Shown: positions 1-64,000, counted from the stretch's first letter. The stretch: DNA of 64,000 nucleotides from an uncultured Acidobacteriota bacterium (GCA_963707795.1 OY970174.1:2906206-2970205), one strand, 5' to 3'. Numbers and translations: made by a program. The notes: generated from the sequence alone by a model not told the origin.

Positions 1-1985
1 CGCTGGACACCCGCGAGCAGGCGGCCCCGATCCGGCAGGCCGTCGCGCGCACGCTCGCCCAGGTGCGCAACCCGCACTTCCGGCCGCTGCTCATCCCGCT
101 GATGTACGACGCCAATCTGTCCGTCGCGCGCGAGGCGATCCAGAGCGCGGGACGCCTGGGCCTGGCCTCCGGTGCCGGTGAGGGCACGGCCGCGTCCGCC
201 GACTTCCTCTTCGTGCCGCCGCTCGTGTCGTTGATGCGCAACCGGCTCTTGAAGAGCGGCGCACGCACGGTACTGGTGGCATACGGGGAACAGGTCGTGG
301 ACACGCTCGCCTATTTCCTCCGCGACACGGACGAAGACGTGTGGATCCGGCGGCACGTGCCGTCCACGCTGGCGCTGATCCCCTCGCCGCGCGCGCTCGA
401 CGTCCTCACCACCGCCCTCGGCGACGAGGACGGCTTCGTGCGCCACAAGGCGATTGCCGGCATCGAGCGGATCCGCCGCACCCGGCCCGACCTGCCGGTG
501 GACCGGCCGACGGTCGAGCGGCAGATCCTGCAGGAGGCGATGCGCGCCTTCAACGCCCTCACCCTGCACCACAACCTCTTCGTCACCGGCGGCCTCGATC
601 CGCAGTCGGTGCTCGGCCGGGTGCTGCGTGAGAAGCACGGCCGCGTGCTCGACCGGATCTTCGGCCTGCTCGGGCTGCTCCACTCGCCCGACGACATCGG
701 CGCCGTCCGTGCCGCGCTCGGGCACGCGGATGCGCGGCTGCGCTCCGGCGCCATCGAATACCTCGACAACCTGCTCGCCGGCGACATCCGCCGCCGGGTG
801 ATGCTGCTGGTCGAGGAGATGCCGGCCGAGGAACGCATTCGCAAGGGCAACGTGATCTTCAAGACGCGCGGCCGCGACGTGGACGACACGGTCGCGCAGC
901 TCGTGCACGACGACGACCAGGTGGTGGCGGCGGCGGCCATTCACCTCGTCGAGCAGCGGGAGATGTGGGCGCTGGCCGACGACCTCGAGCACGCTCTCGC
1001 GCATCGCGATCCGCGCGACTGGTACGTGTTCGAAGCGGCGTCGTGGGCGCTGGCGGCACGCCGGATCTCGCCCGAGCGGCGGCGCGCGATGTGGCTGGAG
1101 CCGCTGCCGGCGGTGGAGCTCGCCGATCGGCTGCGCCGCATCCAGCTCTTCGACTTCGCCTCCATCGACGAACTGTTCCGCATCGCCGGCCTCGGTCGGC
1201 AGGTGCGGCACGAGCCGGGGCGGGTCCTCTACGAGGCAGGCCGTCCGGCCGACTCGCTGCAGTTCCTGCTCGACGGCCGCGTGACGGTGGAGCACGAGGG
1301 CGGGCCGGTCGAGGAGCTGGCGGCGCCGACGGTGCTGGGCTTCGAGGCCGTCCTCGAGGGCAGCCCGATGCCGGCGACCATCCGCGCCGTGGACACGGCG
1401 ATCTCGCTGTCGCTGACCACCGAGGAGTTCCTGTCGCTGCTCTCGGAGAACGTCGAGATCGCCCAGGGCATCTTCCGCCTCCTGATCGATCGCCGCGGGA
1501 CACCCGGCTGGCACACCGTGATGCACGGGCGCCTCGGGCGCGCGCTCGAGCGCCGCGCGGAGGAGGGCCTGCAGCCGGTCGATCGCGTGCTGCTGCTGCA
1601 GTCGAGCCCGCTGCTGTCACGCGCCACGGCGGTGCAGCTGCTCGGGCTGGCCAGCATCGCCCGCGCCGTCGGCTTGAAGGCGGGGACCGACCCGCTGGCC
1701 GGCGCCGAACCGTCGATCCTGGTGGTGCTGAGCGGCTCGGTGCGCGTGACGCGGGAGGGGATGGCGGCGGACACCGCCGACACCGGCGACGCCATCGGCA
1801 TCTACGAGACGCTGGGCGGGATGCCCTTCCCGGTGCGCGCCGAAGTGATCGCGGAGGGCCAGGCCCTCCGCTTCCTGCGCTCCGACCTGTTCGACCTGCT
1901 CGCCGATCACATCGACCTGCTGCAGGGCATTTTTTCCGGCCTGCTGCGCGCCCCCGAGCCGGCCCGCGAGCCGGTGGGGTCTTAA
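1..1985 (+). CDS. HEAT-repeat protein with two C-terminal cyclic-nucleotide-binding-like domains (5' partial; resembles the C-terminal part of Npt/TLC-transporter-HEAT-cNMP fusions)
   Basis: Frame is open from the window edge. HEAT-like repeats (DEDVWIRRHVP, DEDGFVRHKAI, DARLRSGAIEYL). Two cNMP-like domains (LYEAGRPADSLQFLLDGRV; ILVVLSGSVRV). Confidence 0.75.
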   Translation, partial: LDTREQAAPIRQAVARTLAQVRNPHFRPLLIPLMYDANLSVAREAIQSAGRLGLASGAGEGTAASADFLFVPPLVSLMRNRLLKSGARTVLVAYGEQVVDTLAYFLRDTDEDVWIRRHVPSTLALIPSPRALDVLTTALGDEDGFVRHKAIAGIERIRRTRPDLPVDRPTVERQILQEAMRAFNALTLHHNLFVTGGLDPQSVLGRVLREKHGRVLDRIFGLLGLLHSPDDIGAVRAALGHADARLRSGAIEYLDNLLAGDIRRRVMLLVEEMPAEERIRKGNVIFKTRGRDVDDTVAQLVHDDDQVVAAAAIHLVEQREMWALADDLEHALAHRDPRDWYVFEAASWALAARRISPERRRAMWLEPLPAVELADRLRRIQLFDFASIDELFRIAGLGRQVRHEPGRVLYEAGRPADSLQFLLDGRVTVEHEGGPVEELAAPTVLGFEAVLEGSPMPATIRAVDTAISLSLTTEEFLSLLSENVEIAQGIFRLLIDRRGTPGWHTVMHGRLGRALERRAEEGLQPVDRVLLLQSSPLLSRATAVQLLGLASIARAVGLKAGTDPLAGAEPSILVVLSGSVRVTREGMAADTADTGDAIGIYETLGGMPFPVRAEVIAEGQALRFLRSDLFDLLADHIDLLQGIFSGLLRAPEPAREPVGS

Positions 1986-2075
1986 CAAACTCTTCACATC
2001 TGCCGCTTAACCTTTGCCCGGGTGTGGACGTCCAATCAGAGTAGCAAGCGCCATACGTTTCGGAGGACCCACGCA

Positions 2076-2543
2076 ATGAACAGACGCATTCTCGTCGCCG
2101 CCGCACTGGCGGCGATTCTGGCCGGTGGCAGCGCCGCCGCTCTGGCCCAGCCCGAGCAGGGCGGGCGCGGCCCGCATCGCGGGCCCCGCGGCGGGATGAT
2201 CGGCGGCCCGGCCGACCTCGGCCTCCGTGGTCTCGATCTGGCCGACGCGCAGCGCGATCAGGTCCGCGCGATCATGGAGTCGCACAAGGCCGCGTTCGAA
2301 CAGACGCGGACCAGGCTTCGCGACGCGCACCAGGCGATGCGCCAGGCGACCGTCGCGCAGCCGATCGACGAGGCCGCCGTCCGTGCGAAGAGCGCCGAGG
2401 TTGGCGCCGCGATGGCCGACGAGGCCATCCTCCGTGCCAAGGTTCGCGCGGAAGTCTTCGCCATCCTGACGCCGGAGCAGCAGCAGAAGGCGACCGAGCG
2501 GAACCAGGCGGCCCAGCAACGGCGCCAACGCCAGCCTCGCTAG
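2076..2543 (+). CDS. Spy/CpxP family periplasmic chaperone
   Basis: GGAGGA RBS before ATG 2076. Signal peptide, Gly/Arg-rich linker, LDLADAQ and ILTPEQ (LTxxQ) motifs. Confidence 0.88.
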   Translation: MNRRILVAAALAAILAGGSAAALAQPEQGGRGPHRGPRGGMIGGPADLGLRGLDLADAQRDQVRAIMESHKAAFEQTRTRLRDAHQAMRQATVAQPIDEAAVRAKSAEVGAAMADEAILRAKVRAEVFAILTPEQQQKATERNQAAQQRRQRQPR

Positions 2544-2611
2544 TCGGGCGCGGCACGCGGCGGGGAGTGGCGTGCGGACGCCGCGTCCCCCGCGTGCCCG
2601 GCCGCACACCC

Positions 2612-3871
2612 TCAGGACGCCGACGTCCGCAGCAGCCGCAGCGCGTTGAGCGTGACGATCACGGTGGCGCCGGTATCGGCCAGCACCGCCATCCACAACG
2701 GCGCGAATCCGAAGGGCGCCGACACCAGGAACGCTACCTTCGTCAGCAGCGCAATGGCGACGTTCTCGCGGATCACGCGCAGCGTGCGGCGCGCGTGCGA
2801 CACCAGCAGCTCCATCGCGCGGTCGTCGGCCGCGGTCAGCACCACATCCGGCTCGGCCTGACCGGCGGCGTGCGCGTCCCGCGCCCCGATGACCACCGTG
2901 ATGCCCGCGTCGGCGAGCCCGGCCCTGGTGGGCGCCGCCACGGCGGCGGCACGCTCGAGCACGGCCCCACCCTTGACGAGGACGCCACGCCGCGCCGCCG
3001 ACGTCAACGCCGCCACCATCGCCACCGGCGTCGAGATCACCAGCGCACAGGGACAGGCGAGGACCAGAAAGACCAGCGCGCGATAGAACCAGACCGCCCA
3101 CTGCCCGTCCGCGAGCGGCGGCCCGAGCGCCAGCAGCACCGCCGCGCCGGTCACGGCCGGCGTGTAGATGGCGGCGAAGCGCTCGATCCATCGTTCGACC
3201 GGGGCCGACTGCTGCAGGCCCTCGGCCACCAGCGACGGCCCGCGTCCCACCAGGGCGGCAATTTCGCGGCGGGCGCGCTCGATGCTCCACGCCTCCATCC
3301 GGTGGGCGAGCGCGAAGAGAAACGCGACCGCCGCCCCCTCCGACCATTCGCCAATCACCGCCGCGCCGACGACGGTCACGCAGACCAGCACGTGCATGTC
3401 CAGCCGGCGATGGCGAATCGCGGCGACGGCACGCGGCCACATCGGCCACAGCCCGACGAACGCCGACAGCCCGTAGAGGACCGCGGCCCGCGCGTCGTGC
3501 GCGTGGTGCACGAAGGTGTCGAACCAGTGGTCCGAGGAGGCACCCTCGACGACCCAGCCGGCGGCAAACAGGAGGCCGCTGGCCACGGTGAAGGCCGAGG
3601 AGTGGTCGCCGGCGTGGTCGTGGGGCTGCTCACGCGCGGACGCGGGCTCGCCGGCGGCGGGCAGCGCATGGGCCGGCAACCCGGTGCCGCGCACCGCCGC
3701 CACCAGGGCCGCCGCGTCGGTGCCCGCCGCGTCGAACGTGATGTCGACGTGGCCGTGGATCAGGTCGAATTCGACCGCGCGCACCGCCGCATTCGGCGCC
3801 AGCGCACGGCGGACCAGCGCCGCTTCATCGGCGCAGTCCATGCCATGCACGTGCAGCCGCAGATCGGGCAT
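2612..3871 (-). CDS. Heavy-metal P1B-type ATPase homologue reduced to HMA + membrane domain (no A, N or DKTGT region)
   Basis: HMA motif GMDCADE, His-rich linker, TM6 ACPCALVISTP, TM7 Lys (LLTK), TM8 ADTG. No TGE, DKTGT or GDGxND. CATAAT lies 6 nt before the ATG. Confidence 0.8.
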   Translation of the reverse strand: MPDLRLHVHGMDCADEAALVRRALAPNAAVRAVEFDLIHGHVDITFDAAGTDAAALVAAVRGTGLPAHALPAAGEPASAREQPHDHAGDHSSAFTVASGLLFAAGWVVEGASSDHWFDTFVHHAHDARAAVLYGLSAFVGLWPMWPRAVAAIRHRRLDMHVLVCVTVVGAAVIGEWSEGAAVAFLFALAHRMEAWSIERARREIAALVGRGPSLVAEGLQQSAPVERWIERFAAIYTPAVTGAAVLLALGPPLADGQWAVWFYRALVFLVLACPCALVISTPVAMVAALTSAARRGVLVKGGAVLERAAAVAAPTRAGLADAGITVVIGARDAHAAGQAEPDVVLTAADDRAMELLVSHARRTLRVIRENVAIALLTKVAFLVSAPFGFAPLWMAVLADTGATVIVTLNALRLLRTSAS

Positions 3872-3990
3872 CCGTTCATTATGGCCACATTCCACGGCCG
3901 CGCACGACCGCCAGAGGTGGGCAACGGCTCCCCCAGGCACGCCGGGCGCCGGAGGACCGCGAAGTTGCCACGCGGCCTCGAGGCGCGATG

Positions 3991-4458
3991 CTACAAATCG
4001 CGGGCCGCCGCCAGCACCTCGTCGGCATGCCCGTCGACCTTGACGTTGTCCCAGCGCCGGGCGACGCGGCCGTCGCGATCGATGAGGAACGTCGTGCGGA
4101 CGATGCCCATGTAGGTGCGCCCGTAGCGCGACTTCTCCTGCCAGACCCCGTAGCGTTCGGCCGTCGCGTGGTCGGCGTCGGCGAGCAGCGGAAACGTCAC
4201 CGCGTGCTTCGCCGCAAAGCGGGCCTTGCTCTTCTCGTCGAGGATGCTGATGCCGAACACCACCGCCTTGGCCGAGGCGAATTGCGGCAGCCGGTCTCGG
4301 AAATCGCAGGTCTCGGTCGTACAGCCAGGCGTATCGTCCTTGGGATAGAAGTAAAGCACCACCGGCGATCCGCGATGCTGCGACAGCTTGTGCGTAGTGC
4401 CGGCCTGGTCCTTGAGGGTGAACGCGGGGGCCGGGCGGCCCGGCTCGATCAGCGGCAT
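3991..4458 (-). CDS. bcp: Thioredoxin-dependent peroxiredoxin BCP/PrxQ
   Basis: VVLYFYPKDDTPGCTTETCDFRD and GIVRTTFLID motifs. Confidence 0.95.
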   Translation of the reverse strand: MPLIEPGRPAPAFTLKDQAGTTHKLSQHRGSPVVLYFYPKDDTPGCTTETCDFRDRLPQFASAKAVVFGISILDEKSKARFAAKHAVTFPLLADADHATAERYGVWQEKSRYGRTYMGIVRTTFLIDRDGRVARRWDNVKVDGHADEVLAAARDL

Positions 4459-4494
4459 GGCCGCCAGTCTACCAGCCGCCGGCGGCGGGAGCCG

Positions 4495-4962
4495 TTACTT
4501 GACGCCGAACAACCGCTCGGTCTTGCCGAAGCGCTTGGCGCTGAGATCGCGGACGGTGGCGACGACCTTGTACACCCCGGTCACGTCGCCGGCAGCCAGT
4601 GTGAGCGGGACCGTGCCGCGCCCGCCGGTCAGCGCCACGCCCTTCATCTCGCTGTGCACGCTGCCGTCCGGGCGGTATGCCACGACGTCGGCCTCAGCCC
4701 GGCAGGCGCCGCTCGCGTCCGGTTGGCACCCCTGAATCATCACGACCACGGTGACGGCCTCGTTACGCGCGACCTCGCTGTCGTGCTCGACCTCCTTCGC
4801 TGCCGGAATGGCCTGCAGCTCGACGAGGGGCAGCGTCGTGATGGCGACGACCGACCGCAGCACCTCGCGCTGCGAGGTCAGCGACGGGGGCGATGCCGGC
4901 GCCGGGGCCGGCGCCTGCACCAGGGCGAGGCCGAGCGCCGCACAGGTCAGGAGGCTGGTCAT
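4495..4962 (-). CDS. Hypothetical secreted protein (beta-sandwich-like)
   Basis: Signal-peptide-like N-terminus MTSLLTCAALGLALVQA. TACAAT lies 6 nt upstream of the ATG. Confidence 0.65.
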   Translation of the reverse strand: MTSLLTCAALGLALVQAPAPAPASPPSLTSQREVLRSVVAITTLPLVELQAIPAAKEVEHDSEVARNEAVTVVVMIQGCQPDASGACRAEADVVAYRPDGSVHSEMKGVALTGGRGTVPLTLAAGDVTGVYKVVATVRDLSAKRFGKTERLFGVK

Positions 4963-5004
4963 CCCAGCATTGTAGGGAGGGGCGCGCCGCGGCGCCAATG
5001 AGCT

Positions 5005-8000
5005 TTACGGCTGGGGTGGCGCCGGCCGCTCGACCGGCACCGCGGCGTGCGACCGCCGCGGTTCGGCTCCGCCCTCGACGCGCTGCGCGCGCGGATCGAC
5101 CACGATGGCGGCGGCGTAGCCGTAGCGCACCTCGCCCTTGCGCCCGATCTTCTGAACGCGATGGCCGCGGCCCTCCAGGTCCTGGAGGACGGCGCGCGGA
5201 AAGCGATCTTCGATCTCGATGCGGGCGTGATCGTCCATCGGGTCGGTGGGGTCGCGCTGCGGGAGGAAGCGCGGCGCTTCGACGGCCGCCTGCGCGCCGA
5301 GCCCGCCGTCGATGACGCCGGTGATGATGTTGTACACCGAGACGGGGATCCACGCGTTGCCCGCGGCGCCGACCGCGAGTCTCGCGACCTCGCCCGCGGC
5401 CGTCTTCTCGAACACGAGCGTTGGCACGCTCGCCGTGCTCGAACGCATCAGCGGAACCAGCCGGGCATAGGCGCCGGGTGCGGTGCGCGACGAGCGCAGG
5501 TGGTTGTTGTAGAGGAACCCCAGATCCTTGGACACGTAGAACGTGCCTCCCCAGGTGCTCAGCGTCTGGGTGATGGCGATCATGTTGCCACGGCTGTCGG
5601 CAACGGCGAACGAGGTCGTCCCGGTCCCGATACGCGGCGGCGGCGCGGCCGGCGCGTCGTCGGGAGACGGCCGTTCGAGCAGCGAGGCCGTCTGCGGGTC
5701 GATCTTCGCGAACAGCTTGCGCGCGTGGGCGAGATCGAGATGCTCGGCGAAATCGACCGGGAAGCGCTCGGGATCGGCGACGCGGCGCACCTGGTCGCGG
5801 ACCTTCCACGATTCGAGCACGTAGTGGAAGTAGTCGGCGTCGGTGGTCGTCCGCGCGCCCGGGCGCGGCCGGTAGTTCTCCAGGATCTGCAGCGACTCGA
5901 ACAATTGAATCCCGGTGGCGATCGGCGGACCGCCGGCATAGAGGGCATGGCCGCGATACTGCCCCACTACCGGGGCGCGCTCGATGGCGCGGTACTGCGC
6001 CAGGTCCGCGGTCCCGATGATGCCGCCATGCTGCTCGAGGTCCGCCGCGATGCGGCGGGCGATGTCGCCGCGATAGAAGGAGGCCGCATCCCTGGCGATG
6101 GCGCGGAGCGTGTTCGCGTAGTCCTTGTTGACGAAGCGCTCGCCGGGCCGCGGCACGCGGCCGCCGGGCAGGTAGATCCGGGACGCTTCCGGCCACCTCT
6201 CCAGGAAGCGGCGACCCTCGGCGAGACTGGTCGGCAGCGCTTCGTCGAGGATGAAACCCTCGTCGGCCAGTGCGATCGCGGGCGCGACCAGGTCCGCCCA
6301 CGGCACCTTGCCGCTGCCGTAGGTCGTGTAGAGGTAGTCGAGACCGGCGACCACGCCGGGGATGTTGGCCGCCGCCGGCCCGTCGGCGATCAGGCGGCCG
6401 TTGTCCATGATCGCCGGGTTGTCGGTCGTCGCGTGGATCGGCGTCTGGTCCTTGTAATCGATCACCGTGGGCCGCGCCATGTGCGTGAGGAACAGCACGG
6501 CGGCGCCATCGCCGCCGATGCCCGAGGCTTCCGGCTCCACCACCCCGAGCGCGAAGGAGACGGCCACCGCCGCGTCGACGATGTTGCCGCCCTTTTCCAG
6601 CGCCAGGCGCCCGGCCTGCGAGGCGAGCGGATGGCCGGACACCACGACGGCGCCGTTCGAGGTCACCACCGGCTTGATCAGAGGCTGGTCGGCGACGAGG
6701 GCGTCGATGGCGTCCTCGAACGCGGCGTCGTGAGGGGCGCGGGCGGCGGCCGGACGGTGCCGCTCGCGCGCGGCCGTCCACGCGGCGGCCGCCGAGCCGG
6801 CGCCGTAGTACAGGTCGCGCAGCGTCTGCCAGACACGGTCGAAGGCGGCGGTGTAGAGCGCGGCCGAGGGCTGCAGCGTCGTCGTGAGTGCCCCGCCCTC
6901 TTCATGCACCGGCAGCGGCGCGGCCACGCGCCACAGCCGAAACGCCCGCCCGTCGGCGAACAGCGGCGGCGCGTCGGCCTCGCTGCGCAGCGGGTTGCCG
7001 TTGTACACCGGCTGCGGCTCGGGCAGGCCCGCCACCAGCAGCGACCGTCCGTCCGGGGACCAGGCGGGCGCGCCGCCCAGTCGCGAGGCGAGCTGCGGCG
7101 GTGCGGCCGGACGCGGGCGGCGAACGGACGGTTCGCTGCCCTCGCGCGGCGGCGGCTCGACGGCAGCCACCCACACCGATCCGACCCCGTCGCGCACGGC
7201 GTAGAAGGCGATGCGATCGCTGTCCGGCGCCCACGACAGCGACGACTCGTCGCCGCGCGCGCGTGTGACGCGGCTGACGCGGGGCAGGCCCTTCGCGTCC
7301 GCGGCGCCCGGCGGCGCGTCCGCGGACGCCGGGACGCGCGCCGGGTCGCCCGGGGGCGCGGACCGGACGGGCGCACGCGTACTCAGCGGCACCGGACGGG
7401 CCACGGTCGCCTCCGGCACCGCCATCGCGAACACGTCGACGTCGTCGGTCGAATCGCGATCGGACACGAAGGCGACGCGCCGGCCGTCGGGCGACACGCG
7501 GGGATGCGTCTCGCTGTCTGTCGTGCGCGTGAGCGGCAGCGGTGCCTGCCACGCCTCCGATCCGGCAACCGGCACCACGATGAACAGGTCCCATGGCAGG
7601 CCGGGCGCGGTGGGCCGGCCGTCGGGCGGCGCCTCGCGATGCGCGAAGACGATGCGGCCGTCGGGCGTCCACGAAGGCCACCGCTCGTCGCCGGGCATGG
7701 TGGTCACCGCGGTGGCCTGGCCGCCGCGGCTGGGAGCGACGTAGATGTCGAAGGCGCCGCCGCGGTTGGCTGCAAACGCGATGCGGCGGCCATCGGGCGA
7801 CCACGCCGGCTCGCGCTCGATGGCGCCGCTGACCGCGGTGACCGGGCGGGCGCGGCGTCCGTCCGGCGTCATCGTCCAGATGCGATCGAGGTAGGAGACG
7901 GCAACGCGCTCGCCGTCCGGCGCCCACGCCGGATCCTGCACGCCGGCGGGGGTCTGCGCCCCGGTCGGCAGCTGAATGACGCCGAGCGCCGCCAGCAGGA

Positions 8001-8025
8001 GGACCGGCCGGATGAGCGGACGCAT
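5005..8025 (-). CDS. Secreted TolB-like (PD40) beta-propeller + gamma-glutamyltransferase family fusion
   Basis: True start MRPLIRPVLL at 8025. PD40 repeats (PAWAPDG, PAWSPDG, PSWTPDG, PRVSPDG). GGT motifs GGNIVDAAVA, EPEASGIGGDG, IPGVVAGL and Ntn Thr in TGTTSFAVAD. Confidence 0.88.
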   Translation of the reverse strand: MRPLIRPVLLLAALGVIQLPTGAQTPAGVQDPAWAPDGERVAVSYLDRIWTMTPDGRRARPVTAVSGAIEREPAWSPDGRRIAFAANRGGAFDIYVAPSRGGQATAVTTMPGDERWPSWTPDGRIVFAHREAPPDGRPTAPGLPWDLFIVVPVAGSEAWQAPLPLTRTTDSETHPRVSPDGRRVAFVSDRDSTDDVDVFAMAVPEATVARPVPLSTRAPVRSAPPGDPARVPASADAPPGAADAKGLPRVSRVTRARGDESSLSWAPDSDRIAFYAVRDGVGSVWVAAVEPPPREGSEPSVRRPRPAAPPQLASRLGGAPAWSPDGRSLLVAGLPEPQPVYNGNPLRSEADAPPLFADGRAFRLWRVAAPLPVHEEGGALTTTLQPSAALYTAAFDRVWQTLRDLYYGAGSAAAAWTAARERHRPAAARAPHDAAFEDAIDALVADQPLIKPVVTSNGAVVVSGHPLASQAGRLALEKGGNIVDAAVAVSFALGVVEPEASGIGGDGAAVLFLTHMARPTVIDYKDQTPIHATTDNPAIMDNGRLIADGPAAANIPGVVAGLDYLYTTYGSGKVPWADLVAPAIALADEGFILDEALPTSLAEGRRFLERWPEASRIYLPGGRVPRPGERFVNKDYANTLRAIARDAASFYRGDIARRIAADLEQHGGIIGTADLAQYRAIERAPVVGQYRGHALYAGGPPIATGIQLFESLQILENYRPRPGARTTTDADYFHYVLESWKVRDQVRRVADPERFPVDFAEHLDLAHARKLFAKIDPQTASLLERPSPDDAPAAPPPRIGTGTTSFAVADSRGNMIAITQTLSTWGGTFYVSKDLGFLYNNHLRSSRTAPGAYARLVPLMRSSTASVPTLVFEKTAAGEVARLAVGAAGNAWIPVSVYNIITGVIDGGLGAQAAVEAPRFLPQRDPTDPMDDHARIEIEDRFPRAVLQDLEGRGHRVQKIGRKGEVRYGYAAAIVVDPRAQRVEGGAEPRRSHAAVPVERPAPPQP

Positions 8026-8036
8026 CGAGGGACGCC

Positions 8037-9893
8037 CTAGCGGGCGGCGGACGCCTTCACCGCCTCCACGATGTGGCGGGCGGAGATGCCGAAGGTGTCG
8101 AGCAGCTCGTCGGGCTTGCCGCTGCGCGGGATCTCGCGTACCGCAAGCCGGGTCACTGCCAGTCCCGCCGGCGCCACCGCGCGCGCCACGGCGTCGCCGA
8201 GTCCGCCGGCCGGGTAATGGTCCTCGACGGTGATGAGCCGCCCGGTCTCCCGCCCCGCCGCGACCAGCGTCTCCGCGTCGATCGGATGGACGGAATACAG
8301 ATCGATGACCCGAATCGCAATCTGGTCCGCCTGCAGTCGATCGTAGGCGGTCAGCGCTTCGTAGAGCGTGACACCGGCGCCGATGACGGTCGCGACGTCG
8401 CGGTCGCTCTGCCGCACGACCTTGCAGCCGCCGATCGGGAACGTCTCGCCGCTGTCGTAGATGACCGGCAGCTTCGGGCGGGACGTGCGGATGTAGACCG
8501 GGCCGGGGTGGTACGCCGCCGCCACCACGAGCTGCTCGGCGCAGACAGCGTCCGAGGGATAGAGCACGGTGATGGTGGGCTGCGCGGTCATCATCGACAG
8601 GTCTTCGAGCGCCATCTGCGACGGCCCGTCCTCGCCGATGGAGACGCCGGCATGCGACCCCGCCATCTTCACGTTGAGATTGCTGATCGCCGTCATCCGC
8701 ACGAAATCGGCGGCGCGGGTGAGAAACGCCGCGAACGTGGACGGATACGGAATCGCGCCGCGCGCCGCCAGGCCCATCGCGGCGCCGAGCATGGCCTGTT
8801 CGGCGATGAAGCACTGGTAGAACCGGTCCGGGTGGATGGCCTCGAACTTGTCGCTGAAGGTCGAGTTCTTCACGTCGGCGTCGAGCGCCACCACGCGCGG
8901 ATCGGCGGTGCCAAGACGGGCCAGGGCGGCGCCGTACGCCTCGCGGGTGGCAATCGACTCGCCGAGCTTGTGCACCGGCGGCGGCACCTCGGTGCCGGAC
9001 TCCTCCGCCGGCGCGCCGGCCGGCGGCGGAATCTCGAGGCCGGCGCCATCCGGCTCCGGCACCATCTGCGCCTCCAGCTCGGCGATCGCCCGATCCATCT
9101 CCTCGGGCTTCAGGGCCTTGCCGTGCCAGTTGGGCTTCGCTTCGAGAAACGAGACGCCCTTGCCCTTGTAGGTGCGGGCGAGGATGACCGTCGGCAGATC
9201 CTCGGCCTTCCGCGCCTCGGCCAGCGCCTCCAGGATGCGCTCCATGTCGTGACCGTCGATCACGACGGTGTGCCACCCGACGCCCGCCCAGCGCCGCTGG
9301 TGGGCGTCCATGTCGTGCCCGTACTGGGTGGCGCGGCTCTGGCCCAGCGCGTTGACGTCCACGATCGCGCACAGCGACGCGAGCTTGTGGAACGCGGCCA
9401 TCGCCGCCGATTCCCACACCGATCCTTCGGCGGTTTCGCCGTCACCCATCAGCACGTAGGTGCGGTAGTCGGAGCGGATGCGGCGGGCGTTGAGCGCGAT
9501 CCCGACCCCGGCGCACAGCCCCTGGCCGAGCGATCCGGTGGCCACGTCCACGAACGGCAGCCGCGGCGTCGGATGGCCTTCGAGATCCGAGGTGAGCTCG
9601 CGCAGCGTCACCAGCTGATCGTGCGGGATGTACCCGGCTTCCGCCCAGGCGGCGTACAGCACCGGCGCCGCATGGCCCTTGGACAGGACGAAACGATCGG
9701 CGTGCGGGTGCTGCGGGCGCTGCGGGTCGTAGCGCATCTCGGCGAAGAACAGCGCGGCGACCAGGTCCGCGGCCGAGCAGCAGGAGGTCGGATGGCCGCT
9801 GCCCGCCGCGGTCGTCGCGCGGATGGACTCGATTCTCAGCCGCGCGGCGACGTTCTTGAGCGCCGGCAGCACTGTGGTCGTCTCGACTTGCAC
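8037..9893 (-). CDS. tkt: Transketolase
   Basis: SGHPTS, DRFVLSKGHAAP, ATGSLGQG, TPP motif GDGE..EG..WE, IAEQ, GEDGPSQ. GGAGGA RBS. Confidence 0.95.
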   Translation of the reverse strand: MQVETTTVLPALKNVAARLRIESIRATTAAGSGHPTSCCSAADLVAALFFAEMRYDPQRPQHPHADRFVLSKGHAAPVLYAAWAEAGYIPHDQLVTLRELTSDLEGHPTPRLPFVDVATGSLGQGLCAGVGIALNARRIRSDYRTYVLMGDGETAEGSVWESAAMAAFHKLASLCAIVDVNALGQSRATQYGHDMDAHQRRWAGVGWHTVVIDGHDMERILEALAEARKAEDLPTVILARTYKGKGVSFLEAKPNWHGKALKPEEMDRAIAELEAQMVPEPDGAGLEIPPPAGAPAEESGTEVPPPVHKLGESIATREAYGAALARLGTADPRVVALDADVKNSTFSDKFEAIHPDRFYQCFIAEQAMLGAAMGLAARGAIPYPSTFAAFLTRAADFVRMTAISNLNVKMAGSHAGVSIGEDGPSQMALEDLSMMTAQPTITVLYPSDAVCAEQLVVAAAYHPGPVYIRTSRPKLPVIYDSGETFPIGGCKVVRQSDRDVATVIGAGVTLYEALTAYDRLQADQIAIRVIDLYSVHPIDAETLVAAGRETGRLITVEDHYPAGGLGDAVARAVAPAGLAVTRLAVREIPRSGKPDELLDTFGISARHIVEAVKASAAR

Positions 9894-9937
9894 CAGACTC
9901 CTCCAAATCCGAAGACAGGCGTCAGTATAATTCTCCG

Positions 9938-10426
9938 ATGCGCCCCCTGCGGTATTTGTACGTACTGTCCCTCGTGCTGTGGGTGGGCGGTATGGCGGTC
10001 GCAGGGCTGGTGGTGGCGCCGGCGACGTTCGGGGTGCTCGAAGCCTGGGATCCCGAAACCGGCCGCGTCCTCGCCGGCCAGGTGTTCGGCGCCGTCCTGC
10101 AGCGGATCCATCTCATCGGCGCGGTCGCCGCCGTGGTCATGTTCGTCGTGCTCACCGTCCTGCGCATGCTGGGTCCCCGGCCCATGCACTACGGCATCCG
10201 CGTCGGCCTGCTCGGCCTGATGCTGGTCCTGACGCTGTACGCGGGGTGGGTGCTCGCACCGCGCATCGATCAGCTGCAGGCGACGGTGACCGGGCCGATG
10301 AGCCAGTTGGCGTCCGACGACGCCCGGCGGGTGGAGTTCGATGCGTTGCACGGCCGCTCGACGACCGTGGTCATGGCGACGATGGCGGTGGGGCTGCTGC
10401 TGCTCGGGTGGGAGACCCGGGAGTAG
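9938..10426 (+). CDS. DUF4149-like membrane protein
   Basis: Four hydrophobic helices; LWVGG..VVAP..F and F..LH..S motifs. TATAAT lies 6 nt upstream. Confidence 0.8.
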   Translation: MRPLRYLYVLSLVLWVGGMAVAGLVVAPATFGVLEAWDPETGRVLAGQVFGAVLQRIHLIGAVAAVVMFVVLTVLRMLGPRPMHYGIRVGLLGLMLVLTLYAGWVLAPRIDQLQATVTGPMSQLASDDARRVEFDALHGRSTTVVMATMAVGLLLLGWETRE

Positions 10427-10450
10427 GCTCGGGAGCAGGGGACAACGCGC

Positions 10451-10911
10451 ATGGCAGTGACAACGTACGACGACATCCTGCGGGGCCTGACCGAGAGCAT
10501 CGCGCGGGCGGCATCGCCCGAGGAAGCGATGGAGCACACCGTGCACGTGCTCAAGACCGAGGTGCCGGACTACACCTGGGTAGGCATCTACCGGCTCGAA
10601 GGTGCCGAGCTGGTGCTCGGACCGTTTCGCGGCAAGCCCTCCCCGCACACCAGAATCCCGCTCGACCGCGGCATCTGCGGCGCCGCCGCCTCACAGCAAC
10701 AGACCGTCGTCGTCGACGACGTGGACGCCGACCCGCGGTACCTCGCCTGCAGCCTGGAGACCCGGTCCGAGATCGTCGTCCCGATCATGCGCGGTGCGAC
10801 CGTGCTCGGCGAGATCGACATCGACAGCGACAAAAAGGCCGCCTTCGGCCCGGCCGACCGCGAGTTGCTCGAGGCCGTCGCGGCGCTGCTGGCGAGAAAG
10901 CTGCCGGCGCG

Positions 10912-10915
<4 letters not shown>
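10451..10915 (+). CDS. GAF-domain protein (free methionine-R-sulfoxide reductase MsrC-like)
   Basis: WVGIY, LGPFRG, GICGAAA, YLAC, SEIVVP and EIDIDS motifs. Confidence 0.85.
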
Positions 10916-11925
<1,010 letters not shown>

Positions 11926-12002
11926 CCGAGCGTGCAAACCCGCGGCGGCCGGCGGCGGGACGGCGGCGCCCGCGGGAATCCGGCGTGCTATATTCCAACC
12001 GT

Positions 12003-13124
12003 TTGACCGACGATCTGACCGCGGCCGTGCTCGCGCGCGAGGAAGTCGCGCGCTATCTCTCGGGCAGCCACGGCCTGAGCGGGGACGAAGCGCGCGAGCG
12101 GGTGATCACCTACCTCGAGGAGCTGCGCACCACGCAGCGCTACGAGCTCTATCGCGCCCTCGAGTATCCGCTGTATCCCATCCTGCGCAAGATCGAGCGC
12201 GTGGGCGAGAACGTTGCCGGCGCCGTCGAAGCCGCCCGCCGTCACCGCATCGTCTATGCCTCGAATCACCGCAGCCACACCGACTACCTCGTCGAGCCGC
12301 TGGTCCTGGACGACGCCGGGATCCGGCCGCCGATCATCGCCGCCGGCATCAACCTGTTCGGCGGGCCGCTGGGTTTCATCCACAAATACGTCACCGGGGC
12401 GCTGCCCATCCGCCGCAACACCAAGGACCCCGCCTACCTGATCACGCTCAAGGCGTATGTCGGCGAGTTGCTGCGCACGCACGACCTGTTCTTCTACCCG
12501 GAAGGCGGACGCAGCTACAGCGGCGAGCTGAAGTCGAGCAAGGTCGGCTTGTTCAGCGCCTGCCTGCACTCCGACGTGCACAACCTGGTGTTCCTGCCGA
12601 CGGCAGTGGCCTACGACCTGGTGCTGGAGGATCACATCCTGGCCCGGCAGAAGGTCAAGCGCCGGCAGCGGCCGTTCAGCCGCGAGATCGCCGAGATGGT
12701 CCGCTTCGCCGTCGGCTACCGGAGCCGCGCGTTCGTCACCTTCGGCCGGCCGATTCCCGTCGACGCCTACGATCCCTCGTCCCGGCGATCGGTCCTCGAG
12801 TTGTCGCACGTGGTGCGCACGGCCATTGGCCGGCTGTACAAGGTGCTGCCGACGGCGCTGGTGGCCTCGGCGATGCGGCCGTCGATCGCGCGCCGCGACC
12901 TGGTCGACCGGGTCGATTCGACGCTCGACACCCTGCGCGCCGTCGGCGCCAACCTGGCGGTGACCAGCGGCGAGGAAGCGGTCGACGCGGCGGCGGACGC
13001 GTTCGTCGCCCGCGGCATTCTGGTGATCGAGAATGGCCGCTTCCGCGTGCGCGAGCGCCACGTCCTCCGCTACTACGGGCGATCGATCCAGCACCTGCTC
13101 GCCCCAGACGGCCCGACCCACTGA
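12003..13124 (+). CDS. Glycerol-3-phosphate/lysophospholipid acyltransferase (PlsB/PlsC superfamily)
   Basis: HxxxxD (NHRSHTD), IAAGINL, FYPEGGRS. Start uncertain: TTG 12003 after TGnTATATT, or GTG 11922. Confidence 0.85.
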   Translation: MTDDLTAAVLAREEVARYLSGSHGLSGDEARERVITYLEELRTTQRYELYRALEYPLYPILRKIERVGENVAGAVEAARRHRIVYASNHRSHTDYLVEPLVLDDAGIRPPIIAAGINLFGGPLGFIHKYVTGALPIRRNTKDPAYLITLKAYVGELLRTHDLFFYPEGGRSYSGELKSSKVGLFSACLHSDVHNLVFLPTAVAYDLVLEDHILARQKVKRRQRPFSREIAEMVRFAVGYRSRAFVTFGRPIPVDAYDPSSRRSVLELSHVVRTAIGRLYKVLPTALVASAMRPSIARRDLVDRVDSTLDTLRAVGANLAVTSGEEAVDAAADAFVARGILVIENGRFRVRERHVLRYYGRSIQHLLAPDGPTH

Positions 13125-14059
13125 TGGTGGACGCGGCCGCGAGGGCGTTCTTCCACGCGCTCGCACAAGTTCAGATCCTGCAGCGGCTGGCCTCGCGCTA
13201 CGGGATGGCCGCGGACGGGGGGTTCGCCCGCCGCTTCATCGCCGGCGAATCGGTCGACGAGGCCATCGCCGCCGTGCGTACGATCGCCGACCGCGGCCTG
13301 CTGCTGACGCTGGATTACCTCGGCGAGAGCGTCAAGACCGTCGAGGAGGCCGACGCCGCCACCCGCGATTACCGCCGCATCCTCGAGGCCATCGTCGCCT
13401 CCGGCATCGAGCGCAACGTCTCGCTCAAGCTGACGCAGCTCGGGCTCGACGTCGACCGCGCCACCTGCGTGGACAACCTCCGCCGCATCCTCGAGCCCGC
13501 CACGGAGCACGGGTTCTTCGTGCGCATCGACATGGAGAACTCGCCGTACACCGAGGTGACGCTGCAGATCTTCGAGACGCTGTGGCAGCAGGGCCACCAC
13601 AATATCGGCGTCGTGCTGCAGTCGTACCTGATGCGCAGCGACGAGGACGCGGCGCGGGTCGGCGCCGTCGGCGGCCGCATCCGGCTGGTGAAGGGGGCGT
13701 ACAAGGAGCCGAAGACCGTCGCCTACCAGAAGAAGAGCGAAGTCGACGAGGCGTTCGTGCGCCTGATGCGGACGCTGCTCGACCACGGGCACTACCCCGC
13801 CATCGCCACGCACGACCCCGCGATGATCGACGCCACCAAGGCCTACGCCGCCGAGCGCGGCTACGCGAAAGACCGCTTCGAGTTCCAGATGCTGTACGGA
13901 ATCCGCCGCGACCTGCAGGCGTCGCTCGCCGCCGAAGGCTACCGGATGCGCATCTACGTGCCGTTCGGCAGGCAGTGGTTCCCCTATTTCATGCGCCGGC
14001 TCGGCGAACGGCCGGCCAACGTCGGCTTCGTGCTGCGCAGCCTGTTCAGGGAAAACTAG
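13124..14059 (+). CDS. Monofunctional proline dehydrogenase
   Basis: RRFIAGE, DYLGE, SLKLTQLG, RIDME, RLVKGAY, IATHD, EFQMLYGIR, YFMRRLGERPAN. Confidence 0.95.
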   Translation: MVDAAARAFFHALAQVQILQRLASRYGMAADGGFARRFIAGESVDEAIAAVRTIADRGLLLTLDYLGESVKTVEEADAATRDYRRILEAIVASGIERNVSLKLTQLGLDVDRATCVDNLRRILEPATEHGFFVRIDMENSPYTEVTLQIFETLWQQGHHNIGVVLQSYLMRSDEDAARVGAVGGRIRLVKGAYKEPKTVAYQKKSEVDEAFVRLMRTLLDHGHYPAIATHDPAMIDATKAYAAERGYAKDRFEFQMLYGIRRDLQASLAAEGYRMRIYVPFGRQWFPYFMRRLGERPANVGFVLRSLFREN

Positions 14060-14425
14060 GGGCCAGGCTTCAGGGGCCACGTTTCAGGCGTCAGGCTTCA
14101 GGCTTCAGGCTCCAGGGCCAAGGCCTCAGGCTCCAGGCTTCAGGGGCCAGGGCCCAGGCTGCAGGCCCCAGGCCCCTCCCTCGAGTGCGCTCGTCGCCGA
14201 AGTTCGCGCGTTCCTGACTGAGAAGCAACGCGACCCGGCTCCCCGGGTCTGGGCCCTGAGGCCTGAGGCCTGGGCCTGAGGCCTGAGGCCTGGGCCTGAA
14301 GCCTGGCGCCTGACGCCTGAAGCCTGAGGCCCTGAAGCCTGAAGCCTGAAGCCTGAGCGCCTGAGCCGAGCCTGAAGCCTGGAGCCTGAAGCCTGAAGCC
14401 TGGCGCCTGGGCCCTGGGGCCCTGC
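14060..14425. repeat. Two inverted arrays of a degenerate heptamer (CAGGCTT/CAGGCYC) between convergent genes
   Basis: Left arm ~14060-14176 reads (caggctt)n-like. Right arm ~14247-14425 reads (aagcctg/aggcctg)n. A unique spacer of ~70 nt separates them. Confidence 0.9.
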
Positions 14426-15562
14426 CTAAAGGCACCACGCGCGCGCGAGGTGGACCAGGGCATCGCGGCAGGTCAGCACCGACTGGACGTCCACCCATTC
14501 CTCGAGCTCGTGCAGGCCCGCGCCGGTCGGACCGAAGAGCACCGACGGAATGCCAGCGGCGCCGAGGATCGCCGCGTCGGTCCAGAAGCTCATGCCGATT
14601 GTGGGGCTCGCCGTACCGGCGGCGCCCGCCGCGGCGACCAGCGCCGCGGGCAGGTCGTGTCCGGGCGCAATCTCGTACGGGGCTCGGGCGAACAGGCTGT
14701 GGCTCGTGGCGTCGAAGTCCGGATCGGCAGCGCGCAGCTGGTCGAGGATCGCCGCCACTTCGTGCCCGGCCACGCCGTCGGGTTCACCCGGAATCGTCCG
14801 CCGCTCCATCTGCAGCCGGCAGCGATCCGGATAGCTGCTCAGCTCCCGGCCGCCGTCGATCAGCGACGCGTGCAGCGACGCCGTGCCCAGCAGGGCATGC
14901 GCGGCGCCCGCCTGCAGACGCCGGTCGAGCGCCTCCAGCGCCTGCAGCACCCGTCCCATGCGCAGGATGGCGTCGCGGCCGTCCCGCGGCCGGCTGCCGT
15001 GCGCGGCGCGGCCCCGGGTCTCGATCGCCACCCACTCGAAGCCCTTGTGCGCGACGGCCACCGCCAGCTCGGTCGGCTCGGTCACGACCCCCGCGTCGGC
15101 GCGCCACGCGGTGACGAGCGCATCGGCGCCGATGCTGCCGTGCTCCTCGTCCACGACGCAGGCGACGACGATGCGGCCGGCGGCGAGGCCGCCCGATTCG
15201 GCAATCACCCGGGCAGCGCCGATCATCGCCGCCACTCCGCCCTTCATATCCTGGGCGCCGCGGCCGTATATCCGGCCGCCTCGCGCCGCCGACGCGAACG
15301 GCGCCGCCATGCCGGCAATGCCGACGGTGTCGGTGTGGCCGCAGAGCATCAGGGATCGCCCAGGGGAGCGACCGTCGAGCACGCCGATCACGTTCGGCCG
15401 CCCGGGCGCCACCTCCTGCACGTGCGTGTCGAGGCCGATCGCGCGCAGTTCCTGCACCAGCGCGCGTGCGATCTCGGCCTCGCCGCTGGCGCCGGCGACC
15501 AGCACCGGGTTGACCGAGTCGATGGCGACGAGCCGTTCGAGCAGGCGAATGGTGGGATCCAT
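14426..15562 (-). CDS. ArgE/DapE family (M20) deacylase
   Basis: LCGHTDTV, GRGAQDMKGG, VDEE, TEPT, GRAAHGS, FWTDAA, GLHELEE. Confidence 0.92.
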   Translation of the reverse strand: MDPTIRLLERLVAIDSVNPVLVAGASGEAEIARALVQELRAIGLDTHVQEVAPGRPNVIGVLDGRSPGRSLMLCGHTDTVGIAGMAAPFASAARGGRIYGRGAQDMKGGVAAMIGAARVIAESGGLAAGRIVVACVVDEEHGSIGADALVTAWRADAGVVTEPTELAVAVAHKGFEWVAIETRGRAAHGSRPRDGRDAILRMGRVLQALEALDRRLQAGAAHALLGTASLHASLIDGGRELSSYPDRCRLQMERRTIPGEPDGVAGHEVAAILDQLRAADPDFDATSHSLFARAPYEIAPGHDLPAALVAAAGAAGTASPTIGMSFWTDAAILGAAGIPSVLFGPTGAGLHELEEWVDVQSVLTCRDALVHLARAWCL

Positions 15563-15564
15563 GG

Positions 15565-16746
15565 TCACATGCGCCCGCCACGCACCCAGGTGGTGGTGCC
15601 GACGGTCACGGTGATATCGGTGAAGAAGTTCCAGCGCACGTATCCGCCAGTCACGGTGCCGCCGAGCTCGGAGTTGTCGCCCAGCGACAGGCGGACGACT
15701 CCGGCCCCGTAGCCGTAATAGGGAATCCACCCGCCGCGCTCGGGGACGGCGAGGAGTGGGTTGAAGCCGAGGGCGAACTCGCGGAAGGCGCGGCCGGCGG
15801 CGCCGGCTTTCTGCATCTCTGCGTCCACCGCCTCGCGGCCCGTGGCTGCGCGCACGTCGACCACGCGCCCGCGCGCGAAACGCAGTGTCAGCCCCTCCAC
15901 CGGACGTCCGTCCCACTGCGAGGGCGGAAACGCGATGACGCCCTCGACCGTCTCTTCGATCGGCGCGACGCGGATCGCGCCCGCGGGCAGCTCGATCTCC
16001 TTGTCGATCAGCACCACGCCGGCAGCCGCTCGCGCCGCCGACGCGTTGCCGTCCTGGACGCTGATCGGCCGGCTGCCGACGCGGAAGCGCAGGTCGGTCC
16101 CCGCGGGCGACGTCAGGTGCACCTCCTGGTCCCGCAGCGCCTCGGCGAACCGGCGCTGCGCCGCCGCCAGCGCCGGGTAATCGGTATCGAGCAGGGCGCG
16201 CTGGTAGACCGTCTCGATGGCAATGCGGTCGGGCAGCGGCTGCCCGGGCAGCGCGTAGGCGCTGTTCCCCTCGACCCAGTGGAAGTGAATGGTGCGCCGG
16301 CCGCGCCGCTCGCCGAGGTCGTCGGCGAGCCAGTCCTGCATGGCGAGGTAGGCGGGGTGCGCGGTGCTGGCGCCGGGCATCATGATCGCGGCGTCCACGT
16401 CGCGGAACATGGCCTTGTAGTGCGCGCGCGCCGCGGCGGCGCCGGCCCGCAGCACGGCCGGATCGAACGCCTCCGGGACCGGCTCGGCCAGGACCTCGAC
16501 CACGCCCAGGTCGACGCCGCCGGCGCGCATCACCTCGTAGCGCAGGTGAGGCACGAGCGCCGCGAACGTGCCGGGGTGCGCGACCGACAGCACGCGCTCA
16601 CCCGGCTGCAGCGCCAGCTGCGTGACCAGCCGCCGCGCCATCGCCGCGTAGTCGAGCGTCAGGCGCGGCTGCGCGTCCGGCGCCGACCCCCATGCCGCCA
16701 GCAGCGCGGCGAGCAGCGCCCACGACTTGCGGCCCACGCCGGTCAC
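15565..16746 (-). CDS. Secreted aminopeptidase-like protein (M29/AmpS fold, metal ligands substituted)
   Basis: Signal peptide; SPAGTDLRF, ELPAGAIRVAP, EFALGFN, LSLGDN. Start GTG 16746 or 16737. Confidence 0.7.
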   Translation of the reverse strand: MTGVGRKSWALLAALLAAWGSAPDAQPRLTLDYAAMARRLVTQLALQPGERVLSVAHPGTFAALVPHLRYEVMRAGGVDLGVVEVLAEPVPEAFDPAVLRAGAAAARAHYKAMFRDVDAAIMMPGASTAHPAYLAMQDWLADDLGERRGRRTIHFHWVEGNSAYALPGQPLPDRIAIETVYQRALLDTDYPALAAAQRRFAEALRDQEVHLTSPAGTDLRFRVGSRPISVQDGNASAARAAAGVVLIDKEIELPAGAIRVAPIEETVEGVIAFPPSQWDGRPVEGLTLRFARGRVVDVRAATGREAVDAEMQKAGAAGRAFREFALGFNPLLAVPERGGWIPYYGYGAGVVRLSLGDNSELGGTVTGGYVRWNFFTDITVTVGTTTWVRGGRM

Positions 16747-17075
16747 GCCGGCTTGCGCGCGTCCACGCGGAGCCGGTGGTTGAGCCGGTGGTATTCCCGG
16801 CGAATGGCCTTGAGCGCCTCGTGGTCGTGCGCCTCGATCGCCTGCTGCCGCCGGCCGCGCAGCTCGCGCATGCGGCCGCGCGCGGCGGCCTTGATCTCGC
16901 CGTGCGCGGTGTGATGCTCGTGCGCGTCGATGCCGAGCGCCGTGCACAACGCCGGCAGCAGGTGGTCCTTGTTCATCTGCGTGAACCCCTGCACCGCGTC
17001 GTGCGGCAGGTCCTTGGCGATGTCACGCAGCTCCGCGATGGTCATCTTCTTCAGCGAATGATAGGTGTGGTCCAT
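16743..17075 (-). CDS. Small His-rich helical protein with Rho-N/HeH-like N-terminus
   Basis: LKKMTIAELRDIAK...MNKDHLL pattern. GGAGGA RBS. Confidence 0.7.
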   Translation of the reverse strand: MDHTYHSLKKMTIAELRDIAKDLPHDAVQGFTQMNKDHLLPALCTALGIDAHEHHTAHGEIKAAARGRMRELRGRRQQAIEAHDHEALKAIRREYHRLNHRLRVDARKPA

Positions 17076-17138
17076 GGCCTCGATCCTCCATGTCCAGACG
17101 TCGCCCAGCCGGATCCTATCTCGTTTCGTGCGCGCGGC

Positions 17139-17684
17139 TCACGACGGCGGCGGATACTTCGCCGCCAGCCGGCGCACGGTGTTGACGTTGCGCAGGGTGG
17201 CAGGGCCGCCGAGGGCCTTCTCCAGCGTGGCGCCGGAGACGATCGACTGCATCGACGGCGTCCGGCACAGCCAGTAGAGCTCGCGCCCTTTCACCCGGAA
17301 CTCGTCGGTGGGCGTGGTCAGCGCCGCGATCCGGGCGCGCGCGGCGGCCGGGGGCGCCCCCCGGAGGAAGCCTACGAAGAGGCGGCCGCCCGCGGGCACC
17401 GGCCGTGCGAACGGGTGGCAAGCGGCCACCGCCGCGACCTCCGCCGTCGACCGCACGAACGTGATGACCGGGTACCCCAGCGCCGTCTGCAGCCGCCGCT
17501 CGATCGACGACTCCAACGCCGCCGCCGTTGCCCGCGACCGGAAGACGACGTTGCCGCTGGCGATGAAGGTCGCGACCTCGGCGAAGCCGAGCTCCTCGAA
17601 CAGCGACGCCAGCGCCGCCATCTTCACGACACGGCCGCCGACGTTGATGGCGCGGAGGAAGGCAATGTGCTGTGGCGCACTCAC
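17139..17684 (-). CDS. DUF1697 domain protein
   Basis: AFLRAINVGG, VATFIASGNVVF and T.RN.NTV motifs. GTGA overlap with the GNAT gene. Confidence 0.9.
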   Translation of the reverse strand: MSAPQHIAFLRAINVGGRVVKMAALASLFEELGFAEVATFIASGNVVFRSRATAAALESSIERRLQTALGYPVITFVRSTAEVAAVAACHPFARPVPAGGRLFVGFLRGAPPAAARARIAALTTPTDEFRVKGRELYWLCRTPSMQSIVSGATLEKALGGPATLRNVNTVRRLAAKYPPPS

Positions 17685-18244
17685 GACCCGCCCTCCACCG
17701 CCTCCAGATCCTCGACCCCGGCGAGCGTCCGATGCATCACGTAGACGTCGACATCGCCCAGCGTGGCGTGCCGGAACGCACGCGGCACCGTCCCGACGAT
17801 GTCGAAGCCCAGGCTCCGCCACAGCGCCACGGCGGGCGTGTTGGTGCTGACGACGAAGTTGAACTGCATGGCCACGAAGCCCGCGCGACGCGCCTCGCGC
17901 AGGCAGTGCAGCCCCATCCGCCGGCCGATGCCGCGGCCGCTGCAGGCCGGCGCGACCATGAACGACGCATTGGCCACGTGCGCGCCCCGATCCCGCCGGT
18001 TGGGGATCAGTTTGTACATCCCGACCACCTCGCCGTCCTGCTCCGCCACCCAGGTCGCAATCTCCGGTCCCAGAAAGTAGGCGCGGGCATCGTCTTGCGA
18101 GGTGTCCGCCGCGAACACATAGCTGTCGCCGCGCGCGACCACCGCCGCGAAGATCGCCCACATGCCGGGAAAATCGCCTTCGCACGCCGGGCGGATCGTG
18201 ACGCCGTTCTTCGCTCCGTTCTTCGTTCCGAGTTCCCCGTTCAA
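17681..18244 (-). CDS. GNAT family N-acetyltransferase
   Basis: HVANASFMV, GRGIGR, MQFNFVVSTN..AVALW..LGF. Start uncertain. Confidence 0.9.
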   Translation of the reverse strand: MNGELGTKNGAKNGVTIRPACEGDFPGMWAIFAAVVARGDSYVFAADTSQDDARAYFLGPEIATWVAEQDGEVVGMYKLIPNRRDRGAHVANASFMVAPACSGRGIGRRMGLHCLREARRAGFVAMQFNFVVSTNTPAVALWRSLGFDIVGTVPRAFRHATLGDVDVYVMHRTLAGVEDLEAVEGGS

Positions 18245-18245
18245 G

Positions 18246-18280
18246 TGCTTCGTCCTTCGTCCTTCGTTCTTAGTTCTTCG
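18246..18280 (-). repeat. Short heptamer array (GAACGAA/GGACGAA family) at the amidohydrolase stop codon
   Basis: Minus strand reads gaactaagaacgaaggacgaaggacgaag. The same 15-mer GAACTAAGAACGAAG occurs at ~63016 on the + strand. Confidence 0.65.
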
Positions 18281-21200
18281 GCATCTTCTCTGCCAGCTCG
18301 TCCGGGTCGTACAGGCGTCCCGCCTTCATGACCCGAGCCACGTCGATCGTGCGGGTGATGTCGGTTCGCGGATCGGTGTTGAGAATCACCAGGTCCGCGA
18401 TCTTGCCGGCTTCGATGCTGCCCAGGTCGGCGCCGACCCCCAGCAACTCGGCGTTGCCGCGCGTCACGGCGCGCAGCGCGTCCATCGCCGGCATGCCGCC
18501 GTCCACGAACGACCAGAGCTCCCAGTGCAGGCCCAGCCCCGGGTGGTTGCCGTGGCCGCCGACGCCGAGCAGGCCGCCGGCCTTGTAGACCTCGTAGGCG
18601 CTGCGCGCCGCCGTCCGGTAGAAGTACTGGTCCTCGGGAATCAGGATCCGGATGGTGGTGAACCGATCGAGCAGGTCGTGGGGCATGAAGCGGCGGGCGC
18701 GCGGGTCGTCGTGCACGTCCTGGGTCGCATAGTAGTGCTCCATCGATCCCGGCTTGGCGTAGCCGGCCACGAAGGTCGGCGTATAAGCGGTCTTCGAACG
18801 CGCCAGCAGCTGCACCATGTCCTGGTAGAGCGGCGCGACCGGAATGCCGTGCTCGAAGTTGGTGAACCCGTCCAGGATCATCGTGGTCTGCACCTTGAGG
18901 CCGCCGCCTTCCGCCGTGATCATCAGCCCCTCCTCGCGGGCCGCCTGCTGCAGCCACTGCCGCTGCTCCCGGCGCGGCTGCAGGTACTGCTTCAGCCACT
19001 GGACGCCGTTGCGTTTCAGCCGCCGCACGTGCCGGCGCGCATCGTCCAGGTTCTCGACCACCACCACCTGATTGGCGCCGCCTTCACGTCCGAAGAAGAG
19101 CGGCCACCCTGTCCCGAACACCCGCGGACCGACCAGGTCGCCGGTCTCGACCATGTCCGCCTGCGCCACCGTGTCCCGCGTCGGCGCCGATACCTCGCGC
19201 CCGGTGGTCAGCCCGTAGGCGAGGTCGGCCAGGTACTGCCACTTGTGCGCCGGGAAGATCTCCTGCCCCTGGTAGTGACCATGCCAGTGCGCGTCCACCA
19301 GCCCGGGGAGAATGGTCTTGCCCCGCACGTCCACGACTTGCGCGTCGCGCGGCGCTGAGAGGCTCCCGGAGCGGCCGACGGCTGCGATGCGGCCGGAGGT
19401 GACCAGCACGTCGCCTTCCTCGATGACCTCGTCACCGCCCATCGTGATCAGCCGCGCGCCCTGCAGGAGGGTGCTGCCCGACGGAATCGCGCGCGGCGAG
19501 GTGACCTCGAGGCGCACCGATTCGACCTCGGCTTGCGCGCCGCTGCCGTCCACGGCGCCGACGCGCTGGCGGTAGGCCACGTTCGCGTAGCACCAGGTCA
19601 GGCGTCCCTCCCGGTCCCAGTCGAGATAGCCGCCCCCGTCGCGGGTGATCGTCTGCAGCGGCAGCAGCGGGCGGTCGAGATCGACCTCGAACGGTTCGTC
19701 CCCGGTCGCTGGCAGGCGCGTGACGTAGACCTCGTCCATCGAGACGAACGCGAGGTGGCGCTCGTCGGGTGAGAGGACGGCCTCTTCGACGTAACGGAAG
19801 CGCGCATGGGCGCGTCGATCGCCGCCGTCGAGCGCGACGCTGACGAGATCGTTGCGCGTGGCCGACGAGGCCGTGATGAAGTACAGCCGCGTGCCATCGG
19901 CCGAGAAGCGCGGGATCGGGTACCACCGCCCCGTCGTGCGCGGGCGCACCGTCGTCACCGTGCGCGACTCGCCGCCCTCCGCCGGGACCCAGACGATGGC
20001 GTGCCACGCGTCGTCTTCCCAGACATTGGCGCTGCTGCCGACGTTGGGCGGCCGCCACGACACCGCGATTCGCGACCCGTCGGGCGACCACGCCGGGTTC
20101 GCATACTGCCGCGCGATGCGCGTCACCTGCACCGGCCGGCGCTCGCCCGCGGCCGCGAGCGGAACTTTCCACACGTGCCCGCCGGCGGCCTCGTCCCAGG
20201 TGACGTAGGCCACCCAGGCGCCGTCAGGCGACAGGGCCGGGGCATATTCGCGCTGGTCGCCGCCGGTCAGTCGTGTCGGACGGACGCCGCGTCCGGCGAT
20301 CCAGATCTTGCCGAGCGCCTCGAACACCACTTGATCCTTCGGGGCGAACTGTACCCAGCGAACCACGCGGGCGGTGACCGGAGCGTCGGTGATGGCGACC
20401 GGGAACACCGGGCGCTCGGGAAGGTCGAGCGCCACGTCCGCCGTGAACGGAATGGCGGTCGCGGCCGAGCCGTCGATCGGGATGCGCTGGAACGTGCCCC
20501 CGCTGGCGAGCACGATGCTGCGGCCGTCGGGCATGAACGAGAACCCCGGATACGCGTCGTAGTCGGTGGTGCCGCGCTGGTCGTCGCGATCGAGGCCGGT
20601 GCGCAGGTCCCGCTCCACACCCGACTCGATGTCGCGGACGACCAGGGCGCTCTGGCCGTGATCGCGGCGGATGAACGCCAGATGCCGGCCATCCGGCGCG
20701 ATGGCGGGCCGCACCGCGCCGCGGTACCCCGTCGTCACCTGCGACACGTCGCCGGAACGCCGGTCCAGCCGCCACAACTGCCACGGCACCCAGGTGAAGT
20801 CGAGCACGCGGTTGCCGTGCGCGAAGTAGATCCAGCGGGCATCGGGGCTGAAGACCGGACCGTTGGGGTTGAAGCCGGGCTGCACCTCGCGCTCGGTGAG
20901 CCGCACGCCACGGCCACCGGCCCGGTGGTAGAGCCACAACTCCGCGGAACCGCGGCGGTTGAGCGTGGGGTCCTTGCGCACGACCACGTACTCGCCGTCG
21001 GGGGACCAGGCCGGCGCGGTCAGGCCGCCGTCGCGCTCCGCGGTCACCGCCAGGGCACCAGACCCGTCGGGGGCGACTGTCCAGATGTTGTCGCTGCCCG
21101 ATCGATCGCTGGCAAAGGCGATGCGCCGGCCGTCCGGCGCCCAGCGCGGCTGCGTGTCGTAGGCGTTTCCATCGGTGATGCGGGTCGCCCGGCCGCCGGC

Positions 21201-21389
21201 AATGGGCAGGGTGTACAGGTCGCCGAGCAGATCGAAGACGAGCGTCCGGCCGTCGGGCGAGACGTCCACGCTCATCCAGGTGCCCTCCGATACCGTGAAC
21301 GCGATCGGGCGTGCGGCGTGGACGGTCTCGACGCGAAGCGGAAGCGCGGCCAGCAGCGCGAGGCCGAGAAGCGTCAGGGTGGGTCTCAT
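18270..21389 (-). CDS. Secreted TolB-like propeller + amidohydrolase family protein
   Basis: Signal peptide; EGTWMSVDVSPDG and many PD40 repeats; PGLVDAHWHG metal motif; GSIEAGKIADLVIL. Confidence 0.9.
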   Translation of the reverse strand: MRPTLTLLGLALLAALPLRVETVHAARPIAFTVSEGTWMSVDVSPDGRTLVFDLLGDLYTLPIAGGRATRITDGNAYDTQPRWAPDGRRIAFASDRSGSDNIWTVAPDGSGALAVTAERDGGLTAPAWSPDGEYVVVRKDPTLNRRGSAELWLYHRAGGRGVRLTEREVQPGFNPNGPVFSPDARWIYFAHGNRVLDFTWVPWQLWRLDRRSGDVSQVTTGYRGAVRPAIAPDGRHLAFIRRDHGQSALVVRDIESGVERDLRTGLDRDDQRGTTDYDAYPGFSFMPDGRSIVLASGGTFQRIPIDGSAATAIPFTADVALDLPERPVFPVAITDAPVTARVVRWVQFAPKDQVVFEALGKIWIAGRGVRPTRLTGGDQREYAPALSPDGAWVAYVTWDEAAGGHVWKVPLAAAGERRPVQVTRIARQYANPAWSPDGSRIAVSWRPPNVGSSANVWEDDAWHAIVWVPAEGGESRTVTTVRPRTTGRWYPIPRFSADGTRLYFITASSATRNDLVSVALDGGDRRAHARFRYVEEAVLSPDERHLAFVSMDEVYVTRLPATGDEPFEVDLDRPLLPLQTITRDGGGYLDWDREGRLTWCYANVAYRQRVGAVDGSGAQAEVESVRLEVTSPRAIPSGSTLLQGARLITMGGDEVIEEGDVLVTSGRIAAVGRSGSLSAPRDAQVVDVRGKTILPGLVDAHWHGHYQGQEIFPAHKWQYLADLAYGLTTGREVSAPTRDTVAQADMVETGDLVGPRVFGTGWPLFFGREGGANQVVVVENLDDARRHVRRLKRNGVQWLKQYLQPRREQRQWLQQAAREEGLMITAEGGGLKVQTTMILDGFTNFEHGIPVAPLYQDMVQLLARSKTAYTPTFVAGYAKPGSMEHYYATQDVHDDPRARRFMPHDLLDRFTTIRILIPEDQYFYRTAARSAYEVYKAGGLLGVGGHGNHPGLGLHWELWSFVDGGMPAMDALRAVTRGNAELLGVGADLGSIEAGKIADLVILNTDPRTDITRTIDVARVMKAGRLYDPDELAEKMPKN

Positions 21390-21451
21390 GGGTGATTCGC
21401 CTCGGGTACGGTTGATGGTCCGGTCCTGATCGGGAATGGCCGCGGCGCCGG

Positions 21452-23356
21452 TCATTGGCAATAGCGGCGGTCGAGCGCGCACGCCTTGTCGAGCGCCGCG
21501 GCCGCCGACGCGGCATCGCCGCGCAGCCGGAGCGCGAGCGACAGGTTGTGCTGCGCCTGGCCGCTCGCCGGGTTGAGCCCGACCGCCGTCGTCATCGCCT
21601 GCACCGCCTCGGTCGGGCGTTCCTGCAGCACGTACACCGCGCCGAGGGTGTTCCAGGCGTCGAAGTAGTCGGGCTCGATCGCAAGCGCCTGCCGTGCCAT
21701 CGCCTCGGCGCGTGCGAGATCGCCGCGCGTGAAGGCCAGGGCGGCGAGGTTCTGGTAGGCGCGCATGTTCCGCGGTTCGTCCGCCACCACCGCGCGCAGC
21801 ACCGATTCGGCGCGGTCGGTCTGCCCGATGCGCAGGCAGGCCAGGGCCAGCTTGAAGCGGGCGAGGACGTGGCGGGGGTTGAGCTGCACGGTGCGCTCGA
21901 GCGCGGTCACCGCCTCGCGATAGCGGCCCTCGGCGCCGAGAATGACGCCGCGCAGGTAGTGCACCTGCGTCAGGTCCTGCTCCATCGCGTCCGCGCGGCC
22001 GAGCGCCTCGAGCGCTTCGTCCGGCCGCCCGGCATCCGCGAGGGTGAGGGCAGTCATGACGAGCCGGTAGATCGCGATCTTGGACTTGGGATCGGGGCGC
22101 GCGCCGCCGGTGTCCCCGCGGTCGGGAGCGGGGCGTCCCTGGCCGATGTAGCCGAGCGCCATGAACTTCTCCGCCTCGACCGCGTCGAGGCCGTCACGGC
22201 GCGGCGCCGCCAGCGCGTTGGCCGAGGCACGGACGACGATCGACTGCAGCCGTGTCGCGGCCGCCGGCTCGGACGCCGCCAGGTTGTTCGCCTCGCCAGG
22301 ATCCTCGCGCCAGCGGTACAACTCCGGTTGGGGTGCGTCCACGTACTTGGCGGACGAGGTGCGAATCGACTTGAGCTCGGCCCAATCGAACTGGTGCCGT
22401 GGCAGGAACGTCTCGCTGTAGGCGTCCAGTCCCGGGTCCCGGTTGCCGGCGAGATACGGCGTCAGATCCACGCCGTCGAGGGCGGCGCCCGGCGGCGGCG
22501 TCTCACCACCGTCGCCCGCGGCCGCCAAAGTCATCATGGTCGGCAGCACGTCGTGCAGTCGCACCTGTGGCTGGAAACGTCCCGCGGCGAGGCCCGGCGC
22601 CTTGAGCAGCCACGGGATGCGAATCGTCGAGTCGTAGACGAAGAAGCCGTGCGTGTCCTCGCCGTGCTCGCCGAGCGATTCGCCGTGATCGGACGTGACG
22701 CTCACCACCAGGTCGTCCCACAGGCCGCGCGTCCGGAGGGAGGCGACGAAGGCGCCGATGGCGCGGTCGGCGGCCGCCACTTCCCCGGCGTAGCTGCCGG
22801 ACAGATACGGGGCGTGCGGCTCGAACAGGTGCACCCACAGGAAAAAGCTTGCCGCCGGATCGGGGCGTGCGGCGAGCCATCGGCTCGCCCGCTCGAGCGT
22901 CGCCTCGGCGCTGCGCTCCGGCTGCTGCCCCGGCATCTCGTCGTCGTACACGTCGAAGCCGGCGTCGAGGCCGTAGCGGCGATCGAGGACGACGGCACTG
23001 ACGAAGGCGGCGGTGTCGTAGCCGAGCGACTGGAGGCGCGCGCTGTAGGTCGGGGTGGCGGCGGCCAGGGCGTCGATGTGATTGTCGCGCACGCCGTGCG
23101 CCGGCGGGATGCGGCCGGTCAGCAGCGAGGCGTGGGCCGGCAGCGTGAGCGGGCCGACGCTGATCGCGGTGTCGAAGACGACGCCCTCGGCGCCGAGCGC
23201 GAACAGGGCCGGGGCGCCCTGCGCGGTGACGTGATCCGGGCGCAGGGTGTCGACGGTGATGAGGATCATCGAGCGCCGCGCCGGCGCCGGCGTGCACGCA
23301 CTCACGCCGGCCGCGGCGAGCACCAGCACGAGGACGCGGATCACGGCAGCGGACAC
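21452..23356 (-). CDS. Sulfatase-like hydrolase (Thr nucleophile) with C-terminal TPRs, probable lipoprotein
   Basis: Lipobox-like VSAC; ITVDTLRPDH, PLTLPAHASLLTG, WVHLFEPH, TSDHGE..GEHGE..HG; TPR repeats. Start GTG 23356 or 23344. Confidence 0.85.
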   Translation of the reverse strand: MSAAVIRVLVLVLAAAGVSACTPAPARRSMILITVDTLRPDHVTAQGAPALFALGAEGVVFDTAISVGPLTLPAHASLLTGRIPPAHGVRDNHIDALAAATPTYSARLQSLGYDTAAFVSAVVLDRRYGLDAGFDVYDDEMPGQQPERSAEATLERASRWLAARPDPAASFFLWVHLFEPHAPYLSGSYAGEVAAADRAIGAFVASLRTRGLWDDLVVSVTSDHGESLGEHGEDTHGFFVYDSTIRIPWLLKAPGLAAGRFQPQVRLHDVLPTMMTLAAAGDGGETPPPGAALDGVDLTPYLAGNRDPGLDAYSETFLPRHQFDWAELKSIRTSSAKYVDAPQPELYRWREDPGEANNLAASEPAAATRLQSIVVRASANALAAPRRDGLDAVEAEKFMALGYIGQGRPAPDRGDTGGARPDPKSKIAIYRLVMTALTLADAGRPDEALEALGRADAMEQDLTQVHYLRGVILGAEGRYREAVTALERTVQLNPRHVLARFKLALACLRIGQTDRAESVLRAVVADEPRNMRAYQNLAALAFTRGDLARAEAMARQALAIEPDYFDAWNTLGAVYVLQERPTEAVQAMTTAVGLNPASGQAQHNLSLALRLRGDAASAAAALDKACALDRRYCQ

Positions 23357-23427
23357 CGGCAGACTCCCGAGAGACGCGCGGGCGGCGGCGTGCGGCCGCA
23401 CGCCCGCGGCAACTACGTCGAGGGCGA

Positions 23428-26400
23428 TCAGAAGATCAGCTTGATCGCCAGCTGGATCTCGCGCGCGGCGAACGCTTGCGTCGAGCGACCGAAGGTCGCC
23501 TGCGCCATGTTGCCGTTCGGCCGCTGCAGGTTGACGCGGTCGAACAGGTTGAAGGCTTCGGCGCGGATCTGGATGCGCGAATTGCCGGCGGGCAGACGGA
23601 AGTCCTTGAACAGCGACAGGTCGGTGCTGGCGAAGCCAGGCCCGCGGTAGGAATTGCGCGGCAGCGTGCCGAGCACGTCCGGGCGCGGGAAGTCGGCGGC
23701 CACGAACAGCCCGTCGCGATACGCCTGCTGGCTGTTGTTGGGCAGCTCGAGACCGAAGGCCGGCAGGTTGGGGCGATCGTTGTTGACGCCGTCGCCGTTG
23801 TAGTCGCCGCCGGCGGCAAAGCTCAGGCTGGTGTTGACGTTGAACGGGAACCCGCTCTGCAGCGCGGTGACGCCGTTGATCTGCCATCCGCCGAGCAACA
23901 TCCCGGCCACGCCCGTGTTGTTGCGCAAGAACGGCACTTCCCACAACCAGTTGATCGCCAGGCGGTGGCGGACGTCGAAGTCCGCCGGCCCCCACTCGAG
24001 CTCGAGCGCGCGCGCGTCCACCGGCAGGCCGCCGACCTGCACGTCGGAGCCGTCGTCCATCGCCTTGCCGAGGGTGTACGAGACCTGGCCGGAGAACCCG
24101 CGCGTGTAGCGCTTGTTCAACTGCAGCTGCATCCCGTGATACTCGCTGCGCGCCAGCATCGCGCGGTAGTTGATGCCCCCGAACGTCGGGTTGAGGCGGT
24201 CGAGGCGGCCGTCGAACAGATCGCCGCGCACCGTGTTGAAGTCCACGAGCCGGCCGTAGTTGCGGCCGACGTTGCCGAGGTAGTTCGCTTCGACCACCAT
24301 GTTGGCGCCCAGTTCGGCCTGCATGCCGACGAACCACGCGTGGGTGTAGGCGTCGCGGGTGTTCGGGATCGGGCACGCGCAGCGACTGCGTGGTGGTGCC
24401 GAAGGCGGGATTCCAGCCGATGATGTTGCCGACGATGCCCAGCCCCGGCTGCACGCCGATGTTGTTGTTGGGGCCGGTGATGGTGATCGGCTCGTTGCGC
24501 GCGGCTGCCGTCCGGGTTGATCGGCCCGTAGGCGATCGGCAGCCCGGCGTGCGACGGCGTCGTCACCGGGGTGGCGCTGGTGAAGGCGTAGTCGGGCGGG
24601 TTGAAGCGGATGTTCGTGATCGAGTTGTTGAACAGCCGCTCATAGGCGATGCCGTAGCCGCCCCGTACGGCCACACTCCCGTTCGAGAGCGGGTCCCAGG
24701 AGAAGCCCATCCGCGGCGCGAAGTTGTTGAAGTCGTCGGGCACCACCTGATCGACCCGGCCGACGCGTCGCCGTCCGCACCTGCTCGAAGATGTCGCCGC
24801 CGCTGCCGAGGATGATGTTGGTCAGCAGGCCGTTCGCCTCGGACGGCCGGCCGAACCACTCGTGCCGGATGCCGAGGTTCACCGTCAGGTTGGTCAGGAT
24901 CTTCCAGTCGTCCTGCACGAACACGCCGCTCTCCCAGAAGCGGAAGTTGCGCGTGTTCGGCTCGATCAAGCCGGTGGCCGGGTTGACGCCGAGAATCGTG
25001 ACCGAGCGCACCTCGTCCATCGCGAAATCGAGGACGTTGGCAAAGGCGAGGCCGGGCCGCCGTACGGCGAAGTCCGAGTCATCGCGCACGTGGCGGACTT
25101 CGCCGCCGAACTTCACGTTGTGGCTGCCGCGCGACATCGACACCGTGTCCACCCAGTGGAACGTCTTCTGCGTGAACACGGCCGGGTTGGTGGGCAGGTT
25201 GCCGAATGCGATGGTGCCGTCGTCGAACGTGATCGAGGGCACGCCGGCGTTGTTCGCCTCCAGGCCGCGCTCGCGGCTGACGTAGCCGAACCGGGCTTCG
25301 TTGACCGTGCGGTTGGAGATGACCTGGGTCACGCCGATGGTCAGGTTCTTGCCGTTCTCGACGATGGGCTGGTTGAAGCCGGGGCGCGGCACCGTCTGGT
25401 TGTCGTCCCGGATCCGGTCGTCCTGCAGGTAGCGCCCCATCACCCGCATCGACGAGGTCAACTCGTGGTCGAGCCGGAGGTTGTACTGATCGGTCGTCGT
25501 CTTCTCCGCGATGCTCATGTTCACGGTCCCGATGTCGGGGATGCCGTCGGGCGTCCCCTGCAGGGCGTTGCGGTACTGCGTGCCGCCGGTGGACACGTAA
25601 TTGGGATTGGAGACCACCCCGGGGGTGTTGATCGAGCTGTCGTTGGCCAGACCGCTGACCGGACGGCCGATGTCGCGCACGTTGCTGGTCGGCAGCGGCG
25701 AGGGGAAGTTCTGGAACAGGAAGTTGGCGATCGAGTTCGGGTTGAGCGTGGCAACCAGCTGCCGCAGCTCCGGCGTCTCCACGGTCCGCACCAGCGTCAC
25801 CCCGCGGTTCACCCGCAGCCCCTCGTAGCCGGCGAAGAAGAACGTCTTGTCGCGGCGGACCGGCCCGCCCAGCGTGCCGCCGAACTGGTTGAAGTTCAGC
25901 GGATCCTTCGCCGACGCGAACACGGTCTTCTCGTCGAGGGCGTCGTTGCGCAGGAACTCGTAGGCGGTGCCATGCGCGCGGTTGCTGCCCTGCTTGGTCA
26001 CGACGTTGACGACCGGCGGCGCTGTTGCGGCCGAACTCGGCCGAGATGTTGTTCGACGAGACGCGGAACTCCTGGACGATGTCGACGTTGGGGTTGACCG
26101 CGACGCGGCCGGCGGTGAACTGATCGTTGTTGTCGGTGCCGTCGAGCAGGAAGTTGTTGGCGCGGTTGCGCTGGCCGTTCATGAACGCCGAATCGCCGCC
26201 GGCCGTGCCGCCGAGCACCACGTTGCCGGGATTGCCCGTGGCGCCGGGCTGCAGCTCCATCAACTGGAAGACGTTGCGGCCGTTCAGCGGCAGCTCGCTG
26301 ACGCGCTTCTCGTCCACCAGCGTCGAGATGCGGCCCTCTTCGGTGTTGATGAGCCGCGCCTGCGATTCGACGGTCACCGTTTCGCCGAAGCCGCCGATCT

Positions 26401-26719
26401 CCAGCGTGAAGTCGAGGCGGACGGTGTCGCCGACGGTCAGCAGCACGCCGGACTGCGTGACTGTGCGGAAGCCCGACAGCTCGGTCGTCACCTCGTAGGT
26501 GCCGCGCGGCAGATTGGTGACGCGATACAGCCCTTCGTCACCGGACACTACCTGGCGCACCTCGCCGGTTTCGGTGTTGCGCAGCGTGACGGTGGCGCCC
26601 GGCACGACGCCGCCGGTGGCGTCCTTCACCGCGCCAGTCAGACTCGCGCCGGCCTGGGCAGCGGCACTGCCCGGCACGAACGCAATGAGAGCGAGAACCA
26701 GCCCGAGAGTCTTGGTCAT
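23428..26719 (-). CDS. TonB-dependent receptor (Oar-like, carboxypeptidase-regulatory N-domain), interrupted by four +1 frameshifts
   Basis: Signal peptide, LPLNGRN, NNFLLDG.DNND, FVQDDWK, NNFAPR.GFSWD, C-terminal REIQLAIKLIF. Extra bases at ~26013, ~24765, ~24501 and ~24365. Confidence 0.88.
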
Positions 26720-26800
26720 GTCAACCTCACGCAGGCGGTGGGGACGGCCTGCCGTTCGGATCAATTGGCAACACACACGCGTCAACGAAGCGACGGCGAC

Positions 26801-26829
26801 AGTGTGGTCGGGCCGCGTACGGGTGTCAA
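26801..26829 (-). promoter_or_regulatory. Sigma70-type promoter for the TonB receptor operon
   Basis: Minus strand TTGACA-17 nt-CACACT, about 80 nt upstream of ATG 26719. Confidence 0.55.
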
Positions 26830-26918
26830 GCTGCGAAATGCTGGGACGAATGGTCGATGCCAGGCGGACATGACCCGCATGCTCGCGCGGGATGCGGGCG
26901 CCGTATGACAATGAGCCC

Positions 26919-28302
26919 GTGACCGTCGATCCCCTGGCGCCTGCCGTCGCCATCGCGCGGCTCGTGCAGCAGCGCGGCGGACGCGCGCTGCTCGTCGGAG
27001 GCTTCGTCCGCGACCGGCTGCTCGGCCTGCCGTCCAAGGACCTCGACGTCGAGGTCTTCGGCGTTCCTGAAGCCGAGTTGCGGGCGCTGCTCGGGCAGCT
27101 GGGCCGCGTCGAGGTCGTCGGCCAGGCGTTCGCGGTCTACAAGGTCGGCGGCGTCGACGTCGCACTGCCGCGCCGCGAATCGAAGAGCGGACCGGGACAC
27201 CGGGGATTCACCGTCACCGGCGATCCGGCGATGACGGTGGCCGAGGCCGCGCGGCGGCGCGATTTCACCGTCAACGCCATCGCCTGGGATCCGCTGTCCG
27301 ACGTCTACGAGGACCCGGTGGGCGGACGCGACGACCTGGCGCACCGGCGCCTGCGCCTGGTCGACCCGGCGACCTTCGCCGACGACTCGCTCCGCGTGCT
27401 CCGCGCCCTGCAGCTCGCCGCGCGCTTCGAACTGACGATGGACGAAGGCACCGCCGCCGTGTGCCGCGGCATCCCGCTCGACGACTTGCCGGCCGAGCGC
27501 ATCTGGGGCGAGATGGAGAAGCTGCTGTTGCGGGCGGAGCGGCCGTCGATCGGCTTCACCCTTGCGCACGAGCTCGGCGTGACCGGGCGGATCCTGCCCG
27601 AGATGCAGGCGCTCATCGGCTGCCCGCAGGAGCCCGAGTGGCATCCCGAGGGCGACGTGTGGATTCACACGCTGATGGTCATCGACCAGGCGCGGCAGCG
27701 CAACGGCGGACCTCGATCGGGCGCGGCTGGCGGCCGTCATGCTGGGCGCCGTGTGCCACGACTTCGGCAAGCCGGCGACCACCGCGGCCATCGACGGCCG
27801 CATCCGCTCGCTCGGGCACGAGGAAGCCGGCGTCGCGCCGGCGACGCGGCTGCTCGACCGCCTCAACGTCCATGCGCTCGACGGCTTCGACGTCCGCGCC
27901 CAGGTGCTCGGGCTCACCGCGCACCACCTCAAGCCGGGCGCGTTCTACAAGGTGCGCGACGAGCTGACCGACGGCGCCTTCCGCCGGCTGGCGCTGAAAG
28001 TGGACCTCGACCTGCTCGCGCGGCTGGCGCGCGCCGACTGCCTCGGGCGCGCCGGCGACTTCGACTGCTCGGCGATGGACTGGTTCGTCGACCAGGCGCG
28101 ACGGCTCGGCGTCGAGCACGAGCCCCCCGCGCCGATCCTGATGGGCCGCCACCTGCTGGAGCTCGGGATGCCGCCCGGTCCCGACATGGGGAAGATCCTG
28201 AAAGCCGTCTACGAACTGCAGCTCGACGGCGTGGTCGCGGACCTGCCGGCGGCGATCGCACACGCCCGTGCCGCGCTCGCCAGCGGCGGCGACCGGCCGT
28301 AA
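26919..28302 (+). CDS. cca: CCA tRNA nucleotidyltransferase with HD domain (frameshift at ~27708)
   Basis: [50 protein letters not shown]. One extra G joins the two ORFs. Confidence 0.88.
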
Positions 28303-28320
28303 TCGTCCGAATGTCGGCCG

Positions 28321-29326
28321 TCAGGCCCGGGTGAGGTACTCCGCGAACTGTCTCCGGCTCGACGTTGCCGCCGCTGACGATGGCGACGACCGGGCCGCGG
28401 ACGGTATCGACATGGCCCAGCCCGAGCATCAGCGCGGCGGTGGTCACCGAGCCGCTCGGCTCGACGACCAGGCGGGCGTGGCGGAACAGCCAGGCGATGG
28501 CGCGCACCATGGCCTCGTCCGGGACCGTCACGACCTCGTCGACGAAGGCGCGCACGTGCTCGAACGTCAGCTCGCCCGGCCGGATGGTCAGCAAGCCGTC
28601 GGCGATGCTCGCGGTGCGGTCCAGTGTCGTCGGCCGGCCGGCGACGAGTGACGTCGACATCTTTGCCGCGCCCGCCGGCTCGACCCCGACGACCCTGACG
28701 CCGGGCGCCCGCTGCTTGATCGCGGCGGCGACGCCGGAGCTCAAGCCGCCGCCGCCGACCGGGACCAGCACGGTGGCCGCCTCCGGACACTGCTCGAGGA
28801 TCTCGAGGCCGGCGGTCCCCTGGCCGGCGATGATCATCGGGTGGTCGAAGGGCGGCACGATGGTGAGCTGCCGCTCGGCGGCGAGGGCCTCGGCGCGGAC
28901 CTTTCGATCCTGCGACGTGGTGCCGGCGAACGTCACCTCGGCGCCGTAGCCGCGCGCCCCCTCGACCTTGACCGCCGGGGCCGTGGTCGGCATGACAATC
29001 ACCGCCGGCGCGCCGAGCGTGCGTGCGGCGAGCGCGACCGCCTGCCCGTGATTCCCGGACGAGTACGTGATGACGCCCCGCTGCAGCTGGTCGCGCGAGA
29101 GCTGCGCCAGCATGTTGCAGGCGCCGCGAATCTTGAAGGCGCCCATCGGCTGCAGGTTCTCGCACTTGAGCCACAGCGTGCCCGGCGCGGCGCCCGCCGG
29201 TCCGGCGTCGGGACGGGCGTCCCCGGCGGCCGGCCACGGGACCTCGAGGAGCGGGGTGCGGCGTGCGGTGGGGCGAATGCGCAGCGCCGCCGCTTCGATG
29301 TCCGCGAGCGAGACCAGCGTGGACAT
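28321..29326 (-). CDS. PLP-dependent threonine/serine dehydratase (serine racemase-like), frameshift near the 3' end
   Basis: KCENLQPMGAFKIRGA, SSGNHGQ, PVGGGGL, VEPSG, SGGNV. Removing one A at ~28351 gives EQFAEYLTRA* ending at 28321. Confidence 0.88.
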
Positions 29327-29328
29327 AC

Positions 29329-30984
29329 CTAGCTCTTGGCGCGGACGTTGGCGAACTGGTCGCCCTCGTTGTAGCGCGGCATCTCGTCGCTGGCGGCAAT
29401 CCGCCAGGCGAGCTGCGCCAGCAGCTTGAGGTCGGCGATGGCACCGCTGAAATCCCACGCCGGATCGAACTCGTCGCTCGGTTGATGGTAATCGGTGGTG
29501 TTGTAGGCCTCCTGCCGGGCCTTCAGCGCCGCGGCGTCAGGCCCGGTGAACGTCTGCGGCTCGCTGATCGACAGCGCCGGCACGCCGGCCTTGGCGAGGG
29601 GAAAGTGATCGGAGCGGAAGAACGATCCGCGCTCGGGGTGCTGGTCGGCGCCGATCGTGCGGCCGCGCTCGCGCGCCACCGCCTCGGCCATCGGCCCGAG
29701 CGTCGAGCGATCGGCGCCGAGCAGCACGATGTCGCTGCTCGGGCCCAGATAGTTGATGCCGTCGACGTTGATGTTGGCCGCCGCCTGATCGAGCGGCAGC
29801 GGCGGGTGCTGCGCGAAGTACTCGGCGCCGAGCAGTCCGGATTCCTCCGCCGTCGTGAACACGAACAGCATCGAGCGGCCCGGCCGCACCTCCGCGCGCA
29901 CCATCGCCTGGGCCATCATCAGCAGGCCGGCGCAGCCGGACGCGTTGTCGTAGGCGCCGTTGAAGATGCGGTCGGCGTCCGGCTTGTCGCCGGGCCGCGG
30001 GTCGCGGGTGCCGAAATGGTCGTAGTGCGCGGTGAGGATCACCGCCTGCTGCGCGCTGGCACCGGTCAGCACGCCGATCACGTTCGGCGTCGTCTTGCGC
30101 GCCGTGCGCTGCTGCAGCGTCGCCGCCGCACGCACGCCGAGCGGCACCGGCTTGAACCCGCGCCGCACGGCGGCGGTGCGCAGCTGCTCGAGATCGCGGC
30201 CGCCGCGCCGGGCCAGATCGCGCGCCGCGGCATCGGTCATCCACGCCTTGATGGCGAGCGCCGGCGCCCCGGCGGCCGGCGGCAGCGCGTACTGCGTGCC
30301 GGTCCACGACGACTGGACCACCTGCCACGGATAGGTCGCCGACTCGTCGGTGTGGATGAGCAGGGCGCCGGCCGCGCCCTGCCGCGCCGCCTCTTCGAAC
30401 TTGTAGGTCCAGCGTCCGTAATAGGTCAGCGCCGGGCCGCCGAACAGCGCCGGTTCGTCCGCGGGGGCCGGCGGGTCGTTGACCATGACCAGCACCCACT
30501 TGCCCTTGACGTCGACCCCGGCGTAGTCGTTCCACTGCAGTTCCGGCGCGACGATGCCATGACCGACGAACACCACCTCGCCCTGCACGTGCTCGCGCGC
30601 CCGCTCCGTGCCCGAGAACGCGACCACGTCGTCGTAGTAGCGATAGCTCCGGCCGGGCACGCTCAGGGTGAACGAGCGATCGACGGTGGCTTCGACGATG
30701 GGCACCTGCTGGAAGTAGGTTCCGTTGTCGCCGCCGGGCTCGAGGCCCATCGCCGCCAGCTGCGTCGCCAGATACTCCGCCGCCAGGGTGCCGCCCCGCG
30801 TCGAGGGCGCGCGCCCCTCCATGAGGTCGTGCGACAGCATGCGGATGTGCGCCTCGAGCGGCGCTTCGCGGATTTCGTCTTCCGCCGGGCCGCTCGGCGG
30901 CGGCGCCGTGGCGGGTGCGGGCGGGGTGGACGGCGTGCAGGCGGCGAGCGTGCACAGCAGAACGGCGGCGAGCGGCGTGCGCAT
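29329..30984 (-). CDS. M28 family metallopeptidase with PA domain, lipoprotein
   Basis: Lipobox LAAC; TAHYDHFG, NGAYDNASG, TAEESGLLG, RSDHF, YHQPSD. TATACT lies 6 nt upstream. Confidence 0.92.
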   Translation of the reverse strand: MRTPLAAVLLCTLAACTPSTPPAPATAPPPSGPAEDEIREAPLEAHIRMLSHDLMEGRAPSTRGGTLAAEYLATQLAAMGLEPGGDNGTYFQQVPIVEATVDRSFTLSVPGRSYRYYDDVVAFSGTERAREHVQGEVVFVGHGIVAPELQWNDYAGVDVKGKWVLVMVNDPPAPADEPALFGGPALTYYGRWTYKFEEAARQGAAGALLIHTDESATYPWQVVQSSWTGTQYALPPAAGAPALAIKAWMTDAAARDLARRGGRDLEQLRTAAVRRGFKPVPLGVRAAATLQQRTARKTTPNVIGVLTGASAQQAVILTAHYDHFGTRDPRPGDKPDADRIFNGAYDNASGCAGLLMMAQAMVRAEVRPGRSMLFVFTTAEESGLLGAEYFAQHPPLPLDQAAANINVDGINYLGPSSDIVLLGADRSTLGPMAEAVARERGRTIGADQHPERGSFFRSDHFPLAKAGVPALSISEPQTFTGPDAAALKARQEAYNTTDYHQPSDEFDPAWDFSGAIADLKLLAQLAWRIAASDEMPRYNEGDQFANVRAKS

Positions 30985-31025
30985 GCCGCCAGTATATCGG
31001 GCGGCGCGCGCGGGCGGGCCGACCG

Positions 31026-31949
31026 TCAGGCCTCGGCCTGACGCCGTCCGCCGCGGAACTCCTCGAACAGCCGCGGGATGTTGGCGGTCACCTTCGACAG
31101 CGTCGGCGCCCATCCCAGCGCCCGCGCGCGCGGGCTGCGCACGCGCTGGTCGAGGGCGAGGGCATCGGCGTAGACACCCAGCTTCCGCCGCGCTTCGGGC
31201 ATCGGCATGTAGCGCACGTCGGGGCGCTGCGGCAGGTGCTCGCCGATCGCCTCGACGATGTCGTTCACCCGCTCGTCCCTTTCGTCGTTGGCGTGGAAGA
31301 TCCCGCGTGCCTCCGGCGCCTGCAGCAGCCGGACGTAGAGCTCGGCGAGGTCGCGATCGTAGACGGTGGGCCACCGGTTCTTGCCCGGTCCGACCACGCG
31401 CACCAGGCCGTTCAACGCGTCCTTGAGCAGGTCGGAGACGAGGCCGCGGGCGCCGCCATAGACGATGCCCGGGCGGATCACGACGGTGCGCAGCCCGTTG
31501 TCGGCGCCCGCCTCGAGCACCCGCTGCTCGTGCGCCGGGCGCCAGGCGACGTGCGCCACGGGATCGATCGGCGTCGCTTCGTCGGCGGGCCGCGTCGTCA
31601 TGCCGAGCACCCACACCCCGGAGGTGTAGATGAGGACGGGCGCCGACCCGGCGGGCCGCCCCTTCAGCGAGCCGATCAGCGTCTCGATGGCGTCGCGATC
31701 CTTGTCGACCCCCCGCGGCGAATCCTCGAAGGCGGTATGGATGACGGCTTCAGCGTCGTCGAGCGCCGCGCGAAACCCGGCGGGCGCGCCGAGCTCGCCG
31801 ACGACCGGCGTGGCGCCGCGCGCGGCGAGGCGGGCGGCCTTCTCCGGGTCGCGGACGACCGCCGTCACTCGATGTCCACCGCGCAACAGCGCCTCGAGCA
31901 CCGCCGATCCGATGTAGCCAGTCGCGCCGGTCAGGAATACCCGCATCAT
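31026..31949 (-). CDS. NAD-dependent epimerase/dehydratase family (atypical SDR)
   Basis: VFLTGATGYIG, YTSGVWVLG, IRPGIVYG. Confidence 0.9.
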   Translation of the reverse strand: MMRVFLTGATGYIGSAVLEALLRGGHRVTAVVRDPEKAARLAARGATPVVGELGAPAGFRAALDDAEAVIHTAFEDSPRGVDKDRDAIETLIGSLKGRPAGSAPVLIYTSGVWVLGMTTRPADEATPIDPVAHVAWRPAHEQRVLEAGADNGLRTVVIRPGIVYGGARGLVSDLLKDALNGLVRVVGPGKNRWPTVYDRDLAELYVRLLQAPEARGIFHANDERDERVNDIVEAIGEHLPQRPDVRYMPMPEARRKLGVYADALALDQRVRSPRARALGWAPTLSKVTANIPRLFEEFRGGRRQAEA

Positions 31950-32019
31950 GCACCCATGGCCGGGCGTCGCCCCGCCATCCTTCACTTGCCTGAGGCAGCA
32001 AGCCCCGCATTGTACCGCG

Positions 32020-33402
32020 TCAAATGTCCCACACGCGTCCGCCGTCGAAGAACGTGATCATCCCGTCTTCGCTGACCTTCAGCACCGGACCGTGACGGCT
32101 GGCGGCCATGGCCGCCGTCGTGCGCGCCCCTTCGCTGAGGCCGGTTTCGAGCGCCCCGGGCGGATGGCGGAGGATGGCGCCAACCGCCAGCAGCTCGCCG
32201 CCGGGCTCGGTGACGATGGCGCCGTCGAGCGTCGCCAGCGACTCGAGCACGCTGGCGTCGAGCGCGGTCACCGTGCGGCCGGCGAGCACGTGCAGCAGGT
32301 GACGCCGCGACGGCGTGTCGGGATCCGACGCCTGGCCGAGCAGCTCCATGTCGAGCCGGTCCTGATCGCCGATGAGTTGCGACAGCGACTCGATCGGCCG
32401 GCGCAGGACGACGAACAGCGCGCCTTCGCGCTTGTCGGCGAGGTCGAGGGCGGTCTGGAACAGGCGCCGGGCCAGTGCCGGACGGCCGACCGCGGCCGCC
32501 CACATCACGTACTTCGCCTGCAGGTCGAACAGGTGCCAGTCGGCGTTGCGGAACGAGAACACCTCGGCGCCCTCGGCGAACACCTTGATCTCGCGGCTCG
32601 GGCTGAGGACGATGCACACGTGCCGGCCCAGCCGCGTGGCTTCGGCGTGCGGGGCGTACGCCTGGGCGCACGGCACTTCCACCTCGCTCGGCTGCCCGAT
32701 CGAGGCCCAGCCCCAGCGCCCGATGTCGACGATGTCGAGGAGGCGGCCGTCGCGCGCCACCAGGAACACGGTGCGCACGCCGTCGGCGAGACGGAAGAAG
32801 CTCTTGATCGACGTGAGGGCGCCCGTGTAGTGCGGCGAATCGCGCTCGGCGGCCGGGTAGGCGCCGACCGGATCGGCGTCGCCTTCGAGCAGCAGCACGC
32901 CGGTCGAGATCGGCTTGTTCTCGTAGCTGGACAGCGCGGCGATGCGCATCATCTCCAGCACTTCGGCGACGCGCTCCGAGCGGCCGCCGTCCGCACGCGG
33001 CGAGTACGGCGTCCCGTCGAAGAACGCCCCGACGTAGCGGTCCTCGATGGCGCCGCGAAACAGCCCCGACCGCTCGACCATCAGCTGCGGGTTCAGAATC
33101 GCGCGGTAGCGGGACTCCAGGACGCTGCCGATCGCGCGCGCGAAGCGCACCTCGTGCCGGGTGAACGGCCGCCGCTCGGGCACGCGCAGGACGTAGCGGT
33201 TGCCGAACCAGCGGACGGCCAGCACGCTGGGGTCATCGGTCGGATCGATCGACAGCCGGCCGTCCGACGACGGCGACGGCAGCGGGTTGGTCTCCAGCGT
33301 CGCGCGCTCGAAGAACCGGCTCAGCGCGCGCTGCAGGAACGAGTCGTAATGAGCGCCGACGATGAAGGCCGGCGGGATATTCGTGGCCAAGGGTGGGATC
33401 AT
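32020..33402 (-). CDS. Diadenylate-cyclase (DisA_N/DAC) fold protein with N-terminal putative sensor domains
   Basis: EGALFVV, LATLDGAIV, GARTTAAMAAS, VLKVSEDG.IT.F. Upstream SYENKPISTG..FFRLADG region. Start ATG 33402 or TTG 33390. Confidence 0.78.
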   Translation of the reverse strand: MIPPLATNIPPAFIVGAHYDSFLQRALSRFFERATLETNPLPSPSSDGRLSIDPTDDPSVLAVRWFGNRYVLRVPERRPFTRHEVRFARAIGSVLESRYRAILNPQLMVERSGLFRGAIEDRYVGAFFDGTPYSPRADGGRSERVAEVLEMMRIAALSSYENKPISTGVLLLEGDADPVGAYPAAERDSPHYTGALTSIKSFFRLADGVRTVFLVARDGRLLDIVDIGRWGWASIGQPSEVEVPCAQAYAPHAEATRLGRHVCIVLSPSREIKVFAEGAEVFSFRNADWHLFDLQAKYVMWAAAVGRPALARRLFQTALDLADKREGALFVVLRRPIESLSQLIGDQDRLDMELLGQASDPDTPSRRHLLHVLAGRTVTALDASVLESLATLDGAIVTEPGGELLAVGAILRHPPGALETGLSEGARTTAAMAASRHGPVLKVSEDGMITFFDGGRVWDI

Positions 33403-33452
33403 AATCCGAGTGCGGGCGCGGGTGCGGGGCTGCGGGCTGGAGGTGGTGGTGA

Positions 33453-35984
33453 ATGGCGCGTGAGACGCTGATCGACCTGTTCCGGGATCTGGGCGGCCAT
33501 CGCGGCGACTGTCTCGTCTACGACGATGGCTACCGGGTCCGCCGGCACTCCTACGCAGCGGTCACACGCGCGGCGCGGGGATTCGCGGCGCGCCTGGCCG
33601 CCGCCGGCATCGGCAAGGGCGACCACGTCGTGTTCTGGGGCGAGAACCGGCCGGAATGGATCGCCTGCTACTGGGGCGCCATCATCGCCGGCGTCGTCGT
33701 CGTCCCCATCGACTATCGCGCCTCCGCCGAATTCCTCACCACCGTGTCCGGCATCGTCGAGGCGCGCGCGGTGATCGTCGGTGACGACGTGCGGATGCCG
33801 GACGCCGTTGCCGACCAGGCGCTCGGAGTCCCGGCGCAGGCGGTCTGGCGATTCGACGATCTCGACTGGGACGGGGACGGCCCGATGCCGGACGCTGGCG
33901 TCACCCGCGACGACATCGCGCAGATCGTGTTCACCTCGGGCGCCACCGCCGAACCCAAGGGCGTCGTCATCCGCCACCGCAACGTGCTCGCCAACGTCGT
34001 GCCGGTGGAACGCGAAGTCCTGAAGTACAAGAAGTACGCCAAGCCGTTTCTCCCGCTGCGGTTCCTCAACCTGCTGCCGCTGAGCCACCTGTTCGGCCAG
34101 TCGATGGCCGCCAACATCCCGCCGATGGTGGACGGCACGGTGGTGTTCATGCGCAGCTTCAACCCGCACGACATCGTGCGGATGGTGAAGCGGTGGCGGA
34201 TCTCGGTGATCGTGTGCGTGCCGAAGATTCTCGACGTGCTCCGCGACCACGCGCTCCGCCTCGACCCCGCCGCCGCCGACCCGCCGGCCCGTCGGCTCGG
34301 CATCCCGCAGCGATGGTGGCGATATCGCCGCCTGCACCGGGCGTTCGGCCTCAAGTTCTGGGCCTTCGTGGTCGGGGCGGCGCCGCTGCCGCCCGACCTC
34401 GAGGATTTCTGGAAGCGCCTCGGCTTCGTCGTCATCCAGGGATACGGCCTGACCGAGACGGCGCCGATCGTCACGCTCAATCACCCGTTCAAGACGACCA
34501 GCGGCTCGGTCGGGACGCCGATTGCCGGCGTCGAGGTGCGCATCGCCCCCGACGGAGAAATCCTCGTCCGCGGCGAGAACGTGACCTCCGGCTACTACCA
34601 GGCGAAGGGCCCGGCGGCGACCCCCGCCGTGGCGCCCGACCGCCCGCTCGACGCGGACGGCTGGCTGCACACCGGCGACATCGGCGCCCAGGACGCCGAG
34701 GGGCGCATCTTCATCAAGGGCCGCAAGAAGGAAATGATCGTCACCGCCGACGGGCTCAACGTTTTTCCCGACGACGTCGAGCGCGTGCTCGACGCGCAGC
34801 CGGGCGTCCGCGAGTCGGCGGTCGTCGGCAGCCGGGCCGACGGCGAGGAGCGCGTCCACGCCGTGCTCGTCCTGGATCCGGCCGCCGACGCCGAGGCGGT
34901 GGTCCGATCCGCCAACAGGAACCTGCACGATCATCAGCGCATTCGCAGCGTGTCTGTCTGGACGAGCGGCGAGCTGCCGCGCACCGAGGGCACGAGGAAG
35001 CTCAAGCGCCAGGCCATCCGCGACTGGGTGGCGCGCGGCGCGCGCCCGGTCGCGACCGCCGCCGGCGACGACCCGCTGACGGCACTCCTCGCCCGGTTCG
35101 CCGGCGGCCGCGCCCTCGGCGACGACACCGCCCTCGACGACCTCGGCCTCAGCTCGCTCGAGCGCGTCGAGTTGCTGGTGGCCATCGAGGATCGGCTGCA
35201 GACGCGGGTGGACGAATCGCGTTTTGCCGCGGCGCGGACCCTCAGCGACGTCAAGGCGCTGCTCGCCAGCCCGGCGCCCGACGCGGAGGCGATCGAGCCG
35301 GTGGACTTCCCGAGCTGGAACCGGCACCCGATCGTCGGCGTGGTCCGGCGGCTCAGCCTCGCCCTGTGGATCCTGCCGCTCGCCCGCGTCTTCGCCTGGC
35401 TGCAGGTGGAGGGGCGCAGCCATTTGCACGGACTGCGCGGGCCGGTGGTCTTCGCCGCCAACCATCAGAGCCACTTCGACGTGCCGGTGATTCTCGCCGC
35501 GATGCCCGGCGACGTGCGCGCGCGCCTGGCGCCGGCGATGCTGAAGGAGTTCTTCCGCGCCCACTTCTTCCCCGAGGGCCAGCCGTGGCGGCAGATCCTC
35601 GCCAAGCGCGTGAACTACTATCTGGCCGCGTTCTTCTTCAATGCCTTCCCGCTGCCGCAGCGCGAGGCCGGGGCGCGGCAGACGCTGCGCTACATCGGCG
35701 ACATCACGGGCGCGGGCTTTTCGGTCCTGCTGTTCCCGGAGGGGGTCCGATCGGAGACCGGCGAGATGACGTCGTTTCGCGGCGGCATCGGGATGATCGC
35801 GTCGCGGCTCGGGCTGCCGGTCGTGCCGGTGCGCATTCGCGGCGTGCACCAGATCCTGCACGTCACGTCCCGCTTCCCGACGCCGGGTCGCGTCCAGGTC
35901 AGCTTCGGCGCGCCGCTCCACTTGAAGGGCGACGACTATGCGGCGCTGGCCCGGCAGGTCGAGGACGCCGTGCGCGCCCTCTGA
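33453..35984 (+). CDS. Acyl-AMP ligase - acyl carrier - acyltransferase fusion (Aas-like, reversed order)
   Basis: FTSGATAEPKG, QGYGLTE, WLHTGD; ACP LGLSSLERVEL; PlsC NHQSHFD and FPEG.RS. Confidence 0.9.
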   Translation: MARETLIDLFRDLGGHRGDCLVYDDGYRVRRHSYAAVTRAARGFAARLAAAGIGKGDHVVFWGENRPEWIACYWGAIIAGVVVVPIDYRASAEFLTTVSGIVEARAVIVGDDVRMPDAVADQALGVPAQAVWRFDDLDWDGDGPMPDAGVTRDDIAQIVFTSGATAEPKGVVIRHRNVLANVVPVEREVLKYKKYAKPFLPLRFLNLLPLSHLFGQSMAANIPPMVDGTVVFMRSFNPHDIVRMVKRWRISVIVCVPKILDVLRDHALRLDPAAADPPARRLGIPQRWWRYRRLHRAFGLKFWAFVVGAAPLPPDLEDFWKRLGFVVIQGYGLTETAPIVTLNHPFKTTSGSVGTPIAGVEVRIAPDGEILVRGENVTSGYYQAKGPAATPAVAPDRPLDADGWLHTGDIGAQDAEGRIFIKGRKKEMIVTADGLNVFPDDVERVLDAQPGVRESAVVGSRADGEERVHAVLVLDPAADAEAVVRSANRNLHDHQRIRSVSVWTSGELPRTEGTRKLKRQAIRDWVARGARPVATAAGDDPLTALLARFAGGRALGDDTALDDLGLSSLERVELLVAIEDRLQTRVDESRFAAARTLSDVKALLASPAPDAEAIEPVDFPSWNRHPIVGVVRRLSLALWILPLARVFAWLQVEGRSHLHGLRGPVVFAANHQSHFDVPVILAAMPGDVRARLAPAMLKEFFRAHFFPEGQPWRQILAKRVNYYLAAFFFNAFPLPQREAGARQTLRYIGDITGAGFSVLLFPEGVRSETGEMTSFRGGIGMIASRLGLPVVPVRIRGVHQILHVTSRFPTPGRVQVSFGAPLHLKGDDYAALARQVEDAVRAL

Positions 35985-36086
35985 CCCCCCTCGCCGGTCG
36001 CCGACCCCCGCGCCGGGTCGCTCGATCGGCCAATTTCCGCCGCCGCAGCCGCACGGACATATGTGGCATAATGGTTGCTTCACTGA

Positions 36087-36305
36087 ATGAGCAAAGACGA
36101 TCTCATAGACATGCAAGGCACGGTTGTCGCCGTGCACAGCGGTGGCCTCTACCGCGTGCAGGTGGACGCCGGCCATGAAGTATTGGCGCAGTTGAGCGGC
36201 CGGATGCGGCGGTTTCGCATCAAGGTCGTGCCCGGCGACCGGGTCACGGTCGGCATTTCCCCCTACGATCCACAGCGCGGAATCATCACGTTCCGCGCCA
36301 GGTAA
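36087..36305 (+). CDS. infA: Translation initiation factor IF-1
   Basis: MSKDDLIDMQG...SGRMRRFRIKVVPGDRVTVGISPYD..RG.ITFR. Confidence 0.96.
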   Translation: MSKDDLIDMQGTVVAVHSGGLYRVQVDAGHEVLAQLSGRMRRFRIKVVPGDRVTVGISPYDPQRGIITFRAR

Positions 36306-36312
36306 CTGACAG

Positions 36313-37603
36313 GTGAGTTCACCAGCTACTAGCTCTGCCCGTTCGTCGCGGCGGGGCCGACCGGGGTCCCGTCCGGGAGGCCCGCGCTCGCGCCGCCCGC
36401 GGTCACACACGCCGCACGCGATCGAGACCAACGTCCTGGCGCCCGACATTCCGTGGGAGCCCATTGACGCCGACGCGCCGCCGATCCCGTTCTCGACGCT
36501 GTCGCTGCACCCGCAACTGATGCAGGGCCTGCGCGATCTCGGATACGAGGGCACGCGGCCGGTCCAGGGCGCCGTCATCCCGCGCGCGCTCGACGGCGGC
36601 GACGTCGTCGCCTGCGCGGAGACCGGCACCGGCAAGACCCTCGCCTTCGCGCTGCCGATCCTGCAGCAGCTGCTCAGCGAGCAGCCGCCGTTCGGCGACC
36701 CGGCGCGCGAGCCGTACACGCGCGCGCTGATCCTCGCGCCGACGCGCGAGCTGGTCGTGCAGATCGAGGACGCGTTCGTCGGCCTCACCTATCATTCGCC
36801 GGTTTCGACCGTGCCGGTGTTCGGCGGCATGCCGATGGATCCGCAGGAGCGCGGCCTCAAGGCCGGCGCCGACATCGTCGTCGCCACCCCGGGACGGCTG
36901 ATGGACCACATGCGCCACGGGGCCACCGACTTCGTCCGCCTGCAGGTGCTGGTCCTCGACGAGGCCGACCGCATGATGGACATGGGCTTCTGGCCCGACG
37001 TCCAGCGCATCGTCAGCGCGCTCCCGCCGGAGCGCCAGACGCTGCTGTTCTCGGCGACGATGCCGGGGGAAATCCTGAAACTGGCGCGCGAAGTCCTGCG
37101 CATGCCGCGCTACCTGCAGGTCGGCGCCAATCGCGGCGCCGCGCGGACCATCCGCCACTCGATCGAAGCAGCTCGGCCGCGGCGAGAAGCTGGACTGGCT
37201 CGCGCATTTCGCCCGCCGCGTCGCCGCCGGCCCGGTGCTGGTGTTCGTGCGCACCAAGATCGGGGCCGACCGCGTCGCGCGGCAGTTGCAGGCCAAGCAC
37301 ATCCGCGCCGCCGCGCTGCATGCCGACCGGACGCAGCAGGAACGCCTGCAGGCCGTCGAGGGGTTCCGCTCGGGCAAGCACCCGGTGCTGGTGGCCACCG
37401 ACATCGCCGCACGCGGGCTCGACATCGAGGGCATCGCGCACGTCGTCAACTTCGAGGTGCCGGACACGCCGGAGGCCTACGTGCATCGTGTCGGACGCAC
37501 GGGCCGGGCGGGCGCCGAGGGGCATGCCATCACGCTGGTGGCCCCGGATGAGCAACGCGCCTGGCACGCGCTCGAGGCCCGTATTGGACTCCAGCTTCAA
37601 TAA
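36313..37603 (+). CDS. DEAD-box RNA helicase (RhlE-like), frameshift at ~37168
   Basis: AETGTGKT, PTREL, TPGRL, DEAD, SAT, ARGLD, HRVGRTGR. Confidence 0.92.
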
Positions 37604-37868
37604 CGGCCCGCCGCCGCCGCCCGAGGGCGATGGCGGCGCGGTCGTACCGTCGCCGGCGACGGAGCGGTTCCTGTCCTGCCGGTGGCGCAAGCCCGCCGAA
37701 AACGGCGCTCCCGACCACTGCACGCATCGCGACGTGCTTCCGATGGCGGGCATCGCCGGCTTCGTCCCCGACTCGTGGTGCCCCGACTGCGCCTTCTACA
37801 AGGCCAAGCGGACGCCGCGCAAACGGCCGGAGGAGACCCCGGCCGACGAGTCGTGGCGCCGCTGGTAA
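37584..37868 (+). CDS. Small Cys/His-rich hypothetical protein
   Basis: TTG start after GAGG overlapping the helicase end; SCRW..DHCTH..WCPDC; GC3-biased codons. Confidence 0.55.
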   Translation: MDSSFNNGPPPPPEGDGGAVVPSPATERFLSCRWRKPAENGAPDHCTHRDVLPMAGIAGFVPDSWCPDCAFYKAKRTPRKRPEETPADESWRRW

Positions 37869-37920
37869 AGGCGCCGTCCCGGGCTCGAGTTCGTCCCGCG
37901 TGCGCGCGGCGCCACGCCTG

Positions 37921-39051
37921 TCACGAGCCCAAGCGCTGCATGGCCTGCGCCGCGAGCTTCAGCGCGCCGCCCCGATCCGCCGCTGCGGTCAGGTAGTCGA
38001 CGCGCAGGTAGCGGTCGCCTTTCAGGAACATCAGCGCCCCGGTCATCCCGTCCACGCGGCCTTTGTCCCACGGCCCCTCGATCGCCGCTTTCTCGAGCGG
38101 AGCGACCGCACCGACGAGCGCACCAATCCCGCCGCCGATGTTGAAGGTCGACGCGCCATCGCTCCATTCCGGCGTGATGATGAACGCGCGGTGGCCGGGC
38201 GTGAAGTACGCGCACGCCTTGCCCTTGTCGTACGCAAACGGCGTGTCCTCGACCGCCCGGTAGGGATCGACCACGAGGGGCCCGAGCACCGCTTCGGCTT
38301 CGGCGCGCGTCAGCAGGCTGCACGGATTGCGATCGCCGCCACCCAGCGACAGGACCTGGTAGGTGTTCTCCGCGGCAAACGGCAGGTCGGGTATGCGGTC
38401 GCGCACGTGAGCAGCCAGTTCGATTTGTCGCTCCCTGGTAATCTCAGGCGGCGAAAACACCGAGATCGAGACGTGGCCGACACGTCCGATCCAGGTATAC
38501 GGCATGCCGCTGGCCGAGTCCCAGCCCGGCGGCGGAGCGGCCTTTTTCGCAGCCGCGGACGAGGGCTGGCCCAACTCCCTGGCGAACATCTTCCCGACGG
38601 CCGCCGTGGCCAGGTCGCCGACGATACTGCCGCCTTTCGGGTCGACGGTGACCCTGACCAGCGAATCGAAGTCGCGATCCTCGCCGTCGCGGCCCTTGAT
38701 GCCGTCGATCTCCCGCATCTTGCGGCGGAGTTCGATCATTCTGGTGAACGCCGCGCTCTTCTCGGCCAACGGGTAGGTGCACTCATTGCCCGCCGCGCGA
38801 GGCTGGCCCTCGAGCGTGCCAATGATCCGTTCGACCTCCGCGACGGGAATCCACCCGCAGGCGTCATCGGGTTTGCTCGCGGTCTTCACGGCCGCGGGTG
38901 GCGGGTCGGCCGTGGGTGGCGGGTCGCCCGCGGGTGCCGCCGCTCCTCCGGCGCTGGCCCGGTCCCCGCCCGGGGATCCACACGCGGCGATGGCGATCAG
39001 GACGGCAACGACGGCGAGTCGCGGCGCAAGACGGGAAAGGGATCGCACCAT
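37921..39051 (-). CDS. Lipoprotein with two DUF3558-like repeats
   Basis: Lipobox IAAC, Pro/Ala linker, repeats DACGWIP.AEVERIIG..CTY and NPCSLLT.AEAEAVLG..CAY. Confidence 0.75.
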   Translation of the reverse strand: MVRSLSRLAPRLAVVAVLIAIAACGSPGGDRASAGGAAAPAGDPPPTADPPPAAVKTASKPDDACGWIPVAEVERIIGTLEGQPRAAGNECTYPLAEKSAAFTRMIELRRKMREIDGIKGRDGEDRDFDSLVRVTVDPKGGSIVGDLATAAVGKMFARELGQPSSAAAKKAAPPPGWDSASGMPYTWIGRVGHVSISVFSPPEITRERQIELAAHVRDRIPDLPFAAENTYQVLSLGGGDRNPCSLLTRAEAEAVLGPLVVDPYRAVEDTPFAYDKGKACAYFTPGHRAFIITPEWSDGASTFNIGGGIGALVGAVAPLEKAAIEGPWDKGRVDGMTGALMFLKGDRYLRVDYLTAAADRGGALKLAAQAMQRLGS

Positions 39052-39086
39052 CAGGACATCCTCGCGGTCCCCGACCTGCGGCACAA

Positions 39087-39151
39087 CTACCCGCATGGGT
39101 AGGGTGTCCGCCGGGATCGTCGATCAATGGACCCTACCCGGCTGGGTAGTT
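39087..39151. promoter_or_regulatory. Pair of palindromic operator boxes in a divergent promoter
   Basis: CTACCC-GCAT-GGGTAG (39087-39102) and CTACCC-GGCT-GGGTAG-TT (39134-39151). Confidence 0.8.
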
Positions 39152-39185
39152 TCGATGCGCTGGTCGCAGCGGATACTGTCCGCCC

Positions 39186-40490
39186 GTGAGCGCGGCGATA
39201 CGGTCAGGGGCGTTGGCATTGATGTGGCTCCCCTGCCTCGCGTGCGGGCCCTCGTCACCGCCAGCAAAGACTCGGGTGCAGCCAGCTGCCGCGGCACGAC
39301 CATCGACGGAGAGCCCGCAACCGTCGAACGGCGCCGCCCCGGCGGACCCGTCGACGTCGGGCGGTGTGGCCGGGACCCTCGTGGACGCATTCAGCGCGGC
39401 CACGGGCTCCGGACCACAGGGTATCGAAGCCGACGGCGACTGTCCGATTCTCTACCCTCCACCCGACGACGAGATCGCCGAGCAGGCGGACGCCATCGTG
39501 CCGTTGAAGGTCGGCATGACACTGTCGCACCTGTGGCGCACGATCGACTCACCGGATGACATCGAATGCCTCTCACACGTCGACCGTGTCAGCGCCGAGT
39601 CGGTGCGCGTGTCGAACACCTGCCTGACGGGCAAGGGCGACACCAGCTTTCCTCGAAGTACGTGCCGATCTGACATGCGGAAAGCCCGCGTGTACCAAAC
39701 GATGGTGGGCAGTGCCTCCCCCGAAACGATCCTTGGTGCCACCAGCTATAGCCTCTCGCGCGACGCATTCGTCGAGCTGAAGCGTGACGGAACAACCCGG
39801 CATCAGTACATCGAGTTGAAGTCCAAGGATGGCGGCCCCTTGGCCCGTCGGAGCTTCTTCCAGGTCACGCTCGAAGGGACGCTCACTCTCGAGGGTCGCG
39901 GGGCGATGACGGCGATCGTCAACGAAGCGCCGACGGACCTGCCGGTCCTGAAACTGGCGGGCACGCTGCGGGGCACGGCCCACGACCAGCCGCGCGAGAC
40001 ACGCGTCAGCGCTGCGGTGATCGACGACGAACGCTTCCCGTTGATGTTGGAATATCGGCTGCTCGATCTCGGCGCGCACGAGTTCTCGGTGCGCTACACG
40101 AAGATCTCCTACCCGACGGAGGGCACGATCGAGAAGCGCCTGGCGGAAGCCAGGCGGGTCGACGTGTACGGCATTTACTTCGACTTTGCCAGCGATCGCA
40201 TTCGCACGGAGTCGGAACCGGTGCTGAGCGAGATTGCTGACGCGTTGAAAAAGAACCCGGACTGGACCGTGAGCATTGCCGGACACACCGATAACGTCGG
40301 CAGTGAGGCGGCGAATCTCGACCTCTCGCAGCGCCGCAGCGCCGCGGTTCGGAGGGCGCTCGTCGAGCATCATGGCATCGCCGCCGACCGGCTGGGCACG
40401 ACGGGACACGGCGAAGGCGCGCCCAAGGATACCAACGAGACGCCGGAAGGCCGTGCACGCAATCGCCGGGTGGAATTGGTGCGCCGATGA
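39186..40490 (+). CDS. OmpA-C (peptidoglycan-binding) domain lipoprotein with unknown N-domain
   Basis: Lipobox CLAC; YGIYFDFAS, IAGHTDNVG, LSQRRSAAV, GRARNRRVEL. Confidence 0.88.
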   Translation: MSAAIRSGALALMWLPCLACGPSSPPAKTRVQPAAAARPSTESPQPSNGAAPADPSTSGGVAGTLVDAFSAATGSGPQGIEADGDCPILYPPPDDEIAEQADAIVPLKVGMTLSHLWRTIDSPDDIECLSHVDRVSAESVRVSNTCLTGKGDTSFPRSTCRSDMRKARVYQTMVGSASPETILGATSYSLSRDAFVELKRDGTTRHQYIELKSKDGGPLARRSFFQVTLEGTLTLEGRGAMTAIVNEAPTDLPVLKLAGTLRGTAHDQPRETRVSAAVIDDERFPLMLEYRLLDLGAHEFSVRYTKISYPTEGTIEKRLAEARRVDVYGIYFDFASDRIRTESEPVLSEIADALKKNPDWTVSIAGHTDNVGSEAANLDLSQRRSAAVRRALVEHHGIAADRLGTTGHGEGAPKDTNETPEGRARNRRVELVRR

Positions 40491-40569
40491 CCCTGGTTTC
40501 GGACGCCTGACGGGCCCCGCTCATTAACCTCCAGCGCAACCGTCGCGACTTTCCCCGCAAAACCTCCAC

Positions 40570-40587
40570 CTACTCACTCGGGTAGTT
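40570..40587 (+). promoter_or_regulatory. Operator box copy
   Basis: CTACTC-ACTC-GGGTAG-TT, followed by -10-like TAAGGT at 40610. Confidence 0.72.
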
Positions 40588-40679
40588 TCGGGCCCGATGG
40601 ACCGACTGGTAAGGTTGGACCGGTTCCCCATCGACTCGGCCGCGTGGTCCATCGAGCGAAGCAGAACCGGGTGAGAGCC

Positions 40680-41354
40680 ATGATTCCTCCGCCAATCCGA
40701 CGTGTCGTCACGTGCGTGCCTGCGGCCGCTACCGCCACATTCGTCCTCGCCGCGATGGCATCGGTCGCCGCCGTGGGGCACAACTCCCAGACGGCAGGGC
40801 CGCAGCCGGCGAGTGCCGCTTGCATTGCGATCGTTCTGCCCAGCGCGCAAGGCGTAGACGGAAGCGCCACCGATTTCGGCACGTCGCTGCGGGAGCTGTT
40901 CATGAGTTATCTGACCGGGCCGTCGTTGCGAGCAATTGCCCTGGACGCCCGGCTCGCGTCGCAGGCGATGGAGGAAGCGCGGCAGAAGGAGTGCGGCTAC
41001 ATCCTGACGACAACGGTCACCCGCAAGCGCGACGATGGCGGCGGCCTCGGGCGGGTGTTGGGGCAGGCGGCAGGAACGGCGGCCTGGCATGTGGTGCCAT
41101 ACGGCGCTGGTGCCGGCGCTGCCGCGGCTCGCGGCGCCGCGATTGCCGGCGGGCAGGCCGTCTCGACCATGGCGGCGACGACGCGTGCCAGGGATGAGGT
41201 ACGGCTCGACTATCGCTTCGGACCGCTGGACACGGCCGCGCGCTCGACCCCCCGGAGCGAGAAGCGGAAGGCGAGGAGCGATGGGGAGGACCTGCTGACG
41301 CCGCTCGTCGAGCGCGCGGCGGAGGCGATCGCCGCGAGCGTGGCCAAGAAGTAG
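40680..41354 (+). CDS. Hypothetical exported protein
   Basis: Hydrophobic N-terminus, two Cys in the mature part, Gly/Ala glycine-zipper-like segment; preceded by an operator box. Confidence 0.7.
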   Translation: MIPPPIRRVVTCVPAAATATFVLAAMASVAAVGHNSQTAGPQPASAACIAIVLPSAQGVDGSATDFGTSLRELFMSYLTGPSLRAIALDARLASQAMEEARQKECGYILTTTVTRKRDDGGGLGRVLGQAAGTAAWHVVPYGAGAGAAAARGAAIAGGQAVSTMAATTRARDEVRLDYRFGPLDTAARSTPRSEKRKARSDGEDLLTPLVERAAEAIAASVAKK

Positions 41355-41360
41355 TCCTGC

Positions 41361-42002
41361 CTAGATCAACCGTTCCCGCAACGCCTTGGCGACCGCTTCG
41401 GTCTTCGAGTGGACCTGAAGCTTGCCGTAGATGTTCTTCAGGTGAAACGACACGGTGTTCACGCTGATCCGCATCACATCGGCGGCGGTCTTCTTGTGGT
41501 GGCCGTCGACGAGTAGGCGGAGCAGCTCGTTCTCCTGTGGCGTGAGATGGTAGGACGCGCGCGGCGGCGGCCGAAAGGTGCGAAACACCTTGACGACGCG
41601 CCGCGCGACTTCCGGAGACATCGGGGCGCCGCCGTTGGCCGCCTCTTTCAGCGACTCGAGCAGCCGCTCGGGCGGCGTGTTCTTCAGCAGGTACCCCGAG
41701 GCCCCCGCACATAGTGCGTCGAAGACGTGGTCATCGTTGTCGTGCACGGTCAACGCGACGATGGGAAGGGTGGCAAAGCGCTCGCGAATCTTCCGGATCC
41801 CGTCCAGACCCGACATGCCGGGCAGGCGGAGATCGGTGAGCAGCACATCGGGCTGGTCGCCCTCCAACCAGCCAATGGCCTCTTCCATCGTCCGGAAGCT
41901 CCGCTGACAGCGAAAGCCCTCGGTGTCGTCGATCAGCAACGCCAGCCCTTCGCGCACGTCGTGCTCGTCCTCGACGATGACAACGGACAGCCGATTCGTC
42001 AT
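41361..42002 (-). CDS. NarL/FixJ family response regulator (REC + LuxR HTH)
   Basis: IVEDE, PDVLLTDLRLPGMSG, GASGYLLK, LTPQE..LL, TVSFHLKNIYGKL. Confidence 0.95.
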   Translation of the reverse strand: MTNRLSVVIVEDEHDVREGLALLIDDTEGFRCQRSFRTMEEAIGWLEGDQPDVLLTDLRLPGMSGLDGIRKIRERFATLPIVALTVHDNDDHVFDALCAGASGYLLKNTPPERLLESLKEAANGGAPMSPEVARRVVKVFRTFRPPPRASYHLTPQENELLRLLVDGHHKKTAADVMRISVNTVSFHLKNIYGKLQVHSKTEAVAKALRERLI

Positions 42003-42061
42003 GACACGGGGTTCGGGAACAGCGCGAGAGTACGCCGGCATGGGTTGTCCTGTCACCTACC

Positions 42062-43255
42062 TCATGAGGTAGCGACGGCCGCGCGCGCGCGGCCGCGAAG
42101 CGCCAGCGTCAGGCGCACGGTGGTGCCGCTGCCGGGCGCCGAGACGATCGAGAGCGTGGCGCCGATGCGCTGCGCCCGGCGCTGCATGTTCACGAGACCG
42201 TTTCCGTCGGACGCCCGCTGCGGGTCGAAGCCGATGCCGTCGTCGGCGATGCGCAGGTCGAGCGCTCGTCTGGTACTGCGCACCGTAATGGCGAGGTGAC
42301 GGCAGTGGGCATGGCGGGCGGCATTGTTGACGGCTTCCTTGAAAATCAGGAACACATCCCGCCGAAGGTCCATCGCCACCGGCGGGGCGAGCCCGGCGTC
42401 GCTGACATCGAATCCGAGCGCCAGCGCCGCATCGGTCGCCGTCTCCTCGGCGTGGGCGCGCATCTTGCGCACGACGTCGACCAGGCGGTCCCGCTCGGGA
42501 TCGATCGCCCAGACGATGTCGCTCATCCCACTGACCGACTCGCGGGCAATGTGCGCGATGGCGCTCAGCTGCGCCGCGACCGCGGGCGACGGCTTTTGTC
42601 GGCGTATCAGCTCGCTGAGCACCGCGACGCGGGTCAGGTTCGCGCCGATGTCGTCGTGCAGATCGGTTGCGATACGCGTGCGCATGTTCGCCATCTCCAC
42701 GAGTCGTCGCGTGCGGCGGCGGTACCCGGTGTAGGTCGTCACAATGACCAGGCCGGTCGAGAACAGCAGGAACTCGGCGCGCCGCCAGAACGGCGGCACC
42801 ACCCGGAACGCCACCGTCGCCACTCGGGAGCTGACCATCCCGTCGGCCGCAAGCGCGCGGACAGCGAGGGCGTAGGTGCCCGGGGCGATCCCGACGTAGT
42901 TCACCGCGCCGTGATCGGAGAGGGCCTTCCAGTCGAGGTCCACGCCTTCGAGGCGATATTGGTAGGCGACACCGCTCGACGAGGCGAACCACTGCGGCAC
43001 GAATGCGATGCGAACGGCGTCGCCATGCCGGCCCTGTGCGTGGATGGCCATGGCGCCGGTCAAGCCGGTTGCGGGTGAGATATCTGCGGCAACCGTCGCC
43101 TGGGGATCGAATGTCGTATCCAGCCGGCCGTCAGCCCATAGTCCCACCACTACCACGGACGCAATCACCAGCGTGCCGACCACCACCGGGCGCAGCGATT
43201 GCGCGCGCAATTGGGGGCTTCTGCGTCGACCTGGCGACAGACGGGCCGTGAGCAT
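42062..43255 (-). CDS. Sensor histidine kinase (TM - Y_Y_Y - TM - HisKA_3 - HATPase)
   Basis: YQYRLEGVD.DW...PGTY.L.VRA, PPFW, RIATDLHDDIG, KEAVNNAARHA, DDGIGFD, GNGL.NM. GGAG RBS. Confidence 0.9.
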   Translation of the reverse strand: MLTARLSPGRRRSPQLRAQSLRPVVVGTLVIASVVVVGLWADGRLDTTFDPQATVAADISPATGLTGAMAIHAQGRHGDAVRIAFVPQWFASSSGVAYQYRLEGVDLDWKALSDHGAVNYVGIAPGTYALAVRALAADGMVSSRVATVAFRVVPPFWRRAEFLLFSTGLVIVTTYTGYRRRTRRLVEMANMRTRIATDLHDDIGANLTRVAVLSELIRRQKPSPAVAAQLSAIAHIARESVSGMSDIVWAIDPERDRLVDVVRKMRAHAEETATDAALALGFDVSDAGLAPPVAMDLRRDVFLIFKEAVNNAARHAHCRHLAITVRSTRRALDLRIADDGIGFDPQRASDGNGLVNMQRRAQRIGATLSIVSAPGSGTTVRLTLALRGRARAAVATS

Positions 43256-43372
43256 CGGGGCGTTCTCCGGGCGCGGACCCGACGTACGAGTGCGCGTACT
43301 GGGGAACGCCCGGTTTGAACGGAGAAGCCCTCACGGCCACAGGCGCGCGACCAGGGCGCGCCGAGACCGGAA

Positions 43373-46177
43373 TCAGTGCTGGATCTGCGCGACCCAGCCC
43401 TTGACCTTGTCGAGGAGCGGCCGGTTCTCGGCGGGAATCGAACTTGCCTGGCGCAGCAAACCGTCGTACCCCGCATCGATCAACGGCTCTCCTTCGGCGG
43501 GGCGGCCGAGGGCGGCGAGGGTGGCTCCCAGCATGCTTTGCGCGTAGTAGCGACGCCAGGCATCGGACTTGATGGTCTCGTAGCCGTTCATCGCCTCGGC
43601 GAAATAGGCGTGCGCCGCCTCATGGTCCCGTTGCTCGAACGCGATGTCGCCCAGCGAGACCAGCACGGCCAGCGTATTCACATGCGCCGCTCCGAGCACG
43701 CGCCGGCGGACCTCGAGCACCTGCCGGAACAGCGGGGTTGCTTGCTCCAGCTTGCCCTGCCGCCGGTACGAGTCCGCCAGGTTGTTCATGGTGGCGGCCA
43801 CCAGCGGGTTATCGGCGCCGAGCCGCCGCCGTCTGGCTTCGAGCACTTCGATCAGCAGCGGCTGCGATTGCGCGAACAGACCTTGGGCGTCATACGTGAG
43901 TGCGAGGCTGTTCTGGCTGGTCAGCGTGTCGAGGTGATCGGGACCGAGCGGACGCCGGGCCTCGACGACGGCCTCGAAGACGGTGGCGGCCTCGTCGTAC
44001 TTGCCTTGATGGCGGTAGGCCACACCCAGGCCATTCATCGACGTGAGCGTGCTCGGGTGACCGGGGCCGAGGACGCGCTGCTTGACCGTGACGAGCCGCC
44101 GGTAGACGGCCACTGCCTCGTCGAATCTGCCGAAATCGACGGCCATGGCGGCGAGATTGTTCATCACGGACAGCGTGTCGGCGTGTTCCTCGCCCAGTGT
44201 CTGGCGTTGCACCCGCAAGACCTCGGTCAACAGTTGCAGGGCCTGGTCGCCACGCCGCAGGGTGTGGGACACCCCGGCGAGGTCGGCCATGACGGCCAGC
44301 GTGTCACGATGCCTCGCGCCGAGCAGACGCTTCGTACCCTCCAGCGCGTCGATGAGTAACGCCTCCCGGCGCTCGTACTGAGCCAGGTGACCGTAGTTGT
44401 TGGCCAGGTCCGTCAGGCTGGTCAGCGTGTCGCGATTGTCGCTCCCGAGCACGCGCCTGCGGATGTCCAACGCGCGTTCCAGGTGCGGCATTGCCTCGGC
44501 GTGAAGTCCCATGCCGCCATAAGTGCGGCCGATCGTCTGGTGCATCGCGGCTTCGACGGCCGGTTCGCGATCGAATCGGCCGGGCAGACGCGCGGCCGCG
44601 CGATCGAGCGCGGCCCTGACGGTCAGATTCGGATCCGGCGTCAGGTTCTGCGCCGCCTGCTGTCGTGTGCTGGCCTGGTTGAGCAGGTCGTCCTGCAAGA
44701 ACGCGGTGGTGGCGGTCGCGATCGCCGCCTGCCGATCGGCCCGGCGCGCGGCTTCGAGGGCGCTGTTGCGTTCCTGCTCGGCACGGATCCGCTCGCGCGT
44801 CGCGCTCTCTTCCGCGCGCAGGGCCCGGTCGCGCTCGTCGGTCGCCCGCCGTTCCGCGGCTGTCGCCCGGTCGCGCTCGTCGGTCGCACGGAGTTCGGCG
44901 GACGTTGCGCGATCGCGGGCGAGCAGGGCGGTTTGTTCCGCCCGATCGGCGCGCACCGCTTCCCAGGACGTCGCGGCGATGCCCGCGACGAGAGTGGCGA
45001 AGACCACGGCCGCGGCGCTGACCGCCAGCCGGTGCCGGCGGACGAAGCGAGCCGTGCGATACGGCACGCTCGCCTGGCGCGCGACGATCGGGAGCCGATC
45101 GAGGTGGCGGCGAATATCCTCCGCCAACTGCTCCACCGACTGATAGCGCCGCTGGCGATCGCGCGCCAGCGCCGTCAGGACGATGGTATCGAGGTCGCCG
45201 CGGAGGCGACGGCGCAGACGATCATCGCCCTGCCTACACGTGGTGCTGGGCTTCGGCGGATCCACGGTGGTAATGAGGCGAGCAACATCGGCCGGCGTGC
45301 GCGTCTCGAACGCGAACGGCCCGCGGCCGGCCAGCAGCTCGTACAACAACACGCCCAGCGAATAGACGTCGCTGAGCGCGTCGGCCCGCTGGCCCATCAG
45401 CTGCTCGGGGCTGGCATATTCCGGCGTGAGCGCGCGAAACGCCGCGGCGGTGACCAGCGTCTCGCCGCTACTGGCTGCATGCATGATTCTCGCGATGCCG
45501 AAGTCGAGCAGCTTCGGGACGGCGTCGCGCGAGACGAGGATGTTCGAGGGCTTGATGTCTCGATGCACCACCAGCCGCTGATGCGCATACGAGACCGCCG
45601 CACACACACGCACGAACAGCTCGAGCCGGTCATCGACCCCGAGCTGCCGTTCCTCGCAGTACTGGTGAATCGGCTGTCCGTCCACGTACTCGATCACGAA
45701 GTACGGCCGTCCGTCGGCCGACGTCCCGCCATCCAGCAGCCGCGCGATGTTCGGGTGTTCGAGATCGGCGAGGATCTGGCGCTCGTCGCGGAACTGACGT
45801 AACACGGCGTCGGTGTCCATGCCGCGTTTGATCAGCTTGATCGCCACCTGCTTGTGGAACTGCTCGTCGGCGCGATCGGCGAGATAGACGGCTCCCATCC
45901 CGCCGCGGCCCAACTCACGCACGATGCGATACGGCCCGATCAACGTGCCGGCGGGCACGGCGTCGGACGCCGCCAGCAGCCGGAGTGCGCTGGCGGCAAT
46001 CGGCTCGTGCAAGAACGCGTGCGCGCTGTCGTGCGCCCGAAGAAGCCGCTCGACCGCGGCCGCCAGCGGCTCGTTGCCCGCACATTGCGCGTCGAGAAAT
46101 GCCCGTCGATCGCCGGCGTTCTGCGCCAGGGCCGCGTGGAAGAGATCGTTGATGGCACGCCAGTCGTTCGCGTTCAT
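43373..46177 (-). CDS. Hanks-type Ser/Thr kinase with TM, coiled coil and TPR array
   Basis: GRGGMG, VAIK, HRDIKPSN, DFG, TPEYASPE; 42-aa TPRs (LG.xH.DTL..MNNLA). Confidence 0.95.
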   Translation of the reverse strand: MNANDWRAINDLFHAALAQNAGDRRAFLDAQCAGNEPLAAAVERLLRAHDSAHAFLHEPIAASALRLLAASDAVPAGTLIGPYRIVRELGRGGMGAVYLADRADEQFHKQVAIKLIKRGMDTDAVLRQFRDERQILADLEHPNIARLLDGGTSADGRPYFVIEYVDGQPIHQYCEERQLGVDDRLELFVRVCAAVSYAHQRLVVHRDIKPSNILVSRDAVPKLLDFGIARIMHAASSGETLVTAAAFRALTPEYASPEQLMGQRADALSDVYSLGVLLYELLAGRGPFAFETRTPADVARLITTVDPPKPSTTCRQGDDRLRRRLRGDLDTIVLTALARDRQRRYQSVEQLAEDIRRHLDRLPIVARQASVPYRTARFVRRHRLAVSAAAVVFATLVAGIAATSWEAVRADRAEQTALLARDRATSAELRATDERDRATAAERRATDERDRALRAEESATRERIRAEQERNSALEAARRADRQAAIATATTAFLQDDLLNQASTRQQAAQNLTPDPNLTVRAALDRAAARLPGRFDREPAVEAAMHQTIGRTYGGMGLHAEAMPHLERALDIRRRVLGSDNRDTLTSLTDLANNYGHLAQYERREALLIDALEGTKRLLGARHRDTLAVMADLAGVSHTLRRGDQALQLLTEVLRVQRQTLGEEHADTLSVMNNLAAMAVDFGRFDEAVAVYRRLVTVKQRVLGPGHPSTLTSMNGLGVAYRHQGKYDEAATVFEAVVEARRPLGPDHLDTLTSQNSLALTYDAQGLFAQSQPLLIEVLEARRRRLGADNPLVAATMNNLADSYRRQGKLEQATPLFRQVLEVRRRVLGAAHVNTLAVLVSLGDIAFEQRDHEAAHAYFAEAMNGYETIKSDAWRRYYAQSMLGATLAALGRPAEGEPLIDAGYDGLLRQASSIPAENRPLLDKVKGWVAQIQH

Positions 46178-46755
46178 GACGCCGTTCCCAGGTCCGCCGC
46201 ATTGATCGCGTCGTACAGCCATGCGCGCGCGAAGCTCCATTCGCGCTCGATCGTCGCCGGCGACAGCTGCAGCACTTCGGCCATCTCTTCGGTAGTGAGA
46301 CCACCGAAGAACTTCAGCTCCACGATGCGGCCTTTTCGCGCGTCAATCGCCTGCAGGCGATTGAGGGCGTCGTGGACCTCGATGAGGTTCGCCGCCTGAC
46401 GGTCCGGCACGTCGAGGGCGACGGTCAGCGGCACGCGCGCCATCTGGCCGCCGCGTTTGGCCGCCGCGCGCGTGCGCGCGTGGTTCACCAGCACGCGCCG
46501 CATCATGATGGCCGCCAGCCCGATGAACTGCGCACGGTTTCGCCAATCGACCCGGCGCTGATCGATCAGCCGCAGGTAGGCCTCATGGACGAGGGCGGTG
46601 GGCTGCAAGGTGTGATCCGGCCGTTCCTGACGCAGGTACGACCGTGCAATCCGGCGCAGCTCTTCGTAGACGATGGGCGACAGATCGTCCCGCGCCCGGT
46701 CGTGGCCGCTGCCCCAGTCCAAGAGAAGCTCGGTCGCGGCACCCGGTGCGGACAT
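46174..46755 (-). CDS. ECF-type sigma factor, kinase-associated (ECF43/TIGR02999-like)
   Basis: VYEELRRIA, HTLQPTALVHEAYLRL, MRRVLVNHAR..A.KRGG, REWSFARAWL. ATGA overlap with the kinase. Confidence 0.92.
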   Translation of the reverse strand: MSAPGAATELLLDWGSGHDRARDDLSPIVYEELRRIARSYLRQERPDHTLQPTALVHEAYLRLIDQRRVDWRNRAQFIGLAAIMMRRVLVNHARTRAAAKRGGQMARVPLTVALDVPDRQAANLIEVHDALNRLQAIDARKGRIVELKFFGGLTTEEMAEVLQLSPATIEREWSFARAWLYDAINAADLGTAS

Positions 46756-46901
46756 CTCGATCCTGCTGAGCCCTTTTGGGTTGAGTGCCCGAGTCTAGCA
46801 CGGTGGCGCGCAGCGGGCTGCTGGTGCCGGGAATCTCGCGCCGTTCGTGCGTCTTGAGGTGAGGCAAAGGACCGCTCGACGTCCCCGGGCATCGTTTACG
46901 A

Positions 46902-47117
46902 GGTCACCGACACCATCGGCAGCGATCGCTACGACGATTCGCTCTCGGCGGAGCGGGCGGCTGCCGTCAGGCGGCGCTGGTGCGGGACCTCGGCGTCGAC
47001 GCGGCCAGGCTCTCGATGGTCGGGTACGGGGAGAGCCGGCTGATCGAACGCAGCGACACCCTGGCCGGCAGGGCGCGCAACCGCCGCGTCGAGCTGGTGG
47101 GCGCCGGCGGCCAGTGA
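46902..47117 (+). pseudogene. Orphan OmpA-C domain remnant
   Basis: With two frame corrections it reads GH(T)DTIGSDRYDDSLSAERAAAVR.ALVRDLGVDAARLSMVGYGESRL...GRARNRRVELV. No N-terminal part is present. Confidence 0.78.
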
Positions 47118-47121
47118 AGAC

Positions 47122-47610
47122 TCACTTCAACTTCGGGATGATCGCGTTCGCCAGCGCGATCGTGTTCGGCTTCATCTGTTCGGCCGTGCCCTGGAACGGC
47201 ACGCCCATCTGGATGGTGAACGTGCGCGCACCGGTATAACCGATCAACTCGGCGAAGAGGTTTCTGTTGTTGTGGAAGTACGCACGATCGCCGACTCCTG
47301 GCACAGGCACCCAGTCCTTCTTCTGCTTCGCGGTCTGGTCGATGAAGGCCGGCGAGAACGCGTCGATCTGCAGCCTGATGTCGGCATAGTCACAGGCGGA
47401 GCCGGACGTGCCGACCGGCTCCTCCTGCGGCGGCATGTCGAGAACGAGCTTGTTCACCGCCCCGGAGACCTTCATCACGAGGTCTTTCGGCAGCAGCGAG
47501 CACGCACCGAGGGGTTGCGTGGCGGTCTGCGCCACCGCGCCCGCGTCGAGCCTCACCGCATCGAACGCGAGCACGGAGATGATGAGCAGTGACATGGCGA
47601 TGTGCCGCAT
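47122..47610 (-). CDS. Secreted DUF3558-like protein
   Basis: AGGAG RBS, signal peptide, ACSLLPKDLV, SACDY, PVPGVGDRAY. Confidence 0.75.
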   Translation of the reverse strand: MRHIAMSLLIISVLAFDAVRLDAGAVAQTATQPLGACSLLPKDLVMKVSGAVNKLVLDMPPQEEPVGTSGSACDYADIRLQIDAFSPAFIDQTAKQKKDWVPVPGVGDRAYFHNNRNLFAELIGYTGARTFTIQMGVPFQGTAEQMKPNTIALANAIIPKLK

Positions 47611-47796
47611 GATTCGTTCTCCTACGCGCCTGGGTGTATTCCGCGGTTCACAGGACGAGCGCACTCTGCCAGGACGCAGCGCGTCGAAGGCTGGCAACGA
47701 CATCACCTACGTCGCGACACTCATCCGCGTCGGCCGCGTTGATGTCTATCCTGCCTGCGATGATCGGTTTCCACGGACGGGTAGACGCGTCACCCC

Positions 47797-48864
47797 TCAC
47801 TGTCTGGTCAGCTCGACACGCCGGTTCTGCGCCCGACCCTCCGGGGTGTCGTTCGACCCCTTCGGCGACGCCTCACCCTTGCCACCGGTCGACAGGCGCC
47901 CGGGTACGACCTTGAACCGCGCGACCAATGCGTCGCGCACCGCCGCGGCACGCTGCTGCGACAGCTCCAGGTTCGCCGACTCGCTCCCGATGCCATCGGT
48001 GTGCCCGTCGATGCGCAACTTCCACTCCGGGTTGCGTTGCAGCGCGTCGGCAATTTCCTGCAGCACCCGTTCCGATTCAGGGCGGATGGCCGCGCTGGCG
48101 AAACCGAAATAGATGCCGTAGACCTCGGTGGTACGTCGCTCGCTGAGATCGCGTTCGAGGCTCTCGGCCACCGGAAAATCCAGCTTCAGAATCTTCGAAT
48201 TGCGGGTCTCGTCCCGCCACCGGAGGATGATCGGGTTGTCGGGATCATCGAGGACGTAGATGTCGGCGCGGCGCGTCAGGGCGCCGTTGCCGACCTCCGC
48301 GCGAGCGTGGATCGCCGGCAGCTCCACGACGCGTCCATTGACGAGCACGGGCACGGCCACGGGCGTCGTTTCGATGCGACTGACTGTCCCGTTCAACGAC
48401 TGCACAGCGGTTTGATCGCGTGTCGCGGCCGAGGTCGCGACCAGCAGCGTCAGTGCCGCTCGGCCGTCGCGCCGCAGGTCGTCGATGACGGCACCGGAGA
48501 AGAACGGCGTCGTCCCGGGAAAGGCCTCCGGATCGTCCTCGCCGTACCAGTTGCGCATCGTACGGGCGGTGCGCTGGTCGTGCATCAGGACTCTGCGCAC
48601 CGCAGTGGCCGATTGCGTACCGCCCGACGGATCCGGCGCTTCGAAGGAGAACGTCAGGCGGTAAGCTTCCGGCGTGACGGATTGCACTCTGAGGATGACC
48701 TCGGCGTCGCCGGCGGCATGGCTGACGGCACCAATGATCGTCAGCCCGGCGACCAGCGGCACACGCACGGGCTCGCGCCCTTGCCCTGACACCGCAGTAC
48801 AGCAGATGCCGAATCCAGTCAGGCCAGCCGCCAGACTACGCGCGACGCGCGAACGAATGTGCAT
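47797..48864 (-). CDS. Exported OmpA-C domain protein, paralogue of 39186..40490
   Basis: Signal peptide; YGIYFGFAS, IDGHTDGIG, LSQQRAAAV, GRAQNRRVEL. Confidence 0.88.
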   Translation of the reverse strand: MHIRSRVARSLAAGLTGFGICCTAVSGQGREPVRVPLVAGLTIIGAVSHAAGDAEVILRVQSVTPEAYRLTFSFEAPDPSGGTQSATAVRRVLMHDQRTARTMRNWYGEDDPEAFPGTTPFFSGAVIDDLRRDGRAALTLLVATSAATRDQTAVQSLNGTVSRIETTPVAVPVLVNGRVVELPAIHARAEVGNGALTRRADIYVLDDPDNPIILRWRDETRNSKILKLDFPVAESLERDLSERRTTEVYGIYFGFASAAIRPESERVLQEIADALQRNPEWKLRIDGHTDGIGSESANLELSQQRAAAVRDALVARFKVVPGRLSTGGKGEASPKGSNDTPEGRAQNRRVELTRQ

Positions 48865-48921
48865 CTGGCTGGGGCCTCGAACAGAGCCGTATCTGTAGCA
48901 CCCGCCGCGTCGGCCTCACAA

Positions 48922-48980
48922 CTACCCGGAAGGGTAGGTGACGCGGCCGGCGGACCGATGGCCTACTCAGGCGGGTAGTT
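48922..48980. promoter_or_regulatory. Second pair of palindromic operator boxes in a divergent promoter
   Basis: CTACCC-GGAA-GGGTAG (48922-48937) and CTACTC-AGGC-GGGTAG-TT (48963-48980); -10-like TACCAT at 49003. Confidence 0.8.
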
Positions 48981-49019
48981 ACGTTGCGGTCGGCCGGCGA
49001 TCTACCATCCCAACCGTCA

Positions 49020-49711
49020 ATGCTCAGCGCAGCCTCGGTGCTCGCGGCGATGGTGATGGTGCTGCTGGCGAACACGCCGGCGCACCCGAGCCGTGCGGCC
49101 AAGCAGACCGTCCAGCCGCGGAGAAGACGGGGATTGCCGAGTGCGACGAGTACGTCGTCATGGCCTCGGCGTGTCTGCCGCGCATGTGCGAGGTGGAACG
49201 GGGGCTGAGCGAGCTCGAACTGTCGCTCCATCGGGAGATGCTGGCGAAGACGGTCGAGCTCAAGGGCCGCGACGAAGCCGCGAAGGCGTGCGCGCGGGAT
49301 ATCGTCGGGCTGCTGCAGGACGACCCGTATGGCTGCTACGACGCGGAGCGCGCCAGGCGGGGCATGCCGGCCGCCGGCATTCAGGACGTGCAGGTCCGTC
49401 CGCAAGCCACCAGCGTGACGATCTCGTTTCGGGCGGGTCCGCCGGCCTCAGGCGACGGGCCCTGGGAGGTCGCCATCGTCCTCGAGGACCTCGAGCCTCT
49501 TGTCCAGTACGTCCCGATGCGAACCGGCAACGCCTTCGTGGTCAATACCGCCGGCGACCGGCCCGTGACCACCGTGAGCGAAGCGACCGGACAGCCATCG
49601 AACACACCGCAGCCGATCCGCCTCGACGCTGGCGTGCCGTATTGCTTCACGATCAAATCGGCGGGCGGCGAGGAACGCCGGGGGCACTTCACGACCCTGC
49701 GCGCGCAGTAG
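49020..49711 (+). CDS. Hypothetical exported Cys-containing protein (probable frameshift at ~49115)
   Basis: Signal peptide MLSAASVLAAMVMVLLA lies in one frame. The body KTGIAECDEY..C..C..C..C plus a beta-rich C-domain lies in another. Confidence 0.55.
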
Positions 49712-49822
49712 GTATCCCCCGCCCGGCAACAACAACTGCCGCGCCGTACTGGCCGGCACGACAACGCCGCGGGGCGGGCTGTCCTGCCCCCGAGATGGTC
49801 GTGCTTCCGCGTGGACGGGCCA

Positions 49823-52498
49823 CTAGTCCGCGCGCATCGCCGTGACCGGCGCCACCCGCAGGGCGCGCCGCGCCGGCACGTACGACGCGAACAGCACCGC
49901 GCCCGCGGTGAGCAGCACGACCGCGCCGAACGCGACCGGATCGGTCGCGGCAACCCCGAACAGCATGCCCTCGACCACCTGCGTGAGCGCCAGCGCCGCG
50001 GCGAGTCCCACGACGATGCCGGCGGCGGCGAGGCGGGCGCCGGTGCCCATGACCAGGTGCAGGACATCGGCGGAGGCGGCGCCGAGCGCGAGGCGGACGC
50101 CGATCTCGCGCGTGCGTTCGGCGACGAGGTACGAGACCAGGCCGTAGATGCCGAGCGCGGCGAGCAGCAGCGCCGTGGCGGCGAAGACGCCAACCAGCGT
50201 CAGGCTGAACCGCCGCCCGGCCAGCGCGCGATCGACCGCGTCCTCGACGGTCCGCGCCTGCACGGGCAGATCGGCGTCGATCGTGCGGATGACGCGGGTC
50301 GCTTCCGCCGCCAGGCTGCCGGCGCGCTCGGCACGCAGCACGACGGTGAACCGCGACGCCAGGCGCTGGCGGTAATGCCCGTAGAACAGCGGTCCCGGCA
50401 GCGTCTCCGGCGACAGCTCGCGCACGTCGCCGACGACGCCCACGACGCGGAAGCCGCGCAAGTCGCCGTCCATGTTGCCGAACTGGACGTAGCGGCCCAG
50501 CGGGTCCTGGTCCGGCCATTTCGCCGCCGCCAGCGACTCGCTGATGACGGCGACGTGCGGCGCGTCGGGACCGTCGCCCTCGTCGAACAGCCGCCCGCGC
50601 ACGAGCGGGATCCCCATCGCCGTGAAATAGCCCGCGCTGGCGATGCGGTAGCCGGCAAAGCCCGCGCGCGCTTTCACCTCGTCGCCGAGCCGGGCCAGGT
50701 CGTCGACGCTCTGGAGCTCGTCGGCCCGGGTCATCTCGATGAACTGGCCGTTGGGGAAAAAGCCGGTGGCGAGCGGGAACGTGCTGACCAGGCCCGCCTG
50801 CTGCACGCCGGGCAGCGCGCCCAGGCGCGTCAGCATCTCCTGCTGCGCGGCGCGGCGGCGCTCCTGCACGCCCGGATCGCGCGAGGAGACCCAGGTCAGG
50901 TCGAGCAACTGGGCGCCGTCGGTGCGGAAGCCCGGGCTGACCGCCAGCAGTGCGCCGAAGCTGCGGCCGAGCAGGCCGGCGCCGGCCAGCAACACGATCG
51001 TCAACGCCACCTGCGCCACGACCAGCCCCTGCCGCACGCGCTCGCTGCTGCGCCCGCCGGCCATCGTCCGCGTGCCCTCGCTCAACGTGTCACGAATCTG
51101 CGCCTGAGCCGCGCGGGCCGCGGTGGCCACCCCCAGCAACACCGCCGTCAGCAGCGCGAGCCCGACGGCAAACCACAGCACGGTCCAGTCGATCGTGATG
51201 TCCTGCATCCGGGGCAGGTTCCCCGGCTGCAGCGCGGTCAGCACGCGCACGCCGAGCCAGGCGATCGCGACGCCGACCGCCGTGGCCGCGGCCGACAGGA
51301 CCAGCGCCTCGGCCAGGAGCTGGCGCGTGATGCGCGCGCCGCTGGCGCCGACGGCCAGCCGCACCGCGATCTCGCGCCGCCGGGTCGAGGCGCGCGCCAG
51401 CTGCAGGTTCGACACGTTGAGGCACGCGATCACCAGGAGCAACAGCGCGGCGCCGAACAGCAGCAGCAGGACGGGACGGGTCGCCGCCGTCAGCTGTTCG
51501 CGGAGCGGCACCGCGGTGGCATCCGACATCCAGGTCTGGTCGCCGTGCTCTTCTTTCAGCGCACGCGACAGCGCGCTCAGCTCGGTCCGCGCCGTTTGCA
51601 GGCTCACGCCGGGCTGCAGGCGCCCCACGACGAGCCAGTTGTGCGCGGTCCGCGACGTCTGTGGCGGCGTCCGCTCGCGCGCGGTCCAGAACTCGCTCGC
51701 CGCCGGGTAGTCGAAGCCGGGCGGCATGACGCCAATCACCTGGTGCATCGCCTCGTCGATCCGCAGCGTCAGGGTGTCGAGCGGCGCGCCGCCGAGCCGG
51801 GCCTGCCACAGCCGATAGCCGACGACGACCGCCGCCGCGGCGCCGGTCCGCGTCTCGTCGTCGCGGAACGCGCGTCCGACGATCGGGGCGACGCCCATCA
51901 CCGTGAAGAACTCGCGCGAGACCGCCGCGCCAGCCGTCATCGCGGTGTCGGCGCCGAACCCCACGGGGACCGATCCGGCGCCCATCTGCGCCATGGCCTG
52001 CACGCTGCGCGTGCGCGCCTTCCAGTCGGCGAAGTTGGGCTCGGACACCGTGTTGTTGCGCTGCCCGGTCGCGTCGATCTGGAACAGCCGCACGATGCGG
52101 TCGGGGTCGGGGTACGGCAGCGGGCGCAGCAGCACGCCCTCGACGACGCTGAACACGGCCGTGGCCGCGCCGATGCCGAGGCCCAGCGTCATGATGGAGA
52201 CGCCGGCGAAGGCGCGGGCGCGGCCGAGCACCCGGGCCCCGTAGCGAAGGTCGCGGGCCAGGTCCTCGAGCATGGCCGGGCGGAACTCGTCGCGGGCCTG
52301 CTCCTTCACGTGCTCGACGCCGCCGAACTTCACGTGGGCGCGCCGCCGCGCCTCGCGCGGATCCATGCCCCGCGCGATGTTCTTGGCCGTCTGCTCGTCG
52401 AGGTGAAAGCGAATCTCCTCGTCGAGCTCACGTTCGATGCGGGTGCGGGTCACGACCGATCGCCACCGCCGCATGCGCTCGCTCCAGGGTTCTGCCAT
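49823..52498 (-). CDS. ADOP family (acidobacterial duplicated orphan) MacB-like ABC permease
   Basis: ELDEEIRFH..ARRRA..FGG, DLRYGAR.L, TLGLGIGA.TAVFSVV, two FtsX halves (RRREIAVRLAVGA; RTREIGVRLALGA). Confidence 0.93.
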   Translation of the reverse strand: MAEPWSERMRRWRSVVTRTRIERELDEEIRFHLDEQTAKNIARGMDPREARRRAHVKFGGVEHVKEQARDEFRPAMLEDLARDLRYGARVLGRARAFAGVSIMTLGLGIGAATAVFSVVEGVLLRPLPYPDPDRIVRLFQIDATGQRNNTVSEPNFADWKARTRSVQAMAQMGAGSVPVGFGADTAMTAGAAVSREFFTVMGVAPIVGRAFRDDETRTGAAAAVVVGYRLWQARLGGAPLDTLTLRIDEAMHQVIGVMPPGFDYPAASEFWTARERTPPQTSRTAHNWLVVGRLQPGVSLQTARTELSALSRALKEEHGDQTWMSDATAVPLREQLTAATRPVLLLLFGAALLLLVIACLNVSNLQLARASTRRREIAVRLAVGASGARITRQLLAEALVLSAAATAVGVAIAWLGVRVLTALQPGNLPRMQDITIDWTVLWFAVGLALLTAVLLGVATAARAAQAQIRDTLSEGTRTMAGGRSSERVRQGLVVAQVALTIVLLAGAGLLGRSFGALLAVSPGFRTDGAQLLDLTWVSSRDPGVQERRRAAQQEMLTRLGALPGVQQAGLVSTFPLATGFFPNGQFIEMTRADELQSVDDLARLGDEVKARAGFAGYRIASAGYFTAMGIPLVRGRLFDEGDGPDAPHVAVISESLAAAKWPDQDPLGRYVQFGNMDGDLRGFRVVGVVGDVRELSPETLPGPLFYGHYRQRLASRFTVVLRAERAGSLAAEATRVIRTIDADLPVQARTVEDAVDRALAGRRFSLTLVGVFAATALLLAALGIYGLVSYLVAERTREIGVRLALGAASADVLHLVMGTGARLAAAGIVVGLAAALALTQVVEGMLFGVAATDPVAFGAVVLLTAGAVLFASYVPARRALRVAPVTAMRAD

Positions 52499-52533
52499 GC
52501 CAGCCTCGCCCGCGGGCCGCCGCCCCGCGCCCG

Positions 52534-52869
52534 CTACATTGCCGCGTCCAGCACCAGGTTGATCGCCCGTGACAGCCGCCGCCACTCCGCGAGCTCGTCG
52601 CTCAGGTGCCGGCGGCCGAGGCGGGTCAGCGTGTAATAGCGGGCGCGGCGGTTGTTCGCCGTCACCTTCCACGCCGACGTGATGAGCCCCTGCCGCTCGA
52701 GCCGGTACAGCGCCGGATAGAGCGTGCCCTGTCCGAGCTGGAGCACCCGCTCCGACCACTGCTCGATCCGCTCGGTGATGCCCCAGCCGTGCATCGGCTC
52801 GAGCTGCAGCGCCTTGAGCACCAGCATGTCGAGGGTGCCCTGCAGGACGTCGATCTTGCCTGTGCCCAC
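52534..52869 (-). CDS. PadR family transcriptional regulator, acidobacterial type
   Basis: LQGTLDMLVLK, HGWGI, GTLYPALYRLE, NNRRARYY.LT; directly upstream of the ADOP gene. Confidence 0.95.
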   Translation of the reverse strand: MGTGKIDVLQGTLDMLVLKALQLEPMHGWGITERIEQWSERVLQLGQGTLYPALYRLERQGLITSAWKVTANNRRARYYTLTRLGRRHLSDELAEWRRLSRAINLVLDAAM

Positions 52870-52874
52870 ATCTG

Positions 52875-52929
52875 TCCTTTCGATTGACGAAAGGAGGCTA
52901 GCGGAGGTTCCTTACGATTGTCAAAAGGA
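52875..52929 (-). promoter_or_regulatory. padR promoter with two 21-bp palindromic operators
   Basis: TCCTTTCG-ATTGA-CGAAAGGA (52875-52895) and TCCTTACGATTGTCAAAAGGA (52909-52929). Minus strand TTGACA-18-TAGCCT. Confidence 0.75.
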
Positions 52930-52955
52930 GGGGCCGGGGCCGGGCCGGCGTGCCG

Positions 52956-54083
52956 TCAGTCGGAGAACTCGCGCGCCAGCTCCACCCACTCGCCGTGCGG
53001 GGCCAGCGTCTGGTAGTCGCGCCAGTGCGGCCGGGCGTCGTTCGAGCGGCCCATCTTCTCCAGCGTCACCGCGAGGTAGAAGTGCGCGTCGGGGTAGCCG
53101 GGGTTGAGGGCGAGCGCGTCCAGGTAGCAGGCCTCCGCGTCGAGGAACCGGCCGTGATCGTGGTGGATGTTGCCGAGGTTGAAGTGCGCCTCGAAGTATC
53201 CGGGGTCGAGCAGGATGGCGCGCTCGTACAGCGCCTGCGCTTCCGCCAGCTCGTCGCGCGCGTAGCGGATGTTGGCCAGGTTGATCAGGGCGGCGACGAG
53301 ATCGGGGTCGTCCTCGAGCGCGCGGCGGTACGCCTGCGACGCTTCCTCCTGCCGCTCCGGCGTCCCATCGTCGAGCAGCGACCCCATCAGGAAGTAGCGT
53401 TCGGCGGTGGTGAGGAGCATCGTGGCGACGGCCAGCGGCGGCGGCTCGGCCGGCGCCGCCGCCTCGCGCGGCTTGAGGGCGATGATCCGCGCCGGCGCGG
53501 CATCGATGCGGAAGTCGAACGCCAGCTGCCCCGAGCGCGTCGCCTGCAGGTCGCGCAGCACGGCGCGGAACGACGCGCCCTGCTGCAGCTCGGCGTGGAC
53601 CTGGCGCAGCACCGTCAAATCGCTGAAGCCGAAGAAGGTGTCGGCGTTGTTCTTGAAGGCGCGGCGGATGAAGCCCCACTTCTGCAGGTAGCGGAGATGG
53701 TCCTCGCGCAGGGCCGGGTACATGGCAAGCACGTCGCGCTGCCCGTAGTGCTTCTCGCGCAGGTCGGCCACGGCGGGCAGCCCGGCCATCCGGCAGAACT
53801 CGTCCTCGCTGATGATGCCGATGCGGCCGGGCTGCTCGGCGTTGACCTGGGCGGCCCGGCGCAGCTTCTGGCTGTGCGTGCTGTGGTCGTTCGCCAGCCG
53901 GCTGATGTCGGGCACGCCGTCGGGATAGGTCTCGCCGCCAACGACCAGCAGCGTCGTCTTCAGCGTGACGTCGTCGCCGGCGACGCCGCCGTGCTGGTGC
54001 ACGATGCCGCGCGCCTCCTTGCGGCCGAGGGACCACAGCTTTCCGGTGAAGACGACTGTGTGGCCGCGCAGAGGGTCGGGCAT
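52956..54083 (-). CDS. BRCT + MerR-like HTH + TPR protein
   Basis: BRCT (VVFTGKL..LGRKEA..GG..VT.KT.LLVVG..KL.RA..IISEDEF); LRYLQKWGFI..FGFSDL..LRQ; TPRs (ALINLAN, AHFNLGN, AHFYLA). Confidence 0.8.
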   Translation of the reverse strand: MPDPLRGHTVVFTGKLWSLGRKEARGIVHQHGGVAGDDVTLKTTLLVVGGETYPDGVPDISRLANDHSTHSQKLRRAAQVNAEQPGRIGIISEDEFCRMAGLPAVADLREKHYGQRDVLAMYPALREDHLRYLQKWGFIRRAFKNNADTFFGFSDLTVLRQVHAELQQGASFRAVLRDLQATRSGQLAFDFRIDAAPARIIALKPREAAAPAEPPPLAVATMLLTTAERYFLMGSLLDDGTPERQEEASQAYRRALEDDPDLVAALINLANIRYARDELAEAQALYERAILLDPGYFEAHFNLGNIHHDHGRFLDAEACYLDALALNPGYPDAHFYLAVTLEKMGRSNDARPHWRDYQTLAPHGEWVELAREFSD

Positions 54084-54141
54084 CCGGACGGGATCAAGAT
54101 GCGGCAGAACGGCGCTGATGTCAATTTACAATCAGCACGAC

Positions 54142-55113
54142 ATGATTCTCGCCGGCGACATCGGCGGCACCAAGACACTGATCGGATTGTTCGACGCCGC
54201 GCCGCGCCGGCCGGCGCCCATCGACGTGCGCGAGTTCCGGACGACGGCCTATCCCGGACTGCCGGCGATCCTCGACGAGTTCCGCGCCACGCATCGCGGC
54301 CGCGCGATCCGCGCCGCCGTGTTCGGGGTCGCCGGCCCGATCATCAACCAGTCGGCGGAGATGACCAACGTCGAGTGGCGCGTCGACGGCGAGGAGTTGG
54401 TGCGCGTGCTCGAGCTGCCGCGCGTGCGCCTGCTCAACGACCTCGAGGCGATGGCTTACGGCGTCACCGTGCTCGAGGCGGACGAGCTGCATCCGCTGCA
54501 GGCGGGCGCGCCGCGCGCGGGCGGCAGCATCGCGCTCATCGCCGCCGGCACCGGGCTCGGCGAATCGGTCCTTCACCACGTGGGCGGGCGCTACGTCCCG
54601 CTGGCGAGCGAAGGCGGCCATACCGACTTCGCCGCCCGCACCGATCGCGAGCTCGACTTCGTCAGGTTCCTGCGCGACCGCTACGGGCGTGCCGAACTGG
54701 AACACGTCCTGTCGGGCCCCGGCCTGATGAACCTGGCGGCGTTCACCCATCCCGGCGGGCCGTGCCGCCGCCTGGCCGGCGCGGCAGACGCGGTGGATAC
54801 GCCGGCCGAGGTCACCGCCTCGGCACTCGCCGGCGACTGCCCGCGGTGCATCGAAGCGGTCGGCCTGTTCGTGGCCGCCTACGGGGCCGCCGCCGGCAAC
54901 CTCGCACTCACCGCGGTCACCACCGGCGGCGTGTTCATCGGCGGCGGCATCGCGCCGCGGATCGTCCCGGCGCTCGAAGGCGGCGGCTTCATCGCCGCCT
55001 TCAACGACAAGGGCCCGATGCGGCCGCTGCTCGAGGCGATGCCCGTGCAGGTGATCCTCAACGCCCAGTCCGGCCTCCTCGGCGCTGCGGTGCACGCGAG
55101 CACGCTGCTGTGA
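54142..55113 (+). CDS. glk: Glucokinase
   Basis: ILAGDIGGTKT, GVAGP, LLNDLEA, AAGTGLG, SEGGH, E.VLSG.GL, GGGIAP. Confidence 0.94.
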   Translation: MILAGDIGGTKTLIGLFDAAPRRPAPIDVREFRTTAYPGLPAILDEFRATHRGRAIRAAVFGVAGPIINQSAEMTNVEWRVDGEELVRVLELPRVRLLNDLEAMAYGVTVLEADELHPLQAGAPRAGGSIALIAAGTGLGESVLHHVGGRYVPLASEGGHTDFAARTDRELDFVRFLRDRYGRAELEHVLSGPGLMNLAAFTHPGGPCRRLAGAADAVDTPAEVTASALAGDCPRCIEAVGLFVAAYGAAAGNLALTAVTTGGVFIGGGIAPRIVPALEGGGFIAAFNDKGPMRPLLEAMPVQVILNAQSGLLGAAVHASTLL

Positions 55114-55163
55114 CGCGGCAGCCGTCCCCCGACCGGCAGCGCGCCGCGGTTCCGGAGGACGCC

Positions 55164-57266
55164 GTGTCCTATCCGCCATCCCCTCCCGGCACCGTCGCCG
55201 ACAACTACCACGGCACGGTGATCGCCGATCCGTATCGCTGGCTCGAGGACGCCGCGGCGCCCGAGACGATGCGCTGGACCGACGCCCAGAACGCACTCAC
55301 CGCGCGATTGCTGGCGACGTCGGAGCGCGCGTCGATCGCCAGCCGGCTCGCGGCGCTCTACGATTACCCGCGGATGACCGCCCCGGTCCGGCGCGGCGGG
55401 CGGTACTTCTTCACGCTCAACGACGGGCTGCAGAACCAGCCGGTCCTCTACGTGCAGGACGGCCCGGCGGCGCGGCCGCGCCCGCTGCTCGACCCGAACG
55501 CTCTCGACGCGGCGGGGACGGTGGCGCTGACGGCGATGGCGCCAAGCGACGAGGGGACGCTGGTGGCGTACGCGTTGTCGCGCCGTGGCAGCGACCGCCA
55601 GGAGATCTTCGTGCGCGACGTGGCGACCGGCCACGACCGCCCCGATCGCGTGCGGTGGGCCAAGTTCACCTCGCTGACCTGGACCCCGGACGGCGCGGGC
55701 TTCTACTACACGCGCTTTCCGGAACCCGGCACCGTGCCGGAGGAGGACGAAAACTATTTTGCCGCCGTGTATTACCACGCCCTCGGAGACGGCCAGGCGA
55801 ACGACGCCTTGATCTTCGCCCGGCCCGACGATCGGGAAGTCGTCGTGTCGGCGGACCTCTCGACGGACGGCCGCTGGCTGGTGCTGACCGCCTTCAAGGG
55901 GTCGAGCGACGACAGCGAGGCCTACGTCATCGATCGCGCGGCCGGCGATGGATTGCCGCGGGCGCTGTTCACCGGCTTTGCCGCCGCCTTCATCTTTGCC
56001 GACGCCGCCGCCGGCCGGCTGTACTTCCGGTCGACGCATGCGGCCCCGCGCGGCCGCGTGATCGCCGTCGACGTCGCGGCGGGTGTGCCGTCCCCCGGCG
56101 AAGACGGCCTGGTCGCGTTCGCCGAGATCATCGCCGAGTCGGACGACACCCTGTCGGAGCTGGCGGTGGTCGGCGGCCGGCTGGTCACCGTGCGCCTCCA
56201 CGATGCCAGCGATCGGGTTCGCGTACACGAGCTGGACGGGCGCATCGCACACGACGTTACGCTGCCGTCGCTCAGCTCGCTGTCGGGCGTGACCGGCACC
56301 GCCGACGACCCGGAGCTGTTCCTCCGGCTCGCGTCGTTCACCGACCCGCCGCGTGTGTTCCGGACCACCGTGGACGGGGCGGCGCTCGAGCCGTTCGGGC
56401 CCGGCGGCGCCGCGCATGACACGGTGCGGTGCGACGTGTCGCAGGCGTGGTATTCGTCGGCCGACGGCACCCGGGTCTCGATGTTCCTCATCCATCGGCC
56501 CGGTCTCCCGCGCGACGGCGACCGGCCGGTCTTTCTCACCGGTTACGGCGGGTTCAACATCAGCCTGACGCCGCAGTACGATCCCGCGCACGTCGCCTGG
56601 CTCGAGCTCGGCGGCATCGTGGCCGTCGCCAACCTCCGCGGCGGCGGCGAGTACGGCGAGTCGTGGCACCAGGCCGGCACCTTCGAGCGCAAGCAGCGCG
56701 TCTTCGACGACGTCATCGCCGCGGCGGAGTGGCTGATCGCGTCGGGCTACACCAGGCCGGAGCGCCTCGCGATCGAGGGCGGCAGCAACGGCGGCCTGCT
56801 GGTCGGCGCCGCCCTGGTGCAACGGCCCGACCTCTTCGGCGCGGCCGTGTGCCGCGTGCCGGTCGTCGACATGCTCCGCTACCACCTCTTCACCGTCGGC
56901 CGCTTCTGGATCTCGGAGTACGGATCGGCGGAGGATCCGGCGCAGTTCGCCTACCTGCGTGCCTACTCGCCCCTGCACAACGTGCGCGACGGCACGCCCT
57001 ACCCGCCGACGCTCATCCTCACCGCCGACACCGACGACCGGGTCGCGCCCGGCATGGCGAGGAAGTTCGCCGCGCGGCTGCAGGCGGCCACACCGCGGGA
57101 CGCCGGACCGATCCTGATTCGCATCGAGGTCGACGCCGGCCACGGCGCCGGCAAGCCGGTGGCCAAGCTGATCGACGAGGACGCCGACATCCTGGCGTTC
57201 CTCTGCCGCTACCTGCGAATCGCGACGGGCAAAGCGCCCCCCGGGTTGACCTCGGTCAATAGGTGA
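55164..57266 (+). CDS. Prolyl oligopeptidase (S9A)
   Basis: GGAGGA + GTG; DPYRWLED, GYGGFN, RGGGEYG, GGSNGGLL, DDRV, AGHGAG. Confidence 0.94.
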   Translation: MSYPPSPPGTVADNYHGTVIADPYRWLEDAAAPETMRWTDAQNALTARLLATSERASIASRLAALYDYPRMTAPVRRGGRYFFTLNDGLQNQPVLYVQDGPAARPRPLLDPNALDAAGTVALTAMAPSDEGTLVAYALSRRGSDRQEIFVRDVATGHDRPDRVRWAKFTSLTWTPDGAGFYYTRFPEPGTVPEEDENYFAAVYYHALGDGQANDALIFARPDDREVVVSADLSTDGRWLVLTAFKGSSDDSEAYVIDRAAGDGLPRALFTGFAAAFIFADAAAGRLYFRSTHAAPRGRVIAVDVAAGVPSPGEDGLVAFAEIIAESDDTLSELAVVGGRLVTVRLHDASDRVRVHELDGRIAHDVTLPSLSSLSGVTGTADDPELFLRLASFTDPPRVFRTTVDGAALEPFGPGGAAHDTVRCDVSQAWYSSADGTRVSMFLIHRPGLPRDGDRPVFLTGYGGFNISLTPQYDPAHVAWLELGGIVAVANLRGGGEYGESWHQAGTFERKQRVFDDVIAAAEWLIASGYTRPERLAIEGGSNGGLLVGAALVQRPDLFGAAVCRVPVVDMLRYHLFTVGRFWISEYGSAEDPAQFAYLRAYSPLHNVRDGTPYPPTLILTADTDDRVAPGMARKFAARLQAATPRDAGPILIRIEVDAGHGAGKPVAKLIDEDADILAFLCRYLRIATGKAPPGLTSVNR

Positions 57267-58725
57267 CGCGGATGCGATAGCGAAGCGTGGTGGCACCCTC
57301 GGCCGCGACCGGGATGGTGAATCGCGCCGCCCACGCATCCGTCTTCGTCGCCTCGTGCGACGTGCTCAGGATCCGCCACGTGCCGCCGATCGGCTCGTTC
57401 ACCTCGACGGTGATCGGCGTCGTCTTGTGATTGCGCAGGACGACCTCGTAGGCCATCTCGTAGACGTTGGTCGCGATCTTCTCGAAATCGATCTGCCGGC
57501 GCTCGGCAACAACGTCGAAGGCGTGGCCGATCTTGAGGTTCAGCGTCTCGTCCTTGGGCGTGTGGTCGATGCGATCCTCGCCGACGAACTGGATGCCGCC
57601 CTTCGAGTCGGCCTGGTAGACGCGGACGGTGCCGGACGGCATCGGCATGCCGAGCCCGGCGGCCTGCGCGTTCTCGAACTGGTAGTACACCTTCACCGCG
57701 TCCTTGATCGGTGAGCCTGGACTCTGGACGTTGCGGTAGTAGTAGCTCTGCCCGTCCACGACGTAGCGCTTGCGCACGGGGAACCCCGTCGCCCCGAGCA
57801 TGCTCACCTGCTTGGTCTCGTTGTTGTTGATCGTCGTCTTGCGGGCCAGCGTGTAGAGGTGATAGTCGGAGAACGCCTCCTGGGCCATGGCCGCCTTGGC
57901 CGAGTCCGCGACCCGGTCCTGCAGCCCGATCGTCTCGCGCCGGAACTCCTGCTGCACACGGTTGAGCTCACCCGCCACCAGCTGCAGCGACGCGTTGCGG
58001 AACGCGGTGCCGCTGCCGTTGGTCAGCGTGACCCAGCCGTCCAGGTCGGCGGCCTTGTCGTCGCGCGCGACGGTGAGCACGTAGTCCGCGCTCCACGCCA
58101 GCTTGGTCGCCAGGTACGAGGCCTCGACCCGGTGGCGCGCGGCGCCGCTGTTGTCGAGCAACCAGATGAGCGTCGGCCGCGCGTAGAGGTTGCCCGGCAG
58201 CTCCGGGAACCGGATGTGATCGGCGTGCAGGCCGGTGACGATCTCGTTGCCGATCTGCCACACCGGCGCCGCGTTGTAGCTGAGCAGCCGCGCCGTCACC
58301 TCCTCGTGCCGCGTGCTGCCGTTCTCCTGCCGGGCGCGCATCAGGATGACGTCACGGCCGACGTACTTGCGCAGCAGCTTGTCCGGCTCGAGCAGGTCGT
58401 ACTCGTAGTTCTGCTCGAGAATCCCCAGCCGCGCCGGCTCGCTCAGCGAGCGCAGGTGCACGGTCGCGGGATTGACGGTCGCCGCGATGTCCATGAAGCG
58501 GAGGTCGAAGGTCCCGCGCGGCAGCTGGATGCTGCGCACGTCGCGGACCAGCGCGAGGTTCGAGTTGTACACCGTGATCGCCAGCTCGGTCTGGTCGTCC
58601 AGCGTGGACACGTCCTGGCCGTCCACCGCCTGCTCCGCGGCGTTGGTCGCCGCCCGTTCGTGATTGGCCGCCAGCACGCCGGCGACGAGGATGGCCGCCG
58701 CAGCGACCCAGAGTCGTGGATTCAT
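57256..58725 (-). CDS. DUF4139 domain secreted protein
   Basis: Signal peptide; ITVYNSNLALVRD, EQNYEYDL, DYHLYTL, GEDRIDHTPKDE. Confidence 0.88.
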   Translation of the reverse strand: MNPRLWVAAAAILVAGVLAANHERAATNAAEQAVDGQDVSTLDDQTELAITVYNSNLALVRDVRSIQLPRGTFDLRFMDIAATVNPATVHLRSLSEPARLGILEQNYEYDLLEPDKLLRKYVGRDVILMRARQENGSTRHEEVTARLLSYNAAPVWQIGNEIVTGLHADHIRFPELPGNLYARPTLIWLLDNSGAARHRVEASYLATKLAWSADYVLTVARDDKAADLDGWVTLTNGSGTAFRNASLQLVAGELNRVQQEFRRETIGLQDRVADSAKAAMAQEAFSDYHLYTLARKTTINNNETKQVSMLGATGFPVRKRYVVDGQSYYYRNVQSPGSPIKDAVKVYYQFENAQAAGLGMPMPSGTVRVYQADSKGGIQFVGEDRIDHTPKDETLNLKIGHAFDVVAERRQIDFEKIATNVYEMAYEVVLRNHKTTPITVEVNEPIGGTWRILSTSHEATKTDAWAARFTIPVAAEGATTLRYRIRVTY

Positions 58726-58803
58726 GAAACAGCTCCTTGTCCGTGGAACGGAGCCGTCGGGATTTCTTGCAGCGAGGGGGCTGGTGGGTGGTGCGGCCCG
58801 GCG

Positions 58804-59976
58804 TCAGGGCGCCACGAGCGCCCACGTGCGTCCGCCATCGGTCGTCCGGAATGCGCGGCCGTCAGCCGTCGTGACGGTCGCCTGGCGGGCGTCGGTCGCC
58901 TTCACCCCGACGAGGTCGACCACTTCGGGAAACGACAGGCGCGCGAACCGCGCCCCGTCCGTACTCAGGTAGACGAGGCCGCGACGCCCCACGATCCACG
59001 CGACCGGTTCTCCTGGCGAATCCACCGCCAACGCCTCGTCCGGCCACGCGATCGGCACTGGTTCCCATCGCGCGCCGGTGCTCGACAGGTGCTCGACCCT
59101 CCCGCCCACGACCCGCCACCGGACGGATGAGGGCGCGGCCTCGAACGCCGACACGCCCGGCTTCTTCAGCGTAGAGGCGACCGCCTCCGGGCCCGCCCGC
59201 TCCGCGGGAATCGGGCTGGTCGCGGTCACGTTGATCGCTTCGTTTCGCGTGCGCGCTTCCTGTGGCGCCGGCGCCGCGGGCGCTGCCGCCTGCGCCGCCT
59301 CTGGCGGGACCAGGACCGTCTCCTGGAGCACGCGTGGCGCCTCCTGCTTCGCGGCGGTCGTACCGTCGGCCGTGCGGCCGAGGGGCGGGCTCGCAGCCGG
59401 CGCCTCATCGGCGGGCGTGCGCGCGTCGGCCTCGGCTTGACGCGTGGCTCGTGCGCCTGGCGCCGGCATCGCCGGACGATCGCGGCGGGAGGACGCGGCA
59501 GCGTTCGGCTGCGTCGCGCCTTGATCCCGAAGCGCGGCCGACTGGTCCGCGGACTTCTCCTCTGCTTCTGCTTCCCGCGCCGGCGGCGCCGGCATCGAGG
59601 GCGCGGCGGGCACCGCGTCGCGGAACCGCGCCTCGTCGAGGCCCGCCTGCGGAGGCAGCGCCACCCAGATCGCGGCCACGGTGGCCGCCGTGGCGAGTGG
59701 CACCAGCCACCGGACGTGCCCCCGCTGCCACCACGCCCGGGTCTCTGCCGGGGCCGGCGTCGCGCGGGTGAACGCCGCCACGGTGGCCAGACAGCGCGCG
59801 CAGCCGGCGACATGCCGTTCCACGGCCGCCGCTTCGGACGCCGGCAGATGCCCCGACGACCAGGCGGCCAGCGCTTCGCCGTCGAGGCACTCACCCGTCG
59901 CCGGCGCGGACGGATCGCCGATCGGCTGCCTCAGCAGCGCCTCGAGCGCACGGTCGCGATCCGACTCACGGGACAC
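58804..59976 (-). CDS. zf-HC2 anti-sigma factor with TM, Pro/Ala linker and short BNR/YCF48-like C-domain
   Basis: HVAGCARC, TM WLVPLATAATVAAIWV, STDG and TTDGGRTW Asp-boxes. Confidence 0.85.
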   Translation of the reverse strand: MSRESDRDRALEALLRQPIGDPSAPATGECLDGEALAAWSSGHLPASEAAAVERHVAGCARCLATVAAFTRATPAPAETRAWWQRGHVRWLVPLATAATVAAIWVALPPQAGLDEARFRDAVPAAPSMPAPPAREAEAEEKSADQSAALRDQGATQPNAAASSRRDRPAMPAPGARATRQAEADARTPADEAPAASPPLGRTADGTTAAKQEAPRVLQETVLVPPEAAQAAAPAAPAPQEARTRNEAINVTATSPIPAERAGPEAVASTLKKPGVSAFEAAPSSVRWRVVGGRVEHLSSTGARWEPVPIAWPDEALAVDSPGEPVAWIVGRRGLVYLSTDGARFARLSFPEVVDLVGVKATDARQATVTTADGRAFRTTDGGRTWALVAP

Positions 59977-59988
59977 GACACCTCTCCA

Positions 59989-60918
59989 CTACTTGGAACG
60001 ATCCTCCGCCACTTCCTTGCGTGACCGCGCGCGGTCGGCGGCGGGCACCTCGTCTGCCGCGCCGGGCTGGACGCCGAGCATCTCGACCATGTCGAGCGAT
60101 CCGCTGTCCTGCACGACCGCCGCAAAGCACTCGTCGATCTCCGCGCCGGTCAGGTGGTGCCGATCGCGGAGCTGGGCAGCGACGCCGGTGCGCAACGTGC
60201 GCCGGCAGCGCGCGAGGTGCCGCGACACGGTCGCCTCGTGCTCGCCGAGCAGCGTCCCGATCTGAGCCAGCGTCAGATCCTGCGCATAGTAGCAGCCGAT
60301 TCTCAGGCGGTCGCGTGGCGCCAGCCCGGCGATTTCCGCCGCCAGCGCACCCTTCAGCAGATCCACGTACTCGCGCCAGCGCGGCGGGCGCGCCGGCACC
60401 GGCGCGACCAGCGCGGCGGGCGTTTCGTCGGCGGGCAGCGGGTCGAGCCGCCGCCGGGCACGCAGCCCGTCGACGTGCCGCTGCGCCAGCACCGCGCGCA
60501 GCCAGGTCGCGAGGCTGCTGCGGCCGTGAAAGTAGCGGAAGTGCGAGCGCCGTTCGCCGCCGCGTTGCTCGAGGCCGAACAGTTCCCCGTAGAGCGAGTC
60601 GGCGAGCTCGCGCGCCGCGCCACCGGGATCGATGGCATCCGCGGATCGATACAGGATGGGCCGGTACTCGCGGACGAAGTGGTCCCACGCCGGCTCGAGG
60701 CCTTCCGCGCACGCACACGCCAGCGCCAGGTCCTCGAGATGCAGCGACGCCAGCGCGTGCTCGAGCGCTCGTCCGTCCGGAGCTTCGCCGGCAAACATGC
60801 GGCCGGCGCTCCGTTCGAGCGCCTCGGCGAACGGCGGCATCGGCAGGCCCCACCGGTCGGCCCGGGCGCGTCGATGGAGTCGCTCGACGGCGGCCTGGTC
60901 AAGCCGCCCGCGGTGCAT
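59989..60918 (-). CDS. ECF-type sigma-70 factor with N-terminal extension
   Basis: LEDLALACAC..G..AW..F, GRSSLATWLR, LTLAQIG.LLG.HEATVSR.L. CATAAT lies 5 nt upstream. Confidence 0.85.
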   Translation of the reverse strand: MHRGRLDQAAVERLHRRARADRWGLPMPPFAEALERSAGRMFAGEAPDGRALEHALASLHLEDLALACACAEGLEPAWDHFVREYRPILYRSADAIDPGGAARELADSLYGELFGLEQRGGERRSHFRYFHGRSSLATWLRAVLAQRHVDGLRARRRLDPLPADETPAALVAPVPARPPRWREYVDLLKGALAAEIAGLAPRDRLRIGCYYAQDLTLAQIGTLLGEHEATVSRHLARCRRTLRTGVAAQLRDRHHLTGAEIDECFAAVVQDSGSLDMVEMLGVQPGAADEVPAADRARSRKEVAEDRSK

Positions 60919-61038
60919 GTCTCATTATGACGCGCGGCAAGAATGCGCCCCGGAGGACACGAAAGTGCTCACGACACCCGTTACTTTCATCCCAGCCGGC
61001 TACAAAAACACGGGCTCGCTCTTTGCACACAAAAACGC

Positions 61039-61257
61039 ATGCGTATCAGAATCCTCCGCCGCTGCTCGGCAGCCGTCGATGGCCTGTCCGTCGCACCGCT
61101 CGAGGTTGGTCGGGTCTACGACATCAAACCGTCTACCGCCGCGTTCCTCATTGCCACCGAATGTGCAGAGATTTACCGTGATTCTCACCCCCCTGGAACC
61201 GCGCGCTATGCCAGACGCGATGCCGACGCGCCGGAATCCGGTCCGCATCCCGACTGA
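61039..61257 (+). CDS. Small hypothetical protein
   Basis: MRIRILR...VDG....LEVG.VYD.....A.FLIA..CAE; fills an otherwise empty gap behind an AT-rich promoter-like region. Confidence 0.5.
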   Translation: MRIRILRRCSAAVDGLSVAPLEVGRVYDIKPSTAAFLIATECAEIYRDSHPPGTARYARRDADAPESGPHPD

Positions 61258-61284
61258 GCGCTGCGGCACGCGCCATCCCGTCCG

Positions 61285-63001
61285 TCAGACTTCGGCGAAC
61301 AGCGCAGCGGCGAACGCCGACGCATCGGCAAATCGATCCGCTGGATTGGCCGCCAGCGCGCGCACGATGGCGGCCGACGCAGTCGCCGGCACCCCCGGCT
61401 GCAGGTCGCGAGGCGCGGCCGGCGCGGCGCGCAGCATCTGTCCGATCAACGCCGGCAGGTTCGGCGCGCGAAACGGGAGCGCGCCGGTGACCATCTGATA
61501 CGCGAGCACTGCGGCCGTGAACACGTCAGCCGGCGTCGCGGGTCCGCCGCCCATCAGGACCTCCGGCGCCACGTACGGCAGCTCCTGCTTCGTTCGCCTC
61601 CGCCCCCCGCAACTCCTGCTCTCTCATCGTCGCCAGCACGTCCTGCACCGAGGCGATGCCCGCCGTCGACATCACCAGCCGATCCTGGCGGCCGTCCTGC
61701 GTCAGCCGGATCATGTCCGGGTTGACGCCGGCGATGAAGCCACCGTGCGCGTTGAGCGCGGCGGTCGCGTCGAGCATCTGGCCGAGCAGCGTGCGCGCGC
61801 GCGTCCACGGCAGCGCGCCGCAGCGCTGCAACTCGGCACGCAGGCTGGGTCCCTCGATGACGTCGGTGACCAGGTAGACCAGGCGCTCGTCCTCGCCGAA
61901 ATCCCGGACGTGCAGCAGATGCGGATGTGACACCTGCAGCGTCCGCGCCTCGACCAGGAACCGCGCGCGCAGCGACTCCCAGTTCGGCTGCTGCTCGTGG
62001 CGGAGGACGCGGATCGCCACCGGCACGCCGAGGGCGCGATGCCGGCCGCGGTAGACGGTGCTGCCCAGCCGGCCGCGGCCGATGGTCTCGCCGAGATCGT
62101 AGCGGGCGAGCAGCGCGTCCTCGGGCGCGCGAACCACGCCGGGCGCGGCGCCGCCCACCGCCTCGTGCAGCGCGCGCACGAACTCGACGACGGTCGGCCA
62201 GCGCGCCGCCGGGTCCTTGGCCAGCGCGCGCAGGACGACCTCGTCCACGGCGGCAGGCAGCCCGGGGCGTTGCGCGCCCGGTGCGGCCGGCGTCGCCGAC
62301 AGGGTCTGGTCGATGAGCGACATCCGGTTCACGGCGTCGAACGGCCGGCGGCCGGTCAGCATCTCGTAGGTGATGACACCGAGGGTGTAGATGTCGGTGC
62401 GCGGCTCGGCAGTGCCGCCGCGCAGCTGCTCCGGCGCGGCATACCCGAGGGTCCCGAGGAAGACGTTCGGATCGGTGAGCGCCGTCTCCGCGCTGGCGCC
62501 CGCCTCCTTCACCGCCGCAAGGCCGAAGTCGATCACCTTGTAGACGCGCTCCCCCGACTCGTAGCGGTGACCGACGATGTTGGCCGGCTTGAGGTCGCGG
62601 TGGGTGATGGCGCGTCCATGCGCGAGCTGCAGCGCCGCGGCGATGGGCATCAGGATCTCGACCACCCGTTCCGGCGCCATCGCACCGGTCAGCTCGATCT
62701 CGTCGCGCAGGCTCGGCCCGCTCAGCAGCTCCATCACCAGGTACGGCTGTCCGCCCGGGTCGATGCTGAAGTCGAGGATGGTCACGATGTTGGGATGGCG
62801 CAGCTGCGCGCAGGCACGGCTCTCGCGCAGGAACCGCTGCCGCAGGTCGTCGGGCGCATCGGCGGTCGCCTGCATCACCTTGACCGCCACCTCGTCGCCA
62901 AGCAGCGGCCGCCGCGCCCGGTAGACGTGCCCCATGCCGCCGGTGCCCAGGATGGCGACGATCTCGTAACGGCCGTCGAGCGTGGACCCCGGGGTGAGCA
63001 C
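61285..63001 (-). CDS. Soluble tandem Ser/Thr kinase + pseudokinase (frameshift at ~61589)
   Basis: Domain 1: GTGGMG, VAVK, HRDLKPAN, DFG, APE. Domain 2: GRGRLG, VAIR, AGVNPDMI, STAG, YVAPE. Confidence 0.85.
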
Positions 63002-63015
63002 GGGACGATTATCCC

Positions 63016-63146
63016 GAACTAAGAACGAAGAACGAACAACGAAGAACTCGAGAAAGCCTGGAGCCTGGAGCCTGGGCGCCTGGAGCCTGGAGCCTGGGCC
63101 CTGAGGCCTGGGCCCTGGCCCCTGGCCCCTGGGCCCTGGGGCCTGA
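63016..63146. repeat. Heptamer arrays: (GAACGAA)n at 63016-63047 and (CAGGCTC/CAGGGCC)n on the minus strand at 63055-63146
   Basis: gaactaagaacgaagaacgaacaacgaagaac followed by aagcctg gagcctg gagcctg ... ggccctg. Same families as at 14060 and 18246. Confidence 0.85.
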
Positions 63147-64000
63147 TCAGACGTGCGTCAGCTCGGCATCGGCGCGGTCGAGCAGGTGCTCGAACCACAG
63201 GTTGGAGATCTTCTCCTGCACCGAGTTCTGGCGCAGGCGCGCCTGCAGGTTGGCGAAGTCCACGCGGTCGAGGTCCTGATCCTGGTTGTAGCAGGAGAAG
63301 ATGAACTCCTCCCGCCCGGTCACCGGGTCGACGTGGCGCTGCAGGCACTGCGCGCACACCTCTTTCATCATGCACTGCATCGGCGAGTTGATGCTGCCGA
63401 TGCCGACGTGCGCCGGGTTCAGGTACGGCTTCAACGCGCCGTGCCGCGCCAGGCGCACGGCATTCATCATGCGGTCCGACCCGATGGCGATGATGCGCGA
63501 GACCTCGGCGAGCGGCACCCGCGGCGTGCCGAGACGGCCTTCGGCATACGCGACCATCGCCTCCACGATGTTGCCGCGGACGTGCGCGTCCTGCGGCCGC
63601 GCGGGCTCGATCGGCTCGCCCTGGTCGGTCGCCCAGATCACCTGGTCGGTCGCGCCCTCGATCTCCTCGCGCTTGAACAGATCGGCGCCGTTCCTGTAGC
63701 CGGCGAAGTAGAGCACGCGGTTGCCCCGCGCCTTCAGCGCCCGGGCGATGGAGAACAGCACGGCGTTGCCGAGGCCGCCGCCGGCGAGCAGCACGCTGTC
63801 GTGCTCGGGAATCTCCGTCGGCGTGCCCGTCGGTCCCATCACCACCACCGGCTCGCCCGGCTGCAGGTACGCACACAGCCGGCTCGACACGCCCATCTCC
63901 AGGGTGATGAGTGACAGCAGGCCCTGCTCGGCATCGACCCACGCGCCGGTCAGGGCGATGCCTTCCATCAGCAGCGCCGCCCGGTGCCCGTTGGTGCGCA
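63147..64000 (-). CDS. FAD/NAD oxidoreductase with FNR/PyrK-like C-terminal Fe-S domain (5' partial)
   Basis: VMGPTG.P, LAGGGLGNA, IAIGSDRMM, SINSPMQCMMKEVCAQC, FSC.NQDQ. Confidence 0.85.
   Translation of the reverse strand, partial: RTNGHRAALLMEGIALTGAWVDAEQGLLSLITLEMGVSSRLCAYLQPGEPVVVMGPTGTPTEIPEHDSVLLAGGGLGNAVLFSIARALKARGNRVLYFAGYRNGADLFKREEIEGATDQVIWATDQGEPIEPARPQDAHVRGNIVEAMVAYAEGRLGTPRVPLAEVSRIIAIGSDRMMNAVRLARHGALKPYLNPAHVGIGSINSPMQCMMKEVCAQCLQRHVDPVTGREEFIFSCYNQDQDLDRVDFANLQARLRQNSVQEKISNLWFEHLLDRADAELTHV

Follow-up and report, generated by a model that had tools for sequence, protein, structure and literature searches.

A horizontally acquired island in an uncultured Acidobacteriota bacterium encodes a candidate self-regulating envelope regulon assembled from parts of known kinds

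A stretch of 64,000 nucleotides from an uncultured soil bacterium of the Acidobacteriota (hereafter the window) contains a compact cassette of signalling genes with genes for exported proteins on both sides. This arrangement raises two questions. First, is the block a self-contained, acquired unit? Second, which of its regulators would control the exported proteins, and in what order would they act? A first-pass annotation of the same DNA had proposed an acquired two-tier switch, in which a phospho-activated ECF sigma factor is followed by a two-component system. Our analysis agrees with the acquisition and leads us to propose a different order of control, in a probable self-regulating envelope regulon of horizontal origin.

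The homology with same-genus genomes breaks off at position 37,866 and restarts at 49,823–49,835, delimiting a genomic island of ~12 kb (37867..49822) that is absent from these genomes at a conserved site. The island flanks lie on one contig, 343–2217 bp apart, in 6 of the 11 same-genus genomes (G001, G004, G005, G007, G008 and G010), all of which carry differing short inserts at the same site. The insertion spot is a variable intergenic hotspot with a helicase gene on one side and a MacB/FtsX-type permease gene on the other. The composition is shifted as well, with a GC content of 0.66–0.69 in the island against 0.70–0.74 in the flanks (2-kb windows), and the GC3 of all nine island ORFs lies at the 7th to 30th percentile of the 5.35-Mb genome carrying the island (G000), below that of the flanks. 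The lower GC3 that had been noticed at first is thus borne out by the composition profile, and the closed flanks in six genomes together with the shifted composition uphold the idea of a self-contained acquired block. No tRNA was found in a search of 30–56 kb, no island gene matches an integrase or transposase domain in Pfam or NCBIfam, and the largest repeat families include no repeats at the island ends. For several genes, the start codon is downstream of the start of the longest ORF.

The signalling genes form the co-oriented cassette that had been described, all on the minus strand, as confirmed with Pfam and NCBIfam. An ECF43-type sigma factor (46174..46755) scores 181 bits against PF07638 in Pfam (cutoff 21.1) and 210 bits against TIGR02999 in NCBIfam (cutoff 126). 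Its residues 51–54, placed by eye, read QPTA where the acidic sigma2.2 motif (DAED/DxxD) is expected. According to PMC13147305 and PMC8999054, a hallmark of ECF43 is the replacement of this acidic motif by a QTTA-like motif with a threonine; the domain scores, the adjoining Hanks kinase and the QPTA motif all agree with an ECF43-type sigma factor. The next gene (43373..46177, Pfam) starts on the stop codon of the sigma gene, the two overlapping as ATGA, so that they are translationally coupled. It encodes a Hanks-type Ser/Thr kinase with intact catalytic motifs, in which the kinase domain (Pkinase, 152 bits) is followed by one hydrophobic segment, a coiled-coil region and seven TPR_12 repeats.

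After a gap of 117 nt comes the gene of a short histidine kinase (HK; 42062..43255, minus strand) of 397 aa, whose Y_Y_Y, HisKA_3 and HATPase domains all score above the Pfam cutoffs and are laid out as TM, Y_Y_Y domain, TM, HisKA_3 and HATPase. Its H, N and G boxes are intact. It aligns with only residues 715–1033 of the 1038-residue kinase of a related genome, G301 (50% identity); the ~640-residue propeller sensor is missing, and one TM and ~110 periplasmic residues remain there. The histidine kinase matches of the relatives sit in open frames of ~1000 aa. The last gene of the cassette encodes a NarL/FixJ-type response regulator (RR; 41361..42056, minus strand, with the likely start at the ATG at 42002) made of REC and GerE HTH domains (PF00072, 92 bits; PF00196, 55 bits; NarL model of NCBIfam, E 3.6e-37), in which the phospho-acceptor Asp (DLRLP) and the conserved Lys (KNTP) are present. 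With the motifs of the regulator and both kinases intact and QPTA in the sigma factor, the signalling parts look functional from their sequences.

The six cargo genes lie on both sides of the cassette. Gene A (37921..39051, minus strand) encodes a lipoprotein, recognised by its lipobox, with two DUF3558-like (PknH-sensor-like) halves, each with a Cys pair; a paralog with 40–44% identity is present at genome positions 802809–803957. Gene D (47122..47610, minus strand) encodes a small protein that a signal peptide marks as secreted and whose Cys positions are like those of the DUF3558 pair; homologs of D are present in G301 and a second related genome, G049. The likeness of A and D to DUF3558 consists of the Cys-pair pattern and of natural fusions (P0048) where Pfam calls DUF3558. 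The description of both as DUF3558-like holds for the shared Cys pattern and falls short at the level of Pfam, where A reaches 32.0 bits against DUF3558 (PF12079; E 1.5e-7, in two stretches), just under the gathering cutoff of 34.1, and D has no Pfam match at all, DUF3558 included.

Genes B (39186..40490, plus strand) and E (47797..48864, minus strand) both encode an N-terminal domain joined to OmpA-C (PF00691, 85 and 84 bits, respectively); B has a lipobox, and E is predicted to be secreted. The N-terminal domains are related, and B is 36% identical to E over 337 residues. In the predicted model of E (pLDDT 88), the OmpA-C domain gives a structure match with Z 17.6 and an rmsd of 2.5 over 118 residues. 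The N-domain (residues 35–232) has no sequence-family match in Pfam and is modelled as a putative open beta-barrel, resembling BDI_3050 and DUF1849 (Z 10.6 over 168 and 175 residues), LmcA (Z 10.1) and MucB (Z 8.0), against a typical best background of Z 7–8. A remnant of another OmpA-C gene (46974..47099, plus strand), of which only the last 42 codons are left, shares 50–52% identity with the C-terminal ends of B and E (tblastn, E 1.5e-9) and covers positions 62–98 of the 98 in the Pfam OmpA model (E 0.0018); the two OmpA-C paralogs and the third, decayed copy are thus as first described.

Gene C (40680..41354, plus strand) encodes an exported protein of a family with >650 homologs that no Pfam or NCBIfam model matches. 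The predicted model (pLDDT 77) has an alpha/beta fold, putatively PelC/CsgG/TolB-N-like, with a Gly/Ala-rich insert, residues 132–153, which is of low confidence. PelC is the best Foldseek match (E 3.5e-5; TM 0.40 by query and 0.60 by target), and FlgT, TraT, the TolB N-domain and CsgG are further matches. Gene F (49020..49711, plus strand) encodes a Cys-rich secreted protein and is frameshifted near 49120 in this assembly, such that signal peptide and mature part are read in different frames. The homolog in G107 is unbroken. A related contig in run X1, at a depth of ~2, shows a single additional base after 49120 and reads F without a break; the frameshift could therefore be an indel introduced in assembly. 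Both secreted proteins of the first-pass annotation are present, F in broken form in this assembly. B and E are possibly peptidoglycan-anchored open-barrel proteins that bind lipids, and the predicted folds suggest that the cargo proteins remodel or monitor the connection of the outer membrane to the cell wall.

What connects these genes is a palindromic box with the consensus C-CTACyC-N4-GGGTAG-TT, the core of which is a 16-bp perfect inverted repeat (6-4-6). CTACYC-N4-GGGTAG has five sites in the window against 0.03 expected, one before each of the five genes for which such a box had been reported. The exact box occurs six times in the whole genome, five times in the island and once upstream of a B/E paralog. 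On the minus strand, the boxes at 39087..39102 and 48922..48937 face genes A and E, the ATG of A being 35 nt after its box. On the plus strand, the box at 39134..39149 faces gene B (GATACT 22 nt and the GTG start 36 nt after it), that at 40570..40585 faces gene C (TAAGGT after 24 nt), and that at 48963..48978 faces gene F (TACCAT after 24 nt). Gene D lacks a separate box and probably shares the transcript of E. A further, weaker box, the sixth in the island, CTACCTCATGAGGTAG (42057..42072, minus strand), faces the RR gene; it overlaps the stop codon of the HK gene and is followed by TA after 24 nt. Using a matrix trained solely on 12 sites from G049, G301 and a third relative, G006, a scan of G000 gave 21 matches of at least 14 bits, the best eight of which are all at three cargo loci, namely the island, with the top match before gene E (29.2 bits), and two satellite loci, which carry paralogous cargo and three further box promoters. 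The RR-proximal box ranks 11th genome-wide with 18.3 bits, and two unrelated genome sites score above it. Of the 401 genomes of the order, only two, G000 and G301, have more than one copy of the strict 18-mer.

The box stands in a fixed register with a −10-like element. The 19 aligned sites are not independent, because some are orthologous promoters (e.g. those of genes C and E in G049 and G006) and some precede paralogs possibly duplicated along with their upstream DNA. Of these sites, 12 have TA at a distance of exactly 24 nt from the box and 14 have it at 23–25 nt; at the other offsets from 10 to 44, TA is nearly absent. The second base after the box is T in all 19, the gene-proximal TT being kept throughout. 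From this register, the centre of the box is predicted to lie near −44. For A and B, transcription is predicted to begin at the start codon itself, and the mRNA of A may be leaderless, given the short distance from box to ATG. Certain activators of the LuxR/NarL family bind a palindrome that overlaps or abuts the −35 element, the lux box being an example. No consensus sigma-70 promoter was found in the island, which fits activator dependence, and the box promoters look like activator-dependent promoters of the housekeeping sigma factor rather than ECF promoters.

Which protein would bind the box? A comparison of related genomes points to the response regulator. Box-like palindromes are present in only two of the 21 loci with an E homolog, and both loci also encode a close homolog of the regulator HTH (67% identity at L029 and 76% at L072). 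The recognition helix NTVSFHLKN is common to the regulators of G000 and G301 and to an HTH-only protein of G049; it differs in three other compared NarL-type paralogs of G000. The box at the HK/RR junction is found in both G000 and G301. The latter has seven boxes, HK–RR and cargo, with no ECF–kinase pair within ~17 kb. G211 and G336 have the ECF–kinase pair and cargo, with neither box nor regulator, and the regulator-less ECF–kinase loci L063 and L081 are both without a box (0/2). In G049, which has no histidine kinase, the ECF–kinase pair is present and a receiver-less HTH protein of 85 aa is encoded directly downstream of the kinase. The boxes of G006 lie at a contig end, and its nearest regulator homolog (59% identity), in which the recognition helix has diverged, is encoded on another contig. 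At the loci examined, the box is confined to places that encode a regulator sharing the recognition helix of the island regulator, whether or not the ECF–kinase pair is present, and ECF–kinase, HK–RR with its box, and cargo are separable modules. Related gene sets are found together elsewhere in the order as well, so the first-pass proposal is not refuted by its own test of co-occurrence.

We propose, with a probability of roughly 55%, that the response regulator switches on the promoters of the cargo and that of its own gene, with the ECF–kinase pair as a second, separable input to an acquired envelope regulon. The regulator would bind the 16-bp palindrome as a dimer; a weak −35 element (TTGnnn) directly adjoins the palindrome on its downstream side, and a −10 element (TAnnnn) lies 24 nt from the palindrome. 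From this position the regulator would activate the housekeeping-sigma-type promoters of the five island cargo genes, its own gene through the box at the HK/RR junction, and the three promoters at the satellite loci. One input would be the cognate histidine kinase, of which only the small Y_Y_Y periplasmic domain is kept here. The other would be the ECF43-type sigma factor with its membrane Ser/Thr kinase, acting in parallel on the same envelope function, a role that we assign from gene neighbourhood alone. The output would be a set of anchored open barrels (B and E), PknH-sensor-like lipoproteins (A and D) and the PelC/CsgG-like C.

Could the two inputs act in series, as had first been proposed? 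The kinase would then phosphorylate the sigma factor, the sigma factor would transcribe HK–RR or the HTH gene, and the regulator would turn on the cargo. It is not hard to see the appeal of this order, as all four genes follow one another on one strand and the sigma factor carries the phospho-Thr motif of ECF43; moreover, the bare HTH protein behind the kinase in G049, lacking a phospho-input, would have to be controlled through its amount. However, a shared ECF-type promoter was not found upstream of the ECF, HK, kinase and HTH genes in four genomes; the ECF genes possess their own TAnnnT −10 elements, and the RR gene has its own predicted box-dependent promoter. The modules also occur apart, in G301 on the one hand and in G211 and G336 on the other. 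We therefore do not adopt the serial order as the working model, holding it unlikely though far from negligible.

The variants can also be read as a series in which Ser/Thr-kinase signalling takes over a His–Asp pathway controlling the same operator and regulon. It might run from G301, with a full propeller kinase and RR, through G000, with a sensor-less kinase and RR and an ECF–kinase pair inserted upstream, to G049, where the histidine kinase and receiver domain are gone and the bare HTH stands behind the Ser/Thr kinase. We offer this only as a speculation, and a rather doubtful one. If true, a Hanks kinase would be a working input to a LuxR-type activator, via an ECF43 sigma factor or by direct phosphorylation, and the cargo would represent a new envelope module of a PelC/CsgG-like ring protein, peptidoglycan-anchored lipid-binding barrels and PknH-like lipoproteins.

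The OmpA remnant, the frameshifted F and the sensor-less histidine kinase are marks of decay, so parts of the island may be inactive. These marks, a frameshifted paralog at locus 3, and the mixed nearest relatives (RR and HK closest to G301; ECF, E and C closest to G049) would suit a mosaic of recombined fragments whose regulators and cargo have parted. Such a mosaic is improbable, because the catalytic motifs are all intact, translational coupling links the ECF and kinase genes, nine boxes retain consensus and register, and the related contig reads F in one frame. It is quite improbable, too, that the box belongs to an ECF-holoenzyme promoter or is bound by an unlinked factor. The asymmetric TT and the abutment on the −35 position would be consistent with this, as would the ECF–kinase pair beside related cargo in four genomes, but a perfect inverted repeat is what a dimeric HTH protein typically binds, the −10 has the TAnnnn form, the two regulator-less ECF–kinase loci have no box, and G301 has boxes with no ECF gene within ~17 kb. 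It is very improbable that the palindrome serves as a hairpin in transcribed RNA or was copied as a repeat along with duplicated genes: a 6-bp stem with a 4-nt loop could form and several boxes precede paralogs, but the unrelated genes A, C, F and RR are also preceded by a box, the loop varies while the stem is kept, the register puts the box upstream of the predicted transcription start, and the box is confined to three loci rather than dispersed.

The part combination and its targets are undescribed, and each signalling part is of a known kind. The ECF43 pairs EcfK/PknS of Xanthomonas citri and EcfP/PknT of Vibrio parahaemolyticus, as described in PMC13147305 and PMC8999054, likewise adjoin a transmembrane Ser/Thr kinase and have Q-x-T-A with a phospho-acceptor Thr in place of the acidic motif (QPTA here). 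Also as for EcfK and EcfP, no anti-sigma domain was detected here among the genes neighbouring the sigma gene. Different from them, the island kinase has a long TPR region, the pair stands in one gene string with a two-component system, and the cargo comprises envelope lipoproteins instead of type VI secretion or polymyxin-resistance genes. SigE–CseABC of Streptomyces coelicolor (ECF39) likewise brings together ECF sigma, HK, RR and lipoprotein genes, and according to PMC8999054 the sigma factor, lipoprotein and two-component system respond to cell-wall damage. There, however, it is the two-component system that drives transcription of the sigma gene, without a Ser/Thr kinase being involved, whereas the island regulator has its own predicted operator before the cargo and the sigma factor is of the kinase-activated type.

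With lux box-type activators, the regulator shares the GerE-type HTH, an inverted repeat of 16–20 bp, a predicted site in the low −40s, a weak −35 and a predicted autoregulatory site. It differs in its predicted half-site, CTACyC, with the centre at about −44 deduced from sequence, and in that one relative (G049) has a receiver-less HTH of 85 aa. The histidine kinase belongs with the propeller/Y_Y_Y HisKA_3 kinases, which are full-length in G301 and G006; its Y_Y_Y-TM-HisKA_3-HATPase part is conserved with that of G301, and the propeller is what sets it apart by its absence. As to the cargo, the OmpA-C domain of E is like that of the Pal/OmpA-C anchors, and its N-domain may resemble the LolA/RseB(MucB)/LmcA/DUF1849 open barrels (Z 8–10.6 over 134–175 residues, the best background being Z 7–8); unlike in either group, both domains are combined in one island protein.

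Homology between the studied genome (G000) and 11 same-genus genomes, as followed by DNA search and junction alignments, stops at position 37866 of the window and restarts at 49823-49835. The island of about 12 kb in between (37,867-49,822) has no match of island length in any of the 11, and it holds four regulatory genes with six cargo genes, A to F, distributed on both sides of them. In six of these genomes (G001, G004, G005, G007, G008 and G010), 343-2217 bp on a single contig separate the two flanks; in the remaining five they are on separate contigs, or only one flank is present among the matches listed. The GC content is 0.66-0.69 in the island versus 0.70-0.74 in the flanks, and the nine island ORFs all fall at the 7th-30th GC3 percentile among 3035 genome ORFs, a reference set that had passed a strict filter against antisense shadow ORFs. 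The first-pass annotation had described a probably acquired block that looked lower in GC3 than its neighbours, and the adjoining flanks and the shifted composition bear out both points. Neither a tRNA (tRNA search) nor an integrase domain (Pfam, NCBIfam) was found at the island.

What occupies the insertion site varies: G001 and G004/G005 carry short inserts of low GC that are unlike each other. Across the genus, the gap separating the helicase gene from that of the MacB/FtsX permease (window 37604-37866 and its counterpart in loci L087-L090) is a hotspot, holding 343 nt in G010, 790 nt with a four-helix-bundle-like ORF in G001, and 1.7 kb of 60% GC in G004 and G005, where it encodes a membrane protein of ~557 aa that is 92% identical between both. 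The left flank also encodes, at 33453-35984 on the plus strand, an 843-aa protein that fuses an AMP-binding enzyme to carrier-protein and acyltransferase domains and is kept in same-genus genomes.

The distribution of the cargo likewise fits acquisition. A search of 40 relatives gave no match to protein A, and a scan of all the species genomes also gave no relative of it; the N-terminal domain of E occurs in 36 of the 401 genomes of the order, a count that includes two unpublished genomes used for this purpose only, and in only one of the 50 other genomes of G000's own family. The closest relatives of the parts belong to different families, G301 for the response regulator (RR) and histidine kinase (HK) and G049 for the ECF sigma factor, E and C, and the island is thus a mosaic. 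Close homologs are labelled Vicinamibacterales. Metagenome contigs from three DNA runs (shares 0.06-0.09) are short on the island and cover it in part, with none bridging it.

Because the window has a GC content of ~71%, genes were called by codon-position GC and then checked with Pfam and NCBIfam, which place the four regulatory genes of the window in one minus-strand string. The ECF sigma factor (46174-46755; PF07638, 181 bits; TIGR02999, 210 bits versus a cutoff of 126) and the Hanks-type Ser/Thr kinase (43373-46177) overlap, with the sigma stop and the kinase ATG sharing ATGA. The kinase, assigned with Pfam, consists of a kinase domain, one hydrophobic segment, a coiled-coil region and seven TPR_12 repeats. 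It is separated by 117 nt from the gene of the 397-residue HK (42062-43255; Y_Y_Y, HisKA_3 and HATPase domains), which is followed by the REC-GerE regulator of the NarL type (RR, 41361-42056; Pfam). On inspection of the sequences, the catalytic motifs are intact in all three enzymes of the cassette. At the place of the acidic sigma2.2 motif of ordinary sigmas, the sigma factor has QPTA. The hallmarks of kinase-activated ECF43 factors, in the available text of two sources (PMC13147305, PMC8999054), are substitution of this acidic motif, a conserved Thr and an adjacent Hanks kinase. Judged by these hallmarks rather than by ECF group models, the sigma factor is like the ECF43 type, and other kinase-linked ECF groups also exist (available text of PMC7826278).

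The HK differs in build from its relatives, whose matches cover its residues ~80-390 only and lie mostly within open frames of ~1000 aa. When it is compared with the 1038-residue kinase of G301, only residues 715-1033 of the latter align, at 50% identity. The HK has thus lost a large sensor and keeps a membrane anchor plus ~110 periplasmic residues that carry the Y_Y_Y domain.

Protein A (37921-39051) is a lipoprotein with two DUF3558-like halves, scoring 32 bits, slightly below the Pfam cutoff. B (39186-40490) and E (47797-48864) are paralogs with 36% identity, each consisting of a ~200-residue N-terminal domain and an OmpA-C domain; the decayed third OmpA copy that had been noticed earlier was located at 46974-47099, as a scar that keeps just the last 42 residues of the domain. 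C (40680-41354), D (47122-47610) and F (49020-49711) matched no family in Pfam or NCBIfam. A frameshift in F puts the Cys-rich mature part out of frame with the signal peptide, whose ATG is at 49020, and the F homolog in another genome (G107) is a single frame. In run X1, one related contig of low depth has one base more past 49120, which would unite both frames; the frameshift may therefore have arisen as an indel in assembly or be a lesion particular to the strain.

The predicted model of C (pLDDT 77) resembles PelC, FlgT, TraT, the TolB N-domain and CsgG (best E 3.5e-5), which are outer-membrane-associated and often ring-forming proteins. It contains a Gly/Ala-rich insert, and an ESM Atlas search gave only a weak CsgG/LpoB lead (score 0.88). 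In the model of E (pLDDT 88) the OmpA-C domain is clear (Z 17.6), and the N-domain is an open beta-barrel resembling BDI_3050 and DUF1849 (Z 10.6), LmcA (Z 10.1), lipovitellin and MucB (Z 8.0), scores just modestly over a background of Z 7-8; the ESM Atlas search with this domain gave no usable match (best score 0.76). Two metagenomic lipoproteins of 570-577 aa, P0046 and P0048, each combine OmpA-C with a DUF3558-type domain and an E-type open barrel within a single chain and so link the A/D type to the B/E type. Since these natural fusions join the two domain types, D was modelled in complex with the E N-domain; the score of 0.01 versus a mark of 0.32 gives no verdict either way. The predicted folds of the cargo point to the outer membrane/cell wall interface. 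According to the available text of PMC13491425, DUF3558 is PknH-like, its function is unknown, and an ECF (SigM) regulon of Mycobacterium abscessus is enriched in it. The C family has more than 650 homologs. Six pairs of C-family and E-family matches came from contigs of identical length (4885, 3592, 11269, 23335, 2510 and 1820), which suggests that a divergent C-E gene pair is widespread in metagenomes.

The palindrome CTACYC-N4-GGGTAG occurs five times in the window versus 0.03 expected. The 5.35-Mb genome has six exact sites; the sixth, like a one-mismatch site, precedes a B/E paralog. The two loci concerned lie elsewhere in the genome, and one of them also has an A paralog. Every box has its GGGTAG-TT end facing the gene. 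We aligned 19 sites from G000, G049, G006 and G301, which are not independent, some being orthologous or paralogous promoters: the preceding base is C in 17, the second base past the box is T in all 19, and a TA lies exactly 24 nt past the box in 12 and at 23-25 nt in 14, being nearly missing at the remaining offsets between 10 and 44. The box therefore keeps a fixed register to a -10-like TAnnnn, which places the box centre at roughly -44; the TTGnnn abutting it could serve as a weak -35. For A and B, the start codon lies 35-36 nt past the box, at the predicted transcription start.

A weight matrix trained on 12 sites of other genomes only gave 21 matches of at least 14 bits in G000, and the top eight are all at three cargo loci, including a new site at ~5,112,654 before the next secreted-protein gene. 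The matrix also recovered a sixth island box, CTACCTCATGAGGTAG (42057-42072; 18.3 bits), which overlaps the HK stop and faces the RR gene. It ranks 11 genome-wide, with two unrelated sites scoring above it, and has a TA at offset 24; G301 has a box at the same HK/RR junction. Nine sites are thus predicted in G000, six in the island and three at genome positions 805421, 5111133 and 5112654. Terminator-like sites in the island are no commoner than chance, and the transcription units therefore stay inferred.

Outside the island, satellite locus 2 (G000:C1:802809-805436) has the one-mismatch box (805421-805436) ahead of a B/E-type OmpA paralog, after which comes an A paralog with 40-44% identity; GC3 is low here (0.79-0.81), and the locus also seems to be G000-specific because a search of the 40 related genomes gave no A relative. 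At satellite locus 3 (G000:C1:5111133-5114991), an exact box is followed by a B/E paralog split across two frames, and a second box, at ~5112654, stands before the genes of a pair of paralogous secreted proteins (350 and 385 aa). The DEAD-box-type helicase gene (36313-37603, plus strand) seems split between frames near 37100-37350 as well, with its Helicase_C domain in the frame of 37079-37603; the G005 helicase used as the comparator is also split across frames. The genome is a single contig with an estimated completeness of 91%, and this value together with the frameshifts in F, the locus-3 paralog and the helicase suggests assembly indel errors.

What protein recognizes the box? Among 21 loci with an E homolog, box-like palindromes are present in only two, L029 of G049 and L072 of G301, and both encode a close homolog of the RR helix-turn-helix (HTH) domain (67% and 76% identity, respectively). 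At L063 of G336 and L081 of G211, two other genomes of the order, an ECF-kinase pair adjoins the cargo, with neither box nor such a regulator. The recognition helix NTVSFHLKN is identical in the regulators of G000, G301 and G049 and is not shared by the other three NarL-type paralogs compared in G000. At one contig end, the same-genus genome G006 carries a C homolog and two variant boxes, together with the start of an E homolog; its nearest RR homolog (59% identity) has a diverged helix and lies on a different contig from the boxes. Of the 401 genomes of the order, only G000 and G301 have the strict 18-mer in more than one copy; two further genomes have single matches, no more than a reversed-pattern control yields. 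These comparisons point to the RR as the candidate box-binding protein.

The modules themselves vary. G301 combines seven boxes with abundant cargo and an HK-RR pair of full length, and it has no ECF-kinase within ~17 kb past the HK. One of its box-preceded operons (L072, G301:C110, 7176-11823) encodes a 960-aa membrane protein whose core is transglutaminase-like, a weakly GIDE-like protein and a LemA protein, and regulon cargo thus differs between genomes. G049 has the ECF, the kinase and an 85-residue HTH protein, with neither a receiver domain nor a histidine kinase. The cargo is thus accompanied by ECF-kinase or HK-RR in other genomes of the order, the modules varying from one genome to another.

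We infer from these genomic patterns that an RR dimer would bind the box, activate the housekeeping-sigma-type promoters of the cargo as well as its own gene, and be fed by phosphorylation from the short HK, with the ECF43-type sigma and TPR kinase providing a second, separable input into the same envelope function. The first-pass annotation had instead placed the two systems in series, with a phosphorylated ECF acting first and the two-component system second. Such a cascade is the less likely reading; the gene arrangement of G049 favours it, but a search not guided by a published ECF43 promoter consensus recognized no shared ECF-type promoter upstream of the ECF, kinase, HK and HTH genes in four genomes, nor among the cargo promoters of the box-less loci. 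Ser/Thr kinases cross-phosphorylate response regulators in other bacteria, as given in the available parts of two sources (PMC13689823, PMC6010298). The original observation of gene set, box and composition shift is confirmed, and its interpretation is supported in part: the block is self-contained and acquired, but the serial order lacks a matching promoter.

The predicted regulon is small and fully specified, with an operator, a register, nine predicted sites and a candidate regulator, and is directly testable in a phylum, the Acidobacteriota, for which to our knowledge almost no regulation has been worked out. One gene string here holds an ECF sigma, a Ser/Thr kinase and a two-component system, three of the principal types of signalling in bacteria, and since natural variants gain or lose each module, they make a good case for studying signalling-input swaps. 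The cargo families (C with more than 650 homologs, E-type in 36/401 genomes of the order) have no described function. Literature searches on DUF3558 and on Vicinamibacter sigma factor and kinase, outside subscription journals, gave no account of the system. The signalling parts are all of known kinds, namely an ECF43-like sigma with its kinase, a NarL-type regulator and a Y_Y_Y/HisKA_3 kinase, and in SigE-CseABC an ECF sigma is likewise found with a two-component system and a lipoprotein (available text of PMC8999054). It is new that a single acquired gene string combines an ECF sigma with a Ser/Thr kinase and a two-component system; also new are a defined, predicted operator with its regulon, natural variants with modules gained and lost, and cargo families without earlier characterisation.

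Follow-up and report, generated by a model that had tools for sequence, protein, structure and literature searches.

Which protein reads a palindrome that recurs between the genes of one block in an uncultured Acidobacteriota genome, and does it turn those genes on or off? The window analysed here is a 64,000-nucleotide stretch of that genome, and an earlier note had described five copies of CTACYC-N4-GGGTAG in it, starting at 39087, 39134, 40570, 48922 and 48963, as the site bound by the response regulator whose gene lies at 41361-42002. The five copies were found as given, against no match in 100 dinucleotide-preserving shuffles of the window. A genome-wide search, which the note had proposed as a check, showed the motif to be rare, with six strict matches in the whole 5.35-Mb source genome (G000) and nine of the relaxed form CTACYY-N4-RRGTAG. 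The list of five was incomplete, a relaxed sixth copy inside the block, CTACCTCATGAGGTAG at 42057-42072 on the minus strand, having been overlooked. The statement that no copies lie outside the block also had to be revised, as three of the relaxed boxes are found outside the window (C1:805421, C1:5111133 and C1:5112654), where they precede paralogous OmpA-family, lipoprotein and secreted-protein genes; the other six stand before genes A, B, C, D, E and the regulator gene. Changing the spacing of the relaxed motif to N2, N3, N5 or N6 gave 1, 0, 0 and 0 matches in the same genome, and the everted arrangement gave none. The argument rests on these spacing controls, since the pattern read backwards occurred at 16 places, more than the nine of the motif, and is uninformative either way. 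The TT-extended form CTAC-N6-GGGTAGTT occurs five times in the 5.35-Mb genome, every time inside the block and aimed at the flanking gene. A weak half-site reported at 47769-47784 does exist in the sequence but carries no statistical weight: the genome contains 843 copies of GGGTAG by itself, the partner half agrees at three of six positions, no -35-like hexamer follows, and the site falls below the 14-bit cut-off of a weight-matrix scan. An alignment to the intact box that precedes the orthologue in a related genome (G041) did not reveal positional homology.

At all nine boxes a -35-like hexamer follows immediately and a -10-like hexamer stands 16-18 nt further on, as in weak promoters of the sigma-70 type. 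Box A (39087-39102, minus strand, CTACCCATGCGGGTAG) points toward gene A (37921-39051, minus strand), whose product of 376 aa is a putative lipoprotein with a below-threshold match to DUF3558 and a paralogue at C1:802812-803786; the box runs into TTGTGC (39086-39081), a 17-nt spacer, GAGGAT (39063-39058) and the ATG at 39051. Box B (39134-39149, plus strand, CTACCCGGCTGGGTAG) is followed by TTTCGA (39150-39155), 16 nt, GATACT (39172-39177) and the GTG at 39186 of gene B (39186-40490, plus strand), an OmpA-family protein of 434 aa with a peptidoglycan-binding OmpA-like domain at its C-terminus. Box C (40570-40585, plus strand, CTACTCACTCGGGTAG), with TTTCGG (40586-40591), an 18-nt spacer and TAAGGT (40610-40615), precedes gene C (40680-41354, plus strand; alternative GTG start at 40644), a secreted protein of 224 aa without family assignment. 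The sixth copy of the block (42057-42072) overlaps the kinase stop codon and leads through GTGACA (42056-42051), 18 nt and TACTCT (42032-42027) to the regulator's ATG at 42002. Box D (48922-48937, minus strand, CTACCCTTCCGGGTAG) is directed toward gene D (47797-48864, minus strand), with TTGTGA (48921-48916), an 18-nt spacer, TACAGA (48897-48892) and the ATG at 48864, and box E (48963-48978, plus strand, CTACTCAGGCGGGTAG) with TTACGT (48979-48984), 18 nt and TACCAT (49003-49008) stands before the ATG at 49020 of gene E. As the earlier note had it, the hexamers GATACT, TAAGGT and TACCAT begin 23-25 nt beyond the box; when reverse-complemented, the CACAACTACCCG that it saw shared by the left copies runs from the box into TTGTG, with which TTGTGC and TTGTGA begin.

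Gene D encodes a second OmpA-family protein (355 aa) with an OmpA-like peptidoglycan-binding C-terminal domain, and PF00691 matched proteins B and D at 4.7e-24 and 1.1e-23. In the structure model of D, the C-terminal part matched the C-domains of OprF and OmpA (E 5.6e-10, target-normalised TM 0.79-0.86) and the N-terminal domain is a half-open beta-barrel resembling YmcC, DUF1849 and LmcA. A gene downstream of D that may share its transcript encodes a secreted protein of at most 194 aa without family assignment (47122-47706, minus strand), whose orthologue in G041 has its own box. Gene E (49020-49711, plus strand) consists of two ORFs in different frames, one signal-peptide-like (49020-49208) and one of 190 aa (49139-49711), an arrangement that reflects either a frameshift or two genes; it gave no family match.

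Similarity among the copies stops at the box and the -35-like hexamer, and the sequence of the spacer is unconserved while its length is constant. We pooled 46 distinct boxes from the source genome and 29 related loci, 42 of which could be oriented by their -35 match (four ties were left out). TAnnnT was present at a spacer of 16-18 nt in 21/42 of these, against 1/42 in the opposite orientation, although the strict hexamer at the expected spacing is thus confined to half of the pooled boxes. Given a box that abuts the -35-like hexamer and a 16-18-nt spacer, the box centre would fall at about -43.5 or -44.5, on the assumption that transcription begins 7 nt beyond the predicted -10. Judged from the predicted hexamers at 9/9 sites, the position appears comparable with those of activators (-41.5 to -44.5). 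No promoter with at least 9/12 consensus matches was found in 37800-49800, which indicates that the core promoters are weak, and the -10 hexamers at the nine sites match the consensus at 3-4 of 6 positions.

The response regulator (41361-42002, minus strand, 213 aa) consists of a receiver domain (PF00072, 3.9e-26), with Asp57, Thr85 and Lys107 all in place, and a GerE/LuxR-type helix-turn-helix (PF00196, 8.5e-15). Asp57 aligns with D58 of the NarL chain, which is Asp59 in the numbering of NarL. Full-length alignments were obtained to NarL, VraR, DevR and DesR, with NarL the best structural relative (E 4.6e-27). The recognition helix of the window's regulator, S180-VNTVSFHLKNIY, has no second copy among the GerE-type HTH domains found in the source genome. 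The adjacent histidine kinase (42062-43255, minus strand, 397 aa) combines Y_Y_Y, HisKA_3 (His200) and HATPase_c, and receiver, HTH and neighbouring HisKA_3 kinase together place the regulator among the NarL/FixJ response regulators. It is not a NarL orthologue in the sense of a nitrate/nitrite regulator, scoring 127.6 bits against the NF007935 cut-off of 250, and it reached none of the NCBIfam equivalog cut-offs; the kinase likewise scored far under the NarX and NarQ cut-offs. The kinase/regulator pair is kept in related loci. Three kinase orthologues, about 1,040-1,090 aa long, carry Reg_prop at 7e-40 to 1e-46, and the window kinase, in which a profile search found Y_Y_Y and no Reg_prop, is without the propeller sensor of about 650 aa present in its orthologues of 1,020-1,100 aa.

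In other Acidobacteriota, too, the box keeps its association with the regulator gene and with target genes. At the kinase/regulator junction, within 300 nt 5' of the regulator gene, CTAC-N8-GTAG was present in 18/22 related loci, which bears out at orthologous loci what the earlier note had expected. These 22 have regulators at least 66% identical and 300 nt or more of sequence upstream; the loci include the near-duplicates L031/L062, L060/L061, L034/L071 and L058/L059. Three of the four without an intact box (L058, L059 and L070) have a one-mismatch box followed by GTGACA, and L073 (69% identity) has none with one mismatch allowed; in L064 no box was found within the 263 nt at hand. Counted over all fetched loci (768,266 bases), CTAC-N8-GTAG appears 51 times, and the other spacings between N4 and N12 give 0-7 matches each. 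Five regulator-carrying MAGs have 8, 4, 7, 1 and 2 relaxed boxes, and among 40 relatives 26 have none, 11 have one, two have two and one has four; eight single boxes that we inspected had no regulon homologues close by. Such counts support the view that box number follows the presence of the regulator and its target genes.

Target genes carry the box elsewhere too. In G041 a syntenic block has boxes before the orthologues of the 194-aa gene, gene C, the OmpA-family gene, gene A and the regulator gene, and G006 has a divergent pair between the orthologues of C and D. Gene C was found in 2/41 genomes, with a box upstream in both (the G006 orthologue is 59-60% identical). The boxes in G006 are of the CTAC type, and the closest regulator found there is only 59% identical, with a V181-H182 helix and no box of its own; its contig ends within the locus. 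G040 has four relaxed boxes and no close regulator, and three of these boxes, on inspection, had neither regulon homologues nor a -35-like hexamer. In L060/L061 one box sits where the regulator gene and a D-like gene converge and is aimed into the 3' end of the latter, a placement that the operator model leaves unexplained. In a sister clade the helix reads F181-H182 in place of V181-N182, and CTGCAC-N4-GTGYAG occurs at the same two positions. All of these G-type operators fall in one clade (support 100/99), in which 3/12 distinct boxes are still of the A type, and the co-variation of helix and operator therefore amounts to essentially one evolutionary event. The palindrome, its conservation beside the regulator gene and the helix co-variation lead us to infer that the regulator binds the dyad-symmetric site as a dimer.

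Known systems offer close parallels. According to the available text of PMC10853779, the 16-bp NarL site of Escherichia coli yeaR is centred at -43.5, directly 5' of the -35, and the proximal site of ogt at -44.5. NarL, with its 7-2-7 sites, is like the present protein a REC and LuxR-type HTH regulator, and in both cases there is a 16-bp dyad-symmetric site with TAC-containing half-sites 5' of the -35, here with the centre predicted at -43.5/-44.5. Here, however, TAC begins one base further inward, which makes the outer T...A distance 14 bp rather than 16 bp, and the base-contacting K188, V189 and K192 of NarL align with S185, F186 and K189. The kinase differs as well, being of the Reg_prop/Y_Y_Y type and not NarX-like, and the targets are envelope proteins rather than respiration genes. 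ComA of Bacillus subtilis (TTGCGG-N4-CCGCAA) belongs to the same tetrahelical HTH family and has an identical 6-4-6 inverted-repeat geometry, its canonical site being described, in the available part of PMC4797271, as two hexamers 4 nt apart upstream of the RNA polymerase site; half-site sequence, organism and regulon are different. Class II activators such as LuxR and TraR bind as HTH dimers to a palindrome that abuts or overlaps the -35 of a weak promoter, the lux box lying near -42.5. The palindrome here is likewise at the -35 of weak promoters, but those proteins are ligand-binding one-component regulators with 18-20-bp boxes, whereas the present protein is a response regulator that depends on phosphorylation, and its proposed box is 16 bp long. 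Sensors of the propeller/Y_Y_Y type are known in glycan sensing, and the orthologous kinases resemble the hybrid two-component sensors of Bacteroides in having Reg_prop and Y_Y_Y ahead of the transmitter. The BguR-type regulator of marine Bacteroidota offers a comparison for a periplasmic propeller/Y_Y_Y sensor, as far as the available text describes it (10.64898/2026.01.10.698779). Unlike in such sensors, the signal would pass here through a HisKA_3 kinase to a separate regulator of the NarL type, and in this genome's kinase the propeller is wholly missing.

The same regulator could act at the box as a repressor or dual regulator, its dimer at the -35 standing in the way of sigma region 4 or the alpha C-terminal domain, with repression relieved or imposed by phosphorylation. 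NarL-family proteins do repress some promoters, a site in contact with the -35 could occlude it, and the hexamer GTGACA at three of the sites matches TTGACA at 5/6 positions, so those promoters might fire unaided. At none of the nine sites, nevertheless, does the box overlap the -35 or the -10 hexamer; the core promoters are weak, the predicted position equals that of the activating NarL sites at yeaR and ogt, and positive autoregulation is the commoner design of two-component systems; we regard repression as unlikely. Still less probable is that something else reads the box, be it the paralogue of the regulator at C1:5260420, some unlinked transcription factor, or the ECF sigma factor (46174-46755) together with the Ser/Thr kinase. 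The sigma factor and Ser/Thr kinase genes do lie within the block, among the boxed genes, and G006 has boxes yet yielded no close Asn-type regulator. Against this, their homologues are absent within +/-10 kb of the box-bearing loci L031-L035, and the sole ECF match is in L036, a locus without the box. A dyad-symmetric 6-4-6 palindrome upstream of separate -35-like and -10-like hexamers is also unlike a sigma-factor promoter, and we reject an ECF promoter on these grounds. In the paralogous regulator the helix differs, reading SINTVRRHVMAIY, and its gene has no box close to it; the histidine kinase and regulator genes are the only ones always linked to a box.

That the box might be no protein operator at all, acting instead as an RNA hairpin (6-bp stem, 4-nt loop), a dispersed repeat or a mobile-element end, seems very improbable. 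Perfect palindromes can all fold as hairpins, and the copy on the kinase stop codon is presumably within the kinase mRNA, but no T-run follows the box and a terminator scan gave no result at the boxes. Copies that are alike only over box and -35-like hexamer, an unconserved spacer of fixed length and an orientation-dependent -10 signal all speak against a hairpin or repeat.

Binding of the box by the regulator, as the earlier note proposed, is supported by the box at its own gene, the conservation in related loci, the tracking of box counts, the unconserved ECF and Ser/Thr kinase genes and the singular helix, and on this sequence evidence we consider it likely; given binding, activation is probably the outcome rather than repression. 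We put the probability at roughly 0.78 that CTACYY-N4-RRGTAG is the operator of this NarL/FixJ regulator. The regulator would be phosphorylated at Asp57 and bind the box as a dimer centred at about -43.5/-44.5, just 5' of the -35, and there recruit RNA polymerase in the manner of NarL at yeaR and ogt. Through an internal promoter that overlaps the stop codon of the kinase it would activate its own gene, in a positive feedback, and its envelope regulon would comprise small secreted proteins, DUF3558-like lipoproteins and OmpA-like proteins that are anchored to peptidoglycan and have a lipid-binding-type beta-barrel. If this is true, an uncultured acidobacterium from soil would have a set of its cell-envelope proteins under two-component control, by a circuit of an ordinary kind.

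The genes of the block were mapped with Pfam and NCBIfam scans and ORF translations. At its left end lies gene A (37921-39051, minus strand), a putative lipoprotein that is DUF3558-like below cut-off and matches DUF3558-type clusters, followed on the plus strand by genes B (39186-40490), an OmpA-family protein, and C (40680-41354), a secreted protein without a family match. The minus strand then carries a response regulator (41361-42002; REC and GerE helix-turn-helix), a histidine kinase (42062-43255; Y_Y_Y, HisKA_3 and HATPase_c domains), a 955-aa Ser/Thr kinase with TPR repeats (43373-46240), an ECF sigma factor (46174-46755; PF07638, TIGR02999), a 194-aa secreted protein (47122-47706) and gene D (47797-48864), another OmpA-family protein. 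Gene E (from 49020, plus) has no family match, and a MacB/FtsX-type permease gene occupies 49823-52759 (minus). The ECF sigma gene overlaps the Ser/Thr kinase gene by 67 nt, and the pair lies between boxed genes in the orientation of the two-component genes; elsewhere the source genome (G000) encodes three more ECF paralogues and many Ser/Thr kinases. Gene E (49020-49711) and a third OmpA paralogue (L029 2178-3490, corresponding to C1:5111177-5112489 of G000) each appear split over two overlapping frames, which may be real frameshifts or assembly indel errors (single contig, rated 91% complete). The block (38001-50000) has 66-69% G+C versus 70-74% in most flanking 2-kb windows; this lower G+C and the patchy occurrence of regulon genes such as C both fit an accessory, possibly transferred, module.

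An earlier note had described five copies of the palindrome CTACYC-N4-GGGTAG, at 39087, 39134, 40570, 48922 and 48963, and proposed that the neighbouring NarL-type response regulator binds them. All five were found, and shuffling the window 100 times with its dinucleotide content preserved produced no match. The window, about 70% G+C, lies at C1:2906206-2970205 of G000, a single contig of 5,350,129 bases. Beyond the five block copies, this strict motif has one further site in G000, the sixth, at C1:5111133 and upstream of the third OmpA-family paralogue. The TT-extended motif has five matches in the whole genome, every one inside the block, and GGGTAGTT faces the adjoining gene each time. Strict and relaxed (CTACYY-N4-RRGTAG) searches extended the set from five to nine: three are outside the window (C1:5111133, near 0.80 Mb and C1:5112654), and one block copy, at 42057-42072 (minus), had been overlooked. 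This overlooked copy overlaps the stop codon of the kinase gene, with the regulator ATG (42002) downstream of it. The box near 0.80 Mb, CTACCCCCATAGGTAG, precedes a paralogous pair of OmpA and A-like lipoprotein genes. The ninth box, at C1:5112654, precedes two tandem genes (L029 3741-5992; C1:5112740-5114991) whose products, secreted paralogues of 350 and 385 aa, have no Pfam match.

Changing the relaxed spacer from N4 to N2, N3, N5 or N6 gave 1, 0, 0 and 0 places in G000, versus nine for the motif itself, and the everted arrangement gave none. Reading the relaxed motif backwards gave 16 places versus nine, a control that is uninformative because its GATG/CATC words are common in coding sequence. 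A weak half-site at 47769-47784 was weighed as a decayed box because the orthologous gene in the related genome G041 is preceded by an intact box, and was set aside after a pairwise alignment did not pair the two elements.

All nine boxes run directly into a -35-like hexamer (GTGACA at three; TTGTGC, TTGTGA, TTTCGA, TTTCGG, TTACGT and TTACGG at the others), followed by a 16-18-nt spacer and a -10-like hexamer (TACCGT at three; TACTCT, TACAGA, TACCAT, TAAGGT, GATACT and GAGGAT). The abutting -35-like hexamers therefore account for the 'TT' extension and for the CACAAC common to the left copies in the earlier description. With the predicted -10 set at -12 to -7, the box would span about -51 to -36, centred at -44.5 where the spacer is 18 nt (six sites), at -43.5 where it is 17 nt (two) and at -42.5 where it is 16 nt (one). 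This geometry was checked on 46 distinct boxes pooled from G000 and 29 related loci, 42 of which could be oriented by the better -35 match, with four ties left out. TAnnnT occurred at a spacer of 16-18 in 21/42 oriented boxes compared with 1/42 in the opposite orientation, and its spacers were 17 (11 boxes), 18 (10) and 19 (one), with no other length. The -35 signal is circular in this test, having been used for orienting; this does not apply to the -10 signal. Scanning 37800-49800 with a strict consensus returned no promoter with at least 9/12 matches, and the core promoters are therefore weak. The start codons of A (39051), B (39186) and E (49020) lie 6-11 nt past the predicted -10, from which their mRNAs would be leaderless or nearly so.

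The link between box and regulator was examined in fetched loci holding regulator relatives, 26 from genomes and 60 from metagenomes. Twenty-two loci combine an identity of 66% or more with 300 nt or more of sequence upstream of the regulator gene. In 18 of them CTAC-N8-GTAG was present at the kinase/regulator junction, no further than 300 nt upstream of that gene, and in 17 of these 18 a hexamer starting GTG came right after the box. Of the other four loci, L058, L059 and L070 show a box with a single mismatch together with GTGACA, and L073 shows no box. The number of independent loci is smaller than 22 because several are near-duplicates (L031/L062, L060/L061, L034/L071 and L058/L059 among the fetched set). 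In a different set of 18 loci, where identity is 55-66% and the upstream sequence again reaches at least 300 nt, this CTAC-type element is absent from that interval. The fetched loci total 768,266 bases and contain CTAC-N8-GTAG 51 times; the spacers N4-N7 give 7, 1, 1 and 1 occurrences, and N9-N12 give 4, 4, 0 and 3. In many loci a second box lies just 3' of the regulator gene; after it come a TTAC/TTGT-type hexamer and then the next gene, with D-like, A-like, C-like and 194-aa-like genes recurring at this place. Two further observations come from these loci. A box followed by TTGTCG lies between convergent regulator and D-like genes in L060 (1445-1460) and L061 (4391-4406), aimed into the D-like 3' end, and could be an antisense promoter, a relic or have another role. 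Around a regulator only 40% identical, in a Verrucomicrobiota-labelled MAG (L040 3968 and 4811; L102), CTACTC-N4-GAGTAG stands on both sides, followed by CTAGGC; this may reflect convergence, or an operator of a distant clade that is related to the present one.

Box numbers also track the circuit at the genome level. G000 has nine relaxed boxes and the five MAGs holding L031-L035 have 8, 4, 7, 1 and 2; among 40 relatives of G000, 26 have none, 11 have one, two have two and one has four. Eight single boxes (G010, G004, G009, G008, G011, G023 twice, G016) had no regulon homologues within 3 kb and were taken as background; seven of the eight inspected have no -35-like hexamer. The genome with four boxes (G040, 2.8 Mb, same order) has no close regulator; three of its sites (L007, L009, L010) have neither regulon homologues nor a -35-like hexamer, and its boxes are probably chance in a genome of different composition. 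Regulon homologues are likewise absent at the G025 site (L008). Homologues of A-E were not found within ~15 kb of related kinase/regulator pairs in same-genus G006, G010 and G004. In G006, divergent orthologues of C (59%) and D (57%) have two boxes between them, 11 nt apart, and a -35-like and a -10-like hexamer accompany each box. Gene C occurs in only 2/41 genomes, G000 and G006, with a box upstream in both. One G041 contig carries seven of the genome's eight boxes, within a syntenic block where the boxed orthologues are the 194-aa gene, C, an OmpA gene, the D operon, A and the regulator. Looked at genome-wide and at related loci, the motif is neither frequent at random nor absent upstream of orthologues, the two outcomes named earlier as speaking against it. 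Conservation, genome-level tracking and promoter geometry together support the proposal that the box is the operator of the regulator at 41361-42002, as far as sequence comparison can tell.

The regulator aligns full-length with NarL (E = 4.6e-27), VraR, DevR and DesR, and scores below every NCBIfam equivalog cut-off. Asp57, Thr85 and Lys107 are present, as is His200 in the kinase. By domain content it is a NarL/FixJ family member and not a NarL orthologue. Its recognition helix, S180-VNTVSFHLKNIY, is unique among GerE-type domains in G000 by tblastn, the closest paralogue having SINTVRRHVMAIY. The base-contacting K188, V189 and K192 of NarL (PMC10853779) align with S185, F186 and K189 of the regulator, and residues 181-182 fall at the N-terminal end of the helix. 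[V/I]181-N182 is kept in loci with CTAC-type boxes. A group at 61-66% identity has an F181-H182 helix and CTGCAC-N4-GTGYAG at the same two positions; with positions 3 and 14 left free, this group gave nine distinct boxes with G and three with A. The change from V181-N182 to F181-H182 together with that from CTAC to CTGC is a possible natural specificity switch that would yield two orthogonal regulator/operator pairs. This co-variation represents a single evolutionary event because all G-type operators fall in one clade (100/99 support, maximum-likelihood tree). The closest regulator in G006 (59% identity) has V181-H182 and lacks its own box, even though the boxes in G006 are CTAC type; the contig ends within this locus.

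Known regulators offer parallels. The ComA canonical site (PMC4797271) is an inverted repeat of two hexamers with a 4-nt spacer upstream of the polymerase site, and the present box shares this 6-4-6 geometry. NarL has a similar TACYY half-site, but the present box has it one base further in. Relative to the predicted promoter the box occupies the yeaR/ogt position, the proximal ogt site being at -44.5 (PMC10853779). Because the candidate circuit would behave like NarL at yeaR/ogt, it appears to reveal no new mechanism. No description of the box or circuit was found in the open-access literature searched.

The box could instead be read by the ECF sigma/Ser-Thr kinase pair. A search of the 10 kb around the box-bearing loci L031-L035 did not find this pair, the sole ECF match near related loci being in L036, which has no box. 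A sigma-factor promoter would also look different from a dyad-symmetric element that precedes separate -35-like and -10-like hexamers. Repression by the regulator fits less well than activation, given a box position that does not overlap the hexamers and weak core promoters. That the palindrome is an RNA hairpin or a dispersed repeat is unlikely, as the copies are alike only over the box and -35-like hexamer, the box spacer is free in sequence and fixed in length, and the -10 signal of the pooled boxes depends on orientation.

The products of the boxed genes point to the envelope. A, C and D have signal-peptide-like N-termini, read from sequence. D has 61 homologues at E ≤ 1e-5, mostly soil-metagenome proteins 67-82% identical, the named ones being OmpA family. 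In its predicted model (pLDDT 88.8) the C-terminal domain matches the peptidoglycan-binding domains of OprF and OmpA. A fold search with the whole protein recovered only the OmpA domain, so the N-terminal domain was modelled by itself (pLDDT 91.1); it resembles the half-open beta-barrels of BDI_3050, DUF1849 and LmcA (Z 10.7, 10.5 and 10.2; rmsd 3.6-4.0 over 151-175 residues), with weaker matches to YmcC, MucB/RseB and LolA. This modelled likeness is one of fold, from which a common function does not follow. Gene C has hypothetical clusters only in the protein atlas, and an atlas lead to CsgG/LpoB at 0.88 was rejected as below the reliable range. The regulon would thus serve envelope remodelling.

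The sensor itself is truncated. Three orthologous kinases have Reg_prop repeats, Y_Y_Y, HisKA_3 and HATPase_c in open frames of ~1,040-1,090 aa; the window kinase (397 aa) lacks the ~650-aa Reg_prop propeller sensor of its 1,020-1,100-aa orthologues and retains a short N-terminal segment, Y_Y_Y, HisKA_3 and HATPase_c. The Ser/Thr kinase and ECF sigma genes lie directly upstream of it, and between the ECF sigma and 194-aa genes (~46858-47117, plus) is a decayed OmpA-like C-terminal domain, frameshifted over two frames and ending ...NRRVELVGAGGQ*. The truncation, the upstream gene pair and the OmpA-domain remnant point to rearrangement in this lineage. The upstream pair has the orientation of the two-component genes and lies downstream of the box D promoter. 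It is improbable, in our estimate, that the two-component system was rewired here. On that reading, were box D to drive all minus-strand genes from D through the 194-aa, ECF sigma, Ser/Thr kinase and histidine kinase genes to the regulator, feedback from the regulator would reach three signalling systems together, and the Ser/Thr kinase might supply input that the truncated sensor no longer receives.

Acidobacteriota are abundant in soil and, to our knowledge, almost no acidobacterial regulatory circuits are known. In the present case sequence alone yields a complete candidate circuit, comprising sensor kinase, regulator, operator, promoter geometry and a candidate regulon of peptidoglycan-anchored and secreted envelope proteins. 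It gives a precise testable prediction of a 16-bp site, nine promoters and named recognition-helix residues. The candidate circuit recurs in many soil metagenome contigs and may be a natural case of an operator and recognition helix changing together.
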